Shown in pieces: positions 1-64,000 of a stretch of DNA of 64,000 bases. Position 1 is the first letter of the stretch, and the number at the start of each line of letters is the position of its first letter. The translations under genes were made by a program, and so were the position numbers. This DNA comes from Spirochaetia bacterium. Lineage in GTDB: Bacteria; Spirochaetota; Spirochaetia; UBA9216. The stretch is from positions 704,001-768,000 of the forward strand of contig OY776510.1 in NCBI GenBank assembly GCA_963675665.1, in the 5' to 3' direction. A model generated the notes under the pieces. It was not told the origin of the DNA. It saw nothing but the letters and a program-made list of their open reading frames with translations, and ran no database searches.

Positions 1-152
1 TCTTGCGCTCCAAGATTATTAATTGAGGAAGAAGCCGCTTTGATGCCTCTTTCCAGCTCCTTCAGCATCACAGGATAGTTTTCAGCTATACTTTGAAAAA
101 TCTTCTCTGTATCATTAATAACCTTTTGCAGAATGTGGTTGTTCGAATCCAT
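1..152 (-). CDS. 5' part of a gene running off the window (MDSNNHILQKVINDTEKIFQSIAENYPVMLKELERG...), probably a chemotaxis-operon coiled-coil/MCP-like protein
   Basis: ATG at 152, 1 nt after the cheB stop; frame open to the window edge; product inferred from context only. Confidence 0.5.
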   Translation of the reverse strand, partial: MDSNNHILQKVINDTEKIFQSIAENYPVMLKELERGIKAASSSINNLGAQ

Positions 153-153
153 G

Positions 154-1239
154 CTAATAACTTACCGACTCCTTCAGCATTGCGGCCGGTATTTCATTCA
201 GCGGCAACACCTTATCTACCCCGCCTTTTTTTATGGCCTCGTTAGGCATTCCGAAAACGACACAGGAGGCTTCATCCTGCGCAATATTAAAGGCTCCGGC
301 CTGCTTCATTTCAAGCATGCCTACCGCGCCGTCGTCGCCCATTCCGGTCATGATAATACCTATGGCATTTTTTCCGGCATAACGGGCTGTTGATCTGAAC
401 AGCACATCTACCGACGGCCTGTGACGGCTTACAAGCGGGCCGTCTTTCACTTCAACATAATATCTTGCACCGCTTCGCTTGAGAAGCATGTGCTTGTTAC
501 CCGGTGCTATCAATACATGCCCGCGTAATACCGTATCGTTATTTGACGCTTCCTTGACAGTTACCTCGCAGAGCGTATTAAGCCGTTCGGCAAAACTGGC
601 GGTGAACTTTTCGGGCATATGCTGTACAATTACAATACCGGGGCTGTTTGCCGGCAGGGCTTCAAGAAAAGCCCTGATTGCTTCAGTTCCCCCTGTAGAC
701 GCGCCTAATGCTACTACGCGCTCGGTTGTCTCAATTATGCCGTGTCCGCCGCCGCCCGACAGGATTACATCTGCCGTAAGCTTCGGGGGCACTTTCATGT
801 TCAAGGGCCTCTGTCTTATATTTGCTCTTCTCGGCCCGGTCGCAGCAGCACTGCGGACCGCATCAGTTATGATTATTTTGGATTCTTCTATAAACTGTTT
901 TGTTCCAAGTTTGGGTTTTCTTATTATCTCTACCGCACCGCTTTCAAGCGCCGTTAATGCGTTCTGCGACTGATCTTCGGCCTGGCTTGAACAGATTATA
1001 ACCGGAATCGGATTGGTGCTCATTATTTTTCGAAGAAATGTCAGCCCGTCCATACGCGGCATTTCAATATCAAGAGTAATTACATCAGGCTTAATACTTT
1101 TCAGCTTGTCCTGGGCAATAAGCGGGTCTCTTGCAACCGCTATAACCTCTATATCCGGAGACGAGTTCAGAATTTCCGACATAGTCTGTCTTACAACAGC
1201 AGAATCATCTACCACCATAACTTTTATCTTTTCTTTCAA
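154..1239 (-). CDS. cheB: Chemotaxis response regulator protein-glutamate methylesterase
   Basis: N-terminal REC (VVDDS, DIEMP); methylesterase motifs [27 protein letters not shown]. Confidence 0.97.
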
Positions 1240-1245
1240 GGCAGG

Positions 1246-2088
1246 TTACTCCTTTCGATATACCGATGCGCCGACATTTACAAGACGGTCCCGCATTCCG
1301 GCAAGACTCTCGGAATGCCCCAGAAACAGATAAGCACCAGGCGTCATATGGTTAATAATGCGCCTTATTACCGCTTCCTGGTTCTCTTTATTAAAATAAA
1401 TCAAAACATTCCGACAAAAAACAATATCAAATTTTCTTTTTAACCCGTAATCATCTTTCATAAGATTAATCGGTTGAAAACTTACCTTATTTCTGATTTC
1501 GGATTTAATTCTAACTTCCTCGCTTTGAGGATCACGACTTCTCAGAAAATATTTCTTTTTAAAACTTTCGGAAACAATTTCAATGTCCCGTTTATGATAG
1601 ATGGCCCTGCGTGCTTTTTCAAGCGAACTTTTACTGATATCCGTGGCAATTACGCTGTACCGGACAGGTTTTGCCCGCAGGATAAATTCTTCCATAAACA
1701 TTGCCATATTATAAGGTTCCTGCCCGGTTGAAGAAGCGGCCGACCAGAGGTTAATCTCGCTTCGGGTTCGGGTCAGTTCAGGAAGTGCCGTGTGAACCAT
1801 ATATTCAAAGTGGGCCGACTCGCGCATGAAATCGGTCTTGTTCGTTGTAATGGCATCAATCATTTCTATAATTTCTACAGCGCCGGCTTCCGTGTTGAAA
1901 ACAAAATCACAGTAACTCTTAAAATCTGAAATTTGATGAAATTTCAACCTTTTCTGCAGTCTCGATTCAAGAAGAGATCGTTTTACCGGCGGCAACTTGA
2001 TACCGACCTCTTTTTCAATAAACAGGCTGAGTCGGTGAAATTCATTATCACCCATTCTCTTTACTGTTGTGTTAATTGTTTCGTTCAT
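1246..2088 (-). CDS. cheR: Chemotaxis protein methyltransferase
   Basis: TTNKTDFMRE, WSAASSTGQEPY, ATDIS, FCRNVLIYF, LFLGHSES motifs. Confidence 0.96.
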   Translation of the reverse strand: MNETINTTVKRMGDNEFHRLSLFIEKEVGIKLPPVKRSLLESRLQKRLKFHQISDFKSYCDFVFNTEAGAVEIIEMIDAITTNKTDFMRESAHFEYMVHTALPELTRTRSEINLWSAASSTGQEPYNMAMFMEEFILRAKPVRYSVIATDISKSSLEKARRAIYHKRDIEIVSESFKKKYFLRSRDPQSEEVRIKSEIRNKVSFQPINLMKDDYGLKRKFDIVFCRNVLIYFNKENQEAVIRRIINHMTPGAYLFLGHSESLAGMRDRLVNVGASVYRKE

Positions 2089-4195
2089 TTAAATACGTCT
2101 CATTATTCAGAACTGATTTCTTAATCAGCCCTTCAGTATCCAAAATCAGTGCCACATGCCCGTCCCCGAGTATTGTCGCACCGGAAAACCCCTCTGCTCC
2201 CTTGAAAACCGACGACAGAGATTTAATTACCGTCTGATGTTCACCGACTACCTTATCTACACAAAACCCTATCTGCTTTTCCCCGGATCGAACAACCACT
2301 ATCTGATCAATATCAGGACGATCCGATTCAAGAGAAAATTCTTCCCTGAGATCAACATAAGGAAGAAGACTGTTCCGGTATGGAACCATCTTTTTTCCGG
2401 TCCTGGATCTTTCTTCACGGCGGCTCTCTACACATGCTTCCACTATAGCCAGGGGAAATATGAAACTGGCGCTACCGACATTTACAAGAAAACCGTCGAT
2501 TATCGCAAGCGTCAGCGGAAGTGAAAGAATAATTCTGGTATATTTGTTTTCCTCGCTCTCAATTTTAATATTTCCGTTAAGGCTTTCAATCTGCCTTCTG
2601 ACAACATCCATTCCCACACCGCGGCCGGAAACGCTGGTAACCTTTGCCGCAGTTGAAAAACCGGCGTTAAAAATAAGCAGAAAAAGCTCTTCATCCGATA
2701 AAACCGCATCGGATTCAATTAAATGATTTTTCACTGCCTTATCAAATATCTTTTCCCGGTTCAAGCCGGCACCGTCATCTTCTATTGTTATTCTGACCGA
2801 AGCTCCGGCGTGTTCCGCTGTAAGTTTGACATTTCCGGTTTCGGATTTCCCTTTTGCTTTTCGTTCTTCCGGAGTTTCAATACCGTGGTCGATGGAATTT
2901 CTGATTAAATGTACCAGAGGATCATTCAGTTTCTCTATAACTGTTTTATCCAGCTCTGTTTCTTCTCCGGACATTGACAGCTCTATATTTTTTCCCATCT
3001 CGTTAGACAAATCTCTTACAAGCCTTTTAAACCGGCTGAAAGTTGTTCCAATCGGTAAAAGCCTCATACTCATCGTGTTTTCGCGCAGGCTTTCTGTAAT
3101 TCTTCCCAGCTGCTCAACCATCGAGCGAAGTTCCGAATCAGCCATACCGCTTTCACGTTCAATCTGCGCGTGTACGGTTACAAGTTCGCCGACCAGATTT
3201 ACAAGTTCATCCAGCTTCTCGGAACTGACACGCAAAGATGCCGTACTCGATTTCTCCGTTCGTTTTTCATTTACAGTTTTGATAAAATTCTGTTCATTCA
3301 GCGCATTGTCGACAGCTTCTTCAGTTGCAACATTATTTTCCAGAATCATTTCACCAAGCCGCTTCTGTTTTTCAAGCAGGCCTTTCAGCGCAGTTTCGCT
3401 TATATCGCCCCGGTTCAGCAGTATGGTCCCCAGTTTGGGAGGCGCGCCGTCAAAAGTGGTGAATTCTTCCGCCGGAATTTCGGTAACATTCAATTCCGCT
3501 TCGCTTTCTACAAATATAAAAACGTCCCGAATGTCATTCTCTGTTTTATCGGTAAGCAAAAGCATATCCCAGCTTGTGTAACATGCTTCAGGGTCTATTT
3601 TATCCAGCGGGGGTATATTTTCAACATGGGGAAGCACCAGGTGTTCTCCGAACTCAGCCAGCTCTTCCAATAAAAGAAGCGGATTTGTGCCTGTTCTGAA
3701 AATCTCGGCCGAGGGTTTAAACCGTATCCTCCACAGGTTCTCCGCCTGTTTTTTTTCTTTAACGCTTTTATTTTCCGCAGAAGTTTCTGCCTGCTCTTTG
3801 CCGCTTTCCATCCCGACGGCTTTCTGAAATGCAGAAACAATTTCACCTGACTTTTTCACAAGCGCAGACTTGGTTTCGGGTTCTTCATCGGCTTCAATTA
3901 ACGCTGTGATATGGTCCCCCGATTTCAATGTCCAGTCAATCAGTTCGCTGCTGACCTTTATCTTTTTTTCCCTTACGGCATCAAGAATATTTTCGATATA
4001 GTGGGTAAATGAAGAGATTTCTTCAAATCCGAACATGGCTGAAGAACCTTTGATGGTATGAATTATTCTGAATACAGCCGAGATCTTTTCATTGTCTTCA
4101 GGGGCTTCTTCCATTTCAAGAAGTCGCGATTCAAGAGAACTGAGCAGCTCCATCGATTCTTCAATAAAAGCCTGTTTGAATTGATCAGAGTTCAC
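2072..4195 (-). CDS. cheA: Chemotaxis histidine kinase CheA with internal MshEN-like repeats
   Basis: Hpt (FRIIHTIKGSS), HLIRNSIDHG, DDGAG, SGRGVGMDVV, C-terminal CheW domain; start placed at GTG 4195 behind AGGAG rather than at 4282. Confidence 0.95.
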   Translation of the reverse strand: MNSDQFKQAFIEESMELLSSLESRLLEMEEAPEDNEKISAVFRIIHTIKGSSAMFGFEEISSFTHYIENILDAVREKKIKVSSELIDWTLKSGDHITALIEADEEPETKSALVKKSGEIVSAFQKAVGMESGKEQAETSAENKSVKEKKQAENLWRIRFKPSAEIFRTGTNPLLLLEELAEFGEHLVLPHVENIPPLDKIDPEACYTSWDMLLLTDKTENDIRDVFIFVESEAELNVTEIPAEEFTTFDGAPPKLGTILLNRGDISETALKGLLEKQKRLGEMILENNVATEEAVDNALNEQNFIKTVNEKRTEKSSTASLRVSSEKLDELVNLVGELVTVHAQIERESGMADSELRSMVEQLGRITESLRENTMSMRLLPIGTTFSRFKRLVRDLSNEMGKNIELSMSGEETELDKTVIEKLNDPLVHLIRNSIDHGIETPEERKAKGKSETGNVKLTAEHAGASVRITIEDDGAGLNREKIFDKAVKNHLIESDAVLSDEELFLLIFNAGFSTAAKVTSVSGRGVGMDVVRRQIESLNGNIKIESEENKYTRIILSLPLTLAIIDGFLVNVGSASFIFPLAIVEACVESRREERSRTGKKMVPYRNSLLPYVDLREEFSLESDRPDIDQIVVVRSGEKQIGFCVDKVVGEHQTVIKSLSSVFKGAEGFSGATILGDGHVALILDTEGLIKKSVLNNETYLNERNN

Positions 4196-4496
4196 TGCTG
4201 TTTCTCCTGATTGAATAAAATCCCTCAGTCTCTTCAGACTGAACAATCTTGAATCCATTGTTAAAAAGCTTGTCATACACATTTTTCTTCATAGTTCCGT
4301 TGTAATACAGCTTCTTACCACACTTGTCCCCGTATTTCTGGGCGGAAAGCAGCAACTGAATACCCGACAGATCGATTTTTGTAATGCCGGAAAGATCCAC
4401 AACCGGGTTATCTGCTTCTTTTATCAAGTTTTTAAGCTGATCCGCCGCAGATTTGGCATTTGCAATTGTAAAATCAGTTTCAAAGTCTTTTTTCAT
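4185..4496 (-). CDS. STAS-domain protein, first gene of the che operon
   Basis: VDLSGITKIDLSGIQLLLS STAS motif; position directly before cheA. Confidence 0.85.
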   Translation of the reverse strand: MKKDFETDFTIANAKSAADQLKNLIKEADNPVVDLSGITKIDLSGIQLLLSAQKYGDKCGKKLYYNGTMKKNVYDKLFNNGFKIVQSEETEGFYSIRRNSSEL

Positions 4497-4620
4497 ACGA
4501 TCCTTCTCTATGAGGAAATAAGGAAACTCCAGGGAACCACTGATAAGCCAAATTCAAGGTGATTAGTAGTTCCATGCTTTAATTATTATTAAAAAACTAT
4601 TTAAAGTCAAAAAAGAAAAT

Positions 4621-4653
4621 AAAAAAATGCAGCACAGATACCTCCGTGCTGCA
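4621..4653 (-). terminator. Intrinsic terminator after the vWA gene
   Basis: TGCAGCAC/GTGCTGCA stem followed by a T-tract on the minus strand. Confidence 0.75.
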
Positions 4654-4668
4654 AAAAAACCCTGGTTA

Positions 4669-6690
4669 TCAGTACATCAGTTCTTTTGTTCTGTTCAGCA
4701 GTTCGATAAACTCCTGCCGGTAACCGTAACGATCATCTCCTTTTGCACCGGCTGCCCGGATAATAACATCATCTATATCAGCTTCGGGAATATATTCGGA
4801 ACCCCGCAGAATCATTCCCCATTCGGCAACCGCCGATGAAAAAAGGAAGTTGTTCGACGCTTCGGATAAAGGTTCCGGGCGGTTTTCTATAATTGTTTTA
4901 ACCAGAATGCTCTGTTCCTCATCCGGTCGTTTGTAACGGAATTTTATATCCGCCAGATCGGACGAGTCATTCGTACCCGGTATAATCTCGTATAATACGG
5001 TTATACTGTGCCCGGCACCGATTTCTCCCGCATCCTTTTTATCATCATCGAAATCTTCGGATGCCATCACCCGGTTTTCATACCCGACAAGACGATATGA
5101 ATCAACCGCGTCCGAATTAAAATCTATCTGTATTTTAACATCCTTTGCAATCGTCAGCAGGGTGCTGCTTAATTCCGTTACAAGAACCTTGTTCGCCTCG
5201 TTCAGTGTGTCTATGTATGCATAATTTCCGTTTCCGTTATCCGCGAGGGCTTCCATCCGCGCATCCTTGTAATTTCCCATACCGAGCCCGAGAACAGTCA
5301 GAAATATACCCTGGTCCCTGCGTTCTTCAATCATGTCCTTCAGTTCTGCTTCAGAACTCTGTCCGACATTGAAATCTCCGTCCGTAGCCAGAATAACCCT
5401 GTTGTTGCCGTCGGGAAAAAGGTTCCTTGCGGCAGTTTTATACGCCAGGTCAATTCCTTCGCCGCCGGCGGTTGATCCGCCCGCTTCAAGTTTGTCTAAT
5501 GCGCCGAGAATTTCAGCCTTCCGTGTTCCCGCTGTGGGCGGCAGAACAAGTCCTGCCGATCCGGCATAGGCAACAATGGACACTCGATCTTCCTGCCGCA
5601 GATTGTCAATCAGCAATGAAAGCGAATCTTTCAAAAGCGGCAGTTTGTTTTCATCCTGCATCGAACCCGAAGAATCAATAAGAAACACAATATTTGTGCG
5701 CGGCAGTTCTTCCCTGCTTACTTCATACCCCTGCAGACCTATATGCAGAAGCCGGTGGTCCCGGTTCCACGGACATACCGAAAGTTCGGTTGTAAAACTG
5801 AACGGGGTATTATCAGAAGGCTGAGGATAGTCATAATCAAAATAATTAATCAGCTCCTCAATTCGGACAGCATCCGGATCAGGCAGAAACCCGCTGTTAA
5901 TGAATCTTCTTGTATTCGAATATGACGCAGTATCCACATCAATTGAAAAAGTGGAGAGCGGCTCATCAGAAGTTCTGATAAAATCGTTTTCGGTTATGGG
6001 TTTATACTCCTCTCCTCCGAAAACCCCTTCAGTTTCATCATTCAAAGGCATTTCCAGCTCTTCAGAATCATATTCCATCTTTGCCGATGAAGCCACATCA
6101 AAAAACAAATCATCGGCTTCCGGCATTACAGGAGCTGCTGCAGACACCGAAGAGGCGGCGTCCCTTCGTTCAGAAGCCGAAACAATAACGCTGTCAGGGG
6201 GGGCCTGCGGTTTTTCGGATTTCTTATTCTCAGCCGGAACCGTTTGCGATAAAGCCTCAGTATGGGCCTCTTTACCGGGAGAAACAGCTTTTTCATCAGT
6301 CTTCGCAAAAAGTTCAACTGACTCTTCCCTGTAGGGTTCCTCGTAGGCCTGTTCAGAGGCAGTCATACGATCAGGACTCATCACATCTGCTATGAACCCC
6401 GGTCTGACTGCAAATGAAAGCGCTACAATGACTGCGGCAGCTATGCCGGCGGCGCTCACTACAGCTTTCCTGTGAATAATAAAAAATCCTGCCCGGGTTT
6501 TTTCTTCTTTTTTCTTTTCCGCCAGCCTTTCCAGTAATTCCGACCTCAGTCTTTCCTTGAAATCTTCATCATATTCCGCTTCAGGCTTCTGTTCGGCGAA
6601 TTTTTTAATTATTTTTTTCAACTCAGCCTCCTCCGATCGCAACGCAGGATCAAGTCTGTATAAATCTTCAAGAATCTTTTTAATATCCAT
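4669..6690 (-). CDS. Membrane-anchored YfbK-type von Willebrand factor A protein, putative anti-sigma/sensor
   Basis: N-terminal charged domain, one TM segment, low-complexity linker, STFSIDVDTASY, MIDAS DSSGSM, ATDGDFNVG; start ATG 6690 behind AAGGAG. Confidence 0.88.
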   Translation of the reverse strand: MDIKKILEDLYRLDPALRSEEAELKKIIKKFAEQKPEAEYDEDFKERLRSELLERLAEKKKEEKTRAGFFIIHRKAVVSAAGIAAAVIVALSFAVRPGFIADVMSPDRMTASEQAYEEPYREESVELFAKTDEKAVSPGKEAHTEALSQTVPAENKKSEKPQAPPDSVIVSASERRDAASSVSAAAPVMPEADDLFFDVASSAKMEYDSEELEMPLNDETEGVFGGEEYKPITENDFIRTSDEPLSTFSIDVDTASYSNTRRFINSGFLPDPDAVRIEELINYFDYDYPQPSDNTPFSFTTELSVCPWNRDHRLLHIGLQGYEVSREELPRTNIVFLIDSSGSMQDENKLPLLKDSLSLLIDNLRQEDRVSIVAYAGSAGLVLPPTAGTRKAEILGALDKLEAGGSTAGGEGIDLAYKTAARNLFPDGNNRVILATDGDFNVGQSSEAELKDMIEERRDQGIFLTVLGLGMGNYKDARMEALADNGNGNYAYIDTLNEANKVLVTELSSTLLTIAKDVKIQIDFNSDAVDSYRLVGYENRVMASEDFDDDKKDAGEIGAGHSITVLYEIIPGTNDSSDLADIKFRYKRPDEEQSILVKTIIENRPEPLSEASNNFLFSSAVAEWGMILRGSEYIPEADIDDVIIRAAGAKGDDRYGYRQEFIELLNRTKELMY

Positions 6691-6701
6691 CTTCGTCTCC
6701 T

Positions 6702-7274
6702 TCAAATCACAGTTTTTCCAAAGATGACGAACAGTATCAGAATTGAAAAAGGCACGGAATCTCTAAGCAGTTTAAGCGTTCGGCTGAATCCCATCTTGCA
6801 TGAGGCTTCGGATTTTCCGGTCAGCTCCGCAATCTCACGGAAGCTGAGTTCGTCCCAGACCCTCATAATTATCAGGTTTCGATTGTCAGCAGGAAGACTG
6901 TCCAGCACCGGCTTAAGCTTTTCCCAGTAAAGCCTGTTATGCACATCAACTACATGATCTTCGTTAGAAGGCACATCCCAGACGCCGGAATGAAATTCGA
7001 GTCTGCCGGCAGTTCGAAAATAATCCGTAATTGAGTTGGAAGCTATCCGGTACAGCCATCCGCTGAAAGCGCCTTTTTCGGGCTTGTACGTTTCAAGCCT
7101 GTCCAGTGCTTTCAGAAATGTTTTTGAACACAGATCTTCCGCCGTTTCACGGTTTAATGTTCGGTAATAGATATAACGGTATATCCGGTCAAAAAACATT
7201 TCATACAGCTTCCCGAAGGCTCCAGAATTTCCTTCTGCAGCTGATAGTGCCAGTTTTTCAGGATTATTCTCCAT
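6702..7274 (-). CDS. ECF sigma-70 factor with hydrophobic C-terminal tail
   Basis: AEDL..KTFLKAL, FSGWLYRIA, LSFREIAE; start at MENN behind AAGGA. Confidence 0.9.
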   Translation of the reverse strand: MENNPEKLALSAAEGNSGAFGKLYEMFFDRIYRYIYYRTLNRETAEDLCSKTFLKALDRLETYKPEKGAFSGWLYRIASNSITDYFRTAGRLEFHSGVWDVPSNEDHVVDVHNRLYWEKLKPVLDSLPADNRNLIIMRVWDELSFREIAELTGKSEASCKMGFSRTLKLLRDSVPFSILILFVIFGKTVI

Positions 7275-7310
7275 GCATTTCACATCCTTTTTTCTGTTCG
7301 TCAATTATAC

Positions 7311-7336
7311 TACGCAGTTTCTGCAATGTGGTAACA
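7311..7336 (-). promoter_or_regulatory. Putative autoregulatory ECF promoter TGTTAC-N16-CGTA
   Basis: ECF-type -35/-10 pair with 16-nt spacer just upstream of the ECF gene. Confidence 0.5.
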
Positions 7337-7488
7337 CAGAAAATTAAAAAATTTGAACCCTGTCAGTTTTTTATATATATTATTATCTATATATCAATCG
7401 CATTCATACACTGAAAAAAAGATTTTTCCTTCTTTTTTAAATTGAATTGTGGTAAATTCTTATAGTAATAAACAGAGGAGAATAACAA

Positions 7489-8433
7489 ATGAGAAAGATA
7501 GTTATTGTCGGCTCCGGCCCAGCCGGACATACTGCCGGAATATATGCGGCCCGCGCAGGGCTCGAACCGCTTCTGTATGAAGGTTGGATGGCGGGGGGAA
7601 TTGCTCCCGGAGGACAGCTCACAACAACCGGCTCGGTTGAAAATTTTCCGGGTTTTCCGGACGGGGTCGGAGGAACCGAACTGACTATGATGATGCGGGC
7701 CCAGTCGGTCAATACCGGTGTAGAAATTCTCACGGAAACAGTTGAATCCGCAGATCTGTCAAAGCGACCATTCAGGATTAAAACCTCTGATTCGGAAGTT
7801 GAAGCAGAGACAGTAATAATTGCAACCGGTGCAATAGCCAGACGGATGAGAGTCCCGCACGAAGACGACTTCTGGCAGCGCGGCATTTCCGCATGTGCCG
7901 TATGCGACGGGGCCCTGCCGGTATTCAGAGACCAGCCCCTTGTCGTAATCGGCGGCGGAGATTCCGCAATGGAAGAAGCAATGCATTTGTCCAAATTCGG
8001 CAGCAAGGTATATATTGTACACCGCCGGGACCAGCTCCGCGCCAGCAAAGCCATGCAGGAGCGTGTCCTTGCAAACCCTAAAATAGAAGTTCTTTGGAGC
8101 ACAACCCTCGTTGATGTAAAGGGAGACAAGGCTTTAACCCATGTGGTGCTTCAGGATGTTAAAACCGGCCGTGAATACGATCATGAAGCCAAAGGATTGT
8201 TTTACGCAATCGGGCACAAGCCCAATACGGATTTTCTCGCCGGTCAGCTGAAAACAGACGATGAAAGCTATATAATCACTGTAGCAGGTTCAACCGCAAC
8301 CTCGGTTCCGGGTGTTTTTGCAGCCGGAGATGTTCAGGATAAAAAATTCAGACAGGCAATAACTTCTGCCGGAACAGGGTGTATGGCCGCGCTTGAAGCT
8401 GAAAAGTTTTTAAATGAGAACCCTCTGCAATAA
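7489..8433 (+). CDS. trxB: Thioredoxin-disulfide reductase
   Basis: GSGPAG, GGQLTTT, CAVC redox motif, GGGDSAMEEA, HRRD, FAAGDV; GAGGAG RBS. Confidence 0.97.
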   Translation: MRKIVIVGSGPAGHTAGIYAARAGLEPLLYEGWMAGGIAPGGQLTTTGSVENFPGFPDGVGGTELTMMMRAQSVNTGVEILTETVESADLSKRPFRIKTSDSEVEAETVIIATGAIARRMRVPHEDDFWQRGISACAVCDGALPVFRDQPLVVIGGGDSAMEEAMHLSKFGSKVYIVHRRDQLRASKAMQERVLANPKIEVLWSTTLVDVKGDKALTHVVLQDVKTGREYDHEAKGLFYAIGHKPNTDFLAGQLKTDDESYIITVAGSTATSVPGVFAAGDVQDKKFRQAITSAGTGCMAALEAEKFLNENPLQ

Positions 8434-8488
8434 TTATATTAAAGTTAAGAGGCTGTTCAGCCGATAATGATTCGGGGAGTGCTGTTTA

Positions 8489-10495
8489 ATGGCAAAACAT
8501 CAGCCTGAGAAATATAATCCCGGAGAACTCAACCGAACCAGGTTCAATCTTGGAGAACTTTCGAGAGAAGAAGCGGACAGAATGGCTGAAATTCTGGGGG
8601 GCGAAATCGGTATTGAAAAAACCGATGAAGCCCTTCAGCAGAAATATGAAAAACTGAGAGACACTTCTGTTTCCCGGACTTACAGAAACAAACAGCAGCC
8701 TTCCGCCGGTGTAACTGCTGCACAGGCAAAAAAGCCCGATCGTGAAATCTCCCCTGAATCCGGGCCGAAAAAGAAGATTTCCATATCAGACGGAAAAGCC
8801 TTTACCGGACATTATAAAATAAAAAAAAGACATACAAAAAAAATCGGATATTTTGACAGAATAAAAATAGATCGCATAGCATCAAGACCGGAACACAGGG
8901 TAAAAACAAAAGCGGCGGCTATATCATCATATTTCAGTTTTATAATGAAGAACCGCGATACTATAAACCCCGAGTTTCTCCTGGAAGGAGACAGGTATTA
9001 TTATAAACATATAGAGATTCTTGTTACTTCTTTAAAATCACTCCTGAAACAGGTCAGCCCGGCTGTTTTTAAAACTTATATCAATCCTTTCTACAGAGAC
9101 ATCATAAAAATATTAATCAGCTGGGAACTGAATGAGCTGAACAGCAGTCTTTCTTCATTGCAGAAATCGCCCCACGGAAGAGACGTCGGAGATTGCGAAC
9201 AAATATGCAGACTTATTTACACCCCAATCTTCAAAATGGGGGGAATAGATATTAAATATCTTTTCGCTGCGGCAGACAGGCTTTACAAGGTTCTTCTGGT
9301 GATTTACAGCGAAGATCCTGAAGAGATGGTAAATATAAAAAACAGGTATCTCGATGTACGTGAAAATATCAGGGTTGTTTTCCGTGATGTCGCCTACACC
9401 TGCTATCCGCTGCTGCTTAAACTGACCAGTACAAAATTCTTTTATTTCCGTGAATTTCTAAAACAGAACAGGGACCAGATTGATAAATTTCTGGATATCT
9501 CCCGCGAAAACACTCTTTCCATTCCCGACAGTATTGAAGAACTTGATAAAAAACAGTTTTCACTCAGTCATCTGAAAAAAAAGCTGGAAAAAGAAAAAGA
9601 GGAATGTATTGAAAAAACACGCCAGGAAGAAAACCCCCGCAACGAAGCGGAAATTCTAAAATCGCCGGAGCTTCTGGAAATGCTGTTTCCTGAATCAGAC
9701 TGGAAAAAATACGGGGAATTCCCTGATTTTTATCCATATTTCCAGCCGCTCTATAAATTCCCGAAGGGAACGGAATTGATAGCATCGGAAGACCCGCTGC
9801 AGCAGATAATTGTTCTTGCGGCAATAATTCAGGACCTGTTGTACGGTTTCAGAAGCATAAAGATTCTGTCGGAGCACGGTGAAATTATAAATAAAACAAT
9901 TGATCGATGGCATATGTTCATTGACGAAATGATTCAAAAGAATTATTTGAAACTTATTGTTGAATATTGCAGAAATATAGAAAAAGGAACCGAATATACC
10001 ACCAGTAAATTCGGGCAGAAATTACTTACCGATATATACTGGTTTAAACGGAAGTTCATTTTGCCTTACATGAAATTCAAGGTGTTATACAGATCGGACT
10101 CAATCCCGCTGAAATCTTCGAAATTTCATGAAGAAGTAAAGGGTTTTTATAGAGGGCTGCATGATTTGATGGAAGAATTCGACAACAGCACAAACCGCAA
10201 TTCGGTTATAGAAAACTACGACAGCCCTTTTCATTTTGAGATAAAAAATATTACAAGCTTCAGACTGAAGAAAATTCTGCAGAAAGACAATATCGCGCCG
10301 ACAAACGAAAACCTGATCCGGTACAGTATGATGATTGTGTCCTTTCTGGATTTTCTTCTTAACAGCTGCAACAGCCCGTATTACACCCTTCCGACGGAAG
10401 AAATACCTGTGTACAGATATGATCCTGTTTATCAGGGAAAGCCCCGTTATTCGGTTCCGCTGACAGATACCGAAACCCTTTTGAAAAAGTATTAA
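8489..10495 (+). CDS. Hypothetical cytoplasmic protein, 668 aa
   Basis: Long ORF with GGGGAG RBS; no motif recognised. Confidence 0.75.
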   Translation: MAKHQPEKYNPGELNRTRFNLGELSREEADRMAEILGGEIGIEKTDEALQQKYEKLRDTSVSRTYRNKQQPSAGVTAAQAKKPDREISPESGPKKKISISDGKAFTGHYKIKKRHTKKIGYFDRIKIDRIASRPEHRVKTKAAAISSYFSFIMKNRDTINPEFLLEGDRYYYKHIEILVTSLKSLLKQVSPAVFKTYINPFYRDIIKILISWELNELNSSLSSLQKSPHGRDVGDCEQICRLIYTPIFKMGGIDIKYLFAAADRLYKVLLVIYSEDPEEMVNIKNRYLDVRENIRVVFRDVAYTCYPLLLKLTSTKFFYFREFLKQNRDQIDKFLDISRENTLSIPDSIEELDKKQFSLSHLKKKLEKEKEECIEKTRQEENPRNEAEILKSPELLEMLFPESDWKKYGEFPDFYPYFQPLYKFPKGTELIASEDPLQQIIVLAAIIQDLLYGFRSIKILSEHGEIINKTIDRWHMFIDEMIQKNYLKLIVEYCRNIEKGTEYTTSKFGQKLLTDIYWFKRKFILPYMKFKVLYRSDSIPLKSSKFHEEVKGFYRGLHDLMEEFDNSTNRNSVIENYDSPFHFEIKNITSFRLKKILQKDNIAPTNENLIRYSMMIVSFLDFLLNSCNSPYYTLPTEEIPVYRYDPVYQGKPRYSVPLTDTETLLKKY

Positions 10496-10595
10496 TTAAC
10501 CCTGACAAACACATGGTCCTGTGACTTTTCCGATTAAAATTTGTATGATACACTTACGGTATATCATAAATCGTATATTACAGAGAGGGGAACAA

Positions 10596-11459
10596 ATGAA
10601 AGAATATCTTGATCTCGTTGATTATGTACTTAAAAACGGCGAATTGAAAAAGAACCGAACCGGCACTGATACGCTGAGCTGTTTTGCCTATTTTTACAAA
10701 ATCAGTCTTGCTGAAGGATACCCTCTTCTGACTACCAAAAAAATTCTGTTCAGCTCCATGCTTTATGAACTTTTCTGGTATCTTTCCGGTGATGAACATA
10801 TAAGGGAACTGAGAAAACATACAAAGATATGGGACGCATGGGCTGACGAAGAAGGCCGGCTTGAAACAGCATACGGCCGTTTCTGGAGGCGCTTTCCGGT
10901 CCCGGAAAACGGGCTTCCGGGTGAAAACTGGGGAACAAAATGGGTCCATCGGGACGAATCTTCCGGCAGCCTTGTTTTTGACCAGATAAGTTACATTATA
11001 GACACCCTTAAGGAAATCAGGAAAAACCCGGAAACCCCAAACCTGAGACGAATGATAGTTTCGGCATGGCATCCGGGGAATGCCGCCGAAAGCAAACTGC
11101 CGCCCTGCCATTATACATTCTGTTTTAACGTAACCGGCAACAAACTCAACTGTCACCTCACTCAGCGCTCAGCCGACATTGCACTTGGAGTTCCTTTCAA
11201 CATTGCCTGTTACAGTCTGCTGACCTTTTTGCTGGCCCGGGAAACAGGCTTTGAAGCCGGTGAATTCGCACATACACTAATCGACGCACATATATATGTG
11301 GACCATATTGACGGACTGAAAACCCAGTTGCAAAGAACACCGGCCGCGCGGCCTAGACTGGTAATTGCCGACAAACCGCTGCTTGAAATGACTTTTGAAG
11401 ACATAAAGCTCGAAGGTTATAACCCTCAGCCGTTTATTAAATTCCCGGTAGCTGTATAA
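10596..11459 (+). CDS. thyA: Thymidylate synthase
   Basis: RTGT, PLLTTKK, IWDAWADE, LPPCH, QRSADIALGVPFN, HIY; start MKEYL behind GAGGGG. Confidence 0.96.
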   Translation: MKEYLDLVDYVLKNGELKKNRTGTDTLSCFAYFYKISLAEGYPLLTTKKILFSSMLYELFWYLSGDEHIRELRKHTKIWDAWADEEGRLETAYGRFWRRFPVPENGLPGENWGTKWVHRDESSGSLVFDQISYIIDTLKEIRKNPETPNLRRMIVSAWHPGNAAESKLPPCHYTFCFNVTGNKLNCHLTQRSADIALGVPFNIACYSLLTFLLARETGFEAGEFAHTLIDAHIYVDHIDGLKTQLQRTPAARPRLVIADKPLLEMTFEDIKLEGYNPQPFIKFPVAV

Positions 11460-11460
11460 A

Positions 11461-12717
11461 GTGATCATGTTCATTCTGACAGCAGTTTCATGTACTGCTG
11501 CAATTTCAACAGCCGTTTTGCATTTTAAATATATCCGCAAGAAAAAGAACATTGAAACAATACGATCCAGGGTCAATCACGATCTTCGTTCTCCGCTGAA
11601 CGCAATTCTTGGTTTTTCGGACCTGCTTCTGCAGGGAGAGAAAAACCAGGAAAAGATTAAATTTTTAAACGCGATCAAGTCGGGCGGAGAATCTCTTCTT
11701 TCGACTATTGAAGATCTTGCAGTGAAAATTCACAACAACCATCCTCCGGACAACAAGCAAATGCCGACGCTTAACCGTATAAATTCAGAACTCAGATTTT
11801 CAGACAGTCTTGAAAATTCATCAGAACCGCTGATTATGATCGTCGACGACATAGTTGAGAATATAATCTTCCTGGAAAAGATTCTTCAAAAATCCGGGTT
11901 CAGAACCATATCGGCATTAAGCGGAGACGCTGCGCTTGATCTTCTGACCGAATATACTCCCGACCTTATTCTTCTAGACATCGTAATGCCGGAAATGAAC
12001 GGGTTTGAAACATGCTCAAGAATTCAGAGCAACAAGGATTTTATCGATATTCCGGTTATTTTTCTCAGCGCCCAAAAAGATGAAAAAACAATTATAGAAA
12101 GTTTTATTTACGGCGGAATCGACTATGTCGTAAAACCGTTCAACAGCCCGGAACTTCTTGCAAGGGTCAACACTCATCTGCAGCTGAAAATAGCGAAGGA
12201 AGAACTTCATAAACTGGCATTTTCCGATTCGCTTACCGGACTGTTCAACAGGAGAAAATTTATAGAAACCCTGGACCAGGAGAGAGCAAGGGCATCACGT
12301 TACAATGAAAAACTTTCATTTATTATGGCGGATATCGATCATTTTAAAAAAGTAAACGACACGTACGGTCATGATATCGGGGACAAAGCCCTTATAAGAT
12401 TTGCCGGAATTCTTAAAAGCAGCCTTAGAGAGACCGATTCCGCCGGCAGACTCGGGGGCGAGGAGTTCGGAATAATTCTGCCCCAGACCGACATCAAGCA
12501 GGCTGAAATAGTGGCCGAGCGTATCCGTTCCAGGGTTGAAAAGGAATCAGGGTCGGAAATAGAAGGCATCCCTTTCTGTACCGCCAGTTTCGGCATTGCC
12601 CAGTTTCATGAGAAGCGTGACAGCTCTTCCATGCTTACACAGGACGCAGACAAAGCTCTTTATATGGCAAAAACAAACGGACGCAACAGAATCTGCAAGT
12701 CCGGCGAGGCAGAATAA
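11461..12717 (+). CDS. TM-HisKA-REC-GGDEF diguanylate cyclase
   Basis: H-box HDLRSPLNAILGF; intact REC (VDD, LLDIVMP, KPF); RETD I-site; GGEEF. Confidence 0.9.
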   Translation: MIMFILTAVSCTAAISTAVLHFKYIRKKKNIETIRSRVNHDLRSPLNAILGFSDLLLQGEKNQEKIKFLNAIKSGGESLLSTIEDLAVKIHNNHPPDNKQMPTLNRINSELRFSDSLENSSEPLIMIVDDIVENIIFLEKILQKSGFRTISALSGDAALDLLTEYTPDLILLDIVMPEMNGFETCSRIQSNKDFIDIPVIFLSAQKDEKTIIESFIYGGIDYVVKPFNSPELLARVNTHLQLKIAKEELHKLAFSDSLTGLFNRRKFIETLDQERARASRYNEKLSFIMADIDHFKKVNDTYGHDIGDKALIRFAGILKSSLRETDSAGRLGGEEFGIILPQTDIKQAEIVAERIRSRVEKESGSEIEGIPFCTASFGIAQFHEKRDSSSMLTQDADKALYMAKTNGRNRICKSGEAE

Positions 12718-12718
12718 C

Positions 12719-13222
12719 ATGATTTCATACAACATTATTGCGGCTGTATCGGACAACCTTGCCATCGGAAAGGGCAATAAAATGCCCTGGCATCTTCCTG
12801 AAGATTTAAGCCTCTTCAAACGCCTGACAATCGGAAATATAATAATCATGGGAAGAAAGACTTATGAATCCATCGGAAAGCCTCTTCCCGGAAGAGAGAC
12901 TTTTGTAGTTACCGGGTCTCCGGAGGCTTTTCTCAGCGATAAACCGTATGAAAACCTGTCGGCCTTTAATTCACTTCAAACCGCAATTGATCAGGCAGAA
13001 AAACAGAGGACAGCTGTTCCGAAAGGGATATTTATAGCCGGAGGGGCCAGCATATATGCACAGGCACTCGACGGAGCCTCGAGACTTTACCTTTCAAGGG
13101 TAAGCGGAGAATTTGAAGCAGACACTTTTTTCCCGGAATTCAGAACGGAAAACTGGCAGCTTGAATCAACAGAGCAATTTGAAACGTTCAGACTTGAGAT
13201 ATGGGAAAATACCCGGCTCTGA
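12719..13222 (+). CDS. folA: Dihydrofolate reductase
   Basis: IG..NKMPWHLPEDL, MGRKTYESIGKPLPGR, AGGASIY, DTFFP; start ATG 12719. Confidence 0.95.
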   Translation: MISYNIIAAVSDNLAIGKGNKMPWHLPEDLSLFKRLTIGNIIIMGRKTYESIGKPLPGRETFVVTGSPEAFLSDKPYENLSAFNSLQTAIDQAEKQRTAVPKGIFIAGGASIYAQALDGASRLYLSRVSGEFEADTFFPEFRTENWQLESTEQFETFRLEIWENTRL

Positions 13223-13230
13223 TCTCATAA

Positions 13231-13827
13231 TTAATCAGAAAAGACAATTTCTGCCCGGCCGGAACTTGCATCTGCCACAGCCTCAGACAGGGATTCCGCT
13301 TTTCCCTCCGGTACAAGTCCGGAAATATCCACACCGGTACCGAAGGCTTCATCTTCTATCATGCAGCAGTGTTCAAGAATTATCGTCTTCAGCGGCTGAT
13401 AAAAATGATAATCGGCCGAAACAGAAAAAGACCGGTATTTAACAAGTTCGGTAACAGCCAGCCTGTCCAGGGCCCCGGCCGCAGATTCCGAATAGGCTTT
13501 TACCAGTCCGCCGGTACCGAGTTTTGTCCCTCCGAAGTAACGAACGATTGTTAACATTATATTTGTTATGCCGCGGCCCTTGAGTACTTCCAGAGCCGGT
13601 TTTCCCGAGGTTCCCGAAGGTTCGCCGTCGTCGCTCATTCCCATATACTGGCGTTGGTCCCCGGTTATAAATGCGTGCACAACATGGGAGGCATCCGGAT
13701 GTTCCAGGCGTTTGCTCTTCAACAGCTCCCGGGCAGCCTCCGGCGAGTTAACCGGCTGCGTCTCCGCAATAAAGTGCGATTTTTTTATTATCAGTTCGAA
13801 TAATGAAGTACCGTCGGGTATCAGCAT
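13231..13827 (-). CDS. yigZ: YigZ/IMPACT family protein
   Basis: IKKSHF, SDDGEPSGTSG, VRYFGGTKLGTGGLVKAY. Confidence 0.93.
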   Translation of the reverse strand: MLIPDGTSLFELIIKKSHFIAETQPVNSPEAARELLKSKRLEHPDASHVVHAFITGDQRQYMGMSDDGEPSGTSGKPALEVLKGRGITNIMLTIVRYFGGTKLGTGGLVKAYSESAAGALDRLAVTELVKYRSFSVSADYHFYQPLKTIILEHCCMIEDEAFGTGVDISGLVPEGKAESLSEAVADASSGRAEIVFSD

Positions 13828-13893
13828 ACCGGTATTTTAACTTAATTATCCCCCCATTGTCGAGGAACTGCATTAAGGATATAGTTTTACACA

Positions 13894-15588
13894 ATGACCA
13901 AAAGATATTATATTTTGATCGCATTCATTCTCAGTCTTGTTTCACTGGTTTTGAATCCTGCCGAGAGGGGCCGGGGCATGCTTCTGGCGGCCCGGATATC
14001 GGACATTCTGATTCTGCTGCTTCTGGGAGGACAGTTGATTTCGGGCTTCAGGGCAGCCCAGTACAGGCGGCAGTGGGTTATCAGAAATATTACGCTCACA
14101 GCGGCAACACTGCTGTATGCCGGGGTGCTTGCATTTCTTTTATCCTCGGATATTTCTTCCGAACGGCACCTGTATCTTAACCTGATCGTCTATATAGCCC
14201 GAAGCTTTTACCTGCTTTACCGAAGTTTTGAAAACGTTAAATCACTTGAGGACGCTCTCAGAAAATTCAATGAAAGACCGGCTCGCTCCATAATCCTTAC
14301 ATTTCTTGCAATCGCAAGCGCCGGAACTCTTCTTCTTATGCTTCCGTTCACTACCGCAGACGGAAAGGGACTAGCGTTTATTGACTCGCTGTTCACGTCA
14401 ACCTCGGCCGTATGCGTTACCGGGTTGATTGTTGTGGACACAGCAACGGTTTTCAGTACAGCGGGAAAGGTTATTATTCTGGCGCTTGTACAGACCGGCG
14501 GTCTGGGAATAATGATTGTCACCTATTTCTCGATGTTTTTTCTCAGGCGGCGCATCACAATCGAAGAAAAAAAGCGGCTGTCGTTCGTAATCAGCGACAA
14601 TGATATGACCGGAATCGTCAGCATGCTGAAAAAAATTATCTACCTGACTTTTATCATAGAGGGAACAGGAGCCGTTCTTCTTTTTACAGGTTTCGGCAGG
14701 CATTACGGGTATTCTCTGCAGACCGTTTTTCTCTCGGTATTTCATTCCGTTTCCGCATTCTGCAACGCAGGCTTTTCTCTTTTTTCAGACAGTCTTGAAG
14801 GTTTTATCGACAAGCCGTTGATTATTTTTACGGTCAGTATCCTGATTATCCTCGGCGGACTCAGTTTTGCGGTCATTTTCAATATTAAAGATGTTCTGGA
14901 TCCGCGATCCGGAACATTTAAATTAAGTCTGAATACAAAAGTAGTTCTAAGCTGGACAGCCGTGCTGCTTGCCGGAGGTTTTATTTTTTTCTATTCCGCG
15001 GAACATTCAAACTGTCTCAGAAGCAGCAGTACTCCCGTTCAGTACCTGTCGGCCTTTTTTCAATCGGTTACCCTGCGCACCGCCGGGTTCAATTCCGTAC
15101 CCTTTTCCGCACTGCAAAACGGAACATTAACGGTAATGTGTCTTTTCATGTTTGTCGGAGCAGCCTCAGGAAGCACTGCGGGGGGAATAAAGATAAATAC
15201 ACTTGCCGTGATTACCGCATATCTGAAAAGCATGGTAACCAATTCGCCGAAGGTAACAATCCTTCATTACCAGCTGTCAAAAACGAGAATTCTCAGGGCT
15301 TTCACCGTTTTCACGTACGGCATCACGGCAGTTTTAACCGGCATTGCCGCGCTTGCCCTTACACATACCGAGCCTCTTGTTAACATCCTTTTTGAGGCTG
15401 TTTCGGCATTCGGCACCGTCGGCCTGTCGACGGGTTTCACTTCACGGTTGAACAGCTTTGGAAAGCTCGTCATAATATGTCTTATGTTTAACGGAAGACT
15501 CGGACCGCTGACGATACTTTCCACCTTCTCCGGCAAACGGGAAAAATCAGGCGTTGAATACCCGCAGGGTGATATTTTGATAGGATGA
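13894..15588 (+). CDS. ktrB: Trk/Ktr potassium uptake membrane subunit with N-terminal TM extension
   Basis: Four P-loops: SAVCVTGL, SAFCNAGF, RTAGF, SAFGTVGLS; STAGGIK. Confidence 0.9.
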   Translation: MTKRYYILIAFILSLVSLVLNPAERGRGMLLAARISDILILLLLGGQLISGFRAAQYRRQWVIRNITLTAATLLYAGVLAFLLSSDISSERHLYLNLIVYIARSFYLLYRSFENVKSLEDALRKFNERPARSIILTFLAIASAGTLLLMLPFTTADGKGLAFIDSLFTSTSAVCVTGLIVVDTATVFSTAGKVIILALVQTGGLGIMIVTYFSMFFLRRRITIEEKKRLSFVISDNDMTGIVSMLKKIIYLTFIIEGTGAVLLFTGFGRHYGYSLQTVFLSVFHSVSAFCNAGFSLFSDSLEGFIDKPLIIFTVSILIILGGLSFAVIFNIKDVLDPRSGTFKLSLNTKVVLSWTAVLLAGGFIFFYSAEHSNCLRSSSTPVQYLSAFFQSVTLRTAGFNSVPFSALQNGTLTVMCLFMFVGAASGSTAGGIKINTLAVITAYLKSMVTNSPKVTILHYQLSKTRILRAFTVFTYGITAVLTGIAALALTHTEPLVNILFEAVSAFGTVGLSTGFTSRLNSFGKLVIICLMFNGRLGPLTILSTFSGKREKSGVEYPQGDILIG

Positions 15589-16283
15589 GGACAATGAATG
15601 AAAATATTTTTCTGGTAATCGGACTCGGCTCATTCGGCATGCAGACATGCGAGGAACTTGCCGCAAAAGGCGCAAGAGTAATCGCTGTAGACAACAGGCC
15701 TGAATTGATTGAAAAAATAAAAGACACTGTCACACAGGCATTTCTGCTTGATTCAACCGACGAACTTCATCTTTCAAATCTTCCGATAGAAGATGTTGAT
15801 ATGGCTATAATTGCAATAGGCGACAATATTGAAGCAAATATCCTTACTACCGCGCTGTTAAAACAGGCCGGAGTTCCGTACATCATTGCCCGCGCGTCTA
15901 CCGAGCTTCACCACAGGGTGCTGAAACAGGTTGGAGCCAACGAAATTCTTGATATAGAAAAGACTGCCGGAAAACAATTGGCGGAAAAGATTATATCTCC
16001 CGATATTCTCGACAGTGTCCCGATTACCATGGAAATAAGCATAGCCGAGGTATACCTTCCGGAGTCATTCGCCGGGCAGAATCTTGCCGATATTGATTTG
16101 CCCGGAAAAATGAGCCTGACTGTCAGCGCAGTAAAAAGGGCCAGAATTTCAATTGACGAAGAAGGTTCTCCCGTATCAAATGAACAGGTTGTGTTCCCTT
16201 CGTCAGAGACAGTGCTGGAACACGGAGATATTTTAATTGTAATTGGCCGTAATGACGATATAGAACGTCTGAAAGGAATCTGA
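15585..16283 (+). CDS. ktrA: KtrA/TrkA RCK regulatory subunit
   Basis: GLGSFG Rossmann motif, IIARA, RCK-C domain; ATGA overlap with ktrB. Confidence 0.9.
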   Translation: MRTMNENIFLVIGLGSFGMQTCEELAAKGARVIAVDNRPELIEKIKDTVTQAFLLDSTDELHLSNLPIEDVDMAIIAIGDNIEANILTTALLKQAGVPYIIARASTELHHRVLKQVGANEILDIEKTAGKQLAEKIISPDILDSVPITMEISIAEVYLPESFAGQNLADIDLPGKMSLTVSAVKRARISIDEEGSPVSNEQVVFPSSETVLEHGDILIVIGRNDDIERLKGI

Positions 16284-16285
16284 AT

Positions 16286-16981
16286 ATGCTTCTAATCAGA
16301 AAAAGAATTATTATCATTCTGATGCTGATAACCACCGTTTCGATCATCCTGATTGCAGCAATGTCATACAACCGAATAATCGGCGCATATACTCAAAGCC
16401 CTGAAGATCTGAAATTTGAAGCTGAGCAATTTTTATTTATTAGTCTGCTTGTTGCCGCGGCAGTTCTCGGCTTTTTTACAGTCCTTCTGTATAAAAGCAG
16501 AAATATAAACGCGGAAATTGATAAACTGATAAAACAGGATAAACTTAACCCGGCCTCAACCGAAGCCGGTCTTCTGAAACTGGGAAAAACAGGAATAAAA
16601 CTTAACACTCTGTATAGACAAATAAACGAAATAAGCGATATGCGCGGACTTAAACTTGGCGCCGTTTCAAATGTCGCTGAATTTCTTTCGCTGAATATAC
16701 CGCAGCCTCTGCTGATAATTGATCTGAAAGGAACTGTCATTCAGGCAAGCAGCGGATATCTCAGGGAAAAGAATGTTCAGCGGTCCTCCGTTGTCGGCCG
16801 CAACATAAGCTCGCTTCTGAAAAGCATTAATATGAAAGCGGTCCTTTCCGTTCTGGAAAAAAACCATCTGCCGGCGGAAATTGATTTAAACGGAACCGGC
16901 TACCGCTGGAGTCCTCTTCACAACACAAACAACGAAATCAGCTATATAGCCGTTATTCAGATTTCTCAACCCTCGAACTGA
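16286..16981 (+). CDS. Two-TM membrane protein with C-terminal PAS-like domain
   Basis: Two hydrophobic segments; NIPQPLLIIDLKGTVIQAS...VVGRNISSLL PAS pattern. Confidence 0.65.
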   Translation: MLLIRKRIIIILMLITTVSIILIAAMSYNRIIGAYTQSPEDLKFEAEQFLFISLLVAAAVLGFFTVLLYKSRNINAEIDKLIKQDKLNPASTEAGLLKLGKTGIKLNTLYRQINEISDMRGLKLGAVSNVAEFLSLNIPQPLLIIDLKGTVIQASSGYLREKNVQRSSVVGRNISSLLKSINMKAVLSVLEKNHLPAEIDLNGTGYRWSPLHNTNNEISYIAVIQISQPSN

Positions 16982-18747
16982 AGGGTATAAAGGCTGCTGT
17001 AAAAGCCGTCCGCCGCCATCAGCTCTTCATGGGTGCCGCGCTCAATAATCCGGCCGGATCCCAGTACAAGAATTTTGTCCGCATCACGTATTGTAGACAA
17101 TCGGTGCGCTATTACAATTGCAGTACGGTCCTGCAGAAGATTTTTCAGACCGGCCTGAATGAGCTTCTCGGTTTCGGTATCAATACTTGCGGTGGCCTCG
17201 TCAAGAATCAGTACCGGAGGATCATGCGCTATCACGCGCGCAAACGCAATCAGCTGACGCTGCCCGCCCGACAGGTTCGCACCGCCCTCGGCAAGTATGT
17301 AATCAAGCCCCTTTTCGCCAGTGCCGGCAACCTTGTCCAGTACCGGCTTCAGCATTGCGGTTTCGGCGGCAGCAAGCAATTCGCTGTCGGTAAAATCACG
17401 CCCGAGGGCGATATTATCGCGGATTGTGCCCGAGAAAAGGAAAACATCCTGCTGTACAGCCTGTACTGTACGCCTGAGTTCCGCCAGAGGCAGCCGCCTT
17501 ACATCCCGTCCGTCAATCCGGATACAGCCGCTGTCGGCATCCCAGAAACGGGCGGCCAGATTGGCTACCGTTGTTTTTCCTGAACCTGTATAACCGACGA
17601 TGGCGACAGTTTCACCCCTTTTTACAGTGAGGTTTACCCCTTTCAAAACAGGTTCGCCTTCCTTGTATGAAAAATGTACATTCTCAAATTCGACGGCGCT
17701 CTCACTGTCGCCGCAAAATTCTCCGGATTGTTCTCCTTCAGAGGCATAATCATAAATACGTTCTTCGGTATCCAGCAGTTCAAACACACGTTCTCCGCCG
17801 GCCATCGCCGACTGCATTATAGTAAACTGCTCGGATATTTGCTGAAGCGGGCGGTAAAATTTTCTGACAAGATCAAGAAAAGCTATCAGCACGCCCAGAC
17901 TTACTGAACCGCCCGCGCTCAGCCCGGCGCCGAAATACAGAACGACCGCAAGCGAAACCGTACTGAAAAGGCTGATCAGCGGCCTGAATATTGCAAAAAC
18001 GTACATTTCCGAGTAATCGGCGGCGAGCAGGCTGTTATTCCGTTTTATAAACTGTGCGTCGGTCTGCACTTCACGGGCAAAGGCCTGAACAACCTTCATG
18101 CCCGATATCCTTTCGGACAAAAATGCATTGACTGCCGATATTTGCTCTCTGACGCGTCTGTAAGCGTTTCTGGCGCGTTTTCTGAATATAAGTGTAATTA
18201 CCAGAACCGGAGGCAGAGAAAACACCGTTAGAGCCCCCAATTTGAAATCAAGGTAAAAAAGCACGGCAATTACCCCAATCATCACAAGAAAGTTCTTTAT
18301 CAGCGTCATTATTACCGATGAAAAAAACTCGCTGATAGTTTCCACATCATTTGTTATCCGCGAAACCAGGCTGCCTATCGGTCTGCTTCCCAGAAATGCA
18401 AGCGACTGTCCGGCGGTATGTTCCAGAAGCTCAACCCGAAGATGCTTCATAATTCCCTGGCCGGCAAGCGACATCAGGTAAACCTGAACAAATGACGCGG
18501 CAAGTCCTGCAACAAGCAAAATTAGAATATACAGACAGTCGCGCATCAGTCCCGCAACCGAAGGGACATCCGAAAGCAGATGGTTGTCAATGCTGTTCTG
18601 AATTACCACCGGCACAAAAAGTTCTGACAGGATAAGAACAACCAGGGCCGCCGCCGAAACAATGACATACGTCCTGTACGGTTTCAGGTATGCAATGAGA
18701 CGCTTCATAATTACAGGGTCCCAGGTCCGGAGTATCTTATCTGCCAT
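16966..18747 (-). CDS. ABC exporter, fused TMD-NBD (MdlB/YheH-like half)
   Basis: GYTGSGKT, LSGGQRQ, LDEATA, IAHRLST; start MADKIL overlapping the partner gene. Confidence 0.92.
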   Translation of the reverse strand: MADKILRTWDPVIMKRLIAYLKPYRTYVIVSAAALVVLILSELFVPVVIQNSIDNHLLSDVPSVAGLMRDCLYILILLVAGLAASFVQVYLMSLAGQGIMKHLRVELLEHTAGQSLAFLGSRPIGSLVSRITNDVETISEFFSSVIMTLIKNFLVMIGVIAVLFYLDFKLGALTVFSLPPVLVITLIFRKRARNAYRRVREQISAVNAFLSERISGMKVVQAFAREVQTDAQFIKRNNSLLAADYSEMYVFAIFRPLISLFSTVSLAVVLYFGAGLSAGGSVSLGVLIAFLDLVRKFYRPLQQISEQFTIMQSAMAGGERVFELLDTEERIYDYASEGEQSGEFCGDSESAVEFENVHFSYKEGEPVLKGVNLTVKRGETVAIVGYTGSGKTTVANLAARFWDADSGCIRIDGRDVRRLPLAELRRTVQAVQQDVFLFSGTIRDNIALGRDFTDSELLAAAETAMLKPVLDKVAGTGEKGLDYILAEGGANLSGGQRQLIAFARVIAHDPPVLILDEATASIDTETEKLIQAGLKNLLQDRTAIVIAHRLSTIRDADKILVLGSGRIIERGTHEELMAADGFYSSLYTLQFEG

Positions 18748-20491
18748 CGTTTTCCACCTGCTGCAGTCTGTGAATATCCCGGTAAAGCCCGGAACGTTTA
18801 ATAAGTTCCCCGTGCGTACCGGAAGTGCTGATTGATCCGTTTTCAATAACAATCACAAAATCCGCAACCGAAAGTGTTGCCGTCCGGTTTGATATTAAAA
18901 TCGAAGTTCTGCCCTTCCTTTTCTCCAGGAACCGGCTGAGAATCCTTGATTCTGTTTCGGCATCCACTGCGGACAGACAGTCGTCAAAAATCAGAACTTC
19001 CGGATCGGTCAGGTACGCCCGGGATACGGCAATCCTCTGTTTCTGCCCCCCGCTCAGGCTGTGCCCCCTCTCGCCGACCATAGTGTCCCAGCCGAAGGGA
19101 AATTCCTTCAGATCACGGTCTATGGTTGAAAATTCTGCAGCCTCACGAATTTTATCATCATCTGCGGCATCCAGAGCAAAGCTGATATTTTCTTTTATTG
19201 TTTCAGAAAAAAGAAAACTGTCCTGCTGAACAAGACCCACTGTTTCTCTCAGATTCCTTAAATTGTAACTTCTGATATCACGACCGCCTATAAAAATGCT
19301 TTCAGGCGGCGGGTCATAAAGCCTGGGAATCAGGCTTACAAGGGTGCTTTTCCCCGAACCCGTCCTGCCGAATATTCCGACCGAGACGCCCGACGGGATT
19401 CTGAAGCTGATGCCTGAAAGCACGTTTTCGCTATCCCCTTCCCATTTGAAATTAAGATTACGGAATTCTATATCGCCTGAAGGTTTTTCAGCTGCTTTCT
19501 CATCGGAATTCTCAGGCGATCTGATGCCGGGTTCGGCATCAAGTATTTCACCAATCCGCGACAGCGACGCCGCACCGCGTTCAAGCCAGTTGATGGTAAA
19601 TCCGGCCCCCATCATCGGCCAGACAAGCAAATTCAGATAGCTTAAAATTGCCGCGAAATCACCCGGACTTAACTGCCCGTCAATTACCTGCACCCCGCCG
19701 AAACGAAGCAGCAGAAGGGTAGTTCCTCCGGCCAGAAAATTAATCAGCGGAAAGAAAAAACCCCATATACGTACCAGCGCCATGGTTCGCCTCATGTATT
19801 CTTCGTTGGATTCCGAAAATTTATCGACTGCATATTTTTCACATGAGAGCGTCTTGAAAACCCTTATTCCGGACAGGGTTTCCTGAACCAGGGCGCTTAA
19901 GGCTGAAAACCCCTCCTGGACCCGCTTTGTACGCCGGCCCAGCAAACGCCCCATTCCAAGCACCAGAAAAGTAAGAACCGGTAGCGGCAGAATTATCCAT
20001 CCTGCAATAGAAGGATAATTAAAAAACAGAATTACAAGGATAAAAGCGGCCATAAACACACCGTCGAACAGCGAAACAACCGCCATTCCGCATGCCATCC
20101 GTATAGCTCTCATATCATTTGTAAAGCGGGCCATGATGTCGCCGGTTTTCCTGGTTTCATAGTACGAAGGCTCCAGTGACAAGAGGTGTGAGAACATATT
20201 GGTTCTCAGTCCGTTTTCAATTCTGCGTGCTGTTCCGGTAATAAAATACCGCCAGCCGAAACGCCCGGCAGTAACCCCTGCAGCTGTAAGCACCATCAGC
20301 AGGCAGTAATGCAGAATTCGGGAGGTTTCCGGGCTTCCTGCAGCTATTATATCGACTGCGGATTTCGTCAGGCGGGGGACATACAACTGTCCTGCATCAG
20401 TTATTAACAGACATATAAGTCCGGGAATGTACATCGGAAGATATTTTAAAAACCAGGGAAGCAGTCTTCGGTATTCTTTCAGCATGGACAC
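18737..20491 (-). CDS. ABC exporter, fused TMD-NBD (MdlA/YheI-like half, degenerate site)
   Basis: GRTGSGKS, LSGGQKQR, FDDCLSAVD (Glu->Asp), ISNR (His->Asn). Confidence 0.92.
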   Translation of the reverse strand: MSMLKEYRRLLPWFLKYLPMYIPGLICLLITDAGQLYVPRLTKSAVDIIAAGSPETSRILHYCLLMVLTAAGVTAGRFGWRYFITGTARRIENGLRTNMFSHLLSLEPSYYETRKTGDIMARFTNDMRAIRMACGMAVVSLFDGVFMAAFILVILFFNYPSIAGWIILPLPVLTFLVLGMGRLLGRRTKRVQEGFSALSALVQETLSGIRVFKTLSCEKYAVDKFSESNEEYMRRTMALVRIWGFFFPLINFLAGGTTLLLLRFGGVQVIDGQLSPGDFAAILSYLNLLVWPMMGAGFTINWLERGAASLSRIGEILDAEPGIRSPENSDEKAAEKPSGDIEFRNLNFKWEGDSENVLSGISFRIPSGVSVGIFGRTGSGKSTLVSLIPRLYDPPPESIFIGGRDIRSYNLRNLRETVGLVQQDSFLFSETIKENISFALDAADDDKIREAAEFSTIDRDLKEFPFGWDTMVGERGHSLSGGQKQRIAVSRAYLTDPEVLIFDDCLSAVDAETESRILSRFLEKRKGRTSILISNRTATLSVADFVIVIENGSISTSGTHGELIKRSGLYRDIHRLQQVENDGR

Positions 20492-20556
20492 GCTATTACT
20501 TTACACTTTAACAGAAGGCTTGTCATCCGCAGGAATTACCCGTAAATAAAAACTTC

Positions 20557-20585
20557 TTGACGGGCGGGAACCGGCATTTTATAAC
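20557..20585 (+). promoter_or_regulatory. Sigma70 promoter TTGACG-N17-TATAAC, leaderless transcript
   Basis: Near-consensus hexamers; ATG 7 nt after the -10; no SD. Confidence 0.7.
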
Positions 20586-20592
20586 TATCATC

Positions 20593-21735
20593 ATGATTAT
20601 AAAAGAAGCTGAACTTTATCATCTGAAAATTCCGTTTAAACTGAATTTCAGCCATGCGAAGGCCGATCGGTTTTTTTCGGATTCCATAATCCTGCGGCTG
20701 ACCGGGAATTCCGGCACCGGTTACGGCGAAGCCGTTATAAGGGAATATGTTTCAGGAAATACGGACGGAGAATTAACTGCCGAATTCAACAGCCTGCTTG
20801 AACCTTTCAGAACTGACGAATTGAGCGCCGACAGGGTAATATCAATACTTGAAAATACAGATCCCGATCCCTCCCGGCTGCCTTTACTCTGCGCAGTTGA
20901 GACAGCCGTTCTGGATCTTCTGTGTAACGCAGAAAAAACCGATATTTACGGCCTTCTCGGATATGCCCCGATCAGAAATGAAATAATCTACGGCGGAACG
21001 CTCCCGCTGCTCCCGGAACAGGCAGCTGAAAAACTCCTTAAAGGCTATAAACAGTTGGGGATAACCAACCTGCGCATTAAAATCAACAGAGATCCCGAAT
21101 ACAATAACGGAATTTTATCTCTGGCCCGCCGGATTATGGGTGAGACATTCGATATTAAAGTTGATGCAAATGCCGGATGGAACCTCGTTGCGGCAGAAAG
21201 AAACCTGCCTCTGCTGAGAGAATGGGGCGTTAAAATAATAGAAGAGCCCTTCGGCCGTGAAGAAATCTCCTCCGGGACGCAACAGCTTGAGAATCTCATT
21301 GATTCGGGACTTGCCGAAGGTATGGTTTTCATGGCGGATGAGTCAGCGCTGACTGCCGCGGATATTTTACAGGCGGCGGAACAGAAAACCTTCGGAATGG
21401 TGAATATCCGCCTTGCCAAAAACGGGGGCATCCTGAAGGCACTTAAACTGGCGGAAACTGCCGCAAAATGCGGGATTCGCTATATGTCGGGCTGCCATGT
21501 AGGCGAAACGGGAATTCTGTCTGCAGCAGGCAGAGCAGTTGCATCCATTATGAAGCAGCCGGAATACGTCGACGGTTCATTCGACTCGCATCTTCTCAGC
21601 GGAAATATTACTGTTGATGATCTCAGCTTCGGCGAAGGCGGAAAAGCCGGTATAATAAGAAACTCCGGAATCGGTTTTAAAATCGATCAAAATAAACTTG
21701 AAGGATTAACCTGTGAAAGAAACAGATGTTTTTAA
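20593..21735 (+). CDS. Enolase-superfamily (muconate lactonising/epimerase subgroup) enzyme with atypical catalytic residues
   Basis: GYGEA, AVETAVLDL, metal ligands DAN/EEP/ADES; RIK and NIRLAKNGG in place of the usual Lys positions. Confidence 0.85.
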   Translation: MIIKEAELYHLKIPFKLNFSHAKADRFFSDSIILRLTGNSGTGYGEAVIREYVSGNTDGELTAEFNSLLEPFRTDELSADRVISILENTDPDPSRLPLLCAVETAVLDLLCNAEKTDIYGLLGYAPIRNEIIYGGTLPLLPEQAAEKLLKGYKQLGITNLRIKINRDPEYNNGILSLARRIMGETFDIKVDANAGWNLVAAERNLPLLREWGVKIIEEPFGREEISSGTQQLENLIDSGLAEGMVFMADESALTAADILQAAEQKTFGMVNIRLAKNGGILKALKLAETAAKCGIRYMSGCHVGETGILSAAGRAVASIMKQPEYVDGSFDSHLLSGNITVDDLSFGEGGKAGIIRNSGIGFKIDQNKLEGLTCERNRCF

Positions 21736-22528
21736 AAAATGGCTTGAAAAAAACAACCCCGAACTTGAAAAGTGCAGAGGGAAAATCCTTGCAGTGACCT
21801 TTTCCGCAGGTAAGGATTCATCCGTATGTCAGTACTTTCTTAATGAAGTAAAAGAAGAATATAATTTTGAACTAAAGGCGTTTCTGTGTGCTTTCCCGCA
21901 TCACCGGTATACCGATGATATCAATACCAGGCTGCAAAAATACTGGAAGGAAAAGGGAATAGATCTGACTGTTCAGCTGCCGGATGAGCCTGATGAAATA
22001 ATGTCGGAAAGTGCAAATCCCTGCCGCCCCTGCCAGAACGTCAGAAAGAAGTCGCTTCCCGGTATTTTTTCATATATTGAAAGACCTGTTTCAGAGGTAG
22101 TCATTGTTTCAGGGCACAGCCTTTGGGATATTGCATCATACGCGCTTAATCGGCATATTGCTGAACAGCTTGCCGACGCTCCGGAAAACAGTGAGACACT
22201 GTCCGAAAAGAGGCTGTTGGAAATTTCACAGCGGTTTTACCCTTTCTTTACCATGCCTGAAGGATACTCGGTATACAGACCGCTTCTTCATCTTAATCAA
22301 CCGGAAATCCACCGGTTCTGTATTGAAAATACAATTCCAGTTATTGAGACGGAATGCCGATATTCAGGTTGGAGGCCCAAAAATAACCTGTCCGAATTCT
22401 TTGAGAAGTTTGGTTATTCCTTTAACTATGAGAAAGTTTTTAATTTTGCGAGAAGAAATCTCAATATTATACCTCTCGAACAAATTACCGAAATTGAAAG
22501 CGGAGAATACCTCGGCAATCATTTCTGA
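21713..22528 (+). CDS. Divergent PP-loop ATP pyrophosphatase (TtcA-like)
   Basis: SAGKDS PP-loop, CRPC..VRKK, SGH, YRPLL; GTG start behind GAAGGA. Confidence 0.75.
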   Translation: MKETDVFKKWLEKNNPELEKCRGKILAVTFSAGKDSSVCQYFLNEVKEEYNFELKAFLCAFPHHRYTDDINTRLQKYWKEKGIDLTVQLPDEPDEIMSESANPCRPCQNVRKKSLPGIFSYIERPVSEVVIVSGHSLWDIASYALNRHIAEQLADAPENSETLSEKRLLEISQRFYPFFTMPEGYSVYRPLLHLNQPEIHRFCIENTIPVIETECRYSGWRPKNNLSEFFEKFGYSFNYEKVFNFARRNLNIIPLEQITEIESGEYLGNHF

Positions 22529-22549
22529 TATGTTATTCGGGGTCTGCCT

Positions 22550-24448
22550 GTGATCTCAAATCCGATATTAACAGATACGGACAGTATTCTGTTAAAAGGC
22601 CGTACGCCTCAGTTCCAGCAGAACCTGAATGAAGTTAACTGCGTTAACAGCAAAGCAATCTACCACTACGTAAGGCGCCATAAACCGGAAAAGCTTAAGG
22701 ATCTGTTTGTTAAACTTCCCGAACCATACAACAAGATAGAGAACATCGAAGCCTTTCTTACCGATGAAAACAACTGGGTTTCCTCCGAACTCATAACCGT
22801 GCTTTTCAGAAATGTCGTCAATATTTTTAAGGACCCAAGCATCCCGTTCCATATCGGAATGGAGACGATTACAACCCGTAATATAACCATGCTCCTGAGC
22901 TTTTTCCTTACCACCTTTTCGACGCCCCGAACGGTTTTAAAACGTCTTAACCAGATAAACCAGCAGTTTAATACGACAAAAATAATTGAAACAGTTTACG
23001 TATCAAGAAAACGCACGGTTGTCAGGCTGCACTGGAAAGAAGGGAGAATCCTGGATAAAAATGTCTGTCTTTATAATCAGGGCATATACGCAGCCATTCC
23101 TACCCTTTGGGGCCTGCCGCCTCAGGAGGTTTCCGAAACAGCATGTTATTTTGACGGGGCGCCGTACTGTCAGTACAATATTACCTTCCAGAAGCGCAAA
23201 ATCGGTAATTTCTTTTTAAGAAACAACAGGAAAACGAAGAAAGCAAAACTTCTTTTGGCGCTTGAAGAAATCGAAAGCGACAAATTACTGCTTAAAAAGA
23301 AAAATACGGAAGTTATCAAACTCAATATCGAACTCAGGGAAAAGGTTGAAAGACTTAAAGCTATAAATGAGGCATCCCGCCTTCTTGTTTCAATGGTTGA
23401 TACTGACGAAATACTGAAAACTACAATGGATATCATTGTTGATGTGCTGAAATTCGACCGCGCGCTTCTGATGCTAATCGATAAGGATAACAAGTATCTT
23501 GAATATGTCCACTCAACAGGCGCGGCGCTGGAAGAAGTAGATCAAAAACTTAAACCGTACCGTATTCCGTTGTCACGTACAAGCAATATATTAATTAAAA
23601 CAACCCTGAGCGGAACACCCTGGCTGGTAAAGGATGCAGAAAAAGCCGGTTTAAACCCGAACAACCTGATAATAAAGGATTTTAAACCGAATTCAATAGC
23701 TTTCTGCCCGCTGATAACATCAAAAGGCTCAATAGGAATTCTTGCAGCCGACAGAACCGAATCCGCCAGAATGATTACTGCAAAAGAACTCGAGCATCTT
23801 TCCATTTTCGTAAACAATATGGCAGCGACACTGTATAAAGCACAGCAGGATGAAGAACTGGAAAACAGTTATTTCAATACGGTAAAGGCACTTGTCAAAG
23901 CTATAGAAGAAAAGGATCTGTATACCCGCGGTCATTCGGAACGCGTCTCAAAACTTGCAGTCAGAATGGCCGAGGTTATGGGCCTTCCGAACACCGAAAT
24001 TGAAATTATCGGTATATGCAGCCTGCTTCATGATGTCGGCAAGATCGGAATACCCGAATCGATAGTTCGCAGCCCTAAACAACTGACGGCGGCCGAATAC
24101 AAGATAATACGAACACATCCCGAGAAAGGCTGTGAAATCGTCAGTCCGATAAGAAGGCTGAACGAACATTCTTCACTGATCAGACATCACCATGAACGGT
24201 ACGACGGAAAAGGTTATCCTGACGGACTGAAGCGGGACCAGATTCCGGTCAGTTCGATGATAATCTCGGTAGCGGATACATTCGACGCAATCACATCCTC
24301 AAGAGCCTACAGAAAGGGCCTTCCCAAGGAAGAGGCAGCCAGACGGATTCAGGAATCAAGGGGAACACAGTTTTCTCCCGAGGTAATTGATATCTTTATG
24401 AAAGTTTTTAATGAAGAGATAAGTAAAGACAACAGCTTCCTTGAATAA
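22550..24448 (+). CDS. V4R/H-NOX-like sensor-coiled coil-GAF-HD-GYP cyclic di-GMP phosphodiesterase
   Basis: ETACYFDGAPYCQY V4R-type motif; GAF; YTRGHSERV, LLHDVGKIG, HHERYDGKGYP, VADTFDA. Confidence 0.88.
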   Translation: MISNPILTDTDSILLKGRTPQFQQNLNEVNCVNSKAIYHYVRRHKPEKLKDLFVKLPEPYNKIENIEAFLTDENNWVSSELITVLFRNVVNIFKDPSIPFHIGMETITTRNITMLLSFFLTTFSTPRTVLKRLNQINQQFNTTKIIETVYVSRKRTVVRLHWKEGRILDKNVCLYNQGIYAAIPTLWGLPPQEVSETACYFDGAPYCQYNITFQKRKIGNFFLRNNRKTKKAKLLLALEEIESDKLLLKKKNTEVIKLNIELREKVERLKAINEASRLLVSMVDTDEILKTTMDIIVDVLKFDRALLMLIDKDNKYLEYVHSTGAALEEVDQKLKPYRIPLSRTSNILIKTTLSGTPWLVKDAEKAGLNPNNLIIKDFKPNSIAFCPLITSKGSIGILAADRTESARMITAKELEHLSIFVNNMAATLYKAQQDEELENSYFNTVKALVKAIEEKDLYTRGHSERVSKLAVRMAEVMGLPNTEIEIIGICSLLHDVGKIGIPESIVRSPKQLTAAEYKIIRTHPEKGCEIVSPIRRLNEHSSLIRHHHERYDGKGYPDGLKRDQIPVSSMIISVADTFDAITSSRAYRKGLPKEEAARRIQESRGTQFSPEVIDIFMKVFNEEISKDNSFLE

Positions 24449-24530
24449 ATGACTTCTTTTTCATGAACCTTTTTAATAAATAAATAAAAAAATACTTGCT
24501 CTGTTTCTTTTCTCGTGATGAAATATTCTC

Positions 24531-24590
24531 GGAGGGGCAGGCGAGGTCCCTCCTGCTCCTCAAAAAGGCCAACAATATTTAAGAGGAGTA
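24531..24590 (+). promoter_or_regulatory. Candidate bistable 5' leader with anti-SD
   Basis: Two mutually exclusive pairings; one pairs TGCTCCTC with the SD GAGGAGTA. Confidence 0.45.
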
Positions 24591-24595
24591 TTGCC

Positions 24596-25474
24596 ATGAA
24601 AAAAATCAATCTGTCCAGATTCTGTCAATCAAAACTGAATGTTATGATGTTCAAACGTTTTAATCCGCAGCTTTGTTTTAATTATATGCAGCTGCTCGGC
24701 AGGATATATTACGCGGTTAACCGAAAGGAACGTGAATTAATCAGTCAGAACATCCGGGATCTTCTTGAAGGAAAGGATGAGTCCTATATCAGGAAAACTA
24801 CAAAAGAAGCTTTCCGCGGAATATTCACCCATTACTTTGAAAAAATGTTTTCTGCTTACAAAAATTATCCGGACATAAAAAGATTCATCAACGAAAAATT
24901 CAAAATAGAAAATGAGCATCTGATCAGAAATGCGCTCAACGGAGGCAAGGGTGTTGTTATGGTAACCGCACACTGGGGCGCCGTCGAATTTATTCCCTGG
25001 CTGCTGGCTTTACGGGGGTATCCGTTGAGTGTAATCCTTGAATGTCAGACTCCTCTGCTGATGAAAGCACTGACTGATAAAACCAGGTTTGTCGATACCG
25101 AGCTCGTAATGGAAGAAAACTGCAATGTCCTGTTTACTGCATTCGACTGTCTGAAAAGAAACAGGGTTCTTATGACTGAATGTGATGAAGTTGATAAATG
25201 GCGCCGAAGAAAAAATCAGACAATCAGTCTCTTCGGAAAAACCCTTTATTTCGACAATACGCTTGATATCCTTGCCAAAAAAGCCGACTGCCCGGTAATA
25301 GGAACATTTCTTAAACGAAACCAGGACGGTACTTACACCCTTCTGCTTGAAGAGATAAAGAGGGAAGAGGGAACAGCGAAAAATGCGCTGGAACTCTGGC
25401 AAAAATATGTTTCGGAATCACCGGAACAGTGGTATCAATGGAAAAAATGGAAAAAAATGAAGGCTGTCAGTTAA
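24596..25474 (+). CDS. LpxL-like/lysophospholipid acyltransferase family protein
   Basis: GVVMVTAHWGAVE, ESPEQWYQW; start ATG 24596 behind GAGGAG. Confidence 0.85.
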   Translation: MKKINLSRFCQSKLNVMMFKRFNPQLCFNYMQLLGRIYYAVNRKERELISQNIRDLLEGKDESYIRKTTKEAFRGIFTHYFEKMFSAYKNYPDIKRFINEKFKIENEHLIRNALNGGKGVVMVTAHWGAVEFIPWLLALRGYPLSVILECQTPLLMKALTDKTRFVDTELVMEENCNVLFTAFDCLKRNRVLMTECDEVDKWRRRKNQTISLFGKTLYFDNTLDILAKKADCPVIGTFLKRNQDGTYTLLLEEIKREEGTAKNALELWQKYVSESPEQWYQWKKWKKMKAVS

Positions 25475-26235
25475 TCGTTCATTATCCTTTTTATTTCATC
25501 CTGAAGGGTTTCATACATAAAGCTGTGAATTCTGCTTCTGGTGTCGGCGGTGGTTGTCTTGTCAAAGAGCAATACGTATGTTGTACCGCCGGCATCAACC
25601 CGTGTTCCCATTATCGGGCCGGAAACACGGGCAATCTTTCCGCGCAGTTTGAGCTGAATATCCGAAAGAACTGAATGCACCTGAAGTACCTGTTCCTGGT
25701 CCAGCATAAATGCCATTCCGACCGAACTGATATCCCTGATGCGTCCGGATAAGAATTTTTCATTGATCTTGACATTCAGTTCGGTATTCTGCAGATTCCA
25801 GCAGTTGATACGAAGGTACTTACGCCTTCCCTTTGCTTCATTTGCATCAAGGGTCTTAAGGATTATCCGGCGGCTCTGTTCTAGTCCGAGTTTCAGTTTG
25901 ATATATCCGCAGGGTATCATTAAATCCATCAGATATGATTGTGCAAGAGCCTTGTCTTCATTATAGGTGAGCACCCCTATCTGGGCGGAATTGTCATCAG
26001 AGGACATCATCTCTTTTATATATTCCTGCCAACCCTTTGTATCAAGATTGTCGTCGATATTAACATAAACAATCGGTTCGTCAAAATCACAGATCACTGA
26101 ACGGAATTTTTTGTGATCTGAAACAAGATAAACAGCATATTCATTTGAAACAAGTTCGCGAACAAGATCCTGCTGAACAACCGAATGAGGATAAAGAAAA
26201 AATACTTTTTTAGCCATAAATGTATTGCGATCCAT
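25471..26235 (-). CDS. PilZ-domain c-di-GMP receptor
   Basis: RRKYLR and DISSVG motifs; GAGGTG RBS. Confidence 0.85.
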   Translation of the reverse strand: MDRNTFMAKKVFFLYPHSVVQQDLVRELVSNEYAVYLVSDHKKFRSVICDFDEPIVYVNIDDNLDTKGWQEYIKEMMSSDDNSAQIGVLTYNEDKALAQSYLMDLMIPCGYIKLKLGLEQSRRIILKTLDANEAKGRRKYLRINCWNLQNTELNVKINEKFLSGRIRDISSVGMAFMLDQEQVLQVHSVLSDIQLKLRGKIARVSGPIMGTRVDAGGTTYVLLFDKTTTADTRSRIHSFMYETLQDEIKRIMND

Positions 26236-26268
26236 TAACACCTCTTTATGTTATGATAAAATGATATT

Positions 26269-26832
26269 ATGATTATTTCTACCTTTCTTGGTAATAATGG
26301 CAAAAAATATGAGCTGACGCGGCACAACCTGCCGTGGATGATGCTTACTTATCTCAGTTTTTATCACAGTCTTCGCTGGTCTGAAAAATTCAAGGGTGAA
26401 TATTCCAAATTCGGAAATCCTGAACTCCTGATTCTCAAACCCCGTATATTTATGAATAACAGCGGGGAGAGCGTTGTTTCAGCCATGTCTTTCTTCAAGC
26501 TCAAACCTGCTGATCTTCTGGTAATTCATGATGATCTGGAACTTCCTTTCGGCACAGTTCAACTGAAAAAAGGCGGCGGAGCCGGAGGGCATAACGGGTT
26601 GCGCTCCATTATCAGGCAAACCGGCAGTTCGGACTTTTTCAGATTCAGGCTTGGCATATCGAGACCCCCGGCAGGACGCGATGTTTCATCCTGGGTACTC
26701 AGCAGGTTTTCTTCCGACGAAGAGGCAATTCTTCCTGATTACCTGAGAAAGGCAGCAGAACTGTACGAACAGGTACTCGCCGGAGGGCTGAAACCGGAAG
26801 CTAAAATAAAACTTTTTGAACCCCGGGATTGA
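26269..26832 (+). CDS. pth: Peptidyl-tRNA hydrolase
   Basis: LGN.G..Y..TRHN, KP.IFMNNSG, HDDLELPFG, GGHNGLRSI. Confidence 0.95.
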   Translation: MIISTFLGNNGKKYELTRHNLPWMMLTYLSFYHSLRWSEKFKGEYSKFGNPELLILKPRIFMNNSGESVVSAMSFFKLKPADLLVIHDDLELPFGTVQLKKGGGAGGHNGLRSIIRQTGSSDFFRFRLGISRPPAGRDVSSWVLSRFSSDEEAILPDYLRKAAELYEQVLAGGLKPEAKIKLFEPRD

Positions 26833-26862
26833 TATTGGTTCTTTGATAGCTTACTCTTTAGT

Positions 26863-27426
26863 ATGAGGAAACTGATGTTTGTTAAAGCTGAAATCTGGAA
26901 TGTAGCGCATACCGATCAGGGTTACGCAGTGCTGGTAAAACCAATCGGCCATAATGATGCAATTCCGATATTTATAGGACAGATAGAAGCCCAGTCCATT
27001 CTGATAGGAATGGGAGACATTCCAATGCCGAGACCCAACACCCATGATTTACTGATTACAAGCCTGGCAAAAACCGGCTGCACCCTCGAAAAGATCGAAA
27101 TTTCGGAAATTAAGGACGGTATTTTTTATTCAACCGTATATATAAAAACGATAACCGGGACTGTTCAGGTGGATTCCAGACCGTCGGACAGTATAGCTCT
27201 TGCAATAAGAGCAGATTGTCCCATTTTCATATCTGAAGAAGTTATTGATGAGGCCGGCGTCTCGCTTCAGTTCATTACCGAAAAAACGGAAAAACTCAAT
27301 TCCGACTATGATCGGGAACGAATAAAACTGGAAAAAGAACTGGACGAGGCTGTTAAGCTCGAAAATTACGAAGCTGCAGCCGAAATCCGCGATCGGCTGA
27401 AAAAACTGGATGAAGAGTTTTTTTAA
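26863..27426 (+). CDS. Bifunctional nuclease (DUF151) with UVR domain
   Basis: IPIFIG..EA, RPNTHDL, DSRPSDSIALA, ENYEAAAEIRD. Confidence 0.9.
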   Translation: MRKLMFVKAEIWNVAHTDQGYAVLVKPIGHNDAIPIFIGQIEAQSILIGMGDIPMPRPNTHDLLITSLAKTGCTLEKIEISEIKDGIFYSTVYIKTITGTVQVDSRPSDSIALAIRADCPIFISEEVIDEAGVSLQFITEKTEKLNSDYDRERIKLEKELDEAVKLENYEAAAEIRDRLKKLDEEFF

Positions 27427-27526
27427 TAAACGATGAATAACCGTCCGGCGGCATCCCATTCTTCCCGGTTTATTATTTTATAAAGTTCTTGACCTCTGAA
27501 TCCCGTATATGTAAACTTGATTTCAA

Positions 27527-28171
27527 ATGAGCAGAACAATCCTTTTGACCAGCGGATCAAGATACAGCAGCTTAATAAACCGGAAAATGAAGCAGAGCGG
27601 CGAATCTGTTATACTGCTGACCGACGGAAACGAACCTCCGGCAGAGCAGGCTGTAAAAAATGAACTTCAGGTTGTATGGAATAAACGCTCTCCGCTTTCC
27701 GCCCGAAACGCCGTGCTGTCCGCGCTGAATTCATATAACGGCATTGACGAGGCAGTCCTTACTTATCAACCCGGCGGTTCAAATAAAACTTTTCACGAAA
27801 CCTCTTCGGCAGTATACGATCTTCAGGTAGACCGCTGGATAAAGGGATTCGGATATCTTCTAAAAGAACTTATCCAGCTTTTTCTGAAACAGCAGCACGG
27901 TCAAATATCTTTTATCCTTGATAAAAACGGAATGAAGGTTATGACGCCTCTTGAAAGCGCCATATTCAGCTATCTGAAAAATCTGATACAGAACCTTTCC
28001 GTCCTTTACCAGAATGAGCCGTTCAATATTCTCTGTTTCGAATCGGATACAAGCCGGAAAGACGATTTTTTGGATTTTTTCATTAAAACATCGGCGGAAA
28101 CAAAACATACACCGGGAAAGATTTATCGTTTCGTTGATAAAAAAGGCCTGTTTGACTTCACCAGAAATTAA
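27527..28171 (+). CDS. Hypothetical protein, possibly a degenerate SDR/Rossmann fold
   Basis: ORF with own promoter TTGACC-N17-TAAACT; weak TILLTSG / GIDEAVL pattern. Confidence 0.6.
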   Translation: MSRTILLTSGSRYSSLINRKMKQSGESVILLTDGNEPPAEQAVKNELQVVWNKRSPLSARNAVLSALNSYNGIDEAVLTYQPGGSNKTFHETSSAVYDLQVDRWIKGFGYLLKELIQLFLKQQHGQISFILDKNGMKVMTPLESAIFSYLKNLIQNLSVLYQNEPFNILCFESDTSRKDDFLDFFIKTSAETKHTPGKIYRFVDKKGLFDFTRN

Positions 28172-28186
28172 TTATACTGTATCGAT

Positions 28187-29416
28187 ATGAAAATATGGTT
28201 AAAACTATTAATAGGTACTTTCGTCGGTATCCTTGCCGGCCTTTTTTTTCCGGAAACATGGTCGGATCTGAAAATCATTGAGCAGTTGTCCGTACTTGCA
28301 ATAAACATCGGGCGGTATGCTCTTTTCCCGCTTGTGTTCTTTACCGTTGTTACCGGCATACACACCCTTGTCCAGAAAAAAAAGGTGTTCGGTCTGATGA
28401 GCCGCACTGTTATCTATATGGTTATAGTCAGCGCAATTCTCGCTGTATTCGGATCAGTCTCGGTTTTACTGATTTCACCTGAAAGAATACCGGTTTTCAT
28501 TGAAGAAAGCGCAAAAGTAACCCAGCAGGGATTTTACAATACCCTGCTTGCCATATTCCCCAGGAATTTCTTCAGCGTTATTCTTCAAAACGGCGATCAA
28601 ATCCTCCCGATTTTCATTATGGCGGTTCTGGTTGGGTTTAATATGAATTTCGACAAGGTTGTCACAAGAGCGGCTGTTCAGCTGTTTGAATCCGTGTCAG
28701 GTATTTTTTATCATATTAATTCGTTTATAATCGAGTTGATGGGGTTTTTTATGGTTCCGATGGCCTGGTATATAACGGAACAGATAATAAACACATCAGA
28801 AATTGAACTTTTCAAACAGATGCTTTTTGCTATTACTGCAGATGTTCTGATAATTATTTTTATCATATATCCCGTTATTCTTTATTTCATCACAGGCAGA
28901 AAAAACCCGTATAAATGGATCTACGCGGCACTTGCCCCTTCGATTGCAGCGGTAGCTTCCGGCGACAGTCTTTTTTGCCTGGGCCTTCAGATTAAAAACA
29001 GTTCAGAAAATATGGGCAGCCGAAAAGAGACAGGCGCAGTCAGCCTGCCTCTGCTGGCAGTCTTTGGAAAAGCAGGGACGGCAATGATCACCGGCGTTTC
29101 TTTTATTGTGATTTTAAAGTCATATTCCAGCCTCGGGCTGAATTTGTCGGGCGTAATCTGGGTCTCAACCTTTGCATTTCTTTCATCATTCATAGTCGGA
29201 CCGTTTCCGGGTTCGGGCGTCTTTGTTGCAGTATCGCTTCTCTGCGGAATTTACGGAAGAGGCATTGAAGAAGGTTACCTGATTCTTAAACCTGTACTGC
29301 CGATACTTTTCAGTGTAAGCGTTATGATAGACACACTGACAAATTCACTTATTTCAATGATTGTATCCAGAAATATCGGATTGCATGAAGAGGTTCCTGC
29401 AGGAAAATTCCGGTAA
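28187..29416 (+). CDS. Dicarboxylate/amino acid:cation symporter (DAACS) family
   Basis: Multi-TM; IFPRNFF, FGKAGTA motifs. Confidence 0.8.
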   Translation: MKIWLKLLIGTFVGILAGLFFPETWSDLKIIEQLSVLAINIGRYALFPLVFFTVVTGIHTLVQKKKVFGLMSRTVIYMVIVSAILAVFGSVSVLLISPERIPVFIEESAKVTQQGFYNTLLAIFPRNFFSVILQNGDQILPIFIMAVLVGFNMNFDKVVTRAAVQLFESVSGIFYHINSFIIELMGFFMVPMAWYITEQIINTSEIELFKQMLFAITADVLIIIFIIYPVILYFITGRKNPYKWIYAALAPSIAAVASGDSLFCLGLQIKNSSENMGSRKETGAVSLPLLAVFGKAGTAMITGVSFIVILKSYSSLGLNLSGVIWVSTFAFLSSFIVGPFPGSGVFVAVSLLCGIYGRGIEEGYLILKPVLPILFSVSVMIDTLTNSLISMIVSRNIGLHEEVPAGKFR

Positions 29417-29430
29417 CTTTTCCCGAAAGG

Positions 29431-30105
29431 TTACAACCGCCAGACAATTCCAATTTCGGGTTCGATGATCAGCTGATCGTGGAACCCGGCGACATCACCG
29501 TCCCAAATGTGATAAACCGGAAGGTTCGTTCCGACTTTTACCCTTAAAGCGGTATTTTCCCCGTAAGACCAGGAAAAAAAGCCGCCTGCATAAAACCCCA
29601 GAAACCTTGCAGCGCTGAAATAATACTGTCGGGCTATTGCCCTATGCTCCGCATCAACGGCATCTTCATAGGCGGTTAAAGGAAATCTGAAAGTAAACAC
29701 CGGCGCCCCGGTTACACCCAGCATTATGCTGTTGCCAATATTAAAAACTGCACCTGTTTCCGGCCTCAACTCAATATTCAGGACGCCCATCCTGTTGGCG
29801 GTCTCTATTGCCGCCGGTACCGGCTTATATGTTGAATCTTCGAGGACCGCCAGAATAACCGAAGTACTGTAAACCCTTAATCCCGGTTCAAAATACAGAA
29901 TATCGGTAAATGTCATCGGAACCGATACTCCGAACATCGGCGCCGCAACTGCAGGCGCCGGGCTTATATCGATAGATTCTCCATTCAGTATTATTGCGTT
30001 GCCGGCGTTTATGGCGATTCCCTCCAGATTGAAACTGAAAACCGCTGCCGGGAAAATTATAAATGTGAGAAGAAGGCCTGCTGTCCTTCGAAAATTAAAC
30101 ATCAT
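29431..30105 (-). CDS. Exported protein, putative outer-membrane beta-barrel
   Basis: Signal peptide, alternating aromatic beta-strands, C-terminal EIGIVWRL. Confidence 0.6.
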   Translation of the reverse strand: MMFNFRRTAGLLLTFIIFPAAVFSFNLEGIAINAGNAIILNGESIDISPAPAVAAPMFGVSVPMTFTDILYFEPGLRVYSTSVILAVLEDSTYKPVPAAIETANRMGVLNIELRPETGAVFNIGNSIMLGVTGAPVFTFRFPLTAYEDAVDAEHRAIARQYYFSAARFLGFYAGGFFSWSYGENTALRVKVGTNLPVYHIWDGDVAGFHDQLIIEPEIGIVWRL

Positions 30106-31235
30106 CTTCCGTTGAGTATATCACGCATTTTTATATACATCATACCTGAACGCCCGGTGTAAAGAAAACGGGTTTCTTCCCAGCTTACAATCATGTCATC
30201 GCCGGACACCCAGACATCCTTGTATTCAAAATCCGCCGGAAGCCCGGGCAGCTGAAGTCGCCTGATATTGTTTCCGCATAAAAGAATTTCATCTCCGGAT
30301 AAAATATACCATACCTCGCCGTCGCGGCAGGCGGGCAGCTCCATTGGAACAGCTTTATTCCGTTCAGTTGCAGGCGGAGCCGGCGAATAATAATAAAGCG
30401 GAGCATCCTCACCGGGTTTTGCCGTGGTAAGCCTGAGATAAATTGCTCCTGCAGTTCTGAGTTCTTCACCCGCAGCACCCTCGCGCACAGCCCTGATAAA
30501 ACCCCGCAGGGCAAAAGGCCCGTTGACCATCGACTGCAGACTGTATTCGTCTCTGAAATATTTTTCATCAATTTCATCTGCCGGCAGGCCGTTTTCATCA
30601 TGCCTGATATACCGGAACCTGGTTTTCTTGTCATCCGTATACTTCCAGGCTATAAAGCTGCAGTCATCCTTTCGAATAAACTCCACCGGCTCCCATCCGG
30701 GATTCCCTTCTTCAAACCCGGTTTCTACTTCACTGAAGCTGAATCTGTTTCCATCCGCAGGGTCAATGCGAACAATTACCGGACCGGGGTTTTCTGCCTG
30801 TAAAGATATATCGCTGAACATGCTGTCGCAGTATAAATGAATATAGATGTGGTTTTCTTCGGAATAAACCGTTCCTACCGTCCGTCCTTCCGTCAGCCGG
30901 ACAAAGTCTTCCGCCTCTGCTCGTTCGGGAGAAACAGGCCCGTCCGTCACGCCGGATAAACCGGAAAAAAGCGGATACCCGGCGTTTACAACCAGAACTG
31001 TCCTGTCGTCCGTTTCTGCAAATCCGGAAAGCCTTATCTGTGCGGTCCAGGGTTTAAATTCTTTTTGAGGTATATCAAGCAGATTGTCTCCGGCCAGCTG
31101 AATATATTCAGGGTATCCGTCGGTAAAATAGTAAACCGAGGTATTTGTTATCCAGCCTTCTTCTGAAAAAACCGCCGCAGCCGCGACGGTTATTATCATG
31201 AATAAAAAGACAGTTGATCTGATTAGCTTTTTCAA
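30102..31235 (-). CDS. Hypothetical exported protein
   Basis: Signal peptide; 4-nt overlaps with both neighbours. Confidence 0.65.
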   Translation of the reverse strand: MKKLIRSTVFLFMIITVAAAAVFSEEGWITNTSVYYFTDGYPEYIQLAGDNLLDIPQKEFKPWTAQIRLSGFAETDDRTVLVVNAGYPLFSGLSGVTDGPVSPERAEAEDFVRLTEGRTVGTVYSEENHIYIHLYCDSMFSDISLQAENPGPVIVRIDPADGNRFSFSEVETGFEEGNPGWEPVEFIRKDDCSFIAWKYTDDKKTRFRYIRHDENGLPADEIDEKYFRDEYSLQSMVNGPFALRGFIRAVREGAAGEELRTAGAIYLRLTTAKPGEDAPLYYYSPAPPATERNKAVPMELPACRDGEVWYILSGDEILLCGNNIRRLQLPGLPADFEYKDVWVSGDDMIVSWEETRFLYTGRSGMMYIKMRDILNGR

Positions 31236-31921
31236 TGCAGATTTACGGTTTCGATCATATACCGGATACTCGGACCTGTTCCGTCTACGACTTCTTTCTC
31301 GACGACAAAAACAAGCGATTTTTCATCAGGAGCAAATGCAACCTGTTTAATCCGGTATTTCAAAACCCCTTCCCTTTTATAATCCGGAAGCCCTATCTTG
31401 TATGTTCTTGTTGTATTCGTCTTGTCGGTAAACGTCAAATCTATATGAAAAGAAGAACTGGGCTCCTTTTCCGTTCCGAACTGCTGCTGAACCAGGGAAA
31501 CCTTGTATCTTCCGTTGTTCTTGAAATCACGGAATTCAAGCGTATTTTTTGGCTCTGCGCCATTAATAAGAAGATATACTATCCGGCCCTTATTAAGATG
31601 ATCGACATTGAAGGCTTTAATCCTGTCGTGATTTTCACTGAGCAGATTAAAAAGCGCTCCGCTTCCGTCCTGTCCCGGCTGAAGATTCGCAGGATAAACC
31701 TTTTTATAGACACCGTCGGCAGCAAACCTGTTTTCTGTTACCTTGACAGTATAAACTTCCGCATAGGGTTTTGATGTATTATATTCGATTCCATAGAGAC
31801 CGAACATGAAATACTCTGAATTTCCAGAGAAACCGAGATTCACATAATCGGCTACATCTCCGGCATAACCGGAAATTGCACATGATATCAGAATCAGGAT
31901 CAAAACAATTTTCCTGTTCAT
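31232..31921 (-). CDS. DUF2259-like secreted protein
   Basis: Signal peptide then GDVADYVNLGFS...YFMFG; GGAGG RBS. Confidence 0.75.
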   Translation of the reverse strand: MNRKIVLILILISCAISGYAGDVADYVNLGFSGNSEYFMFGLYGIEYNTSKPYAEVYTVKVTENRFAADGVYKKVYPANLQPGQDGSGALFNLLSENHDRIKAFNVDHLNKGRIVYLLINGAEPKNTLEFRDFKNNGRYKVSLVQQQFGTEKEPSSSFHIDLTFTDKTNTTRTYKIGLPDYKREGVLKYRIKQVAFAPDEKSLVFVVEKEVVDGTGPSIRYMIETVNLH

Positions 31922-32001
31922 TGAATGCCTCCCTTTCTGTTTATCGAACATTTTTAAAGATTTCTATAGTAAAATTATTCACTGATATCTATAATAATAG
32001 T

Positions 32002-32742
32002 ATGACTTTACGCCTGCGAAACACAATATTGATTCTACTGGCAGCAATTTCGGCGGTCGGGCCGGTCCTGATCATAAGAGGATTGATAAACGGAAGCCTT
32101 ATATTCAATCTCGAAACAGTTGAAACAGTAATTCCGGTCATTTTACTTTCCGTATTTACGACCCTGTCCAGCATAATTATATTTTTATCATTCAGAAATA
32201 CAGCCTCTTCGGAAATTTTCTTTTTTTTCATTTTCCTTTTTTCGTTCGCTTTCGATATTTTCAAACTTTCAGATTTTGAATTATACGGATATATCCTTAC
32301 AAAAATAGTTTATTACGGAAGGTTTCTCGGCGCCCTGGCCTTGTTCAGTGCAGGGCTGTTTACAACCGGCCTTGAGTACCGGAGAATGGGAATTACATCG
32401 ATTATTATTTTTATCCTTCCTGCCGCGCTGGTTCTGGTTCTGCCGGTAGATGTTACCACTCATATTCCGGGCGGAACATATAAAATCGGAAGATTCCATG
32501 AAACGGCAATAGCGCTCGGATCCTTATCGATGATGGGAATCATAAATTTTATAATTGCAGGTATAAAAAATGAAAGCCGTGATTACCTTGTAATTGCCGC
32601 CGGGGCCTTTTCCGCAGCCTGCGGCAGAGAACTGATTTATTATTTCGATATTGTTACAATACAGATGACAGGTTTTTTAATTTTACTTGCCGGATCAATA
32701 ATATTCGGTCTTAAAACGCACAGACTCTATCTCTGGGACTAG
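32002..32742 (+). CDS. Hypothetical integral membrane protein (about 7 TM)
   Basis: Hydrophobic ORF; TATAAT 6 nt before ATG 32002. Confidence 0.7.
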   Translation: MTLRLRNTILILLAAISAVGPVLIIRGLINGSLIFNLETVETVIPVILLSVFTTLSSIIIFLSFRNTASSEIFFFFIFLFSFAFDIFKLSDFELYGYILTKIVYYGRFLGALALFSAGLFTTGLEYRRMGITSIIIFILPAALVLVLPVDVTTHIPGGTYKIGRFHETAIALGSLSMMGIINFIIAGIKNESRDYLVIAAGAFSAACGRELIYYFDIVTIQMTGFLILLAGSIIFGLKTHRLYLWD

Positions 32743-33341
32743 AGAATCATTACAGCCGCAAAACCCGTCCCTACAGGGATTAAAAGGTTGTCTATATCTT
32801 TAACCGGAACCAGCTCAAGAACAGCTGCCGCTACCGCAACAACAAAAGCAGCTGTACTGTCTGATGTTACAAGCAACGTACTTGTATACACAGCGCCGAA
32901 ACAGGCCAGAGTTCCTTCCAGTGTTTTTTTGCCGAATCCCTGAAGTTCAATTCTGCCGAAAAACTTTCCAACCAGGCTTGCTGCGCTGTCGCCGAATGCA
33001 AGCGCGTAGATTGCAACTGCCGCTGCAGTTGAAGGATACAGCATGAGAGCCATCATGGCGCCTATTGCCAGGGTCACCGGACCCAGAACAAATCGTCCTT
33101 CATCGCGTTTTCGGGCGGCTGCAGCTGTAATTCCCGACACAAGAATAACTGATTTGCCGTTAACCCGGGAGACTTCACATACTGAATAGAAAATAGCAGC
33201 TGCGGCAAGAAAGAATTCCGTAGCCGCAATATTTATTGTCGCCAGCGCCGGAACCAGCGCCACCATTATATGTATTCCTTTTCTGAATAATTCAGTCCGG
33301 ATTTCTTCGTAGTTGATTCTTACAACTCTGCTGTCAATCAT
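32739..33341 (-). CDS. Polyprenol/diacylglycerol kinase (SEC59/DGK1/VTE5, CTP_transf_1) family
   Basis: RKGIH, FGDSAASLVGK, KKTLEG, DNLLIP; AGGAG RBS. Confidence 0.85.
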   Translation of the reverse strand: MIDSRVVRINYEEIRTELFRKGIHIMVALVPALATINIAATEFFLAAAAIFYSVCEVSRVNGKSVILVSGITAAAARKRDEGRFVLGPVTLAIGAMMALMLYPSTAAAVAIYALAFGDSAASLVGKFFGRIELQGFGKKTLEGTLACFGAVYTSTLLVTSDSTAAFVVAVAAAVLELVPVKDIDNLLIPVGTGFAAVMIL

Positions 33342-33385
33342 TAACAGAACAACTCCTGCTTGGTTTTTCCCAGTCAATATAAACA

Positions 33386-33401
33386 TGCAATTATTATGCC
33401 A
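33386..33401 (-). promoter_or_regulatory. Sigma54 -24/-12 promoter TGGCATAATAATTGCA
   Basis: GG and GC at exact -24/-12 spacing, 45 nt upstream of the start codon. Confidence 0.75.
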
Positions 33402-33535
33402 CAAACCATATTTCAGAGAGGCTTTGTTAAATACATATGTACAAAAGATTTATATTGACGATATTTTTTTTTGCAGATTTCAGGGGAACAAGTGTATGTT
33501 TTTTTATACAATTATTTTCATATTTTGCAATAGTT

Positions 33536-33570
33536 AAAAAAAGACCTGTGAAAAAAATTCTCCACAGGTC
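33536..33570 (-). terminator. Intrinsic terminator after the mrp gene
   Basis: GACCTGTG/CACAGGTC stem with T-tract on the minus strand. Confidence 0.7.
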
Positions 33571-33596
33571 GCATTATAGCACATCCGGCGTTTAAA

Positions 33597-34409
33597 TCAA
33601 GAAAACTGTTCAGCAATTTCATCTACGATTTTACTCAGAATCCTTACAGCCTCGGATTCGGGATGCGTTTTAAATACATTCCGGCCCTGGTCCTGGGCTT
33701 CCATCATTTTCTGATCAATCGGTATTCTGCCGAGAAACGGAACATCCAGTTCTTTGGCCGCTTTTTCGCCGCCGCCGCTGCCGAAGAGGTAATGCGTAGC
33801 CCCGCAGTCGGGACACACGAAGCCGCTCATGTTTTCAATAACGCCAAGGACGGGAACATTAACCTGTTTTGAAAAATTTATACTTTTTCTCGAATCCAGA
33901 ACAGCTACATCCTGAGGCGTTGTTACTATGATGCTTCCGTCAAGTTCCGGAATCAGCTGACATACCGACAGGGGTTCATCTCCCGTACCGGGAGGAGAAT
34001 CTACAACCAGAAAATCAAGTTCGCCCCAGTTGACGTCGGCAAGAAGCTGTTTAATAAATCCCATTTTCAGGGGACCTCTCCAGACAATAGGAGAGTCTGC
34101 ATCGCTGCCGGCCATAGCCAGACTTACAACTTTCATGTTGTCTTCAGCTGTCGGAGGTTCTATTCCGTTGTCGTTCTGATAAAGCATTTCGCCGTCCATG
34201 CCAAGCATTTTGGCAACATTCGGGCCATGGATATCCGTATCCATTAAACCGACTTTGTATCCTTTAGCTGCCAGCGCCCTTGCAATATTTACCGATACAG
34301 TGGATTTTCCTACCCCGCCCTTTCCGCTCATCACAATAATTTTGTGCCTGACTTGCTTCATCCGGTCGGATAGCCTTTCATCCTGCTCAATCTGTTCTTT
34401 GGTTTTCAC
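33597..34409 (-). CDS. mrp: Mrp/NBP35 (ApbC) Fe-S cluster carrier ATPase
   Basis: SGKGGVGKST, DIHGP, WRGP, DSPPGTGDE, ENMS..CPDC. Confidence 0.93.
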   Translation of the reverse strand: MKTKEQIEQDERLSDRMKQVRHKIIVMSGKGGVGKSTVSVNIARALAAKGYKVGLMDTDIHGPNVAKMLGMDGEMLYQNDNGIEPPTAEDNMKVVSLAMAGSDADSPIVWRGPLKMGFIKQLLADVNWGELDFLVVDSPPGTGDEPLSVCQLIPELDGSIIVTTPQDVAVLDSRKSINFSKQVNVPVLGVIENMSGFVCPDCGATHYLFGSGGGEKAAKELDVPFLGRIPIDQKMMEAQDQGRNVFKTHPESEAVRILSKIVDEIAEQFS

Positions 34410-34423
34410 TGAATCCGCCTTTA

Positions 34424-34780
34424 TTAGTGATGGCTGCCATGATCGTGATCATGATGGTCACAGCCTACAGCCCCGCTCACCAGGGAACCCTTGCTCAATT
34501 CTTCAAGTACGGACTCGACTCCGCCGCTGATTGATCCCAATACCTTGATTCCGCGTATCTGCATGTTCTGAATAGCACCGGCGCCTATTCCGCCGACGAT
34601 TAAAGTTTCAACACCTTTTGAACCTAGAAAATCCGGAAGAACTGCGCAGTGTCCACCGGGATTATCCATGTACGCTATATCCGTTACTCCGTCCGCCTCT
34701 ACTGTTGCAAAGGTGAAGCCCTGACATTGACCAAAATGTTCCGACACCTGTCCGTTAAGTGTCGCTACTGCTACCTTCAT
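34424..34780 (-). CDS. NifB/NifX-family metal-cluster binding protein with His-rich tail
   Basis: VSEHFGQC, GGIGAGA, C-terminal CDHHDHDHGSHH. Confidence 0.88.
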   Translation of the reverse strand: MKVAVATLNGQVSEHFGQCQGFTFATVEADGVTDIAYMDNPGGHCAVLPDFLGSKGVETLIVGGIGAGAIQNMQIRGIKVLGSISGGVESVLEELSKGSLVSGAVGCDHHDHDHGSHH

Positions 34781-34786
34781 TCTTTT

Positions 34787-34944
34787 CTCCTATAAAAAGT
34801 TTCCGCATGGATGCGGGTTTTAAGAGGTGAAGTTGTAAAGCTAAACTGCGTTGCAGTTTAAACTGAGTTGCAGTTTAAACTGAGTTGCAGTTTTTGCTTT
34901 ACAACTTCAAAATGATAAAATTGCATGGAAGCAATTTTATCATT
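34787..34944. repeat. Three-hairpin intergenic element, copy 1, containing 3x17-bp tandem repeat (34842-34892)
   Basis: CCGC-ATGGAT-GCGG; GAAGTTGTAAAGC...GCTTTACAACTTC; TGATAAAATTGC-ATGGAA-GCAATTTTATCA. Confidence 0.85.
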
Positions 34945-35455
34945 CCTTCTGTAATTTTCTGCAGTCGGGACATAATCCGTGAAACTGCACAATATGTCTT
35001 TTTATCTCAAATCCGTGTTTCTCGGACAGCACAGACTCAACCTTTCGGTAAAGTTCGCGTTCATCCTCGATAAAATCCGTATACCTGATAACCTTGTAAC
35101 ATCGCTCGCATACCAGCTGGTGGTGATGCTCGGCACGCTGATCCTCGGCGGCAATATATCTCGCCTTTCCTTCTCCGAAATTATATCTGTTGACAATGCC
35201 CATCTCATCAAGGAGGACCAGCGTCCTGTATACCGTAGCCAGTCCTATTGCCGGGTAATCCTCCCTGATTATCGAATATATCTCCTCTGCGCTCAGATAG
35301 CCGTCGGCATTCTCGAGAACACCGGCAACAAGCTGCCGTGGAATTGTCATTCTCATTCCCCGGTTCCGAATACCGCCCTCAAGCTCCATACAGCAAGGCT
35401 TGTGTCTTCCGGGCCGGCCCTGAAACTGATCACGGCCTTCAGCAGGTCTATTCAT
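34940..35455 (-). CDS. fur: Fur-family transcriptional regulator
   Basis: RMTIPR, LSAEEIY, GLATVYRTL, HHHQLVCERC, CPDC; start codon uncertain. Confidence 0.88.
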   Translation of the reverse strand: MNRPAEGRDQFQGRPGRHKPCCMELEGGIRNRGMRMTIPRQLVAGVLENADGYLSAEEIYSIIREDYPAIGLATVYRTLVLLDEMGIVNRYNFGEGKARYIAAEDQRAEHHHQLVCERCYKVIRYTDFIEDERELYRKVESVLSEKHGFEIKRHIVQFHGLCPDCRKLQKE

Positions 35456-35474
35456 CAATGATTTCCACAAATTT

Positions 35475-35494
35475 GATATTGATAATCATTATCA
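35475..35494. promoter_or_regulatory. Fur box
   Basis: GATATTGATAATCATTATC matches the 19-bp Fur consensus at 18/19; perfect 7-1-7 TGATAAT-C-ATTATCA just downstream of a minus-strand TTGACT-N17-TATCTT promoter. Confidence 0.9.
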
Positions 35495-35539
35495 TTAAGA
35501 TAGCAAAAAAATAAGATCCAGTCAAGTTTTATTAATAAA

Positions 35540-35917
35540 TCAGCCGCACAGATGATCTACCGAAGAAATCAGGGAGTTTCTGCTGAAAGGTTTTATCAGC
35601 CAGTCAGCAGAAACATTCAAGCCGCTTAAATCGCCGAATTTTTTTTCAAGCTCAAGCCGCTTCTGTTCCGAAGCAAGAAACAGAATTGCTGTTTCTTCAT
35701 TACCGAACTCCCTGAGCTTATCCAGCACCTCTGTCTGGACAGCTGTTTTCATATCCATGTCTGCGATCAACAGTTTTACATAATGGTGATGAATATAATC
35801 TATCACCCAGCCTAACGACCCGGACGATATAAAATCCAGTTTGTTTTTGAAAACAAATTCGATATCGCCTATAAGCGCTTCCGAATCTGAAAATATTATT
35901 AACGGATTTTCAGTCAA
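35540..35917 (-). CDS. Single-domain response regulator receiver
   Basis: LLIADMDM, ILFLA, LIKPF; starts immediately after the sigma factor stop. Confidence 0.7.
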   Translation of the reverse strand: MTENPLIIFSDSEALIGDIEFVFKNKLDFISSGSLGWVIDYIHHHYVKLLIADMDMKTAVQTEVLDKLREFGNEETAILFLASEQKRLELEKKFGDLSGLNVSADWLIKPFSRNSLISSVDHLCG

Positions 35918-36886
35918 TTAGATAACACTCCTGAGCTCTTTCATCCTGGTTGACTCTCCAAGTTTGGCAATGGCTTTATTCTGGATTTGTCTTACCCTTT
36001 CTCTGGTAATATTAAACATCTGGCCTATGTCTTCAAGAGTTTGCGGTCCGTCCTTTGTCAGTCCGAATCGCAGTTTAATAATATCTCTTTCCCTGTCGGT
36101 AAGTTCATCAAGCGAAACTTCCACAATCTCTTTTATATTATTCTGGAAAAAGGCTTCGAACGGTTCGTAATACTCATCGCTTGCAATAAGTTCAGTCAAA
36201 TTTGTAGAATTTTCATCATCCACCGAAATATCCAGGGATGTTGTATCGCCCGTACTTGAAAGAATTGTATTAACCTTTTCTTTGCTCAGATCCATATAGC
36301 GTGCTATTTCGGAAGCTTTCGGTTCTCGCCCCATCGACTGGGTAAGCTCTCGGGTTGCCGAATAGCATTTTCGCGCGGTATTCAGAACATGGACCGGTAT
36401 GCGAATGGTCTTTCCCTTATCGGCTATTGATTTAATTATCGACTGCTGGATCCACCAGGTTCCGTAGGTTGAGAATTTACAGCCCTTACGGTAATCAAAC
36501 CGTTCAACAGCTTCAATAAGACCGATATTACCTTCATTTATGAGATCTATCAAATTGAGACCTCTATGCTGATATTTTTTCGCAATCGATACTACAAGTC
36601 GTAAATTACTTGTTACAAGCCTGTTCCGGAATTTATTAAGTTCCGCTTCATAATATAAACGTTTCTGCTCGTAATCCGGGGTGTCTATCTCTTGATACTG
36701 AACCTTCTGTTCAAGATCCTTCATCTGACTTTTCAGCGTATCCAGATCACGGGCTAATTCAAGCTCTTCCTTTCGCGACAGAAGGGGATATACCGAAATT
36801 TGTTTAAGATACAACGAAAGCGAATCATGTTCCCCCGCTGCAAAATCTTTTTCCGACTCTATTTCTTTATTCCATGCCTCTTTCAT
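35918..36886 (-). CDS. Group 1/2 sigma-70 factor lacking region 1.1 (RpoS-like)
   Basis: YLKQI..PLLS, NLRLVVSIAKKY, DLINEGNIGL, KFSTYGTWWI, TLEDIG..FNITRERVRQIQ. Confidence 0.92.
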   Translation of the reverse strand: MKEAWNKEIESEKDFAAGEHDSLSLYLKQISVYPLLSRKEELELARDLDTLKSQMKDLEQKVQYQEIDTPDYEQKRLYYEAELNKFRNRLVTSNLRLVVSIAKKYQHRGLNLIDLINEGNIGLIEAVERFDYRKGCKFSTYGTWWIQQSIIKSIADKGKTIRIPVHVLNTARKCYSATRELTQSMGREPKASEIARYMDLSKEKVNTILSSTGDTTSLDISVDDENSTNLTELIASDEYYEPFEAFFQNNIKEIVEVSLDELTDRERDIIKLRFGLTKDGPQTLEDIGQMFNITRERVRQIQNKAIAKLGESTRMKELRSVI

Positions 36887-36954
36887 GGTTTGAATAATGC
36901 CACGAAAAAACCACAAAAAAAATCGGGAAAGCTTGAGACATTTGGTAAGAAGTC

Positions 36955-36988
36955 CCCCTATCCAACCATAGGGGAATCCCCTATGGTT
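36955..36988. other. Palindrome AACCATAGGGG-AAT-CCCCTATGGTT plus an extra CCCCTAT box, between lgt and the sigma gene
   Basis: Perfect 11-bp inverted repeat; terminator or operator. Confidence 0.55.
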
Positions 36989-37011
36989 TTTGTCATATAT
37001 AAAGAATCCAA

Positions 37012-38046
37012 TTACTTGATTTTCTTTCTTTTCTTTCTGATAGACTTGTTGCCCCGTTTTACAGAGACAGTTTCAATATTATCATCGGTATAATCTTCTT
37101 CCGTCAATGTTCCGGCTGTTTGTCTTTTTCTGAAAAAATACAAGGCGAATCCTCCCGCCATCATTAAAGCACAAAGAATCTGCCCCGTAGAAAAATTAAG
37201 ATATGAGCTTAATAGCGCCGGTGTTTCTCCGGTGTCTCCGAATTGAAATATAAATCCCATATCCCGGTCGGGTTCCCGAAAATACTCAATGATAAACCGA
37301 ACCGCTCCGTATCCGATAAGGTAAAAGCTTATAACTGCACCATGAAATTTTTTCCTGTTCCTGATAATAAACCACAGGAAAAGCCACAATACAATTCCTT
37401 CAAAAAAAGCCTCGTACAATTGCGACGGATGCCTGGGCAGATTTATAAACCCGCTTTGCGGCAGGTTTATGCCGGCAGCATTTGCAACCTCCTGTACCCA
37501 GCCTGCGGAAACCGGAAACCTCTCGGCATTAGGAAAAACTATTCCCCACGGCCGCGTTGTGACACGCCCCCAAAGTTCGCCATTAATGAAGTTTCCGAGA
37601 CGGCCGAAGGTATAACCCAGAGGAATTCCCGCGGCGACTATATCAGCAAAAAGAAACCAGTTTTTCTTTTTAATTCGACAGAAAATTATTGTCGCTACCA
37701 CCGCACCGATTACTCCGCCGTGGTAACTCATTCCCTGAAGACCGGTAAATCTCCCGCCCCGGAACGGCCAGAAGATCATCCACGGCCTGGAAATGTAATA
37801 GTGTGTCGGATCATAAATGGTCGTGGCAAGCAGTCTGGCGCCGAGAAGCAGTCCGATTATACCCCAAAAGAAACAGTTAAGGATATCATCCTCACTGAAT
37901 CCTGTTTTTAGCCCGCGGGCCTGCTTCATCATTAAAAAATATGCTATTGAAAAAGCTATCAGATACATCAGTCCGTACCATCTGACAGGCAACCCAGGGA
38001 TTATCTCCGGCCTCAACCACTGGGGGAAATTAATATACGCAAGCAT
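37012..38046 (-). CDS. lgt: Prolipoprotein diacylglyceryl transferase
   Basis: VRWYGLMY, GMSYHGG, GRLGNFINGELWGR, HPSQLYE, EYFREPD. Confidence 0.96.
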   Translation of the reverse strand: MLAYINFPQWLRPEIIPGLPVRWYGLMYLIAFSIAYFLMMKQARGLKTGFSEDDILNCFFWGIIGLLLGARLLATTIYDPTHYYISRPWMIFWPFRGGRFTGLQGMSYHGGVIGAVVATIIFCRIKKKNWFLFADIVAAGIPLGYTFGRLGNFINGELWGRVTTRPWGIVFPNAERFPVSAGWVQEVANAAGINLPQSGFINLPRHPSQLYEAFFEGIVLWLFLWFIIRNRKKFHGAVISFYLIGYGAVRFIIEYFREPDRDMGFIFQFGDTGETPALLSSYLNFSTGQILCALMMAGGFALYFFRKRQTAGTLTEEDYTDDNIETVSVKRGNKSIRKKRKKIK

Positions 38047-38050
38047 CATT

Positions 38051-38178
38051 CCTCCTATAAAAGAGTCCCGCATGGATGCGGGTTATTACGGGAAGAAGTT
38101 TGTGAAACAAATCTGCTTTGCAGATTTGTTTTTCAAACTTCAAGATAAAATTGAACATGGATGTTCAATTTTATCATT
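38051..38178. repeat. Three-hairpin intergenic element, copy 2
   Basis: CCCGC-ATGGAT-GCGGG; GAAGTTTG...CTGC-TTT-GCAG...CAAACTTC; GATAAAATTGAAC-ATGGAT-GTTCAATTTTATC. Confidence 0.85.
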
Positions 38179-38182
38179 CCTC

Positions 38183-41143
38183 CTATTCGGTTTTCCCGGA
38201 ATTATCCAACGGGTGTTTTTCAAGCACACCCGTTTCCTGATTAAAAATAATTTTCACTGCTTTTTCCTGTTTTGTTATTTCAAGACTTCTTCCGTGGCTC
38301 TCAAATAAAACCCCCGGAAAAACATCGCCCCTAATCACAATATCACCGGGATAATGTTGTTCAAAACGTTCTTTAAGAGCAAAAACCCGCATACTGCGTT
38401 TTCCCATTATCTTCATCAGCTTGACTTTCTCCATACGAAGATTCGTCAGGTTCTTTTTTTCACCGTCTTTCTCAGCCTGTCTCATCTCGGGCTCTATCTT
38501 TACCAGGCGGGTTTTAATCTTATTAATTTCATTTTCCTCCGTCTCGATCCGGTCCGAAACAAGATAATCCTGACCAAAAGAGACTTCGGTACGGCTGCCG
38601 GAAAGCGACCCTATATTCTGGGCTTCAATCCCTTCCCGGGCCTGAATTCTGCCGCCGACAAGATAACCTTTCTCAGACAACAGTTTTAGTTTGCCGTTGC
38701 ATTTTACCTTGCATCCGAATATGGCATTCTTAACCGTGATATTACCGACAGCCAGCAGTGTGGCCCGTTCGGCAAATGCAAGCTGAATCGAGTCCTTGGC
38801 TCTCAGGATAGCTTTGCCGCCGCCCTTGATTCCCTGTGCTACGGCAATTGATTTTTCCGATGAAAGCAGGGACATCTCGGAATTCATTCCGATGGCTATA
38901 TTTCCGCCGGATATTACAAAAAACCCGTTTTTTACATTTCCTTTTACGTTAACGTCACCGCCGAATTTGATGTTTCCTGTATTAAAATCGACATCGCCCT
39001 TGATGAACAGGCTTTCCTGCACCTCAAGCCTGTTGTTTTCAAAAAGAACCCTGCCTGATTTGTCCGCGATCAAAAAAGTGTCGCCGTTTTCGTCTTTTTC
39101 TTCCCTGATATTGGCGCCTACATCAATATTCAACGGCGTAAGCTTTTTGGCAGCTATGGTTTTACCGCAGACATCCCAACCGTCTTCCGATTCACCTTCC
39201 ACTACGCGGATTTCAGCAATGATATCTCCTGCTTTTACGGATGTCATCTTGTTCTGTTTGCGGTAATTCGCTTTCCCGCTCTTGTCTATTGTAACAGCTT
39301 CACCGCCGGCAAGTTCTATCAGCCATTTCAATTTTGCCTCACCGGCATTCTTCGGAGCCTTCCCCATGGCAATCAGTGCCCCGGAAACACTTTCTCCGGA
39401 TCTCGCTTTCTCTACTGCCGATCTTACAGCATCGGCATTCAGTCCGTTTTTTATTCCGGCTTCATCGATAAGGCGGTTTGCTTCCTCCAGCGACGTCGGC
39501 GCACCCGTTCCCACAGCTGGTTCAGCCGATATTACGGCGGTCATTTTGTCATCCGAAAGTTTGATTTTAAAAGACGAGTCGGCATGCTCGCGTATCCGGA
39601 AGACCTTTTCCCCGTCTCTGTCAAAACGTTCAAGCAGACCTTTTGTCACCGATATTATTATTCCGCCTGCAATTTTTACGTTTTCCAGCGCCTTGTAAGA
39701 GTCCTGTTCTTCCGCATCAGGCTCAATACCGGCTCCGTATACGTCCGTACCCTTTTTACCTTCGTTTACCGGTAAAGACGCAATCTGCTGTTCCGCCTGC
39801 ACAAGAGCAAGTGCTGATGCTTCTTCGGGAGGATACTCAACGGCAGATTCAATTGCGGAAAGGTAATCTTCGGAGACGCCGGGTATACGCTTTTTAATTT
39901 CATCTGCAGTCGAATCGGGAAGAAATTCCAGCTCATAAATCAGCTCGCCTGCCTCTCCGCTTTCAGCTGCAGTTCCCTCGCAAAGAGGAATTACCGTATC
40001 AACTTCCGGTCCGCGGTTAAATTCAAGGATGAGCTCCTGAATCTTCTTCAGATCCATCTGTTTAAGACCGCTCGCCTTTATTGCCGCTCCTACCTGCTTC
40101 AGTACAAGAGGCTTGCCGTTTCCCCGGCCTTTATGCATTACAAGATCAGCCTTGAGTTTGTCCTCGCTGATTTTAAACTCAAAAAAGCCGTCGTCATCCA
40201 GGCTGATCACCGCTCTTTCAAGGACCTTGCCTGTCTCTATCGCCGTATTGATTATTTCATTCAGCCGAACTTCGGAAACAAGCGTTTCAACCTCACAGCC
40301 GAGCATTTTTGCCCTCTCAAAGATTTCCGCCGGATCCGGGGGGCTTGATTCGGGACCGCCCGGGTTGAATTTCAGAAGGCAGGTATTTTTATCTTTCGAA
40401 AGCTCAAGAGACCAGTCGTGGGTTCTAAACGGAAAAACCTCCGCCCAATTGCTGCCTCGGCGAAGAATTCCGGGCTCTGTAGCAATAAGAGCAGCGCCCC
40501 GGGATTCTATTCCTCTTCCGAGATAAAACTCATCCTCATCCGTTAACGGAGATACGGGCTTTCCATAAACATCCTTGCCCGGCTTGCCGGTCTGCCCCGG
40601 TTTTATATCAGCTATTTTCTCTCCCGTCTCCACCAGGCCGGCGGCAATAACATCCGGAATTATTTCAACCCGGATCCTGTTTTCACGTTTTACGTTTTCT
40701 ACAACCGTTTCAGTCTTTTCTTTCCCGAAAGGCAGCAGGCCTTTCTTTTTTACGACTTTTTCCTGTTTTATCTTTTCAATTTCTGTTTTATATATTTCCG
40801 GAGTCGGCGTATTTTCAAGAACGCGGAGTATATCATCCTTCAGTTCATCGGGAATCACAGCTTCTGCCCATTTGTACTCTTCCGGTTCCGACGGTTCGGC
40901 AGGGTCACCTTCGGCTATGGTAATATTAAGTTCTTCGGAAGACAGAAAGAGCGATTCCAGATCTTTTTCAAATTTCGATCTGTCGAACCCGTAAACAATC
41001 TGCTTTTCAGAAACGAGTTGAGTAAACGCCTGAATATCCCATTCAGATCCTTCTTCATCAGGAATAAAATGCAGGACCGCAAGCATACCTTCATCATCAG
41101 CATCAATATTGGCCCGACCTTTTATTTTCTTTTCTTCCGCCAT
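38183..41143 (-). CDS. FapA/DUF342 family protein with internally repeated N-terminal modules
   Basis: GDVDFNTGNIKFGGDVNVKGNV beta-helix; repeated xSxDKxxA and G.DVYG modules; coiled-coil C-terminus. Confidence 0.85.
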   Translation of the reverse strand: MAEEKKIKGRANIDADDEGMLAVLHFIPDEEGSEWDIQAFTQLVSEKQIVYGFDRSKFEKDLESLFLSSEELNITIAEGDPAEPSEPEEYKWAEAVIPDELKDDILRVLENTPTPEIYKTEIEKIKQEKVVKKKGLLPFGKEKTETVVENVKRENRIRVEIIPDVIAAGLVETGEKIADIKPGQTGKPGKDVYGKPVSPLTDEDEFYLGRGIESRGAALIATEPGILRRGSNWAEVFPFRTHDWSLELSKDKNTCLLKFNPGGPESSPPDPAEIFERAKMLGCEVETLVSEVRLNEIINTAIETGKVLERAVISLDDDGFFEFKISEDKLKADLVMHKGRGNGKPLVLKQVGAAIKASGLKQMDLKKIQELILEFNRGPEVDTVIPLCEGTAAESGEAGELIYELEFLPDSTADEIKKRIPGVSEDYLSAIESAVEYPPEEASALALVQAEQQIASLPVNEGKKGTDVYGAGIEPDAEEQDSYKALENVKIAGGIIISVTKGLLERFDRDGEKVFRIREHADSSFKIKLSDDKMTAVISAEPAVGTGAPTSLEEANRLIDEAGIKNGLNADAVRSAVEKARSGESVSGALIAMGKAPKNAGEAKLKWLIELAGGEAVTIDKSGKANYRKQNKMTSVKAGDIIAEIRVVEGESEDGWDVCGKTIAAKKLTPLNIDVGANIREEKDENGDTFLIADKSGRVLFENNRLEVQESLFIKGDVDFNTGNIKFGGDVNVKGNVKNGFFVISGGNIAIGMNSEMSLLSSEKSIAVAQGIKGGGKAILRAKDSIQLAFAERATLLAVGNITVKNAIFGCKVKCNGKLKLLSEKGYLVGGRIQAREGIEAQNIGSLSGSRTEVSFGQDYLVSDRIETEENEINKIKTRLVKIEPEMRQAEKDGEKKNLTNLRMEKVKLMKIMGKRSMRVFALKERFEQHYPGDIVIRGDVFPGVLFESHGRSLEITKQEKAVKIIFNQETGVLEKHPLDNSGKTE

Positions 41144-41145
41144 AA

Positions 41146-42288
41146 TTAAATTTTATAACCCTGCTCAGAAGCCTTTATGAGCTTGCTTTTCAGAAGATTA
41201 TTCTCCTTGCGTAAAACCGATATCTCATATTGCTGGCTCTTTACAGTTTCTATCAATTCTCCCTTTGTCAGAGCCCCGCTATGCAGCAGGCTTTCAAGAT
41301 CCTGCTGTTTATAGTCAAAATCAAGTTCCGCCTCCATTTCGGCATTCTGATATGTTTCCTCAAGATTCTGTATATCAAGTATGGACTGATCCTCCGAACT
41401 TTTTTGAATAATTCTGTCGGCTATCCGGTAAACAGCCATGGAGATGACAGATTCAGGTTTATATTTGATTATAGGAAGCCGGGAGTTAAGGGCAACATCC
41501 TGAAGATGATCCCTGTAGATTACCCCGAGATATTCCATATCAACCCCGAGGTACTGTTCACATGATCTTTTTATTTTTTCAGCTTTAACCGAATCCTTTG
41601 GATCCTCAATCATGTTCATCACAAGCATCGGCGAAAAAATTTCCATTTTTTTCATAAATGAAGCATGTTTGACGGAATCCAGGCTCTCAAGTTTATCGAG
41701 CAGCCCCGGAATATAAATCCTCTGCAGCCCGTCACCGTCGGCTGAAATATCATCCAGATATAAACGCGCGGGACTTTTTCCTGTAAAGCTTGTTGTTATC
41801 ATCCTGAAAACCACATTCTTCAAAAAAAGATAAGCATTAAGCGTCGCCGTTAAAGCCGGCGCGGTCACAATTATCCCTGTTGACGACAACAGAAAAAAAT
41901 CGAGGGTATTAAATGAGGTTCCGGCCCCGAGATCAACAACAACAAAATCGGCTTCAAGCGATTTAATATTGCTGATCAGGGATCGTTTCCGGGCCGAGGA
42001 AATATTGGCAAGTCCGGGAATTTCCGCATCTCCGGGAATAAATTTCATTCCGGGGTATTCCGATTCAATTATGATGTCTTTGAAATCCATATCGGTCCTG
42101 GTCAGCCATGTTCCGATTCCGGACCCGTTTTTACCGCTGCCCAGCATCATGTGAAGGTTTGAACCGCCGAGGTCCAGATCTGCCAATACTACATCTTTTC
42201 CAGCCTGAGACAGGGCTATTGAAAGGTTAACAGCAAGCAGCGATTTGCCTACGCCGCCTTTGCCGCCTGCAATTGGAATAATATGCAT
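41146..42288 (-). CDS. MinD/FlhG-like P-loop ATPase with C-terminal coiled coil
   Basis: GGKGGVGKS, DLDLGGSNLH, DLGAG. Confidence 0.85.
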   Translation of the reverse strand: MHIIPIAGGKGGVGKSLLAVNLSIALSQAGKDVVLADLDLGGSNLHMMLGSGKNGSGIGTWLTRTDMDFKDIIIESEYPGMKFIPGDAEIPGLANISSARKRSLISNIKSLEADFVVVDLGAGTSFNTLDFFLLSSTGIIVTAPALTATLNAYLFLKNVVFRMITTSFTGKSPARLYLDDISADGDGLQRIYIPGLLDKLESLDSVKHASFMKKMEIFSPMLVMNMIEDPKDSVKAEKIKRSCEQYLGVDMEYLGVIYRDHLQDVALNSRLPIIKYKPESVISMAVYRIADRIIQKSSEDQSILDIQNLEETYQNAEMEAELDFDYKQQDLESLLHSGALTKGELIETVKSQQYEISVLRKENNLLKSKLIKASEQGYKI

Positions 42289-42398
42289 TTAAACCTCCGA
42301 ACGAATGAAAGTATATCATGAAGCCCTAATCACGGAAAGACACTTCAATACTTGATGATCAACGGCAGTAATATTATTATTTATAACAGAGGTAAAAG

Positions 42399-43841
42399 AT
42401 GAAAAATAAAGAACGAATAATCTGGCTTGGAGTTACGGTTGTACTGGCTGCCGCCTTTATTTTCACAACTGCAAGCCCTATGAGGGCTTCCACTTCAGGA
42501 ACAGAAAGCGAAAGATATATCGAAAACCTTTCAGTACTGTTCGATTTCATACAGGATAACTATGTTGACGAGGTAAGCCCGCAGCAGCTCTATGAAGGCG
42601 CTGCCGTGGGTTTGTTTGAAAGTCTGAATGACCCGTATTCAGTATACCTTACCCCTGAAGACATGGAAGACTTTTCAGATACGACAACAGGCAGTTTCGG
42701 CGGAGTAGGTATGTTTATCTCAAAACAGGGGGGCGAACGACCTGAATATTCCTCCGACATGACCTTCCGTGAAAGATATTTTGATTTTGTAGAGGTCATT
42801 TCTCCCATTGAAGGAACACCGGCATACAAAGCAGGAATTTCCGCAGGCGATTTTATTTTAACAATAAACGGCGAATCAGCCGAAGGGTTTTCAAGCGACG
42901 AAGCAGCCGATATTCTGAGGGGCGTTCCGGGAACAGAGGTGAGCCTGACTATCGTCCGGCGCGGAGGAATTACAAAAACCTATACGCTGAAGAGAGCGGT
43001 GATTGAAGTTCCCACGGTAAAATACGCAATGATAGACAACGAAACGGCATATCTTAAAATAGTTAGATGGACGCCTTACACCGAGGAAAGCGTCCGGGAA
43101 GCTGCCGAGTTTTTCAAAAAAAATGAATACCAGTCGCTGATTATTGATGTGCGCGGCAATCCCGGCGGGCTTTTGTCCAGCGTTGTCGATACTGCCGACC
43201 TTTTTCTTGATAAGGGAACAATCGTCAGCACCAAAGACAGGAACATGGTCACCCTCGAAGATTTCAGGGCCTCAAGAAAGCTTTCAATACCCAAAGACAT
43301 TCCAATTATTCTCCTGACGGACAAGGGTTCGGCTTCAGCATCCGAAATTCTCGCCGGGGCGCTCAAGGACACAGGCAGGGCCTATCTCATAGGCGATACG
43401 ACCTTCGGCAAGGGTTCGGTCCAGCAAATCCGGGGATTCGGCGACAGCGGCTTCAAACTGACCATTTCACGCTACTATACACCTGATGATTACAACATCG
43501 ATAAAATAGGAATTGAACCGCATCTGAAATTAACCGAGGACGAGTTAAACGACGAAGAACTTGAAAGTCTTGCCCGGCTTGTTGAAAACAATACAATCGC
43601 CGTTTTTGTAAACGATAACCCTGTGGAACAAAAAGATCTTACAGACAGTTTTGTCGCCGAACTTAAAAACGACGGCTGTATTCTTGAAGACAGGCTGATC
43701 CGCAAACTGATCAGGGAAGAATACAACCGAAGCCTGAATGATCCTCCGGTTTATGATCTCGAATACGACAAGGTTCTGAACTATTCGCTTAACCTGTTTA
43801 AAAGTGGAAACTACGAAGCCGCGTTGAAAGCGGTTAATTAG
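42399..43841 (+). CDS. ctpA: Carboxyl-terminal processing protease (S41)
   Basis: DPYS, PDZ, DVRGNPGGLL, SASASEI, TFGKGSVQ. Confidence 0.93.
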   Translation: MKNKERIIWLGVTVVLAAAFIFTTASPMRASTSGTESERYIENLSVLFDFIQDNYVDEVSPQQLYEGAAVGLFESLNDPYSVYLTPEDMEDFSDTTTGSFGGVGMFISKQGGERPEYSSDMTFRERYFDFVEVISPIEGTPAYKAGISAGDFILTINGESAEGFSSDEAADILRGVPGTEVSLTIVRRGGITKTYTLKRAVIEVPTVKYAMIDNETAYLKIVRWTPYTEESVREAAEFFKKNEYQSLIIDVRGNPGGLLSSVVDTADLFLDKGTIVSTKDRNMVTLEDFRASRKLSIPKDIPIILLTDKGSASASEILAGALKDTGRAYLIGDTTFGKGSVQQIRGFGDSGFKLTISRYYTPDDYNIDKIGIEPHLKLTEDELNDEELESLARLVENNTIAVFVNDNPVEQKDLTDSFVAELKNDGCILEDRLIRKLIREEYNRSLNDPPVYDLEYDKVLNYSLNLFKSGNYEAALKAVN

Positions 43842-43855
43842 GTCGTACAGCTGCA

Positions 43856-44623
43856 ATGAGACAGTTTGTTTTACCGCCCGATTACGACGGTTCCGGAAGT
43901 ATCCGTATTTCCGGCGGAGACGCAAAATATATCCTCAAGGTGCTAAGGCTTAAAGAGGGCGAGGCCTTCCCGGCAGTTGACCGTACCGGAAAACGATTCA
44001 GGCTGCAGATTTCACAGACCGGCGGAGGATTCTTCACAGCTTCGGTACAACCGTCTGAAGCCGGGGCCCCGCCGGATACACAGACAGTTTTAATGCAGTG
44101 CCTTCCCAAAGGAAAAAAACTCGAACTTATTGTCAGGCAGGCCGTTGAAGCCGGCGTTTCCATGATAATCCCCGTCGAAAGCGCCCATTCTATTGCACGA
44201 ATCAACAATGAACGTGAAGGAAAGAAAACCGATCGCCTTTCCAAAATTGCCGAAGAAGCAGCCCAGCAGAGCGGCAACAGGGGAGTTCCCGAGATAACGC
44301 CTCCCGTCACAATCAGCAAACTGCCGGCCCTGCTTTCAGAAAAGGGAATAAGCGGATTAAAACTTTTTTTTCATCAGGAAAGGCTTGAAAAAGGAAGCCT
44401 TCACGGGTACCTTAAAGGCGATTGTAATTCAGTCTGCCTGCTGATTGGTCCTGAGGGAGGTTTATCAGCAGATGAAACAGATTTTCTGCTTGCATCCGGT
44501 TTTTATCCGGTTTATCTTGGAGAAAACGTCCTTAGAACTGAAACCGCGGCAATTTATGCTTTAGGTGCGGTCAATACAATTCTGATGGAGAAAAATGAGT
44601 GGAAAACAGACATCCGGGAATAA
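43856..44623 (+). CDS. rsmE: 16S rRNA m3U1498 methyltransferase
   Basis: VLRLK.GE, EAAQQS, IGPEGGLS, LGENVLRTETA. Confidence 0.94.
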   Translation: MRQFVLPPDYDGSGSIRISGGDAKYILKVLRLKEGEAFPAVDRTGKRFRLQISQTGGGFFTASVQPSEAGAPPDTQTVLMQCLPKGKKLELIVRQAVEAGVSMIIPVESAHSIARINNEREGKKTDRLSKIAEEAAQQSGNRGVPEITPPVTISKLPALLSEKGISGLKLFFHQERLEKGSLHGYLKGDCNSVCLLIGPEGGLSADETDFLLASGFYPVYLGENVLRTETAAIYALGAVNTILMEKNEWKTDIRE

Positions 44624-45351
44624 AGAGAATAAACTTTTTAAAGGTTCCTGTAGATATTCTTCCCGAAGATCAGATTGAAAACGTATTTAAAACTCTTTCT
44701 GAAGACGGAAAGAAACATCAGGTTGTTCTTATTAATTTCTTCGATCTGATGAAAGCAAGACGAAGTAAAGAATTCATGAAAACGCTCAGGGAATCAAGCC
44801 TTGTTATTCCGACCGCAGGAAGTCTTTTGCGCGGAATAAAATTCCTGAAGAAGGATCCGGCGTTCAGATACCGCCCGTTCGATTTTGTAATCAGAATCCT
44901 GGGCCTGATGGAACAGCAGCAAAAAACGCTTTATCTCATCGGCGGCAGACAGCATTCGCTTCAAACCGTATTCAACAATATGAGGATTTCATTCCCTGGA
45001 CTGAATATTGTAGGACGCTATACGGGGTATTATCCTGCCCAGGTTGAAGAAAATATACTCGTCGCAATAAAAAAAGCGTCGCCGTCTTTTCTGCTGGCCG
45101 GAGACGGACTGAAAGGCGGGGACAAATGGCTGAACAACCGCAAAGAAGCGTTTAACCCGGGAATATATCTCTACTGCAGCGAGTGTTTTGCAATCTTCAG
45201 CGGCAAGAAGAAAAAAGGCGCCAGAAAAAACTGGGAGAACGGCACGGAAATAATACCGGAAGTATTTAAAAACCCCTTAAAGATATTCAGGGTATTCATA
45301 AGGTTTTATTATGTTCTGCTTCTTCTGATTTACAGGATCTCGGGAAAATAG
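44599..45351 (+). CDS. WecB/TagA/CpsF glycosyltransferase family protein (divergent)
   Basis: LYLIGG, FPGLNIVGRYTGY, IKKASPSFLLAG. Confidence 0.75.
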   Translation: MENRHPGIKRINFLKVPVDILPEDQIENVFKTLSEDGKKHQVVLINFFDLMKARRSKEFMKTLRESSLVIPTAGSLLRGIKFLKKDPAFRYRPFDFVIRILGLMEQQQKTLYLIGGRQHSLQTVFNNMRISFPGLNIVGRYTGYYPAQVEENILVAIKKASPSFLLAGDGLKGGDKWLNNRKEAFNPGIYLYCSECFAIFSGKKKKGARKNWENGTEIIPEVFKNPLKIFRVFIRFYYVLLLLIYRISGK

Positions 45352-45365
45352 TAACTGAACATCTG

Positions 45366-45827
45366 TTAATCATAAAGTCTGAGATACTCGTAGGCTTCAC
45401 TCAATTTTGAGCTGATGTTGCGGGTTATTAATCTGCCGTAAAGCATTCTAATTACCGGGAAAAAGCTGATTGCGCCGATAAAATCGGTTATAAACCCGGG
45501 AAGTAGCAGAAGCAGCCCGCCGAACAGGGCGCCGGCCAGCTGAATCATGTCTTTTTCCGAATAAACCCCCTCGGAGACTCCCTCGCGGATTAATTTTATT
45601 CGTGAGGATATTTCATTATAACTTAAAAACAGTCCGATTATCCCTGTTATAGCTGCCACGGCAAGTGTAAAGTATACGCCCAGGAACCCGCTGATAAACT
45701 GTATTATGAAAATCTCCCCGAGAACAACCAAAGACAAGCCCAATATTACAAAGGCCGCTTTCAGGACAAATCCCGGGTCAAGAAACTTTAATAAAAACCT
45801 TGTATTCATTGACGATAACAATATCAT
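45366..45827 (-). CDS. fxsA: FxsA family membrane protein
   Basis: GGLLLLLPGFITDFIG motif; ATGA overlap with upstream gene. Confidence 0.85.
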   Translation of the reverse strand: MILLSSMNTRFLLKFLDPGFVLKAAFVILGLSLVVLGEIFIIQFISGFLGVYFTLAVAAITGIIGLFLSYNEISSRIKLIREGVSEGVYSEKDMIQLAGALFGGLLLLLPGFITDFIGAISFFPVIRMLYGRLITRNISSKLSEAYEYLRLYD

Positions 45828-46507
45828 AAATCGGGATCAATCGTCCAGCCGTGGCCGGAAGCTGTCCGGATAAGACCGTTGAATCCTCCGGTACCTGCTT
45901 CGTTACCTTTTTGAACAATGCATATAATCTTCTGTCTGAGCCTGGAAATATGCATATCAACTGCCCTGGAAGCATCCGCCGTTTCGAGGCCGAGAAGGGT
46001 GGAAATCATCGATCTGTTCATAAAACATCCGCGGTTACGCAAAAGGGCCGTAAGTATTACCGTCTCAGATCTCGACAGATCTTCCGTTTCGACAGGTTCT
46101 TCAGCCAAAAAATACACGATTTTTCTGCCGGGGGATAATACAATGACGCCTTCTCCGGCGGCAGCTGCCAGAGGTTTCCTGCACCGGACGGCCCTTGCGA
46201 AAAACTCTGCAGGTGTCCATGGTTCACAAAGATAATCTTCGCTGCCGGCAGCAAGAGTCAACGCCATGGTTTCAGCCGGGCCGTATGCAAGGACAGGGGG
46301 AAGAAGAAGCTTTGCAGGGACTTTGGATTCAAAATATTCAGGAAGACATTCCGCAGGCATTACACAGAGGTCGCTTTCCAGGTTATGATTATTTTTTTCC
46401 GCAAAAAAAAGCTGTACGTCAGGAATCCGCTTCCTGTACAGCTTTAATTTTTGTCTGGTTATACTGTCGCATCCGCAAACGGAAATACGGCATTCCGGAA
46501 AAGGCAC
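45824..46507 (-). CDS. OmpR-like winged-helix regulator with degenerate receiver
   Basis: SRAVDMHISRLRQKI, IRTASGHGW; receiver lacks the canonical Asp and Lys. Confidence 0.75.
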   Translation of the reverse strand: MPFPECRISVCGCDSITRQKLKLYRKRIPDVQLFFAEKNNHNLESDLCVMPAECLPEYFESKVPAKLLLPPVLAYGPAETMALTLAAGSEDYLCEPWTPAEFFARAVRCRKPLAAAAGEGVIVLSPGRKIVYFLAEEPVETEDLSRSETVILTALLRNRGCFMNRSMISTLLGLETADASRAVDMHISRLRQKIICIVQKGNEAGTGGFNGLIRTASGHGWTIDPDL

Positions 46508-46524
46508 GAATTCTGCCCGTTAAA

Positions 46525-47076
46525 TCAGCCCAGAAAAACCTGACCCGAATTATCTATTGCAAGAATCGTTTTGCATTCAGAACATCTGAAGCGCCCGGAT
46601 TTTGTTGCTTTCAGTTTCTTTGAACATATCGGACACTGAAAAATCTTTGGAAACACGTCCGAACTTTTTGTTCCGCCGCTGGCCCCGAAAAACTCTACCG
46701 CTTCGGTCAAATTGTCCTTGATGTTGAAAAACTGCGAAAATCCGAGAAGCTGAAATACCTCATAAACCTTCGGCTGGATTTCCAGAAGAACCAGATCGCC
46801 GCCTCTTGGTCTTACAGCTTTGAGAAAAGCTGTAAATGAACCGATACCTGTACTCGATACGTAATTCAATCCGCTGCAGTTAAAAATCAGCTTGATGAAA
46901 CCGGCTTCGATAGCCTTGGTTACTCTTTTCTGGAAAAAGTTTGAATTGTATGTATCAATGTACCCGGTTAAAAATAACACCAGGCATCCTTCTACGCCTT
47001 CAACCGCCTGTAGCTTAATTCGGAGACTGTCGTCTTTTTCCTCGTCAAATCCTGTTACTATATCGTTATTACTCAT
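46525..47076 (-). CDS. STAS anti-sigma antagonist with C-terminal zinc ribbon
   Basis: GYIDTYNS, LNYVSSTGIG, CPIC...CSEC; GAGGT RBS. Confidence 0.9.
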   Translation of the reverse strand: MSNNDIVTGFDEEKDDSLRIKLQAVEGVEGCLVLFLTGYIDTYNSNFFQKRVTKAIEAGFIKLIFNCSGLNYVSSTGIGSFTAFLKAVRPRGGDLVLLEIQPKVYEVFQLLGFSQFFNIKDNLTEAVEFFGASGGTKSSDVFPKIFQCPICSKKLKATKSGRFRCSECKTILAIDNSGQVFLG

Positions 47077-47251
47077 TGTACCTCAACCTGCTCTTAGTTT
47101 AACAGCCAAATAACAGTTTTTCAATATAGATTATAAATTAATACTATATGATCGGCCTAAATTTCAATTAAATTAATAGCATGTTCCTAAAAAAGGTCAT
47201 AATAACATATAATTCTTGACCTGAGGCATTATAAATCTTAAAATTACATTC

Positions 47252-47734
47252 ATGAGCAAGATAGTTAAAAAGTTGTTTGCAATTCTGCTGATAACTGCCA
47301 CGGCCGTATGCCTTTATGCCCAACCCGCGGAATCGTCCGCACCGGACATTGATTTATCGTTGACTGTTATTTCACTTGCAAAAGCAGTAGAGACCGGAAG
47401 GGGTATTCCAGCCGCGGGAACCCCGGTAATAATCAACGGGACCGTAATTGAACGCACCCTGATTGACGGGGAGAAAGAAACCTTCGCAGGCGAGTTAATA
47501 ATTGCAAGCGGAGAATGGGTAAGTTCTGCCGAAGTCGAAGTATCCAGGTGCGCCGTCCTTCTTAACGGGCCCAGGTTTGCAGACACAATTCCGGCAAGAC
47601 GATCCAGAACTGTCAACCCGAAAGAAATAGAGACCAATTCCGAATTAATTGTTTACGGAGTTTATCTCGGATATGCGGATACCGACGACGGTCCGCTTGC
47701 TGTTTTACAGGCGTACGACGTAAGAAAACTCTGA
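47252..47734 (+). CDS. Hypothetical exported protein
   Basis: Signal peptide; TTGACC-N17-TAAAAT promoter 7 nt before ATG. Confidence 0.7.
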   Translation: MSKIVKKLFAILLITATAVCLYAQPAESSAPDIDLSLTVISLAKAVETGRGIPAAGTPVIINGTVIERTLIDGEKETFAGELIIASGEWVSSAEVEVSRCAVLLNGPRFADTIPARRSRTVNPKEIETNSELIVYGVYLGYADTDDGPLAVLQAYDVRKL

Positions 47735-47743
47735 TCTTTCCGT

Positions 47744-48874
47744 TCAAAATCCGTACCTGATCGAATCAGCCGTCAAAAATCCCGACGGAGATGAATAAAC
47801 AGCCCGCCTGAAAACGTTTCTCAATTCACGAACGTTTCCGGGCCAGTTGTGTTCATAAAGTCTTTCAATAAACGAGTCTGTCATCTCATACTGCTTATTC
47901 GGCCGCTCGCTGCTTAACTGGGAACTGAAATGCATCAGCAGTTCGGGAATGTCGTCCATACGCTCACGCAGCGGCGGCAGCTGTATTCTGAACTCGTCTA
48001 TACGGAACAGAAGATCCTGTCTGAAACGTCCGGCAAGGGTTTCTTTCGGCAGGTTTTTATTTGTTGCCGATATCAGACGGGCATCTATTCTCTTTATACG
48101 GTTTGATCCGAGCTTTCTTACTTCTCCGGACTCAAGGACCCTCAGCAGCTCCGCCTGTGCCGAAGGTTCAATGTCTGCAATTTCATCAAGAAACAGGGTG
48201 CCGCCGTCTGCAAATTCGAAATGCCCGGCTCTGTTTACCGCCCCGGTATAAGCCCCCTGAGAAGACCCGAAAAACTCGGAAACGCTCAGCGCCGCGGGAA
48301 TGGCCCCCGCATTTACTGCATGGAAAGTATTATACTTTCGATCCGAAAAATCATGAAGCAGCCGGGCGATTATTTCCTTTCCGGTTCCGCTTTCCCCGGT
48401 AACGAGAACCGGTCCCGGCGCATTACACAATCCAAGGATCTCTTCCTTTACCCGTATCATTTTATCGGAAGACCCGACAAGTGCCGACATCCGGCTGTTA
48501 AGCCTGTAGCGTTCTACAGCGGAATATGTTTTCAAACGATCAGCGGCATATTGTTCGATGATTTCATTAAGCCCGCACGGATCAGAAGCCAATTCCAGAA
48601 AACAGGCGTCCTTTTCCGGAATTTTATAATCTGCCCGGTTTGTCTCCGCTTTTTTGTAAAAAATAACCAGTTTGAACGAATAACGGGAAATTTTTCTGCA
48701 TTCTTCCGCAGAAACAGACGGACCGGTAAGTATAATATCAACAGTAGCTTCTTCCAGTATTGAGGACGCTTCCGTAAAATCAGGAACTGAAACAACCGTG
48801 CAAAAATCGGGGATTTTTCCCTGAATAAGAATTCGGTTTGTGAGGATTTTCTCAACGAATAATATTTTCACCAT
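47744..48874 (-). CDS. Sigma54-dependent activator (bEBP) without C-terminal HTH
   Basis: GESGTGKE, GAYTGA, FLDEI, FRQDLLFRI, WPGNVREL; ends shortly after the AAA+ domain. Confidence 0.88.
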   Translation of the reverse strand: MVKILFVEKILTNRILIQGKIPDFCTVVSVPDFTEASSILEEATVDIILTGPSVSAEECRKISRYSFKLVIFYKKAETNRADYKIPEKDACFLELASDPCGLNEIIEQYAADRLKTYSAVERYRLNSRMSALVGSSDKMIRVKEEILGLCNAPGPVLVTGESGTGKEIIARLLHDFSDRKYNTFHAVNAGAIPAALSVSEFFGSSQGAYTGAVNRAGHFEFADGGTLFLDEIADIEPSAQAELLRVLESGEVRKLGSNRIKRIDARLISATNKNLPKETLAGRFRQDLLFRIDEFRIQLPPLRERMDDIPELLMHFSSQLSSERPNKQYEMTDSFIERLYEHNWPGNVRELRNVFRRAVYSSPSGFLTADSIRYGF

Positions 48875-48951
48875 TTTGTTATTGCTCTTCTTAAATAAAA
48901 TCTTTTTTACATCTTAAATTCTGTTTTTATAAAATAATTTTACCCTGTAAT

Positions 48952-48990
48952 AAAAAAGCGGGCAAGAAAAAAATTTTCCGCCCGCTTCTT
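48952..48990 (-). terminator. Intrinsic terminator of the ECF-antisigma-ybjQ unit
   Basis: AAGCGGGC/GCCCGCTT stem with A/T tracts. Confidence 0.7.
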
Positions 48991-49008
48991 TAGTTTAATA
49001 TTACTTGT

Positions 49009-49338
49009 TTATTCGAATTCAACAGCTGTTCCGTAAGCCAGAAACTCGGCGGCGCCCTGCATCATGCTGGTTGTTGTAAAGCGAAGCCCCACTACAGCAT
49101 CCGCCCCCAGGGATTCGGCATCTTCCATCAGCCTGTCAATCGCCTGTTCCCGGGACTCGGCCATCATCTTTGTATAATCGACGATTTCGCCGCCTACCAT
49201 GTTTTTAAATCCGGCCATAATATCCTTTCCCAGATGTCTCGCCCTGATCGTATTACCGCGCGCCAGTCCAAGCACCTTTTTTATATTTTTTCCGGGCACT
49301 GTTTCCGTTGTCACGATAATCATTCCATTATCACTCAT
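49009..49338 (-). CDS. YbjQ/UPF0145 family protein
   Basis: IVTTETVPG, GGEI..YT, GADAVVGLRF, AYGTAV. Confidence 0.92.
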   Translation of the reverse strand: MSDNGMIIVTTETVPGKNIKKVLGLARGNTIRARHLGKDIMAGFKNMVGGEIVDYTKMMAESREQAIDRLMEDAESLGADAVVGLRFTTTSMMQGAAEFLAYGTAVEFE

Positions 49339-49769
49339 TTCATTACCCCCTTGTATTTGTCGGTTTTGCTTTCCCTGATTCTGTCCGACAAAGCGGTTAT
49401 AAATAAAACTATAACAGAAACAACAGCAGCTGTAACTATAAATTTCACAAACATCGCTTCCCCGGAATCGGTGAACAGCGTGTAGAGCGCATAGCCGGCA
49501 AGCATCAGCCAGGAGACAATCATCAGGATAAAACCGAAACCTCCGGCAAACCGCCTTCGTCTGCTTCGGTAAAGAGTTTCAAACCATTCTTCTTCCGGAG
49601 CTGCTGTTTTAATGCCCGCAAGCTTTTTCCGCAACTTAAGCAGTCCGATATATTCATCCCTGCAGCGATAGCAGGATTCAAGATGCTCCATCAACGGCGC
49701 AATTTTTTCCTCTTCAAGTTCATCATCTATAAGCATCTGACAATTTATTTTTGCTTCTTCACAATTCAT
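49335..49769 (-). CDS. zf-HC2 membrane anti-sigma factor
   Basis: C...HLESCYRC ZAS motif, two TM segments; GGAGG RBS. Confidence 0.9.
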   Translation of the reverse strand: MNCEEAKINCQMLIDDELEEEKIAPLMEHLESCYRCRDEYIGLLKLRKKLAGIKTAAPEEEWFETLYRSRRRRFAGGFGFILMIVSWLMLAGYALYTLFTDSGEAMFVKFIVTAAVVSVIVLFITALSDRIRESKTDKYKGVMK

Positions 49770-49774
49770 GATTA

Positions 49775-49885
49775 CCTCCAATAAAAACTCTTGCCATGGA
49801 CGGCAAGTTATTGAGAGCGAAGTTTGAGAAGCTTTGCTTTACAAACTTCAAAATGATAAAAACACATGGATGTAATTTTATCATT
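49775..49885. repeat. Three-hairpin intergenic element, copy 3
   Basis: CTTGCC-ATGGAC-GGCAAG; GAAGTTTGAGAAGC-TTT-GCTTTACAAACTTC; TGATAAAAACAC-ATGGAT-GTAATTTTATCA. Confidence 0.85.
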
Positions 49886-50384
49886 CACCCTCCAGTCTGT
49901 TTTTCAGCATTTTCCGCGCATTGAATAATCTTGACATGACTGTGCCTCTCGGAATATCGAGAATTTCAGCCATTTCATCATATGAACATTCATCATAATG
50001 CTTCAGTATGATAATCTCCCTGAATTTCTCGGGCAAACTTAATACGGCAGCCTTTATTTCCTCTCTCGACTCACGCTGCACCACCTCGTTCTCAACAGAA
50101 TCCTCTCCCGGATGCAGTTCCGGAAATTCGAGGCCCGCTTCGGACCCGGATTTTCTTTTCCAGCGGTTGATACACAAATTTTTTGTTATTCTGAACAGCC
50201 ATGGAAATACGGGACGGGCGGGATCAATATTTTTAAAGTTTTTCCAGGCCCTCAGAAAAACCTCCTGTGTGAGATCTGCAGCCTCTTCACTGCTGCCGAG
50301 ATACCTGAAGGCTGTATAGTATACACGCTTGTCATAGGCTTTAAACATCGCGGAAAATGCTTCGCTTTCTTTCATACTATTCAT
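49881..50384 (-). CDS. ECF sigma-70 factor (SigW/RpoE-like)
   Basis: DLTQEVFLRAW, PWLFRITKNLCIN, SYDEMAEIL.IPRGTVMSRL. Confidence 0.92.
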   Translation of the reverse strand: MNSMKESEAFSAMFKAYDKRVYYTAFRYLGSSEEAADLTQEVFLRAWKNFKNIDPARPVFPWLFRITKNLCINRWKRKSGSEAGLEFPELHPGEDSVENEVVQRESREEIKAAVLSLPEKFREIIILKHYDECSYDEMAEILDIPRGTVMSRLFNARKMLKNRLEGE

Positions 50385-50386
50385 TA

Positions 50387-50412
50387 GTACAACCCTGTTA
50401 CTATTTTATTCA
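50387..50412 (-). promoter_or_regulatory. Putative autoregulatory ECF promoter TGAATA-N16-GTAC
   Basis: ECF-like -35/-10 pair directly before the gene. Confidence 0.4.
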
Positions 50413-50466
50413 TTTTTTTTTAACCTTGTTGCATTATGAATATCGACATGATAAAATTCCGTCATT

Positions 50467-51411
50467 ATGGGAAAAATCTTTTTGCCGCCCCTAAAGTTTT
50501 TGATCTTCTTTCTTGTAAGCGCTGCAATTCTGGTATTTCTTTCAATGCTGTACAGCTGGGAACTTCTGGTCTCTTTATCACTCGAACAAAAGAATAATCT
50601 GCTTTTATTCCTGCCCGCGGCGGCATCCGGTATTGTTTTCCCTGCGGCCTCTTCCGGGCTGCTTTTCTCTGTTTTTGACTACAGAAAAGAGGCTATAAAA
50701 CCTGTTTCTGCCGCAATTACAGCTGCCGCAATATTTCTGGTTCTGTATTTCGGATTCACCTTCACATCTTCAATGATTTCTTCCAACGATATCGCAGAAT
50801 TTCAACCTTTTAACGAAAGAAAGATCCATATGACTGAAAACAGCATTATCTATACAGACGAATGCGATTCGGACATTGTTTCGGGAATCATTATCCGAAA
50901 TCACGACGGCAGTCTTCCCGGGTTTAAATACTACGACAGAGCTGTCTTCAGCAGTACCCCCGGAGCAATACTGCAGTTTGACGATGCCCGCTCAATGGAT
51001 ATAGTTCCGGCAAACCCTGTATTTTACGATTCTTTTCGGCGAAGCGGAATGATCGGCAATTATATCGATGATATCCGGTTTATGAACGAAAGCCTGAAAA
51101 CAGCAGCATTGAACGGCGGCGGAGGTTTTATTCTTCTTGCAGCCGTTTTTTCAGCTTTCCTGATGATTGGCCTTCTTTTTCGTGGAGCATCATCCTGGCC
51201 GCTGTTTGATTTTGCGCTTATATTGTTCTTTCATCGCCTTGTTTATTATCTGTTCAGGCTATTTTCAAGCGAATCCGCATTCATAGCAGATACATTTTTC
51301 GGAGGAAAGCAGGAACTTAACATTCCGCTGTTTACAATTTCAGGACTTACGCTGATTCTTTTTCTCTGCGGTGTTCTTATTAAAACGACCTCGAAAAGGA
51401 AAGTCCGATGA
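50467..51411 (+). CDS. Membrane protein, 3TM-soluble-3TM layout
   Basis: Hydropathy by eye; ATGA overlap with next gene. Confidence 0.7.
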   Translation: MGKIFLPPLKFLIFFLVSAAILVFLSMLYSWELLVSLSLEQKNNLLLFLPAAASGIVFPAASSGLLFSVFDYRKEAIKPVSAAITAAAIFLVLYFGFTFTSSMISSNDIAEFQPFNERKIHMTENSIIYTDECDSDIVSGIIIRNHDGSLPGFKYYDRAVFSSTPGAILQFDDARSMDIVPANPVFYDSFRRSGMIGNYIDDIRFMNESLKTAALNGGGGFILLAAVFSAFLMIGLLFRGASSWPLFDFALILFFHRLVYYLFRLFSSESAFIADTFFGGKQELNIPLFTISGLTLILFLCGVLIKTTSKRKVR

Positions 51412-53144
51412 ACCTGTCGATACCCAAACGCTTTCTGATTATTTCCGCAGTTCTTTATGTGTGTTCATTCCTTTTTTTCTTTATAATAAATTATGTGCAG
51501 TTTGCTCCGAAGAATATCGATCTGTATTTTAAAGGCAGCTGGATTCTAAACAGCGCCATGATCCGGTTCTTTGATAATATGGTGACAATACAGTGCTGCG
51601 CCATTATTTTTACTTTTTCAGTGTTCTACCCCAGGATTAAAACCGAATCCGGAATTGAAGTGCTTACAGCAAAAAACTTCAATTCCCTGGTTACCGTGGT
51701 TATAATAATCCTGCTGCTTCTGACCGCTGTTTTTTTCACCGAAAAAGAGCTTTTACAGCCGCGCCTGTATCAGAAACTCGACACATTATCCTATCTGACA
51801 AAAACAGGCCGGGCTTATTATGAGCAGGCTGAACAGTACTCTGCAGACGGAAAGTTATTTGAAGCCGAGACTGCAATTAAAAGATATCTCGCCATTAAAC
51901 CTGATGATGAAGCGGCCCTCGATTTATTTAAAACTATCTCCGGCAGGATAGAGAACCAGTATTCACTGGCAGAACGGGATGCCCCGGTTTCTTCAGAATC
52001 CGAACCGGTGCGAGACCTGACATACAAAGACGCAATGAAACTTGCCGAGAATTTTCTTAAAACTGAAGATTATTATTCTGCATACTATTATGCACAGATT
52101 GCTTCCAGACTTTCCGGAGGCGCCGGTGACGCCAGAGGACTTTCCTCCGAAGCATGGGCACTGTTGTCGGAAACCGAACCGTCATCCGAGGAAACCGAGG
52201 CTTTTTCACTGCATAACAGAAAAAAACAGGGCACAAAACTGCTGCTTGCCGGCAAACCGATAGAAGCCTATTATCTGTTTAATCAGCTTGCAGTGGAATA
52301 CCCGGAAGACCCGGATATTATCAAATATACGAAGGAAAGCGTCAGAGAAACCCGTAAGCTTACATATTTTATTGATGAGGCTGAAAACGCATTGAGTTTA
52401 CCCGGCATTACGGACATCTGTTTTCTCAACGTAAACAATGAAACGGAACGTGAGCTTTTTTATTGTGAGAAAGTGGTTTTTCTTTCAGAAGGAATATTTT
52501 TCAGAAATATTGAAACAATGGCAATAGGTTCAGATAAAGGCGTACTCCGCCATATGACCGCTGAATATGGAAAACTCTACGGAGATCACATAGTTCTTAA
52601 CGGAATAGACCGTGAAAACAATAAAATCCGAATCATTCCCGAGTATCTTGTCTCCGATTCTCTTCCGGAACTTTATAACACCATAAAACTTAATATTGAT
52701 TATAACCTTCTCGGCGGCCTGAGCAGCAGCAGTAATATCTACAGAAAGATGAATATAATTGAGCTGTACGAATTTGAACCGTTAATAGCGGCTTTCGGAT
52801 GGATGGTAGAACCGTTGTACCTGGAAATTATAACCAGAATTCTGAACCCCTTTGCATTTATTATTCTGTCGCTTATTATGATTGCCATCAGCTGGAAATA
52901 CCGGCGTTTTGCCGGAAAACTTCCCGTTGCAGCATTAATTCTGTCTCCGGCGCTTGTATACATTATAGCATTATTAACCGAAGCCTATATCTACGGAATC
53001 AGGATTCTCTGCGGATGGCTTTTTTTGGGGTTCGGCAAACCGGCGGCCCTGGCGCTGCTGACTTCAAGCCAGGTAATTCTTCTGATCACCGCATTTCTTC
53101 TTATTGCCGGATTAAAAACATCGGACGGCCGCCAGACAAACTGA
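51408..53144 (+). CDS. Membrane protein, 3TM-TPR/soluble-3TM layout
   Basis: TPR-like helices (YLAIKPDDEAA, EYPEDPDI); C-terminal TM bundle. Confidence 0.7.
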   Translation: MNLSIPKRFLIISAVLYVCSFLFFFIINYVQFAPKNIDLYFKGSWILNSAMIRFFDNMVTIQCCAIIFTFSVFYPRIKTESGIEVLTAKNFNSLVTVVIIILLLLTAVFFTEKELLQPRLYQKLDTLSYLTKTGRAYYEQAEQYSADGKLFEAETAIKRYLAIKPDDEAALDLFKTISGRIENQYSLAERDAPVSSESEPVRDLTYKDAMKLAENFLKTEDYYSAYYYAQIASRLSGGAGDARGLSSEAWALLSETEPSSEETEAFSLHNRKKQGTKLLLAGKPIEAYYLFNQLAVEYPEDPDIIKYTKESVRETRKLTYFIDEAENALSLPGITDICFLNVNNETERELFYCEKVVFLSEGIFFRNIETMAIGSDKGVLRHMTAEYGKLYGDHIVLNGIDRENNKIRIIPEYLVSDSLPELYNTIKLNIDYNLLGGLSSSSNIYRKMNIIELYEFEPLIAAFGWMVEPLYLEIITRILNPFAFIILSLIMIAISWKYRRFAGKLPVAALILSPALVYIIALLTEAYIYGIRILCGWLFLGFGKPAALALLTSSQVILLITAFLLIAGLKTSDGRQTN

Positions 53145-53785
53145 TGAATTTTCGCGATCATGTTTTTAAAATTGCAGGAGCAGCTGCCGGTATTATTACA
53201 GGGTTGGGAATTTTCGGATTCATATTCGGGTTGATCGGCGGGGCTCTTATTGATCAGCTGTTTTCTTCGCTGAGAAGAAAGAAAAAACTGAAACTGTTCT
53301 TCAGTAATCCCGGAAATGAAACATCCCCGGAACTTGTTGAAGCAGCCGGGGCTGCCGCCGCCTGGAATAAATGCTCGGGAGATCCGCTTAAGACCGAACT
53401 GCTTTCCAAAATCCTGCAGGACTTTTTTCCTTTTGCCCCCGGACAATGCATTGAGATTCTCAGCGAGGCCGACAATGTCGACTTCGAAGCCTTATCGGTC
53501 TTTTTTAAACAGAATGCCGACGAACCCCAATTGAAAAACCTTGAAAATCTGCTTAAGAAATGCGCCGTCTTAAAGGGGCCGGAACCATCCGAAAAAAGCC
53601 CTGCTGATTATGCCGTTCTGGGCCTCGGCCCTGAAGCCTCGCCTTCTGAAGTTAAACGTGTATACCACAGACTTGCAGCCCAGTTCCACCCCGACGGCGG
53701 CGGTGTTCTGACAGATGAACAGAAACATATAACAGAAGAAGCGTTTAAAAAGATTAAGGACGCCTACGAACGGATTAATCGTTGA
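53144..53785 (+). CDS. DjlA-like membrane-anchored J-domain co-chaperone
   Basis: Gly-rich N-terminal TM; C-terminal J domain YAVLGL...FHPD; TGATG coupling. Confidence 0.85.
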
Positions 53786-55055
53786 CCCGCTGAATACGGG
53801 CGCCGAGCGACTGAAGCCGGCCGCTGAGATTTTCATAACCGCGCTCGATCTGGTAAACATTATCAATAACGCTCTGACCTTCAGCGCATAGCGCAGCTAT
53901 AACCATGGCCATTCCTGCGCGGACATCCGGTGAAATCAGGTATGACGCCCGTAACCGGGACGGACCGCTGATTACCGCCCGGTGGGGGTCGCAAAGGATT
54001 ATCCGGGCGCCCATACCGATAAGCTTGTCTACAAAAAACATCCTTGATTCGAACATTTTCTCATGAATAAGTATTGTACCCTCTACCTGGGTCGCGACAA
54101 CCAGCATTATGCTCGTCAGATCAGCCGGAAATCCCGGCCACGGGGCATCATCTATTTTCGGAATCATTCCGCCCAGATCGGAGACTACCTTCATTTCGAG
54201 GCCCGCCGGTACATGGATATCATTTCCGGAGGTTTCCCAATGGATTCCAAGCCGGCCGAAAGCGATTTTGCTCATGCGCAGATGCTCCGGCGCCGCCTTT
54301 TTAATCGTCAGCTCACCGCGGGTTACCGCTGCAAGCCCGATATACGAGCCCACCTCCATAAAATCGGAACCTATGGCAAAATCAGCCCCGTGAAGCTTCT
54401 TAACGCCGGTAATGTACAGGATGTTTGAACCGATGCCTGTTATGCCGGCACCCATGGCATTCAGCATCATACACAGATCCTGCACATGGGGCTCGGAAGC
54501 GGCGTTTCTTATTACCGTTCTGCCCGAGGCAAGTACAGCAGCCATAATGGCATTTTCTGTGGCGGTAACGGACGCCTCATCAAGAAAAATATCAACTCCG
54601 ACAAGTTTATTTGCCAGCAGCTTGTAAACACCGTCCATTTCAACCCTTGCGCCCAGTTCGGTAAATGCAATGAAATGCGTGTCCAGCCGTCTGCGGCCGA
54701 TAACGTCTCCACCCGGCGGCGGCAGAATAACTTTACCGGTTCGGGCGAGAAGCGGGCCGGCAAAGAGAATGGAGGCCCTTATTGCGCGTGCCTGCCCCTG
54801 GGGGATTTCACTTGTTTTGATATCAAGGGTTTTTACGCGGTAAACTCCGCCGCCTTCGCTCTTTACGCCGGCTCCAAGCTCCTGCAGAACTTCGAACATT
54901 ACCCTGACATCTTCAATATCCGGAAGGTTGCGTAAAACAAGTTCTTCTTCCGTCAGCAAACATGCAGCTATACAGGGAAGCGCCGCATTCTTGTTGCCGC
55001 TTGCGGTTACTGTCCCGTTTACGGGAAAACTTCCGTCTATTATATATTTACTCAA
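53775..55055 (-). CDS. murA: UDP-N-acetylglucosamine 1-carboxyvinyltransferase, Cys->Asp variant
   Basis: [44 protein letters not shown]. Confidence 0.95.
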
Positions 55056-55059
55056 TTAT

Positions 55060-56298
55060 TCACCTCAAAGACTCAATTCCGAAAAAGAACTGCCTGTTCT
55101 GAAACGGATTTTTTTTCATATTAAGTTCCGCCACAAATATCCGGCTTTCGCCGTCCCTGTTTCTGAACCTTACAGACACCTTATGGCTGAAATCATTGCG
55201 GTTTGCGTAGGAAAACGGGGTTTCCATTATTTCGGGAAAAACAACCGCGGAAAAGCCCCCTACGTTGAAGAAATCATCTTCTTCCGGCAGTATGTCTGCC
55301 GGTCTGAATATTTTCTCAAGAATATCGGCATCACTCAACCCCTGTTTTTTTAGCTCTGAAAGGGTGTTCGAGTCAAGTGCGTATTCCATAAATCCCGCAT
55401 ACTCTCCCGATCGGAGATATTCGGCGGAAACTATATAGAATTCCCTCAGATTCCGCACAATATTCGTACTCCGGTATTCGGTATATTCACGCAGGTTCCA
55501 TTTATACCAGGTAAGAAAAGTTTCAAATCCGGTTCCTTCTTCAAAACCCTGCTCATGTATTATTATGTCCTGATATCCGTCTTCATCGATATCCTCGACA
55601 AGAGTTATCTGCGACAGATTCTCAAAAACGGTAAACCTGGTTATTCCGTATCCGCTGAGGATTACCAGCTCATTCTCTATTCCGGCCCTTGTTCTGAACG
55701 AAAATTCCAGTGCATAAGGAAAATCAGATCCTTTTTTTATTTCAACGGGATTAACTCCGGTAAAAACCATTTTTCGTGAAACCGGGACGGTATAACGAAG
55801 AACAACATCCCCGCTGTACTGGTAAAAGATCAATAAGAGGAAGTTTGAATACTCATTTCCTGATTGAAAGAGCCTTGCCGTTCTTGAAAACTCCTCAAGC
55901 CTGTTCTCTGCATTATCATCGCCCTCAACCGCCACCACAAGGGCATCGTCATAACCGTTCTTGTCAAGATCATGAATGATCAGAAGCGGTGCATTGCCGT
56001 CCATTACGGCATTTATGTTCCACGGCATCATCTCCTGTATCGTTCTCCTCAACGAAACAGGCGAAAGAGGCGGCAACTGTGGCAGCACTTCTGCTGTTAA
56101 ATCGTCAGCGGCTGCTGTTCTTTCCTCAGGCGCATCCGGAACAGGCGTCGAATCAATTTGGGAAGTAACCGCCGTGACGGTTTCGGGATCATTCCCCTGC
56201 ATTTCCGAAATTTTGACGCTCGTTGTTTCCGTCGGAGTTACGCACGAAAACGAGAGTGGAACCAGCAGCGCTATAAAAAACAGGCGTTTGATTTTCAT
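55060..56298 (-). CDS. Hypothetical lipoprotein with FG-GAP-like Ca-binding loops
   Basis: LSFSC lipobox; DLDKNGYDD and DIDEDGYQD. Confidence 0.7.
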   Translation of the reverse strand: MKIKRLFFIALLVPLSFSCVTPTETTSVKISEMQGNDPETVTAVTSQIDSTPVPDAPEERTAAADDLTAEVLPQLPPLSPVSLRRTIQEMMPWNINAVMDGNAPLLIIHDLDKNGYDDALVVAVEGDDNAENRLEEFSRTARLFQSGNEYSNFLLLIFYQYSGDVVLRYTVPVSRKMVFTGVNPVEIKKGSDFPYALEFSFRTRAGIENELVILSGYGITRFTVFENLSQITLVEDIDEDGYQDIIIHEQGFEEGTGFETFLTWYKWNLREYTEYRSTNIVRNLREFYIVSAEYLRSGEYAGFMEYALDSNTLSELKKQGLSDADILEKIFRPADILPEEDDFFNVGGFSAVVFPEIMETPFSYANRNDFSHKVSVRFRNRDGESRIFVAELNMKKNPFQNRQFFFGIESLR

Positions 56299-56436
56299 TG
56301 ACTATATAATAACAGCATAAGGTTTTATCGACAAGGTTGACAAAGAAATCCGGATGCTGCAAGTCTTTACACTACAAAAAAAAATGTTTAGATTATGGGT
56401 ATCTCAAATAAACCATAGATTTTTCCGGAGAAAACG

Positions 56437-57816
56437 ATGAAAATAATGAAATTCGGCGGCAGCTCCGTAAAGGATGCTGTTCACATCAGAAACGTCGTAT
56501 CGATAATCAGGGCCGAATCAGAAAAAACACAAACCGCGGTTGTCCTTTCCGCCATGAAAGGAATTACAGACGAACTTATTACCTGCGCGGATCTTGCTGA
56601 AAAGGACGATGAAAAATTCATTAGGGCTGTAGAAGCCATAGCCGAAAAGGAAAAATCTACATTCATTGATCTTGTCGGAAAAGAAAAAGAGAAAGACGCT
56701 TTCAGCAATCTTGAGGGCATGCTCAAAGATCTTTACGAGATTCTTCTCGGGGTGAAGATGGTTAAGGAATGTTCTCCGCGAAGCCTCGATCTTATAGTCA
56801 GCTTCGGTGAAAGAATGAATAATACGGTGGCGGCGGCTTATATGCGAAGCATCGGGATCGATGCGGAATATGTTGATACGCGAAACCTTATTCTGACCGA
56901 CAGTACCTACGGATCAGCCAAGGTTAATTACCGGGAAAGCTATAAACGGATACGGGAACATCTTGAAGGTATAAGGGGCATCCCCATGATAACCGGTTTT
57001 ATCGGGGCCAATGAAGACGGTGTTACAACCACGCTTGGGCGAAACGGATCAGACTTCACCGCATCGATAATTGCAGCCGCCACGGACAGCGAAGTTGTTG
57101 AGATCTGGACCGATGTGGACGGCGTTCTCAGCGCTGATCCGAGAAGCGTAAAAAATGCTTATGTCATTCCGGAAATCAGCTACCAGGAAGCTTCAGAGCT
57201 TTCGTATTTCGGAGCCGAGGTTATTCATCCGTATACCATGGTACCGGCCGTCGATCGAGGTATTCCCATACTGATTAAAAATACCCTGAAGCCGGCCGCT
57301 CCGGGAACAGTAATTGCCCGGGATATAACACCGCATGAGCGCCCAATTACAGGCATTGCCTCGATAAATAACATCTCGCTCATCAACGTTGAAGGAAACG
57401 GAATGATAGGCACTCCCGGTATTGCTTCGAAGGTTTTCGGAGCGCTCGCCGACGCCGGAATCAGTGTTATCATGATTTCTCAGGCATCAAGCGAACACAG
57501 CATCTGTCTTGTTTTCAGATCGGCGCAGGCTGAACGCGCACTTGAGACTCTGAACCGCGAACTTGAAACCGAGCTTAAAACAAAACGTATCGAACGTTTT
57601 GCTATCCGTGACGATTTGGAAATAATATCGGTAATAGGCGATAATATGGTCGGCACTCCCGGTATTGCGGGAAAGATCTTCAGCGCGCTCGGAGATGCCG
57701 GCATCAGCATCCTTGCAATTGCACAGGGTTCAAGCGAACGCAGTATTTCGTTTGTGATTGAAAAGAAATACAGTGAAAAGGCGCTTAATACGGTCCATGA
57801 TGCCTTTCTTTCCTGA
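56437..57816 (+). CDS. lysC: Aspartate kinase, monofunctional, two ACT domains
   Basis: MKFGGSSV, TLGRNGSD, IWTDVDG, two MxGTPGIA ACT repeats. Confidence 0.93.
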   Translation: MKIMKFGGSSVKDAVHIRNVVSIIRAESEKTQTAVVLSAMKGITDELITCADLAEKDDEKFIRAVEAIAEKEKSTFIDLVGKEKEKDAFSNLEGMLKDLYEILLGVKMVKECSPRSLDLIVSFGERMNNTVAAAYMRSIGIDAEYVDTRNLILTDSTYGSAKVNYRESYKRIREHLEGIRGIPMITGFIGANEDGVTTTLGRNGSDFTASIIAAATDSEVVEIWTDVDGVLSADPRSVKNAYVIPEISYQEASELSYFGAEVIHPYTMVPAVDRGIPILIKNTLKPAAPGTVIARDITPHERPITGIASINNISLINVEGNGMIGTPGIASKVFGALADAGISVIMISQASSEHSICLVFRSAQAERALETLNRELETELKTKRIERFAIRDDLEIISVIGDNMVGTPGIAGKIFSALGDAGISILAIAQGSSERSISFVIEKKYSEKALNTVHDAFLS

Positions 57817-57878
57817 GGTCCCTGGTCCTCAGGAAAGAATTTGGTAAGAATCGGACTTTGTCCGATTCTTACCATTTT
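57806..57878 (+). other. Double hairpin overlapping the lysC stop (13-bp and 15-bp perfect stems)
   Basis: TTCTTTCCTGAGG-TCCCTGGT-CCTCAGGAAAGAA then TGGTAAGAATCGGAC-TTT-GTCCGATTCTTACCA followed by TTTT. Confidence 0.75.
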
Positions 57879-57926
57879 AAAACTACTAAATTTTGATACA
57901 GACTGATTTGCGAAGGATAAGGATAT

Positions 57927-59276
57927 ATGAGGTTTTTAAGTACAAGAGATAAAAACAACCGGGTTTCGTTCAAGGAAGCCATATTCAGGGGTCTTGCTCC
58001 GGACGGGGGTCTCTATATGCCGGAACTAATTCCGGATTTAAAGGATCTTATTGATTCATTCACGCCGGAAACTCCCTTTAATACTATTGCCACAGAGATT
58101 ACGCACGCGCTTTTATCGGAAGAGTTCGATAAAAATGCCGCTGAACGTGTTTGCAGCAGGGCTTTCGATTTTACCCCTGAAATTGTTGAAATCGACAGGA
58201 ATATAAGCATCCTTGAACTGTATCACGGCCCGTCATGCGCGTTTAAAGACTTTGGGGCTTCTTTTCTTGCTTCGACGATGGAGGAATTCCTTAAAACCGA
58301 TTCACGCGAAGCTACAATTCTTACCGCTACAAGCGGCGATACAGGCAGCGCTGTGGCCCGCGCTTTTTACGAAAAGAAAAACATCAATGTTATCATTTTA
58401 TATCCGTCAGGACGCGTCAGCCCGCTTCAGGAGAAACAGTTAACCACCCTCGGTAAAAATATACGAGCCCTCGAGGTAAAAGGGTCTTTCGATGACTGTC
58501 AGCGCATGGTTAAGGAAGCCTTTCTGGATCGCGAACTCTCGGAAAAACTGAATCTTACCTCGGCAAATTCGATAAGTCTGGGCCGGCTTATTCCGCAGTC
58601 GTTCTATTACATCTGGGCATGGGCACAGGCTGCCGCCGACCGCGGCAACGAAGGTCGTTCCGGCAAAGGTCGCTCCGACCTCTGGTTCTGCGTACCGAGC
58701 GGTAATTTCGGAAACCTGACAGCAGGAATCATGGCCCACAGCTGGGGTATGGGCAATAAAGGTTTTATTGCCGCGACAAATATAAATGATGTTGTGCCGG
58801 AATACCTTAAAAGCGGGGAATTCAAACCCCGAGCATCAAAACTCACTTTGTCTAACGCCATGGACGTCGGCAACCCGAGCAACTTCGAGCGGATGCTTGA
58901 AATATTCGAGCAGTCTCACGAAAAAATGTCAGATCTGATAAAGGAAGAAGTAATTACCGACGGCGAAACAAGCGATACCATCAGAAACCTGCTTTCAGAC
59001 CTGAAATATGAAAGTGATCCGCATACGGCTGTCGGATACCTTGCGTCAAAGCGGTTCCTGCAAAAAACGTCATCCGGCGCCGTATCTGCAGGCGGGGAGC
59101 CTCGGATAATCAGCCTTTCAACGGCGCACCCCGGAAAATTCACCGAGGTTTTTGAAGAAGCTACGGGAAACAAACCGGAGCTGCCGGAGCGTTTACAGAA
59201 GGTAATGAAACTTGAGAAGGTTTCGACGGTTGTGGGAAATACGCTGGAAGAGATGAAGACCGTTATCGGCGGGTAA
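57927..59276 (+). CDS. thrC: Threonine synthase
   Basis: GLAPDGGLY, ELYHGPS.AFKDFG, ATSGDTG, VPSGNFGN, TAHPGKF. Confidence 0.96.
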   Translation: MRFLSTRDKNNRVSFKEAIFRGLAPDGGLYMPELIPDLKDLIDSFTPETPFNTIATEITHALLSEEFDKNAAERVCSRAFDFTPEIVEIDRNISILELYHGPSCAFKDFGASFLASTMEEFLKTDSREATILTATSGDTGSAVARAFYEKKNINVIILYPSGRVSPLQEKQLTTLGKNIRALEVKGSFDDCQRMVKEAFLDRELSEKLNLTSANSISLGRLIPQSFYYIWAWAQAAADRGNEGRSGKGRSDLWFCVPSGNFGNLTAGIMAHSWGMGNKGFIAATNINDVVPEYLKSGEFKPRASKLTLSNAMDVGNPSNFERMLEIFEQSHEKMSDLIKEEVITDGETSDTIRNLLSDLKYESDPHTAVGYLASKRFLQKTSSGAVSAGGEPRIISLSTAHPGKFTEVFEEATGNKPELPERLQKVMKLEKVSTVVGNTLEEMKTVIGG

Positions 59277-59301
59277 ATACGTTAAGCCTGACCGATAACT
59301 G

Positions 59302-60489
59302 CTAAATTTTAATATTCGGAGCATTATCCCTGGAAATGCACCGAAGCGGAATTTCAGGATATAATGATGTAAACGTTTTATATTTGGACGCTGAAAAATT
59401 CATGTCGCTCCATTTAATCTCATAAGCTTTCTCGCGGCGGATAATAAAATCGACTTCATGCTGTTTGGCGGTACGCCAAAATGCAATATCTTCTTCACGA
59501 TATAAATCCAGAAAAAATCTGAAAACTGTCTGCTCAAGCAGCGCTCCTTTATCAGGGCGGACAGCAAAAGGTGAAAAATCATTATAAAACCTGTTTCGTA
59601 AACCATGATCATTAAAATAGATTTTCGGCATTTTCGTCAGCTCTTTTCTCAAATTCGAAAAAAACGGTTTTACAACGGTTATATGACAGGAAAGCCTCAT
59701 GGTTCTTATATACGAATCAACAGTAAGTCTGTTTATCCCAAGTGTGCCTGCGCATTCATTCGAATTAAACAGACTTCCAATCTGTGTGCTTAAGATTCGC
59801 ATCAGGTATACATATTTATCCGTTTTTGTAACGCCTGCTTCCAATGCATCTTTTTTCACATATGAATCTGCCAGCTCGGTTAAAATATCCTGTTTCTCCT
59901 GTTCATCATCAGTCAGAATTACTTCAGGATACCCTCCATAAACAGCATACTCATCCAGCAGTTCATCAAGTCTGCGCTGAACAGGTATTGAGAACTGCCG
60001 GCCTGTATGGATTGCTTCGGCTTCTTCAAATTCCCGATATACAAGATATTCCCTGAAACTGACGGTATCAAGATTGAACAACCGCTTTCTGCCGGCAAGA
60101 GAATCGGTAAATTTTTCATCAATATAAAAACTTGACGATCCGCTGACAAAAAACCTGACTGAATCAGAATATGTATCATACAGATATTTTAAAAAATTGG
60201 ACGGATTATCAAGATACTGTACTTCATCCAGTAAAAAGTAAAAACGCGGTCCGTTTTTAGCCTGCAACGCAAATTTAAATAAATTCTCGGGATGTTCGTT
60301 ACACAATAAAAGCAATTCGGGATCTTCAAACGAAAGATAAGCATGAGGCAATTTTTCACTTTTCAGCCGGTTGCCGATCAGTTTCATTAATGTAGTTTTC
60401 CCAGTCTGTCTTGCCCCGATAAGCAGACATATTGTCTTTTTGGTCAAAAGATGATTTTCCAATGTCTCGAGAATGTTTCTTTTAATCAT
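59302..60489 (-). CDS. AAA_14 ATPase with C-terminal DUF4143 (PD-(D/E)XK-like) domain
   Basis: GARQTGKTT, LDEVQ, SGSS, YGGYPE, KIYFNDHG, EVDF...YEIK. Confidence 0.88.
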   Translation of the reverse strand: MIKRNILETLENHLLTKKTICLLIGARQTGKTTLMKLIGNRLKSEKLPHAYLSFEDPELLLLCNEHPENLFKFALQAKNGPRFYFLLDEVQYLDNPSNFLKYLYDTYSDSVRFFVSGSSSFYIDEKFTDSLAGRKRLFNLDTVSFREYLVYREFEEAEAIHTGRQFSIPVQRRLDELLDEYAVYGGYPEVILTDDEQEKQDILTELADSYVKKDALEAGVTKTDKYVYLMRILSTQIGSLFNSNECAGTLGINRLTVDSYIRTMRLSCHITVVKPFFSNLRKELTKMPKIYFNDHGLRNRFYNDFSPFAVRPDKGALLEQTVFRFFLDLYREEDIAFWRTAKQHEVDFIIRREKAYEIKWSDMNFSASKYKTFTSLYPEIPLRCISRDNAPNIKI

Positions 60490-60570
60490 AACAACATAAT
60501 ATCAGTATATTTTGTTATTATCAACAACAAAATATACCCTTTTGCTTATAAACCGCACGACATATTACAA

Positions 60571-61689
60571 TCAATCAACATACAGGCGGTACAGCTTTTT
60601 TCCGTCGGAGTCTCTGAAAGGGTTTTTTGTATTTCGGATGAAGGACCGGTAGGCCTTGCAGGCCTCGTAATAGCCTTCGGGGCCCATAAAGGTTGATAGA
60701 AGGTCGCAGCGGTAGACCTCGAGAAGAAGCGGGAAACTGGGGTTTTTCATGGCTTTTTCGGTCCGAAATGTGGGAAGGGTTTTAATTGCGGCGGGAAGCA
60801 TGTGGTTTTCGACAAGAAATCTGATTTTTTTAATTTTATCTTCGGAAAACTCAAGCCTCCGAAGAAAGCGGACTGCGGCGTCTCCGCCTATCTGGGCGTG
60901 GTTGTTAAACCTGTTGCCGTCGACTTCCGTAGAAAACGGTTTTCCAAGATCATGCAGCAGGAGGGCGAGCGAAAGATCAAGATCGTTTGTTTTCCGGTGA
61001 AACAGGGTCTCAAGCGAATGGTCCCAGACATCGCCTTCCGGATGGTATTCCTTGGCCTGATCAATCCCGACAAGCGCGTGCAGTTCGGGCCACAGGGCTT
61101 CGACAACTCCGAAATCGCGCAGCATGGTTAAGCCTGCAGCGGCAAACTCTCCCGACACAACAGCGGAAAGATACAATCTCTGCATAAGAGCCGGCGGCGC
61201 CGGAGCTTCCGGCAGAGGGCCGGATTCAAGCTTTTCCGAAACTGCCTTAAAAACCTTTATCAGGGGCTCCGTCGGTTTAAACCCGAAACAGGACACAAGC
61301 GCCGCCGCCTCGAGAAGGTTCAGAAGGCTGAGATCGGACGGGACAGCCCCCAGCGACAATTCAAGCTCAAGGGCCCTGATTCCGCTGTAACTTCCTGCAG
61401 GATCAAGATATACACCACGCTGACGATCATAATAAAAATTCATCTGCCTTAGCGGGTGCCTCGTCAGTTTATTTATATCATCGACGCAGCTGTAAAAAAC
61501 CTCGGTACCGTCTTTAAAAATTGATGCGTCAACGCCTTCTATTCCCGGATATTTAATATTGTCAAAAGCCTGCGCGATATCGACTACGGATCCTTCCGTC
61601 AGCTCAAATGAGAACCCGGGCAACTGTTTTTTTAAATATTTCGACAGCGAAGCAATACCGTAAAGATAGTTTGGGACTTTCAGACTCAT
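60571..61689 (-). CDS. CCA/poly(A)-polymerase-related HD-domain protein with degenerate nucleotidyltransferase head
   Basis: QAKEYHPEGDVWDH, LLHDLGKP, HAQIG, ENHM; no DxD/RRD motifs visible in the N-terminus. Confidence 0.75.
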   Translation of the reverse strand: MSLKVPNYLYGIASLSKYLKKQLPGFSFELTEGSVVDIAQAFDNIKYPGIEGVDASIFKDGTEVFYSCVDDINKLTRHPLRQMNFYYDRQRGVYLDPAGSYSGIRALELELSLGAVPSDLSLLNLLEAAALVSCFGFKPTEPLIKVFKAVSEKLESGPLPEAPAPPALMQRLYLSAVVSGEFAAAGLTMLRDFGVVEALWPELHALVGIDQAKEYHPEGDVWDHSLETLFHRKTNDLDLSLALLLHDLGKPFSTEVDGNRFNNHAQIGGDAAVRFLRRLEFSEDKIKKIRFLVENHMLPAAIKTLPTFRTEKAMKNPSFPLLLEVYRCDLLSTFMGPEGYYEACKAYRSFIRNTKNPFRDSDGKKLYRLYVD

Positions 61690-61704
61690 AATTCAGTTTT
61701 CAGT

Positions 61705-62316
61705 TTAATATACGCCTGCGGCCTGCGCAACACAGTTAAACATGTCCGATACCTCATTGTCCGTAAAGGCTTCAAGAATCGCTTCCTGCAGAAAAAACGG
61801 CTTGTTGTAATCAAAATATGAATACAGACTGATTAAAGATCTGGACATTCCGTCGTCGGAATCGGGCAGTCTTTCAACATGCCATACCCCCCGATATCCG
61901 TTAAGCGTCTGATCCAGCGACTTTGTAAGCACGCTCTCGAGCGTAAACATGCTTTCGGTGTTCTCAATAAAATTAAGATTTTCAATAAAACTGTATGAAC
62001 GTCCTATGCCGAAAACCTTATAGGAAACCAGTATTCTGCGGCTGATAAGAGCGCTGTTGTTTATTAAAACCCGGCTTTCCTTTACGCTCGGAAAAAGGTC
62101 AGCGGCGCCGTCAAGGTCGGACAGAACATCAACCAGGGTATTAAAATCAGCATCTAGAACAGCCCGGTATTCGGATTCCGAGACAAGGGTCTTTCCTTCC
62201 GGTCCGCGGCCCGATTCTATCCGCCTGCTTACGGATTCCGGCTTTATCCGGCCTTCAGCATAAAGATTTAAACCGAAAACAATGATAATTCCCAGAAATA
62301 TAAAACGTCTGAACAA
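61705..62316 (-). CDS. Exported START/SRPBCC-like protein
   Basis: Signal peptide; LSDLD..ADLFPSVKESRV and GYRGVWHV patterns; GGAG RBS. Confidence 0.55.
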   Translation of the reverse strand: MFRRFIFLGIIIVFGLNLYAEGRIKPESVSRRIESGRGPEGKTLVSESEYRAVLDADFNTLVDVLSDLDGAADLFPSVKESRVLINNSALISRRILVSYKVFGIGRSYSFIENLNFIENTESMFTLESVLTKSLDQTLNGYRGVWHVERLPDSDDGMSRSLISLYSYFDYNKPFFLQEAILEAFTDNEVSDMFNCVAQAAGVY

Positions 62317-62533
62317 GAGATTTCTCCAATGAAATATTTTCGTTGACTTTAAGGGAATGGCGGCATTCTATAGTATTTTTGTAAAGAATGGAAGAGCTCA
62401 GATAAATGAAACTTAAAAACCAGGTATAGAAATACTTTTTCTTGCATATATGAATAATTATGTATAAAAAATAGTTGAATAATATTTCTTTTCCATTTGC
62501 ATAATGACTTTTTAACGTTATTATAGATTAGTT

Positions 62534-64000
62534 ATGAAAAGAATTTGCATAATATTAATATATATTGTCTCATTTTTTTATTATTCCTGTACCCAGTTCA
62601 TTCCTGAAGCGCCTATGGTAACATGTATAACACAATCGAATGACACAACACCAACATGGACCTGGAATATTCCGGCAGGAACGATTGCTTTTCGATACTC
62701 CTTTGATGAAAATGAATCCAACTGGACAGAAGTTGGAATTGAAACAACCAATTTTACAGTCAAAGATTGTTTAATTGATGGAGAATACAGCCTGTACGTA
62801 CAATGCAAAAACATTTTTGACCAGTGGTCATATAGCGGGTTTGATTCAATAACAGTATCCGAGAATAATTTTCTTACATCAATAGAATTTAATGAAACAC
62901 GATGCGGAATTGATTCAGAATCTGCTACAATTTTGTTTCCTTTCTGTGAATTAGACTATGAAGAAATTAATATATCATATAAACCTGATTCTTTAGGTCT
63001 GATTATCGATGGTAATGAAATAAGAGACGGCGACTCTTTCTTTTTAAATGATACAAATATTGATTCTGAAATTATAGTCAGCACGATTGACAGCAAGAAC
63101 AATATTCTTGAATACAGATTATTATTCACAAAACTTCCTGTAGTTCAATTCACTACCGAGAATCTAATAATGGATGCGTCAGATGTGTTTTCAAATTTTA
63201 CTATCTCTTCCTCTTCACTATTCTCCGAGACACATCAAAACCAATCTTTTTCTTCTGATTCTTTTATTCAGATCAGAGGAGCATCTTCACAATATGCGCC
63301 AAAAAAATCATACGCCTTCTGTTTAGCCGATGAAAATAATGTAATCTCCGCATCACTACTTGATATGCAGCCAGATACTAAATGGATTTTAGATGCATTG
63401 TATTATGATCTTTCTAAATGCAGAAATAAGGGATCACTGGATTTATGGTTTTCTTTAACTGATTTTCCTGATATTGATGAGGAAAAGAATAACAATAAAA
63501 TTGAAAGCTGCTATGTTGAACTGTTTTTAAATAATGAATATAAAGGATTATACGTATTAACTCAGCATATTGATGCAGAAATTCTAAAACTTTCTGAAAG
63601 AAACAATGATGATTCTGGTGCATTATATAAAACTATTGCCCATACCGGTGATTACAATCCAACGCAATTTGAGAACTATCGGGAATATGACCCCAATAGT
63701 CTATATTGGGACGGTTTTGAACAATCTTTTCCTGAAAATCCTTACTGGACGCCTATCTATGAATTGGTTAAATTTGTGTCTGATTCGGAAGATAATAATT
63801 TTAAATATGGTATTAAATATAAAATTGATATAGACAATGCAATTAATTATTTATTGTTTACAAATCTCATCCTAGGTATTGATAATCTCAATAAAAACAT
63901 TTTCTATATTAAACCTGATGAAAGTGAAAAACTTTTTTTAGCACCCTGGGACATGGATCGTTCCTGGGGAAGAAATGTCGAGCAAGCGCTTCCGGTTGAT
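62534..64000 (+). CDS. CotH-kinase family lipoprotein, 3' truncated, not in the ORF track
   Basis: MKRICIILIYIVSFFYYSC lipobox; NDTTPTWTW Ig-like module; IRGASSQYAPKKSY, YVELFLNNEYKGLY, APWDMDRSWG (this last motif checked in frame with the ATG). Confidence 0.85.
   Translation, partial: MKRICIILIYIVSFFYYSCTQFIPEAPMVTCITQSNDTTPTWTWNIPAGTIAFRYSFDENESNWTEVGIETTNFTVKDCLIDGEYSLYVQCKNIFDQWSYSGFDSITVSENNFLTSIEFNETRCGIDSESATILFPFCELDYEEINISYKPDSLGLIIDGNEIRDGDSFFLNDTNIDSEIIVSTIDSKNNILEYRLLFTKLPVVQFTTENLIMDASDVFSNFTISSSSLFSETHQNQSFSSDSFIQIRGASSQYAPKKSYAFCLADENNVISASLLDMQPDTKWILDALYYDLSKCRNKGSLDLWFSLTDFPDIDEEKNNNKIESCYVELFLNNEYKGLYVLTQHIDAEILKLSERNNDDSGALYKTIAHTGDYNPTQFENYREYDPNSLYWDGFEQSFPENPYWTPIYELVKFVSDSEDNNFKYGIKYKIDIDNAINYLLFTNLILGIDNLNKNIFYIKPDESEKLFLAPWDMDRSWGRNVEQALPVD

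Follow-up and report, generated by a model that had tools for sequence, protein, structure and literature searches.

Four adjacent genes at positions 20557-25474 of the window (the whole 64,000-nucleotide stretch of DNA that was analysed) point to an undescribed chemical sensing circuit, and our literature search found no published description of a four-gene module of this kind. The best explanation, to which we give about an even chance, is a conserved module of ligand metabolism and sensing, in which a soluble sensor is co-inherited with three enzymes that would make or convert its ligand. A preliminary description of the locus, which had proposed a quorum-sensing-like circuit tuning c-di-GMP, is as a whole partly supported. 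The genes, further referred to as g1 to g4, are arranged together with their neighbours as follows.

16966..20491, − strand: pair of MsbA-like ABC half-transporter genes, transcribed away from g1 (ABC_membrane and ABC_tran)
20557..20585, + strand: putative promoter TTGACG-17 nt-TATAAC, a by-eye match in the 101-nt divergent intergenic region
20593..21735, + strand: g1, enolase-superfamily enzyme, MLE subgroup, 380 aa (MR_MLE_C match)
21713..22528, + strand: g2, PP-loop ATP pyrophosphatase, TtuA/NcsA/TtcA-like, 271 aa (PF01171, AF2/Foldseek)
22550..24448, + strand: g3, predicted soluble sensor phosphodiesterase, 632 aa (Pfam GAF and HD_5; AF2 fold)
22631..23224, + strand: V4R/H-NOX-fold domain of g3, residues 28-225 (AF2 and Foldseek)
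23225..23386, + strand: long helix of g3, residues 226-279 (AF2 model)
23399..23830, + strand: GAF domain of g3, residues 284-427 (Pfam)
23888..24385, + strand: HD-GYP domain of g3, residues 447-612 (Pfam HD_5)
24596..25474, + strand: g4, soluble LpxL/LpxM-like acyltransferase, 292 aa (PF03279)
25471..26241, − strand: PilZ-domain protein (Pfam PilZ)

The layout given in the preliminary description holds. Four co-directional + strand genes stand between oppositely oriented neighbours (the ABC pair and the PilZ gene, both on the − strand), g1 (ending at 21735) shares 23 nt with g2 (starting at 21713), g3 follows g2 after 21 nt (22528 to 22550), and the PilZ gene converges on the end of the module, overlapping g4 by 4 nt. 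The four families were also named correctly, as confirmed by MR_MLE_C, PF01171 together with the fold, GAF/HD_5 together with a V4R/H-NOX fold, and Lip_A_acyltrans, respectively, and the HD-GYP protein was rightly called soluble: none of the five proteins scanned has a 19-residue stretch with a mean Kyte-Doolittle value of at least 1.6, and all five look soluble. Regarding gene starts, g1 most likely begins at ATG 20593 in place of 20557, because its homologues align from MIIKEAEL; the TTG at 20557 would therefore be a −35-like hexamer. The corresponding −10-like hexamer stops 7 nt upstream of ATG 20593, and a consensus promoter scan does not list this candidate (20557-20585). The most likely start of g4 is ATG 24596, downstream of the ribosome-binding site AAGAGGAG, which leaves an AT-rich gap of 147 nt between g3 and g4.

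One argument for a module is its recurrence. Of 30 genomic loci fetched with the g2 (PP-loop) profile, 22 contain g1, 17 contain the N-terminal domain of g3, and 17 contain g4, with family presence defined by blastp at E ≤ 1e-5. All four families are located within 7.5 kb in 16 of the 30 loci (L001-L012, L015, L021, L023, and L030), which come from Spirochaetota and Desulfobacterota-type MAGs (two phyla) and have three gene orders and unrelated flanks. Since the same four families are found together in 16 of 30 loci, their clustering is not due to chance; this neighbourhood comparison had been set beforehand in the preliminary description, and its outcome favours the latter. The order is g1-g2-g3-g4 in spirochaetes and g4-sensor-g1-g2 in L021, L023, and L030, while in L015 g4 (− strand) and the sensor (+ strand) are followed by two genes and then by g1-g2. 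The end of g1 is overlapped by the start of g2 in 17 of 20 tandem pairs. All-against-all clustering of the 30 loci reveals no further real gene family in at least 12 of them: other clusters spanning as many loci are antisense shadow ORFs, and the flanks vary between clades.

Of the 13 loci in which g3 and g4 are missing, 7 (L013, L014, L016, L018, L022, L024, and L026) lie on contigs that are too short, or stop too soon, to judge. L017, which extends 10 kb to each side, contains g1 and g2 and lacks both g3 and g4, the 7.7-kb contig of L019 has g2 alone, and L025 and L027-L029 carry distant g2 paralogues in other contexts. The contig of L020 begins inside g2 and holds g3 and g4.

The sensor is also fused to different outputs, as the preliminary description had anticipated for a true module. 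Its N-terminal domain and GAF are joined to HisKA and HATPase_c in L021, L023, and L030, and carry PAS, kinase, and receiver domains in L015. The neighbours of the module include sigma-54 response regulators (L015, L021, and L030) and a receiver-cyclase (L023). In spirochaetes the output is HD-GYP; because the deltaproteobacterial versions signal by phosphorelay, the module is tied to the V4R+GAF sensor rather than to c-di-GMP as such, which speaks against this part of the earlier reading. Besides, 4 cluster representatives have a FeeM-like N-acyl amino acid synthase fused to this sensor domain. Pfam kinase domains are found in 3 of these 4 fusions and are only marginal in P0178, and the FeeM-like part of all 4 additionally gives weak autoinducer-synthase matches. 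Judging by their domain composition, these fusions hint at the class of the ligand.

The C-terminal part of g3 matches HD_5 with E 3.3e-37 and contains the motifs LHDVGK and HHHERYDGKGYP; it is a predicted c-di-GMP phosphodiesterase. As for the N-terminal domain, the earlier V4R/H-NOX assignment is right at the level of fold. Its AF2 model has a pLDDT of 73 (the core is mostly at about 80-95, with dips to 60-70 around residues 111-140), and the 45 best Foldseek matches are all H-NOX (from E 7e-6, TM-score of 0.6-0.76 normalised to target), followed by the phenol-sensor domains of PoxR (5frz/5fru) and DmpR (6iy8) with E of 2-4e-3. A sequence search of the domain against solved structures gives no detectable match, and the Pfam V4R match is weak (E 0.013, 16 bits vs a cut-off of 31); among 77 wider relatives, 7 match V4R at E ≤ 1e-5, the best of them at 6.5e-10. 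The g3-type sensor has 39 matches in the sequence search, and the wider sensor-domain family comprises 1319 cluster representatives at E ≤ 1e-3.

Residues C173, E196, C199, and C207 are invariant in 16 homologues of the sensor domain. The spacing C173-x25-C199-x7-C207, with E196 nearby, is the same as that of the zinc-site cysteines of MopR (C155/C181/C189, PMC9556785) and DmpR (C151/C177/C185, PMC7264223). This Cys/Glu zinc-type site is at least 90% conserved across the 77 wider relatives, and the domain is best described as a V4R/H-NOX fold with a putative DmpR/MopR-type zinc site. It resembles the V4R domains of DmpR, MopR, PoxR, and XylR in fold, in the Cys-x25-Cys-x7-Cys pattern and nearby Glu, and in the coiled-coil linker that follows; in contrast to them, it is followed by GAF and either HD-GYP or a kinase instead of a sigma-54 AAA+ activator. 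H-NOX proteins, which commonly control c-di-GMP enzymes and kinases and have the heme-propionate motif Y-x-S-x-R, are the closest in structure and bind heme with a proximal His. A heme H-NOX identity is unlikely for g3, because no His is invariant among the 16 sensor homologues (H161 belongs to a strand, and L015 has Ile at its position), Y-x-S-x-R is absent or unconserved in the same 16 sequences, and the zinc-type site is there instead.

According to Pfam, g1 matches MR_MLE_C over residues 158-379 (E 4.4e-26), and its closest solved relative is the dipeptide epimerase 3jva (E 1.2e-21), with LKIKVG placed opposite lrikin and NIKLMKCGG opposite nirlakngg. The three acidic metal-ligand positions at the ends of strands 3-5 are occupied by D191, E217, and D249, opposite DAN, EQP, and ADES of 3jva; all 20 homologues keep D191 and E217, and at least 90% keep D249. 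The standard MLE-subgroup pattern of KxK in strand 2 and a catalytic Lys in strand 6 is, however, not present in g1. Strand 2 has R161-x-K163, both residues being invariant in 20/20 homologues, and the beta6 Lys position is occupied by R273; 19 of 20 homologues have Arg here, the exception being L017 with Lys. Thus, in comparison with dipeptide epimerase, N-succinylamino acid racemase/OSBS, and muconate cycloisomerase, g1 keeps the barrel, the metal-ligand positions, and K163, and differs by RxK, the beta6 Arg, and scores below the curated cut-off of every NCBIfam equivalog (L-Ala-D/L-Glu epimerase, 54 bits vs 343; OSBS; NSAR; and the top match, N-acetyl-D-Glu racemase DgcA, 82.8 bits vs 400). 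Known substrates of the subgroup, in line with the names of solved relatives of g1, are N-acylated amino acids and dipeptides, a further hint at the class of the ligand. The enzyme would abstract an alpha proton from a carboxylate without the second base of a racemase.

The PP-loop enzyme g2 scores 28.4 bits against PF01171, just over the cut-off of 27. For its AF2 model (pLDDT 93), Foldseek ranks NcsA first (6scy, E 1.2e-9), then TtuA (5mkp/5mkq, E 3.5e-9 to 1.1e-8), TilS, and [4Fe-4S]-LarE, with TM-scores of NcsA and TtuA about 0.6; the family profile also reaches NcsA 6scy (E 1.2e-4) in an alignment that brings the PP-loop, PCxxC, and GHxLxD together. Across 21 sequences, S31, G33, D35, S36, and S37 of the PP-loop SAGKDSS (SGGxDS type) are invariant, as are C104 and C107 of the CxxC, while C215 is at least 90% conserved. 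C104/C107 align with PCSFC of NcsA, and conservation alone suggests C215 as the third cluster cysteine. In the same alignment there are no conserved Cys pairs beyond CxxC and C215. The enzyme shares the PP-loop, PCxxC, and GHxLxD, and putatively the third Cys, with the [4Fe-4S] tRNA thiolases TtuA, NcsA, and TtcA, which are its top fold matches. TtuA and NcsA carry zinc fingers, which are missing from g2, since only three cysteines are conserved. Further differences from these thiolases are the pairing with an enolase-superfamily gene (g1 match in 22 of the 30 loci) and the lack of a TtcA model match, the NCBIfam search giving only TilS_N at 37.3 vs a cut-off of 93.6. The family is small (55 matches among 5.8 billion clusters), and its relatives bear generic database names, TilS/MesJ. 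The thiolases also have small-molecule relatives, namely CtaC and [4Fe-4S]-LarE, and structures of the latter are among the fold matches of g2. According to PMC6772006, the Fe-S enzyme CtaC, which resembles TtcA and TtuA, carries out thioamidation on a substrate that is not a tRNA, and this subfamily is therefore able to act beyond tRNA. The reaction of g2 may be pictured as carbonyl adenylation followed by replacement of O by S through a putative three-Cys [4Fe-4S] site.

As for g4, it matches Lip_A_acyltrans PF03279 with 41.7 bits (cut-off 22.3), and its closest solved relative is LpxM 5kn7 (E 1.1e-5, HFGTWE aligned with HWGAVE). The Pfam family and the HX4E motif (AHWGAVE) are common to g4 and the lipid A secondary acyltransferases LpxL/LpxM. 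In contrast to LpxL, which has an N-terminal membrane anchor, g4 has no hydrophobic anchor (peak 19-residue hydropathy is 1.46, at the active-site strand). It also falls below the curated score of the lipid A lauroyl acyltransferase model NF006270 (42 vs 248), and a scan of 11 genes in and around the module reveals no lipid A gene besides g4. Public names of its relatives read Kdo2-lipid IVA lauroyltransferase. g4-like acyltransferases are far commoner than the other families (320 matches), and 64 of the 120 matches listed have <60% identity to any module-linked g4. A quick tree of 60 sampled matches contains one starred clade of 24 without a module-linked member, and, by hand comparison, for 23 of the 33 g4 matches on contigs of at least 20 kb, no contig with a g2 or g3 match has the same length. 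It appears that g4-like enzymes also occur outside the module; because they are numerous and seem often to lack g2 and g3 on their contigs, g4 may be a more general lipid enzyme.

The genes on either side are less closely associated. The PilZ score of the 25471-26241 gene, 22.5 bits, is exactly at the cut-off, and RxxxR and DxSxxG are readable in its translation. Among the 30 loci it stands next to g4 only in L001-L004; because these are the four closest loci, the adjacency is probably inherited synteny, and the protein is a possible c-di-GMP receptor with a weak tie to the module. The ABC pair scores as MsbA/SmdAB-like below the curated cut-offs and adjoins the module only in L001-L004 and L012 (5 of 30 loci), which makes it a possible exporter whose tie is uncertain.

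In the explanation we prefer, a zinc-site V4R/H-NOX-fold domain, coiled coil, GAF, and output domain would together form the sensor, served by an LpxL-like acyltransferase, a one-base enolase-superfamily enzyme, and a TtuA/NcsA-like PP-loop enzyme. The ligand would most likely be hydrophobic, maybe acylated and amino-acid-like, and perhaps thio-modified. In the window and in other spirochaetes its binding would set the activity of HD-GYP and hence the level of c-di-GMP, and in Desulfobacterota-type genomes the same input would drive a histidine kinase. Within this explanation the gene families, folds, conserved residues, co-occurrence, and output swap are observed, whereas the class of the ligand, the sulfur chemistry, the direction of the pathway (synthesis or conversion), and the effect on HD-GYP activity are inferences.

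In a second, fairly unlikely explanation, the V4R domain senses a hydrophobic or aromatic compound from outside, like the sensors XylR, DmpR, and MopR, the enzymes metabolise it or a derivative (an N-acyl or D-amino acid), and the output alters behaviour through c-di-GMP or transcription. The ligands of V4R sensors of known function are aromatic compounds that serve catabolic pathways as substrates (PMC7264223). FadL/TodX-type outer-membrane channels adjoin module genes in L015 and L017, an arrangement as compatible with import from outside as with export, L010 has an M28 peptidase gene between sensor and g4, and L023 has an M20 peptidase gene close to the module; the channels, however, occur in just these 2 loci and each peptidase in one, and no catabolic genes recur beside the module in the 30 loci. 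The DgcA match of g1 would fit the known logic of D-to-L amino acid salvage, in which an acyltransferase works together with a hydrolase and a racemase of the enolase superfamily, but a two-base racemase needs the beta6 Lys that nearly all g1 homologues have replaced, and it is hard to see what a thiolase-like PP-loop enzyme would do in catabolism.

It is improbable that the enzymes instead serve the sensor itself, building a V4R/GAF cofactor or modifying the protein covalently, e.g. by acylating Cys31, with redox, gas, or metal as the stimulus. Such a role would suit the presence of g4 in 17/17 and g1 in 16/17 sensor loci (the exception being the truncated L020), the fold shared with TRAPP subunits according to Foldseek, and C31, a fourth Cys invariant in the 16 homologues and outside the zinc site. 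In the 77 wider relatives, however, the conservation of C31 stays below 90%, no precedent for such a maturation system was found, and the FeeM-sensor fusions better fit a free small-molecule ligand.

A chance neighbourhood, in which housekeeping genes for TtcA, Ala-Glu epimerase, and a lipid A acyltransferase happen to adjoin an unrelated HD-GYP gene, is strongly disfavoured and very improbable (the preliminary description had named housekeeping TtcA and Ala-Glu epimerase identities as a refutation): generic public names and the apparent occurrence of g4-like genes without the other three agree with it, but the set recurs reordered and with unrelated flanks in two phyla, the curated cut-offs are all missed by wide margins, and a tRNA enzyme with a housekeeping role would have far more than the 55 relatives of g2.

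Returning to ligand metabolism and sensing, a bolder version of it, which we regard as doubtful, is a new class of bacterial signal, namely an acyl-amino-acid-like molecule with a thioamide or thioacid, built by enzymes of g4, g1, and g2 types and read by a zinc-V4R/GAF receptor. If true, g4 would contribute to the signal as an LPLAT acyltransferase, g1 as a one-base member of the enolase superfamily, and g2 as a PP-loop sulfur insertase with a [4Fe-4S] cluster, and a dedicated cytoplasmic receptor would act on c-di-GMP turnover in spirochaetes and on sigma-54 two-component control in sulfate-reducer lineages. The larger sensor-domain family, some of whose members are FeeM-fused, would then be a widespread class of receptors for lipo-amino-acid signals.

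The closest parallels in organisation are the synthase-receptor pairs LuxI/LuxR, PhcB/PhcS, CqsA/CqsS, and RpfF/RpfC, in which, as here, genes for small-molecule enzymes are inherited beside a dedicated sensor whose output can be swapped. In contrast to these pairs, the module contains none of their enzyme or receptor families and is known from its genes.

The four-gene set lies on the + strand and is enclosed by - strand genes on both sides, according to the ORF listing and family scans. The features of the region and of the remaining window are as follows.

20593-25474, + strand: the module, consisting of g1 (enolase-superfamily gene), g2 (PP-loop gene), g3 (sensor with V4R/H-NOX-fold, GAF and HD-GYP domains) and g4 (LpxL-like acyltransferase gene)
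Upstream of g1, - strand: two MsbA-like ABC half-transporter genes
Downstream of g4: a PilZ gene (25471-26241, - strand), then pth, then a bifunctional-nuclease/UVR gene
27527-28171, + strand: 214-aa ORF downstream of the nuclease gene, matching no Pfam or NCBIfam family
38066-38179, + strand: TD-2 RNA match far from the module, 49.2 bits against a gathering threshold of 48.7
62001-64000: segment with G+C of 0.341, against 0.41-0.49 elsewhere in the window, which may be foreign or intergenic-rich

Family scans place g1 in the enolase-superfamily barrel MR_MLE_C (E = 4.4e-26), g2 in the PP-loop model (28.4 bits, barely above the cut-off of 27) and g4 in the lipid A acyltransferase family (41.7 bits). 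As for g3, its GAF and HD_5 (HD-GYP) domains are C-terminal to about 280 residues without a Pfam family, and the V4R model matches the protein weakly (E = 0.013). The five proteins examined at the module all lack hydrophobic segments strong enough to span a membrane, and by HMM search g1, g2 and the sensor domain each occur only once in the window. The neighbouring PilZ protein has an N-terminal part of ~130 residues without a family match, and its PilZ domain scores exactly at the Pfam cut-off, with RxxxR and DxSxxG readable.

The spacings read from the sequence in the preliminary description are reproduced, with a 23-nt overlap of g1 and g2 and a 21-nt gap between g2 and g3. Since the alignment of g1 homologues begins at MIIKEAEL, the g1 start is most likely ATG 20593, and the TTG at 20557 then becomes part of a −35-like hexamer in the match TTGACG-17-TATAAC. 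This match is not listed by the consensus promoter scan, which reports 20 promoter-like sites versus 11.6 expected and none at the proposed g1 promoter; terminator-like sites are as numerous as expected, and both scans are uninformative. The start of g4 is most likely ATG 24596, preceded by AAGAGGAG. A permissive Rfam scan of 20300-26400 yields no match, and hence no riboswitch or leader RNA; the TD-2 match, from an sRNA family first described in Treponema, is the sole one in the gathering scan of the window, and the tRNA scan finds no tRNA genes there. Both the TD-2 match and the relatives recovered agree with the window being of spirochaete origin.

Genomic loci were fetched with an alignment of 21 g2 relatives, using one genome per species; 44 stretches matched a pattern, and the 30 that encode a g2 relative were retained as loci. 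When every ORF of these loci is compared by blastp with the window proteins, g1 is present in 22 of the 30, the g3 N-terminal domain and g4 in 17 each, and all four families in 16, so the co-occurrence expected from the preliminary description of a signal-synthesis and sensing module is indeed observed. Twelve spirochaete loci (L001-L012) keep the gene order of the window, and a further one, L020, begins within g2 and contains g3 and g4. In three Desulfobacterota-type loci (L021, L023, and L030) the order is g4-sensor-g1-g2, and in a fourth (L015) g4 on the opposite strand is followed by the sensor, two unrelated genes and g1-g2. The g2 start overlaps the g1 end in 17 of 20 tandem pairs. In L030 the g4 homologue is spread over a pair of overlapping ORFs (4208-4534 and 4471-5202), likely owing to a frameshift or a MAG assembly error.

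Both g3 and g4 are missing from 13 loci, in seven of which (L013, L014, L016, L018, L022, L024, and L026) the contig is of insufficient length, or breaks off too soon, for a decision. Among the others, L017 retains g1 and g2 but neither g3 nor g4 in the surrounding 10 kb on each side, g2 is the only one of the four genes in L019 (7.7-kb contig), and L025 and L027-L029 carry distant g2 paralogues (30-36% identity) in other gene contexts. The L025 paralogue (34% identity; 6191-13789 on CP070768.1, also the chromosome of L023) is the second on that chromosome and has a sulfur and cofactor context (HcyBio for homocysteine biosynthesis, NIL/4Fe-4S, CBS, FmdE, MobA, and MoeA), without g1, g3 or g4. 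The remaining three form a variant module. In L027 (9971-15413) the genes come in the order PP-loop, methyltransferase, ~400-aa protein and a distant V4R-like+GAF+kinase+receiver protein (sensor profile E about 1e-10). L028 (3-5524) has the same PP-loop gene, ~400-aa protein and sensor, with the stretch between the first two left unannotated, and in L029 (9947-13243) a frameshift-split PP-loop gene is found with genes for a methyltransferase and a PilZ protein, downstream of transposase genes. The ~400-aa protein has no Pfam match and was rejected as a g1 counterpart, having an hhalign probability of 0.7% against the g1 profile.

All-against-all clustering indicates that, beyond the four core families, the only clusters found in at least 12 loci are antisense shadow ORFs, and that flanking genes vary between clades. 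The PilZ, pth and nuclease genes are common to L001-L004 only, and the ABC pair to these and L012. Neither PilZ (4 of 30 loci) nor the ABC pair (5 of 30) is therefore regarded as a core part.

Residues 1-280 of g3 were modelled with AF2 from 16 homologues (pLDDT 73; core mostly about 80-95, falling to 60-70 near residues 111-140). Structural comparison ranks H-NOX domains first (E from 7e-6, target-normalised TM-score of up to 0.76), ahead of the V4R phenol-sensing domains of PoxR and DmpR and of a TRAPP subunit; searching solved structures with the sensor-domain profile returns coiled-coil noise only (E > 1). A heme-binding H-NOX is unlikely, because the alignment of sensor homologues contains no invariant His and the heme-propionate motif is not conserved. 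The invariant residues are instead C173, E196, C199, and C207. The zinc ligands are C155, C181, and C189 in MopR (PMC9556785) and Cys151, Glu172, Cys177, and Cys185 in DmpR (PMC7264223); the Cys spacing of the sensor, 26 and 8, is identical to that of the ligands in both proteins. A long helix also joins the sensor domain to GAF, like the B-linker of DmpR.

Close relatives of the sensor number 39, 37 with GAF+HD-GYP and 2 with GAF+kinase. A profile search of 1.84 billion representatives extends the family to 1319 matches at E ≤ 1e-3, 588 at E ≤ 1e-10, and 67 at E ≤ 1e-30. Pfam domains were counted in 77 full-length proteins taken from the best 150 of the 1319 matches.

Pfam domains among 77 wider sensor relatives (number of proteins with the domain)
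HATPase_c: 49
HisKA: 33
Receiver: 24
PAS: 23
GAF: 21
HD_5: 7
V4R: 7
GGDEF: 5
Cyclase: 3

The putative zinc-site residues are kept at ≥90% in these 77 proteins. Given the 1319 profile matches, the conserved residues, and V4R being detected in just 7 of 77, the sensor domain appears to be a divergent V4R-type input module far commoner than Pfam indicates.

Fusion of the sensor domain to different outputs, the other expectation, is likewise found: kinases replace HD-GYP in four loci, with the sensor N-terminal domain and GAF followed by HisKA+HATPase_c in L021, L023, and L030, and by PAS, kinase and receiver in L015. The enzymes thus travel with the sensor input and not with c-di-GMP as such. In L015, L021, and L030 the module is adjoined by sigma-54 response regulators; its neighbour in L023 is a receiver-adenylate cyclase. 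No −24/−12 site precedes the module genes in the seven deltaproteobacterial loci scanned, which leaves autoregulation by these adjacent sigma-54 regulators without support.

The g2 family is small (55 relatives) and keeps SAGKDSS, PCRPCQ, SGHSLWD and a third Cys, C215, in the 21-sequence alignment. Its profile matches NcsA, a [4Fe-4S] U34-tRNA thiolase (6scy, E = 1.2e-4), with PP-loop, CxxC and GHxLxD aligned, and the folds nearest to the g2 AF2 model (pLDDT 93) are NcsA and TtuA (E about 1e-9), then TilS, then [4Fe-4S]-LarE. A study of closthioamide biosynthesis describes CtaC as a TtcA/TtuA-like Fe-S enzyme with CxxC and a third Cys that thioamidates a non-tRNA substrate (PMC6772006). By the proposed mechanism g2 would adenylate a carbonyl and then insert sulfur. 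Look-ups of g2 and g1 in a protein atlas return unnamed or generic clusters only, mostly from Thermodesulfobacteriota.

The best solved relative of g1 is the dipeptide epimerase 3jva (E = 1.2e-21). Metal-ligand positions and K163 are retained; RxK replaces KxK invariantly among 20 homologues, Arg takes the place of the strand-6 Lys in 19 of them, and g1 falls below the cut-off for every curated family. These features argue against a two-base racemase, and we infer that one-base chemistry on a carboxylate is left, such as exchange, elimination or cyclisation. As for g4, it aligns with LpxM (5kn7, E = 1.1e-5), HX4E included, lacks a membrane anchor and does not reach curated cut-offs. The TtcA curated model gives no match to g2, and housekeeping identities as TtcA, Ala-Glu epimerase and LpxL are rejected on the curated cut-offs and the distribution.

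Proteins similar to g4 (320 matches) far outnumber g2 or g3 relatives. Among the 120 matches listed of the 320, 64 share <60% identity with every g4 protein of the module-linked set of 16, whereas just 6 of 55 g2 matches are <60% identical to a locus g2. In a quick tree of the 16 module-linked proteins and every second match listed (60 of 120), a starred clade of 24 matches has no module-linked member; because of long branches, the placement of L015, L021, and L023 is unsure. By-hand comparison of 33 matches on contigs of at least 20 kb finds no g2 or g3 match on a contig of equal size for 23. The abundance of g4-like proteins and the module-free clade suggest that g4 may have been drawn into the module from a broader family of spirochaete acyltransferases.

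Four cluster representatives among the wider sensor relatives, P0200, P0169, P0229, and P0178, have a FeeM-like N-acyl amino acid synthase domain N-terminal to the sensor domain (E = 8e-8, 3e-5, 3e-12, and 1e-5, respectively). Two of the four also show weak autoinducer-synthase matches, and three contain Pfam kinase domains, marginal in P0178. Known substrates of the MLE subgroup include N-acylated amino acids and dipeptides, and V4R pockets bind small hydrophobic molecules. Accessory genes occur in three loci.

L010, 12719-14098: M28 peptidase gene inside the module, between sensor and g4
L030, 5232-6803: B12-binding radical SAM gene inside the module, between g4 and sensor
L023, 12234-13475: M20 peptidase gene near the module, downstream

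Taken together, the FeeM fusions, MLE substrates, V4R pockets and accessory peptidase and radical SAM genes make an acylated amino-acid-like compound the best guess for the ligand, albeit no more than that. The FadL/TodX channels of L015 and L017, like the ABC pair of five spirochaete loci, fit uptake and export alike.

Known inputs are scarce, both among HD-GYP proteins and among the c-di-GMP enzymes of spirochaetes. The module neighbourhood points to three enzymes that should lead to the g3 ligand, so the input of this HD-GYP sensor becomes directly testable. The analysis also makes a function outside tRNA likely for a small TtuA/NcsA-like, putative Fe-S, PP-loop family and flags an enolase-superfamily family with Arg for the second catalytic Lys. 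It further indicates that a V4R/H-NOX-fold domain with a putative zinc site, largely missed by Pfam, often forms the input at the N terminus of kinases, cyclases, GGDEF and HD-GYP proteins. Should the product prove to be a new signal, communication among anaerobic sediment bacteria would gain a new chemistry.

A literature search, with most subscription journals outside its coverage, found no published description of the module or of V4R+GAF sensors. Judged by sequence and fold comparisons, the module parts resemble the V4R domains of DmpR/MopR, TtuA/NcsA/CtaC, dipeptide epimerase/NSAR and LpxM, without membership by the tests applied. None of the enzyme or receptor families of synthase-receptor pairs is present in the module, but the logic is the same, with small-molecule enzymes inherited beside a dedicated sensor that has a swappable output.

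Follow-up and report, generated by a model that had tools for sequence, protein, structure and literature searches.

The window analysed here, a 64-kb stretch of DNA taken as a whole, contains three copies of an intergenic element, at positions 34787-34949 (copy 1), 38052-38183 (copy 2) and 49775-49890 (copy 3), each composed of three hairpins and each placed between two genes transcribed from the minus strand. Copy 1 separates the gene of a Fur-family regulator (34943-35455; Pfam PF01475, E 8e-29), located upstream, from a downstream gene with a Nitro_FeMo-Co domain (34427-34780; PF02579; ATG at 34778-34780). Copy 2 lies between the FapA (DUF342) gene (38186-41143; PF03961 and PF20250) and lgt (37015-38049; PF01790), while copy 3 follows an ECF sigma-factor gene (49884-50384; PF04542 and PF08281) and precedes a gene (49338-49769; ATG at 49767-49769) that has no Pfam match and is regarded as a putative anti-sigma gene from its position and N-terminal Cys/His pattern. 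The three copies and their shared layout are present where the initial annotation had placed them, and scanning of the window with our own covariance model returned exactly these three matches, with default filters and with filters off alike (77.2, 50 and 75.9 bits for copies 1, 2 and 3, respectively).

Read along the plus strand, the element runs from CTCC(T/A)ATAAAA through hairpin 1 and the GAAGTT...AACTTC hairpin 2 to the GATAAAA...TTTTATC hairpin 3. Copy 1 folds at 34802-34817 (loop CATGGATG), 34829-34908, where the apex (34842-34893) is built from 3.1 repetitions of a 17-nt hairpin unit, and 34911-34944 (14 bp, loop CATGGAAG). The corresponding hairpins occupy 38067-38082 (loop CATGGATG), 38095-38141 and 38144-38175 (loop CATGGATG) in copy 2, and 49790-49807 (stem CTTGCC/GGCAAG, loop CATGGACG), 49819-49849 and 49852-49885 (loop CATGGATG) in copy 3. 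As had been proposed, all six loops of hairpins 1 and 3 in the window conform to CATGGANG, the general form being C-A-N-GGA-N-G. Taken as a bare sequence, the loop octamer shows no enrichment, with 10 occurrences in the window against 7.2 expected, but six of the ten fall into loops of the element.

The initial annotation had named a match to an already described repeat family as grounds against its own reading, and such a match was found: by covariance-model comparison, the element is not new and belongs to TD-2 (Rfam RF03162), a repeat family of spirochaetes. For copy 2 the plus strand (38066-38179) reaches 49.2 bits at a curated gathering threshold of 48.7. Copies 3 and 1, with 44.6 and 34.3 bits, stay under the threshold but fit this model likewise on the plus strand and in an identical three-hairpin register, copy 1 being misaligned because of its tandem insert. 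TD-2 was described in 2007 from Treponema denticola, where 36 copies showed covariation and stems of variable length and no function was given (Weinberg et al., PMC1950547); its Rfam entry is typed as an sRNA gene on the TD-2 model strand. The copies studied here share with the published family three disjoint hairpins in identical order, loops AUGGAU and ACGGAU, a middle stem of GAGUUU/AAACUC type with variable length, multi-copy occurrence and spirochaete hosts, and differ from it in the stem of hairpin 3 (GATAAAA-type versus GCUGAAAA-type) and in the hosts themselves, which are uncultured Spirochaetales, Spirochaeta and one Treponema genome, whereas TD-2 had been published from T. denticola only.

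Ten further copies were detected in three uncultured spirochaete genomes, giving 13 together with the window. A search pattern requiring CATGGA and defined from the three window copies returned 38 loci, nine of them in three spirochaete metagenome-assembled genomes; the remaining 29 have no covariance-model match at the pattern site, and one additional copy was found through the covariance model alone. Four of the ten pass the RF03162 threshold (51.7-54.8 bits), which makes five of 13 overall. Three copies fall within the 64 kb of the window and the other ten are spread over 122 kb of the related loci, all hosts being spirochaetes. The neighbors differ at all 13 copies and are functionally unrelated by Pfam assignment, as had been noted for the window, and no orthologous locus is common to any two copies among the four genomes.

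The position of the element relative to genes is uniform. Each of the 13 copies is located directly upstream of a gene start and antisense to the TD-2 model strand, so that the operon mRNA of copy 1, for instance, is read from the minus strand and the TD-2 model from the plus; in the 2007 account 17 of 36 copies lay outside the 5′ configuration, and stop codons, ribosome-binding sites or insertion were not mentioned there (PMC1950547). On the mRNA strand every copy starts with (T/C)AG GAG GAA TGA TAA and finishes with TTTATAGGAG, whose GGAG precedes the downstream ATG by 2-8 nt. As had been suggested, the terminal CTCC is the GGAG of the downstream gene seen from the opposite strand, the ribosome-binding sites being GGAG at 34787-34790 in copy 1 and GGAGG at 49775-49779 in copy 3. 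At the opposite end the upstream stop codon lies within or abuts the 5′ terminal motif in 8 of 13 copies, in one and the same frame in seven of these eight. The TGA of the Fur-family gene (34940-34942, minus strand, in GAA TGA TAA of copy 1) and that of the sigma-factor gene (49881-49883, minus strand, in the 5′ terminal motif of copy 3) had likewise been recognized by the initial annotation, and the TAG of the FapA gene (38183-38185, minus strand) abuts the GGAGGAATGAT end of copy 2. In the latter copy a 14-nt string, ATAGGAGGAATGAT, occurs at the FapA stop and again at the other end ahead of lgt. No conserved small ORF is encoded in the element, where ORFs opening at its ATG span 3-151 codons.

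Secondary structure is under evident constraint. In the alignment of 12 copies fitted to the covariance model, 98.2% of cells pair and 16 of 29 base pairs change on both sides, a combination of pairing and compensation equaled by none of 500 shuffles, so that the compensatory changes postulated from the window alone are real; the middle hairpin meanwhile varies from 22 to 80 nt. The accompanying claim that G-T wobbles favor the plus strand did not hold for the enlarged set: core hairpins of 13 copies contain 8 G-U pairs on the plus strand and 3 A-C mismatches, each corresponding to a G-U pair of the minus strand, and minimum free energy favors the plus strand in four copies and the minus in eight, with one tie. 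Neither measure reveals strand asymmetry across the 13 copies.

CsrA/RsmE proteins recognize a loop consensus of the CANGGANG kind, and CsrB/RsmZ-type RNAs sequester CsrA via GGA in hairpin loops closed by a C-G pair. The GGA loops of the element with their C-G closing pair resemble these, and one may suppose that the TD-2 strand yields an antisense small RNA whose two CANGGANG loops would bind CsrA, as the initial annotation had inferred, the copies acting together as a dispersed CsrA sponge or recruiter. Such reading agrees with the Rfam assignment of TD-2 to sRNA genes on this very strand, with the same loop pattern in the T. denticola consensus in Rfam, and with the csrA gene of T. denticola, reported as part of a fliW-csrA cluster (PMC9481697). 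Loops of the form C-A-N-G-G-A-N-G, with only two N positions varying, are found in 13 of 13 hairpins 3, of which nine were selected by the CATGGA pattern, three defined it and one is independent, and in 9 of 13 hairpins 1, the motif being missing from L005a, L025, L036 and L028. The element nevertheless differs from CsrB/RsmZ in having only two such loops per unit, in lying antisense within operons and in that its CsrA sites are predicted from the loop motif alone. A consensus scan, which constitutes weak evidence, found neither promoter nor terminator of its own on the plus strand at copies 1 and 2, the plus-strand flanks consist of antisense coding DNA, different for each copy, and neither energy nor G-U pairs prefer the plus strand. 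No csrA was found among ORFs of at least 55 aa in the window or at least 70 aa in the related loci, and a CsrA function offers no reason why the element should adjoin stop and start codons so precisely. This reading, which fits the loop motif only, is speculative and appears improbable to us.

Since all 13 copies reside in the transcribed strand right before a start codon, the element could instead be a selected cis-acting module of operon mRNA, implicated in processing, stabilization or uncoupling, or acting as a binding platform through which the downstream gene is tuned. Strong conservation of structure and loops is consistent with it, and so is the weakly terminator-like appearance of the sense-strand hairpin 1 in copies 1 and 2, but the T-run following hairpin 1 lies 3-5 nt from the stem in most copies. 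TD-1 RNA is comparable in this respect: it is mostly found directly upstream of genes in a "5′ regulatory configuration", and seven of its instances overlap TD-2 reverse complements (PMC1950547), which is the arrangement seen here. Even with E values up to 10 admitted, TD-1 nonetheless did not match the minus strand of the window copies, nor the plus strand, where a same-strand TD-1 match may be masked by the tool pruning overlapping matches of the same clan. TD-1 and TD-2 belong to one Rfam clan. The ribosome-binding sites are no more sequestered than elsewhere, their median unpaired probability being 0.32 versus 0.27 in 25 control genes (p = 0.39), so that no hidden site was found at the element. 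Neighboring genes have no function in common, the copies lack counterparts at orthologous loci, two copies are recent insertions, and G-U pairs lack strand bias. We consider regulation in cis rather unlikely.

Insertion of copies 1 and 3 is shown, indirectly, by the C-termini of orthologous proteins, since relatives of the upstream products are longer and relics of the missing ends persist downstream. None of 17 Fur homologues ends in LQKE, 10 of them carry a tail such as ETEDEGSSSNT, and the DNA right after copy 1 translates into GEKNEGSSSDT followed by a stop (34755-34790, minus strand), a relic of the ancestral Fur tail that overlaps the GGAG and ATG of the Nitro_FeMo-Co-domain gene. At copy 3 the window protein ends in ...LEGE, and among 17 non-identical homologues of the sigma factor (66-82% identity) 15 reach 3-4 residues further, ten of these ending in K(H/N)EL. 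LEGE is common only to a twin of 98% identity; the DNA right after the element still encodes GNHEL with its stop (49759-49776, minus strand), overlapping the anti-sigma start. C-termini of FapA are too variable to be informative for copy 2. The notion of a REP/MITE-like element at operon junctions put forward in the initial annotation is thereby largely supported by the dispersed family, the lack of orthologous sharing and these two insertions.

Several observations point the other way. Empty sites did not come to light in the DNA itself, the inverted terminal repeat is limited to ATAAAA/TTTTAT with nothing convincing beyond, and conserved loops together with fully compensated stems represent a constraint that a purely neutral insertion does not need. 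A direct repeat, (A)TAGGAG(GAATGAT), is common to both ends, yet the two ends of one copy resemble each other about as much as ends of different copies do (7.0 versus 6.4; permutation p = 0.12), and site-specific target duplication was not detected. The RAYT or Y1 (HUH) transposase that the initial annotation advised to look for was not encountered, nor any other transposase, DDE enzymes included, among 57 window proteins, 101 proteins of the related loci (122 kb) and 25 flanking proteins compared with Pfam. The sole IS is represented by one fragmented copy 5 kb from L023.

The same short core, (A)TAGGAG, at both ends might also suggest that the copies are scattered orphan sites for site-specific recombination, attC-like if derived from an integron, and chromosomal integrons of Treponema are reported to carry dozens of structured attC sites (PMC3607928). 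Typical attC sites have R''/R' boxes with AAC...GTT and an L box with a protruding base, and form arrays beside intI. Yet eight representative attC sites of T. denticola (63-68 bp, AAC...GTT core), compared by eye, have no motif in common with the element or the TD-2 consensus, hairpin 2 has the order GTT...AAC rather than AAC...GTT, the copies are not arrayed, and an integrase is absent from the window and related loci. Assignment to attC is accordingly judged extremely unlikely.

Among other known repeats, REP/BIME, ERIC, Correia (NEMIS) and BOX are short, non-coding, multi-copy palindromic sequences that are transcribed along with operons, have a modular build with variable sub-repeats and occur sporadically among relatives. 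The element resembles them in being short, non-coding, palindromic, multi-copy, modular, sporadic and probably co-transcribed, and differs in that neither a RAYT nor a TA duplication nor a convincing inverted terminal repeat was seen in the window and related loci. They reside downstream of stops or in either orientation, and none of them is known to supply a stop codon together with a Shine-Dalgarno sequence. Mycobacterial interspersed repetitive units (MIRU) are intercistronic operon repeats, gene-oriented, whose ends overlap the stop of the preceding gene and the start region of the following one, and consist of tandem units with small ORFs. They resemble the element in intercistronic location, orientation and ends; the element is distinguished by three hairpins and no conserved ORF.

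Taken together, we consider it probable that the TD-2 members described here are small (about 100-165 bp) non-autonomous DNA elements inserted just upstream of gene starts. Such an element would land in the ribosome-binding-site region ahead of a gene start and keep to a single orientation. When insertion removes the natural end of the upstream gene, (T/C)AG GAG GAA TGA TAA would shut its reading frame, three self-contained hairpins would come next on the mRNA strand, and the terminal TTTATAGGAG would supply the downstream gene with a Shine-Dalgarno sequence 2-8 nt ahead of its ATG. By bringing its own stop and Shine-Dalgarno sequence the element would leave both neighbors expressed, and formerly overlapping gene pairs would turn into separate cistrons. 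Mobilization may depend on some enzyme or on recombination at the Shine-Dalgarno-like direct terminal repeats; conserved loops may be recognition sites for mobilization or for another sequence-specific binder, and the effect on the host may be mostly neutral or amount to mild uncoupling or stabilization of operon mRNA. A bolder version sees in TD-2 a Shine-Dalgarno-homing mobile intercistronic cassette, with direct ends guiding it into gene starts, where it splits overlapping genes and brings stop and ribosome-binding site, and with the two CANGGANG loops serving as true binding sites of CsrA in an antisense or read-through RNA. We regard it as highly improbable; if true, spirochaetes, for which FliW is the only known CsrA antagonist, would carry a dispersed RNA-based CsrA buffer.

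The element, then, does not represent a novel type of system. Described in 2007 and listed by Rfam ever since as a candidate small RNA from one species, TD-2 is now extended to environmental Spirochaetales, where it has one orientation and is tied to gene starts. Recent insertion into overlapping pairs (Fur and the next gene, sigma and anti-sigma) has replaced the tail of the upstream protein and provided a new stop and ribosome-binding site, and annotators should take into account that C-termini adjoining such elements derive from the element. The sigma/anti-sigma split at copy 3 offers a concrete test case for a changed ratio of the two products, and the family as a whole may be reframed from "sRNA gene" towards an operon-tolerant insertion element.

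Three stretches of the window, copy 1 (34787-34949), copy 2 (38052-38183) and copy 3 (49775-49890), display the same order of constituents on the + strand: CTCC(T/A)ATAAAA, a short G+C-rich hairpin 1 with the loop CATGGANG, a long hairpin 2 (GAAGTT...AACTTC) of variable length, a hairpin 3 of 13-14 bp (GATAAAA/TTTTATC) again with the loop CATGGANG, and terminal TCATTC. A covariance model of the element, built from two well-aligned related copies and a hand-written structure, gave exactly three matches in the window, with default filters and with filters off alike, and these are precisely the stretches for which the initial annotation had described such a layout. The model replaced MAFFT alignment of raw copies followed by RNAalifold, which recovered hairpin 3 alone and was affected by register shifts. 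The window shows no enrichment of the octamer CATGGANG as such (10 occurrences vs 7.2 expected, six of the ten being element loops); it is the architecture, not the octamer word, that exceeds chance. Neighbors at all three copies are co-directional genes of the - strand with unrelated functions, as had also been noted: a Fur-family regulator and then a Nitro_FeMo-Co-domain protein (copy 1), FapA and then Lgt (copy 2), and an ECF sigma factor and then a putative anti-sigma (copy 3). At the apex of hairpin 2, copy 1 contains a 17-nt mini-hairpin triplicated in tandem (34842-34893, 3.1 repeats), while hairpin 2 of copy 2 has one related unit (38105-38131); the apex apparently lengthens through tandem duplication of this self-pairing unit. 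A weak model match (16.6 bits) at 57838-57902, between aspartokinase and threonine synthase genes, was rejected as a further copy, since it consists of a pair of ordinary hairpins, with a T-run after the second, and resembles a plain terminator. The aspartokinase gene itself harbors a 110-nt direct repeat with 71% identity (57403-57512 and 57646-57755), which corresponds to its two ACT domains.

In the Rfam scan of the whole window, the sole match above a curated threshold was copy 2, assigned on the + strand to RF03162 (TD-2 RNA) with 49.2 bits vs the threshold of 48.7. At a permissive threshold, the TD-2 model also recognized copy 3 (44.6 bits) and copy 1 (34.3 bits), again on the + strand and with the three hairpins in common; the misalignment of copy 1 stems from the 17-nt unit repeated 3.1 times in its middle hairpin. 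The initial annotation was correct in its observation, but the family is already catalogued as TD-2, and agreement with a described repeat family was among the outcomes that this annotation had itself listed as refuting. According to the 2007 account, which described TD-2 together with TD-1 (36 and 28 instances, respectively, from Treponema denticola only), both motifs exhibit covariation and stems of variable length, in seven of its instances TD-1 overlaps TD-2 in reverse complement, a position upstream of genes is usual for TD-1 but not for TD-2, and no function is assigned there to either (PMC1950547). Full-text literature search for the motif names returned no publication besides this description. 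Scanning of genome contigs with a gapped pattern derived from the conserved right half of the element revealed 38 loci, the window's own copies not among them. Nine come from metagenome-assembled genomes of three spirochaetes (Spirochaeta sp. UBA9216, Spirochaetales bacterium bin_125, and a Treponema sp.). The remaining 29 fall into unrelated phyla, their number being about that expected by chance as roughly estimated from pattern length, and at none of these 29 was there an element-model match at the pattern site. One more copy, missed by the pattern, was detected by the model (L005:6317-6428; loop CACGGAAG, hairpin-1 stem CCACC/GGTGG), giving 13 in total: three in the window and ten elsewhere, four of which pass the TD-2 threshold. 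Because the window copies were not returned and blastn detected no synteny between the window and the fetched related loci, the source genome lies outside the scanned contig collection; homologues of the window proteins carry the names Spirochaetales bacterium or Spirochaeta sp., which places the window in an uncultured spirochaete other than T. denticola. The cheB-cheR-cheA cluster (157-4282) together with flhG-like, fapA, and sigma genes (35921-42288) characterizes the window as part of a motility-rich spirochaete chromosome. The last segment of the window, 62001-64000, is distinguished by a G+C content of 0.34 vs 0.41-0.49 elsewhere and includes small ORFs (62584-63830) lacking a Pfam match; it is possibly non-coding or of foreign origin.

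The TD-2 strand is antisense to the abutting gene in all 13 copies (two-sided binomial p ~2e-4). On the sense strand, the element starts with (T/C)AG GAG GAA TGA TAA AA, proceeds through hairpins 3, 2, and 1, and ends with TTTATAGGAG, the downstream start codon being 2-8 nt further on in 13 cases out of 13. The upstream gene is stopped by the TGA of the 5′ motif in copies 1 and 3 and at L035 (L numbers denote related loci in other spirochaete genomes, a and b marking two copies at one locus), by the TAG preceding this motif in copy 2, L005b, L030, and L036, and by a TGA three bases into the motif at L016; the stop lies 8-50 nt upstream in four copies, and at L023 the upstream ORF is absent. 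Of the eight stops borne by the motif, seven are in one and the same frame. Given these stop positions and the terminal TTTATAGGAG, one end of the element bears a stop and the opposite end a Shine-Dalgarno sequence. No common functional theme was found among the 25 flanking proteins scanned; the flanking pairs include natural operon partners (transaldolase/RpiB, FabH/FabG, and NicO/CooC-like), and flanking genes of some copies sit inside BMC and ExbBD clusters. Several functional readings were considered and rejected. Concealment of the ribosome-binding site by an anti-SD linker is not supported by the unpaired probability of the Shine-Dalgarno sequence, the medians of 0.32 in the 13 element-bearing genes and 0.27 in 25 controls (those of 47 window genes where this sequence could be placed) showing no significant difference (Mann-Whitney p = 0.39). 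For a conserved small ORF or peptide initiated at the element's ATG, lengths vary from 3 to 151 codons and frames are not conserved. In L005a (L005:9589-10047, -), the downstream DUF3795 gene shares its frame with the ATG of the 5′ motif, and a possible 151-codon fusion ORF spans the whole element. As an intrinsic terminator, sense-strand hairpin 1 fits the loose consensus only, in copies 1 and 2, and the published T. denticola attC sequences of integrons, compared by eye, are unlike TD-2.

In 12 copies aligned to the model, standard pairs occupy 98.2% of cells and both sides are changed in 16 of 29 pairs, both values coming from an alignment fitted to this model; none of 500 shuffles approached the observed pairing, nor did slid registers. 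Hairpin 1 exists in four fully compensated stem versions, CCCGC, CTTGCC, and (C)CTGCC, each shared by two or three genomes, and CCACC, in L005b only. G-U pairs are almost absent from the modelled stems; the core hairpins of 13 copies contain 8 G-U on the TD-2 strand vs 3 A-C, and free energy favors + in four copies and - in eight, with one tie, so that neither energy nor G-U pairs revealed a preferred strand. The earlier count of three wobbles out of four favoring + was roughly reproduced in the window copies but lacks generality. Pairing is strand-symmetric over the 13 copies, and the data fit DNA-level palindromes equally well, without pointing to either strand as RNA. This bears on the proposal that the loops serve as CsrA sites of an antisense RNA, to which we ascribe a low probability, although their consensus C-A-N-G-G-A-N-G, variable at the two N positions only, agrees with the CsrA/RsmE hairpin-loop motif. 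In the T. denticola gene order reported in PMC9481697, csrA adjoins fliW; neither gene was seen within the window. The motif is, however, missing from 4 of 13 hairpin-1 loops, while the search pattern, in which CATGGA was obligatory, selected 9 of 13 hairpin-3 loops and had itself been defined on three more, those of the window. Moreover, at copies 1 and 2 the scan detected neither a promoter nor a terminator on the + strand, the + strand upstream sequence is antisense coding DNA, different at each site, and the precision with which the element meets stop and start codons would find no explanation if the loops were CsrA sites.

Comparison of protein termini indicates that copies 1 and 3 are insertions, which split ancestral overlapping gene pairs. 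For copy 3, 18 of 38 ECF sigma homologues (163-170 aa, at least 66% identity) were aligned, homologous proteins P0003, P0004, P0014, P0015, and P0022 as well as all weaker or partial matches being left out. The ...RLEGE end of the window protein recurs only in its 98% twin, whereas ten homologues terminate with K(H/N)EL, five have other tails of 3-4 residues, and two are shorter; DNA directly past copy 3 still translates as GNHEL*, overlapping the anti-sigma start ATGAATTGTGA. For copy 1, 17 of the best 19 Fur homologues were aligned from 474 matches within the E-value cut-off, two short entries and the cluster of the window protein itself being excluded. None ends with ...CRKLQKE, ten possess a tail such as ETEDEGSSSNT, and seven have short ends such as EK or EKNE; DNA just past copy 1 translates as GEKNEGSSSDT*, overlapping the next gene at its start. 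At either site, the insertion removed the tail of the upstream protein, supplying a new stop (GAA TGA TAA) and leaving or providing GGAG ahead of the downstream start. The change is absent from relatives with protein identities of 82-91%, so that these events are recent on the evolutionary scale. FapA C-termini are too variable to inform on copy 2.

As to the route of entry, terminal inverted repeats comprise ATAAAA/TTTTAT only, and both element ends have in common the direct repeat (A)TAGGAG, longer in copy 2 (14 nt), L036 (13 nt), and L005b (9 nt). The two ends of one copy resemble each other no more than do ends taken from different copies (7.0 vs 6.4, permutation p = 0.12), which speaks against site-specific target duplication and for the direct repeat as a family feature; the 14- and 13-nt repeats are accounted for by this family-wide end motif. 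The RAYT/HUH transposase flanked by the motif, for which the initial annotation proposed to look, was not found: Pfam search of the window and of 122 kb of related loci detected neither a transposase nor a RAYT or Y1 enzyme. A fragmented IS (L023:4027-5463), whose DUF772 and DDE_Tnp_1_2 domains are divided among separate short ORFs, lies ~5 kb from the element copy of L023, with nothing to suggest that the two are connected. Shine-Dalgarno-like direct ends may either be the mark of ribosome-binding-site regions as strongly preferred targets or mediate short-homology recombination with such regions, and either one would explain both position and fixed orientation. The insertion of copies 1 and 3 is the main new result. 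The description of TD-2, now with members in environmental Spirochaetales, is extended by orientation lock, termini bearing stop and Shine-Dalgarno sequences, and insertion into overlapping gene pairs.
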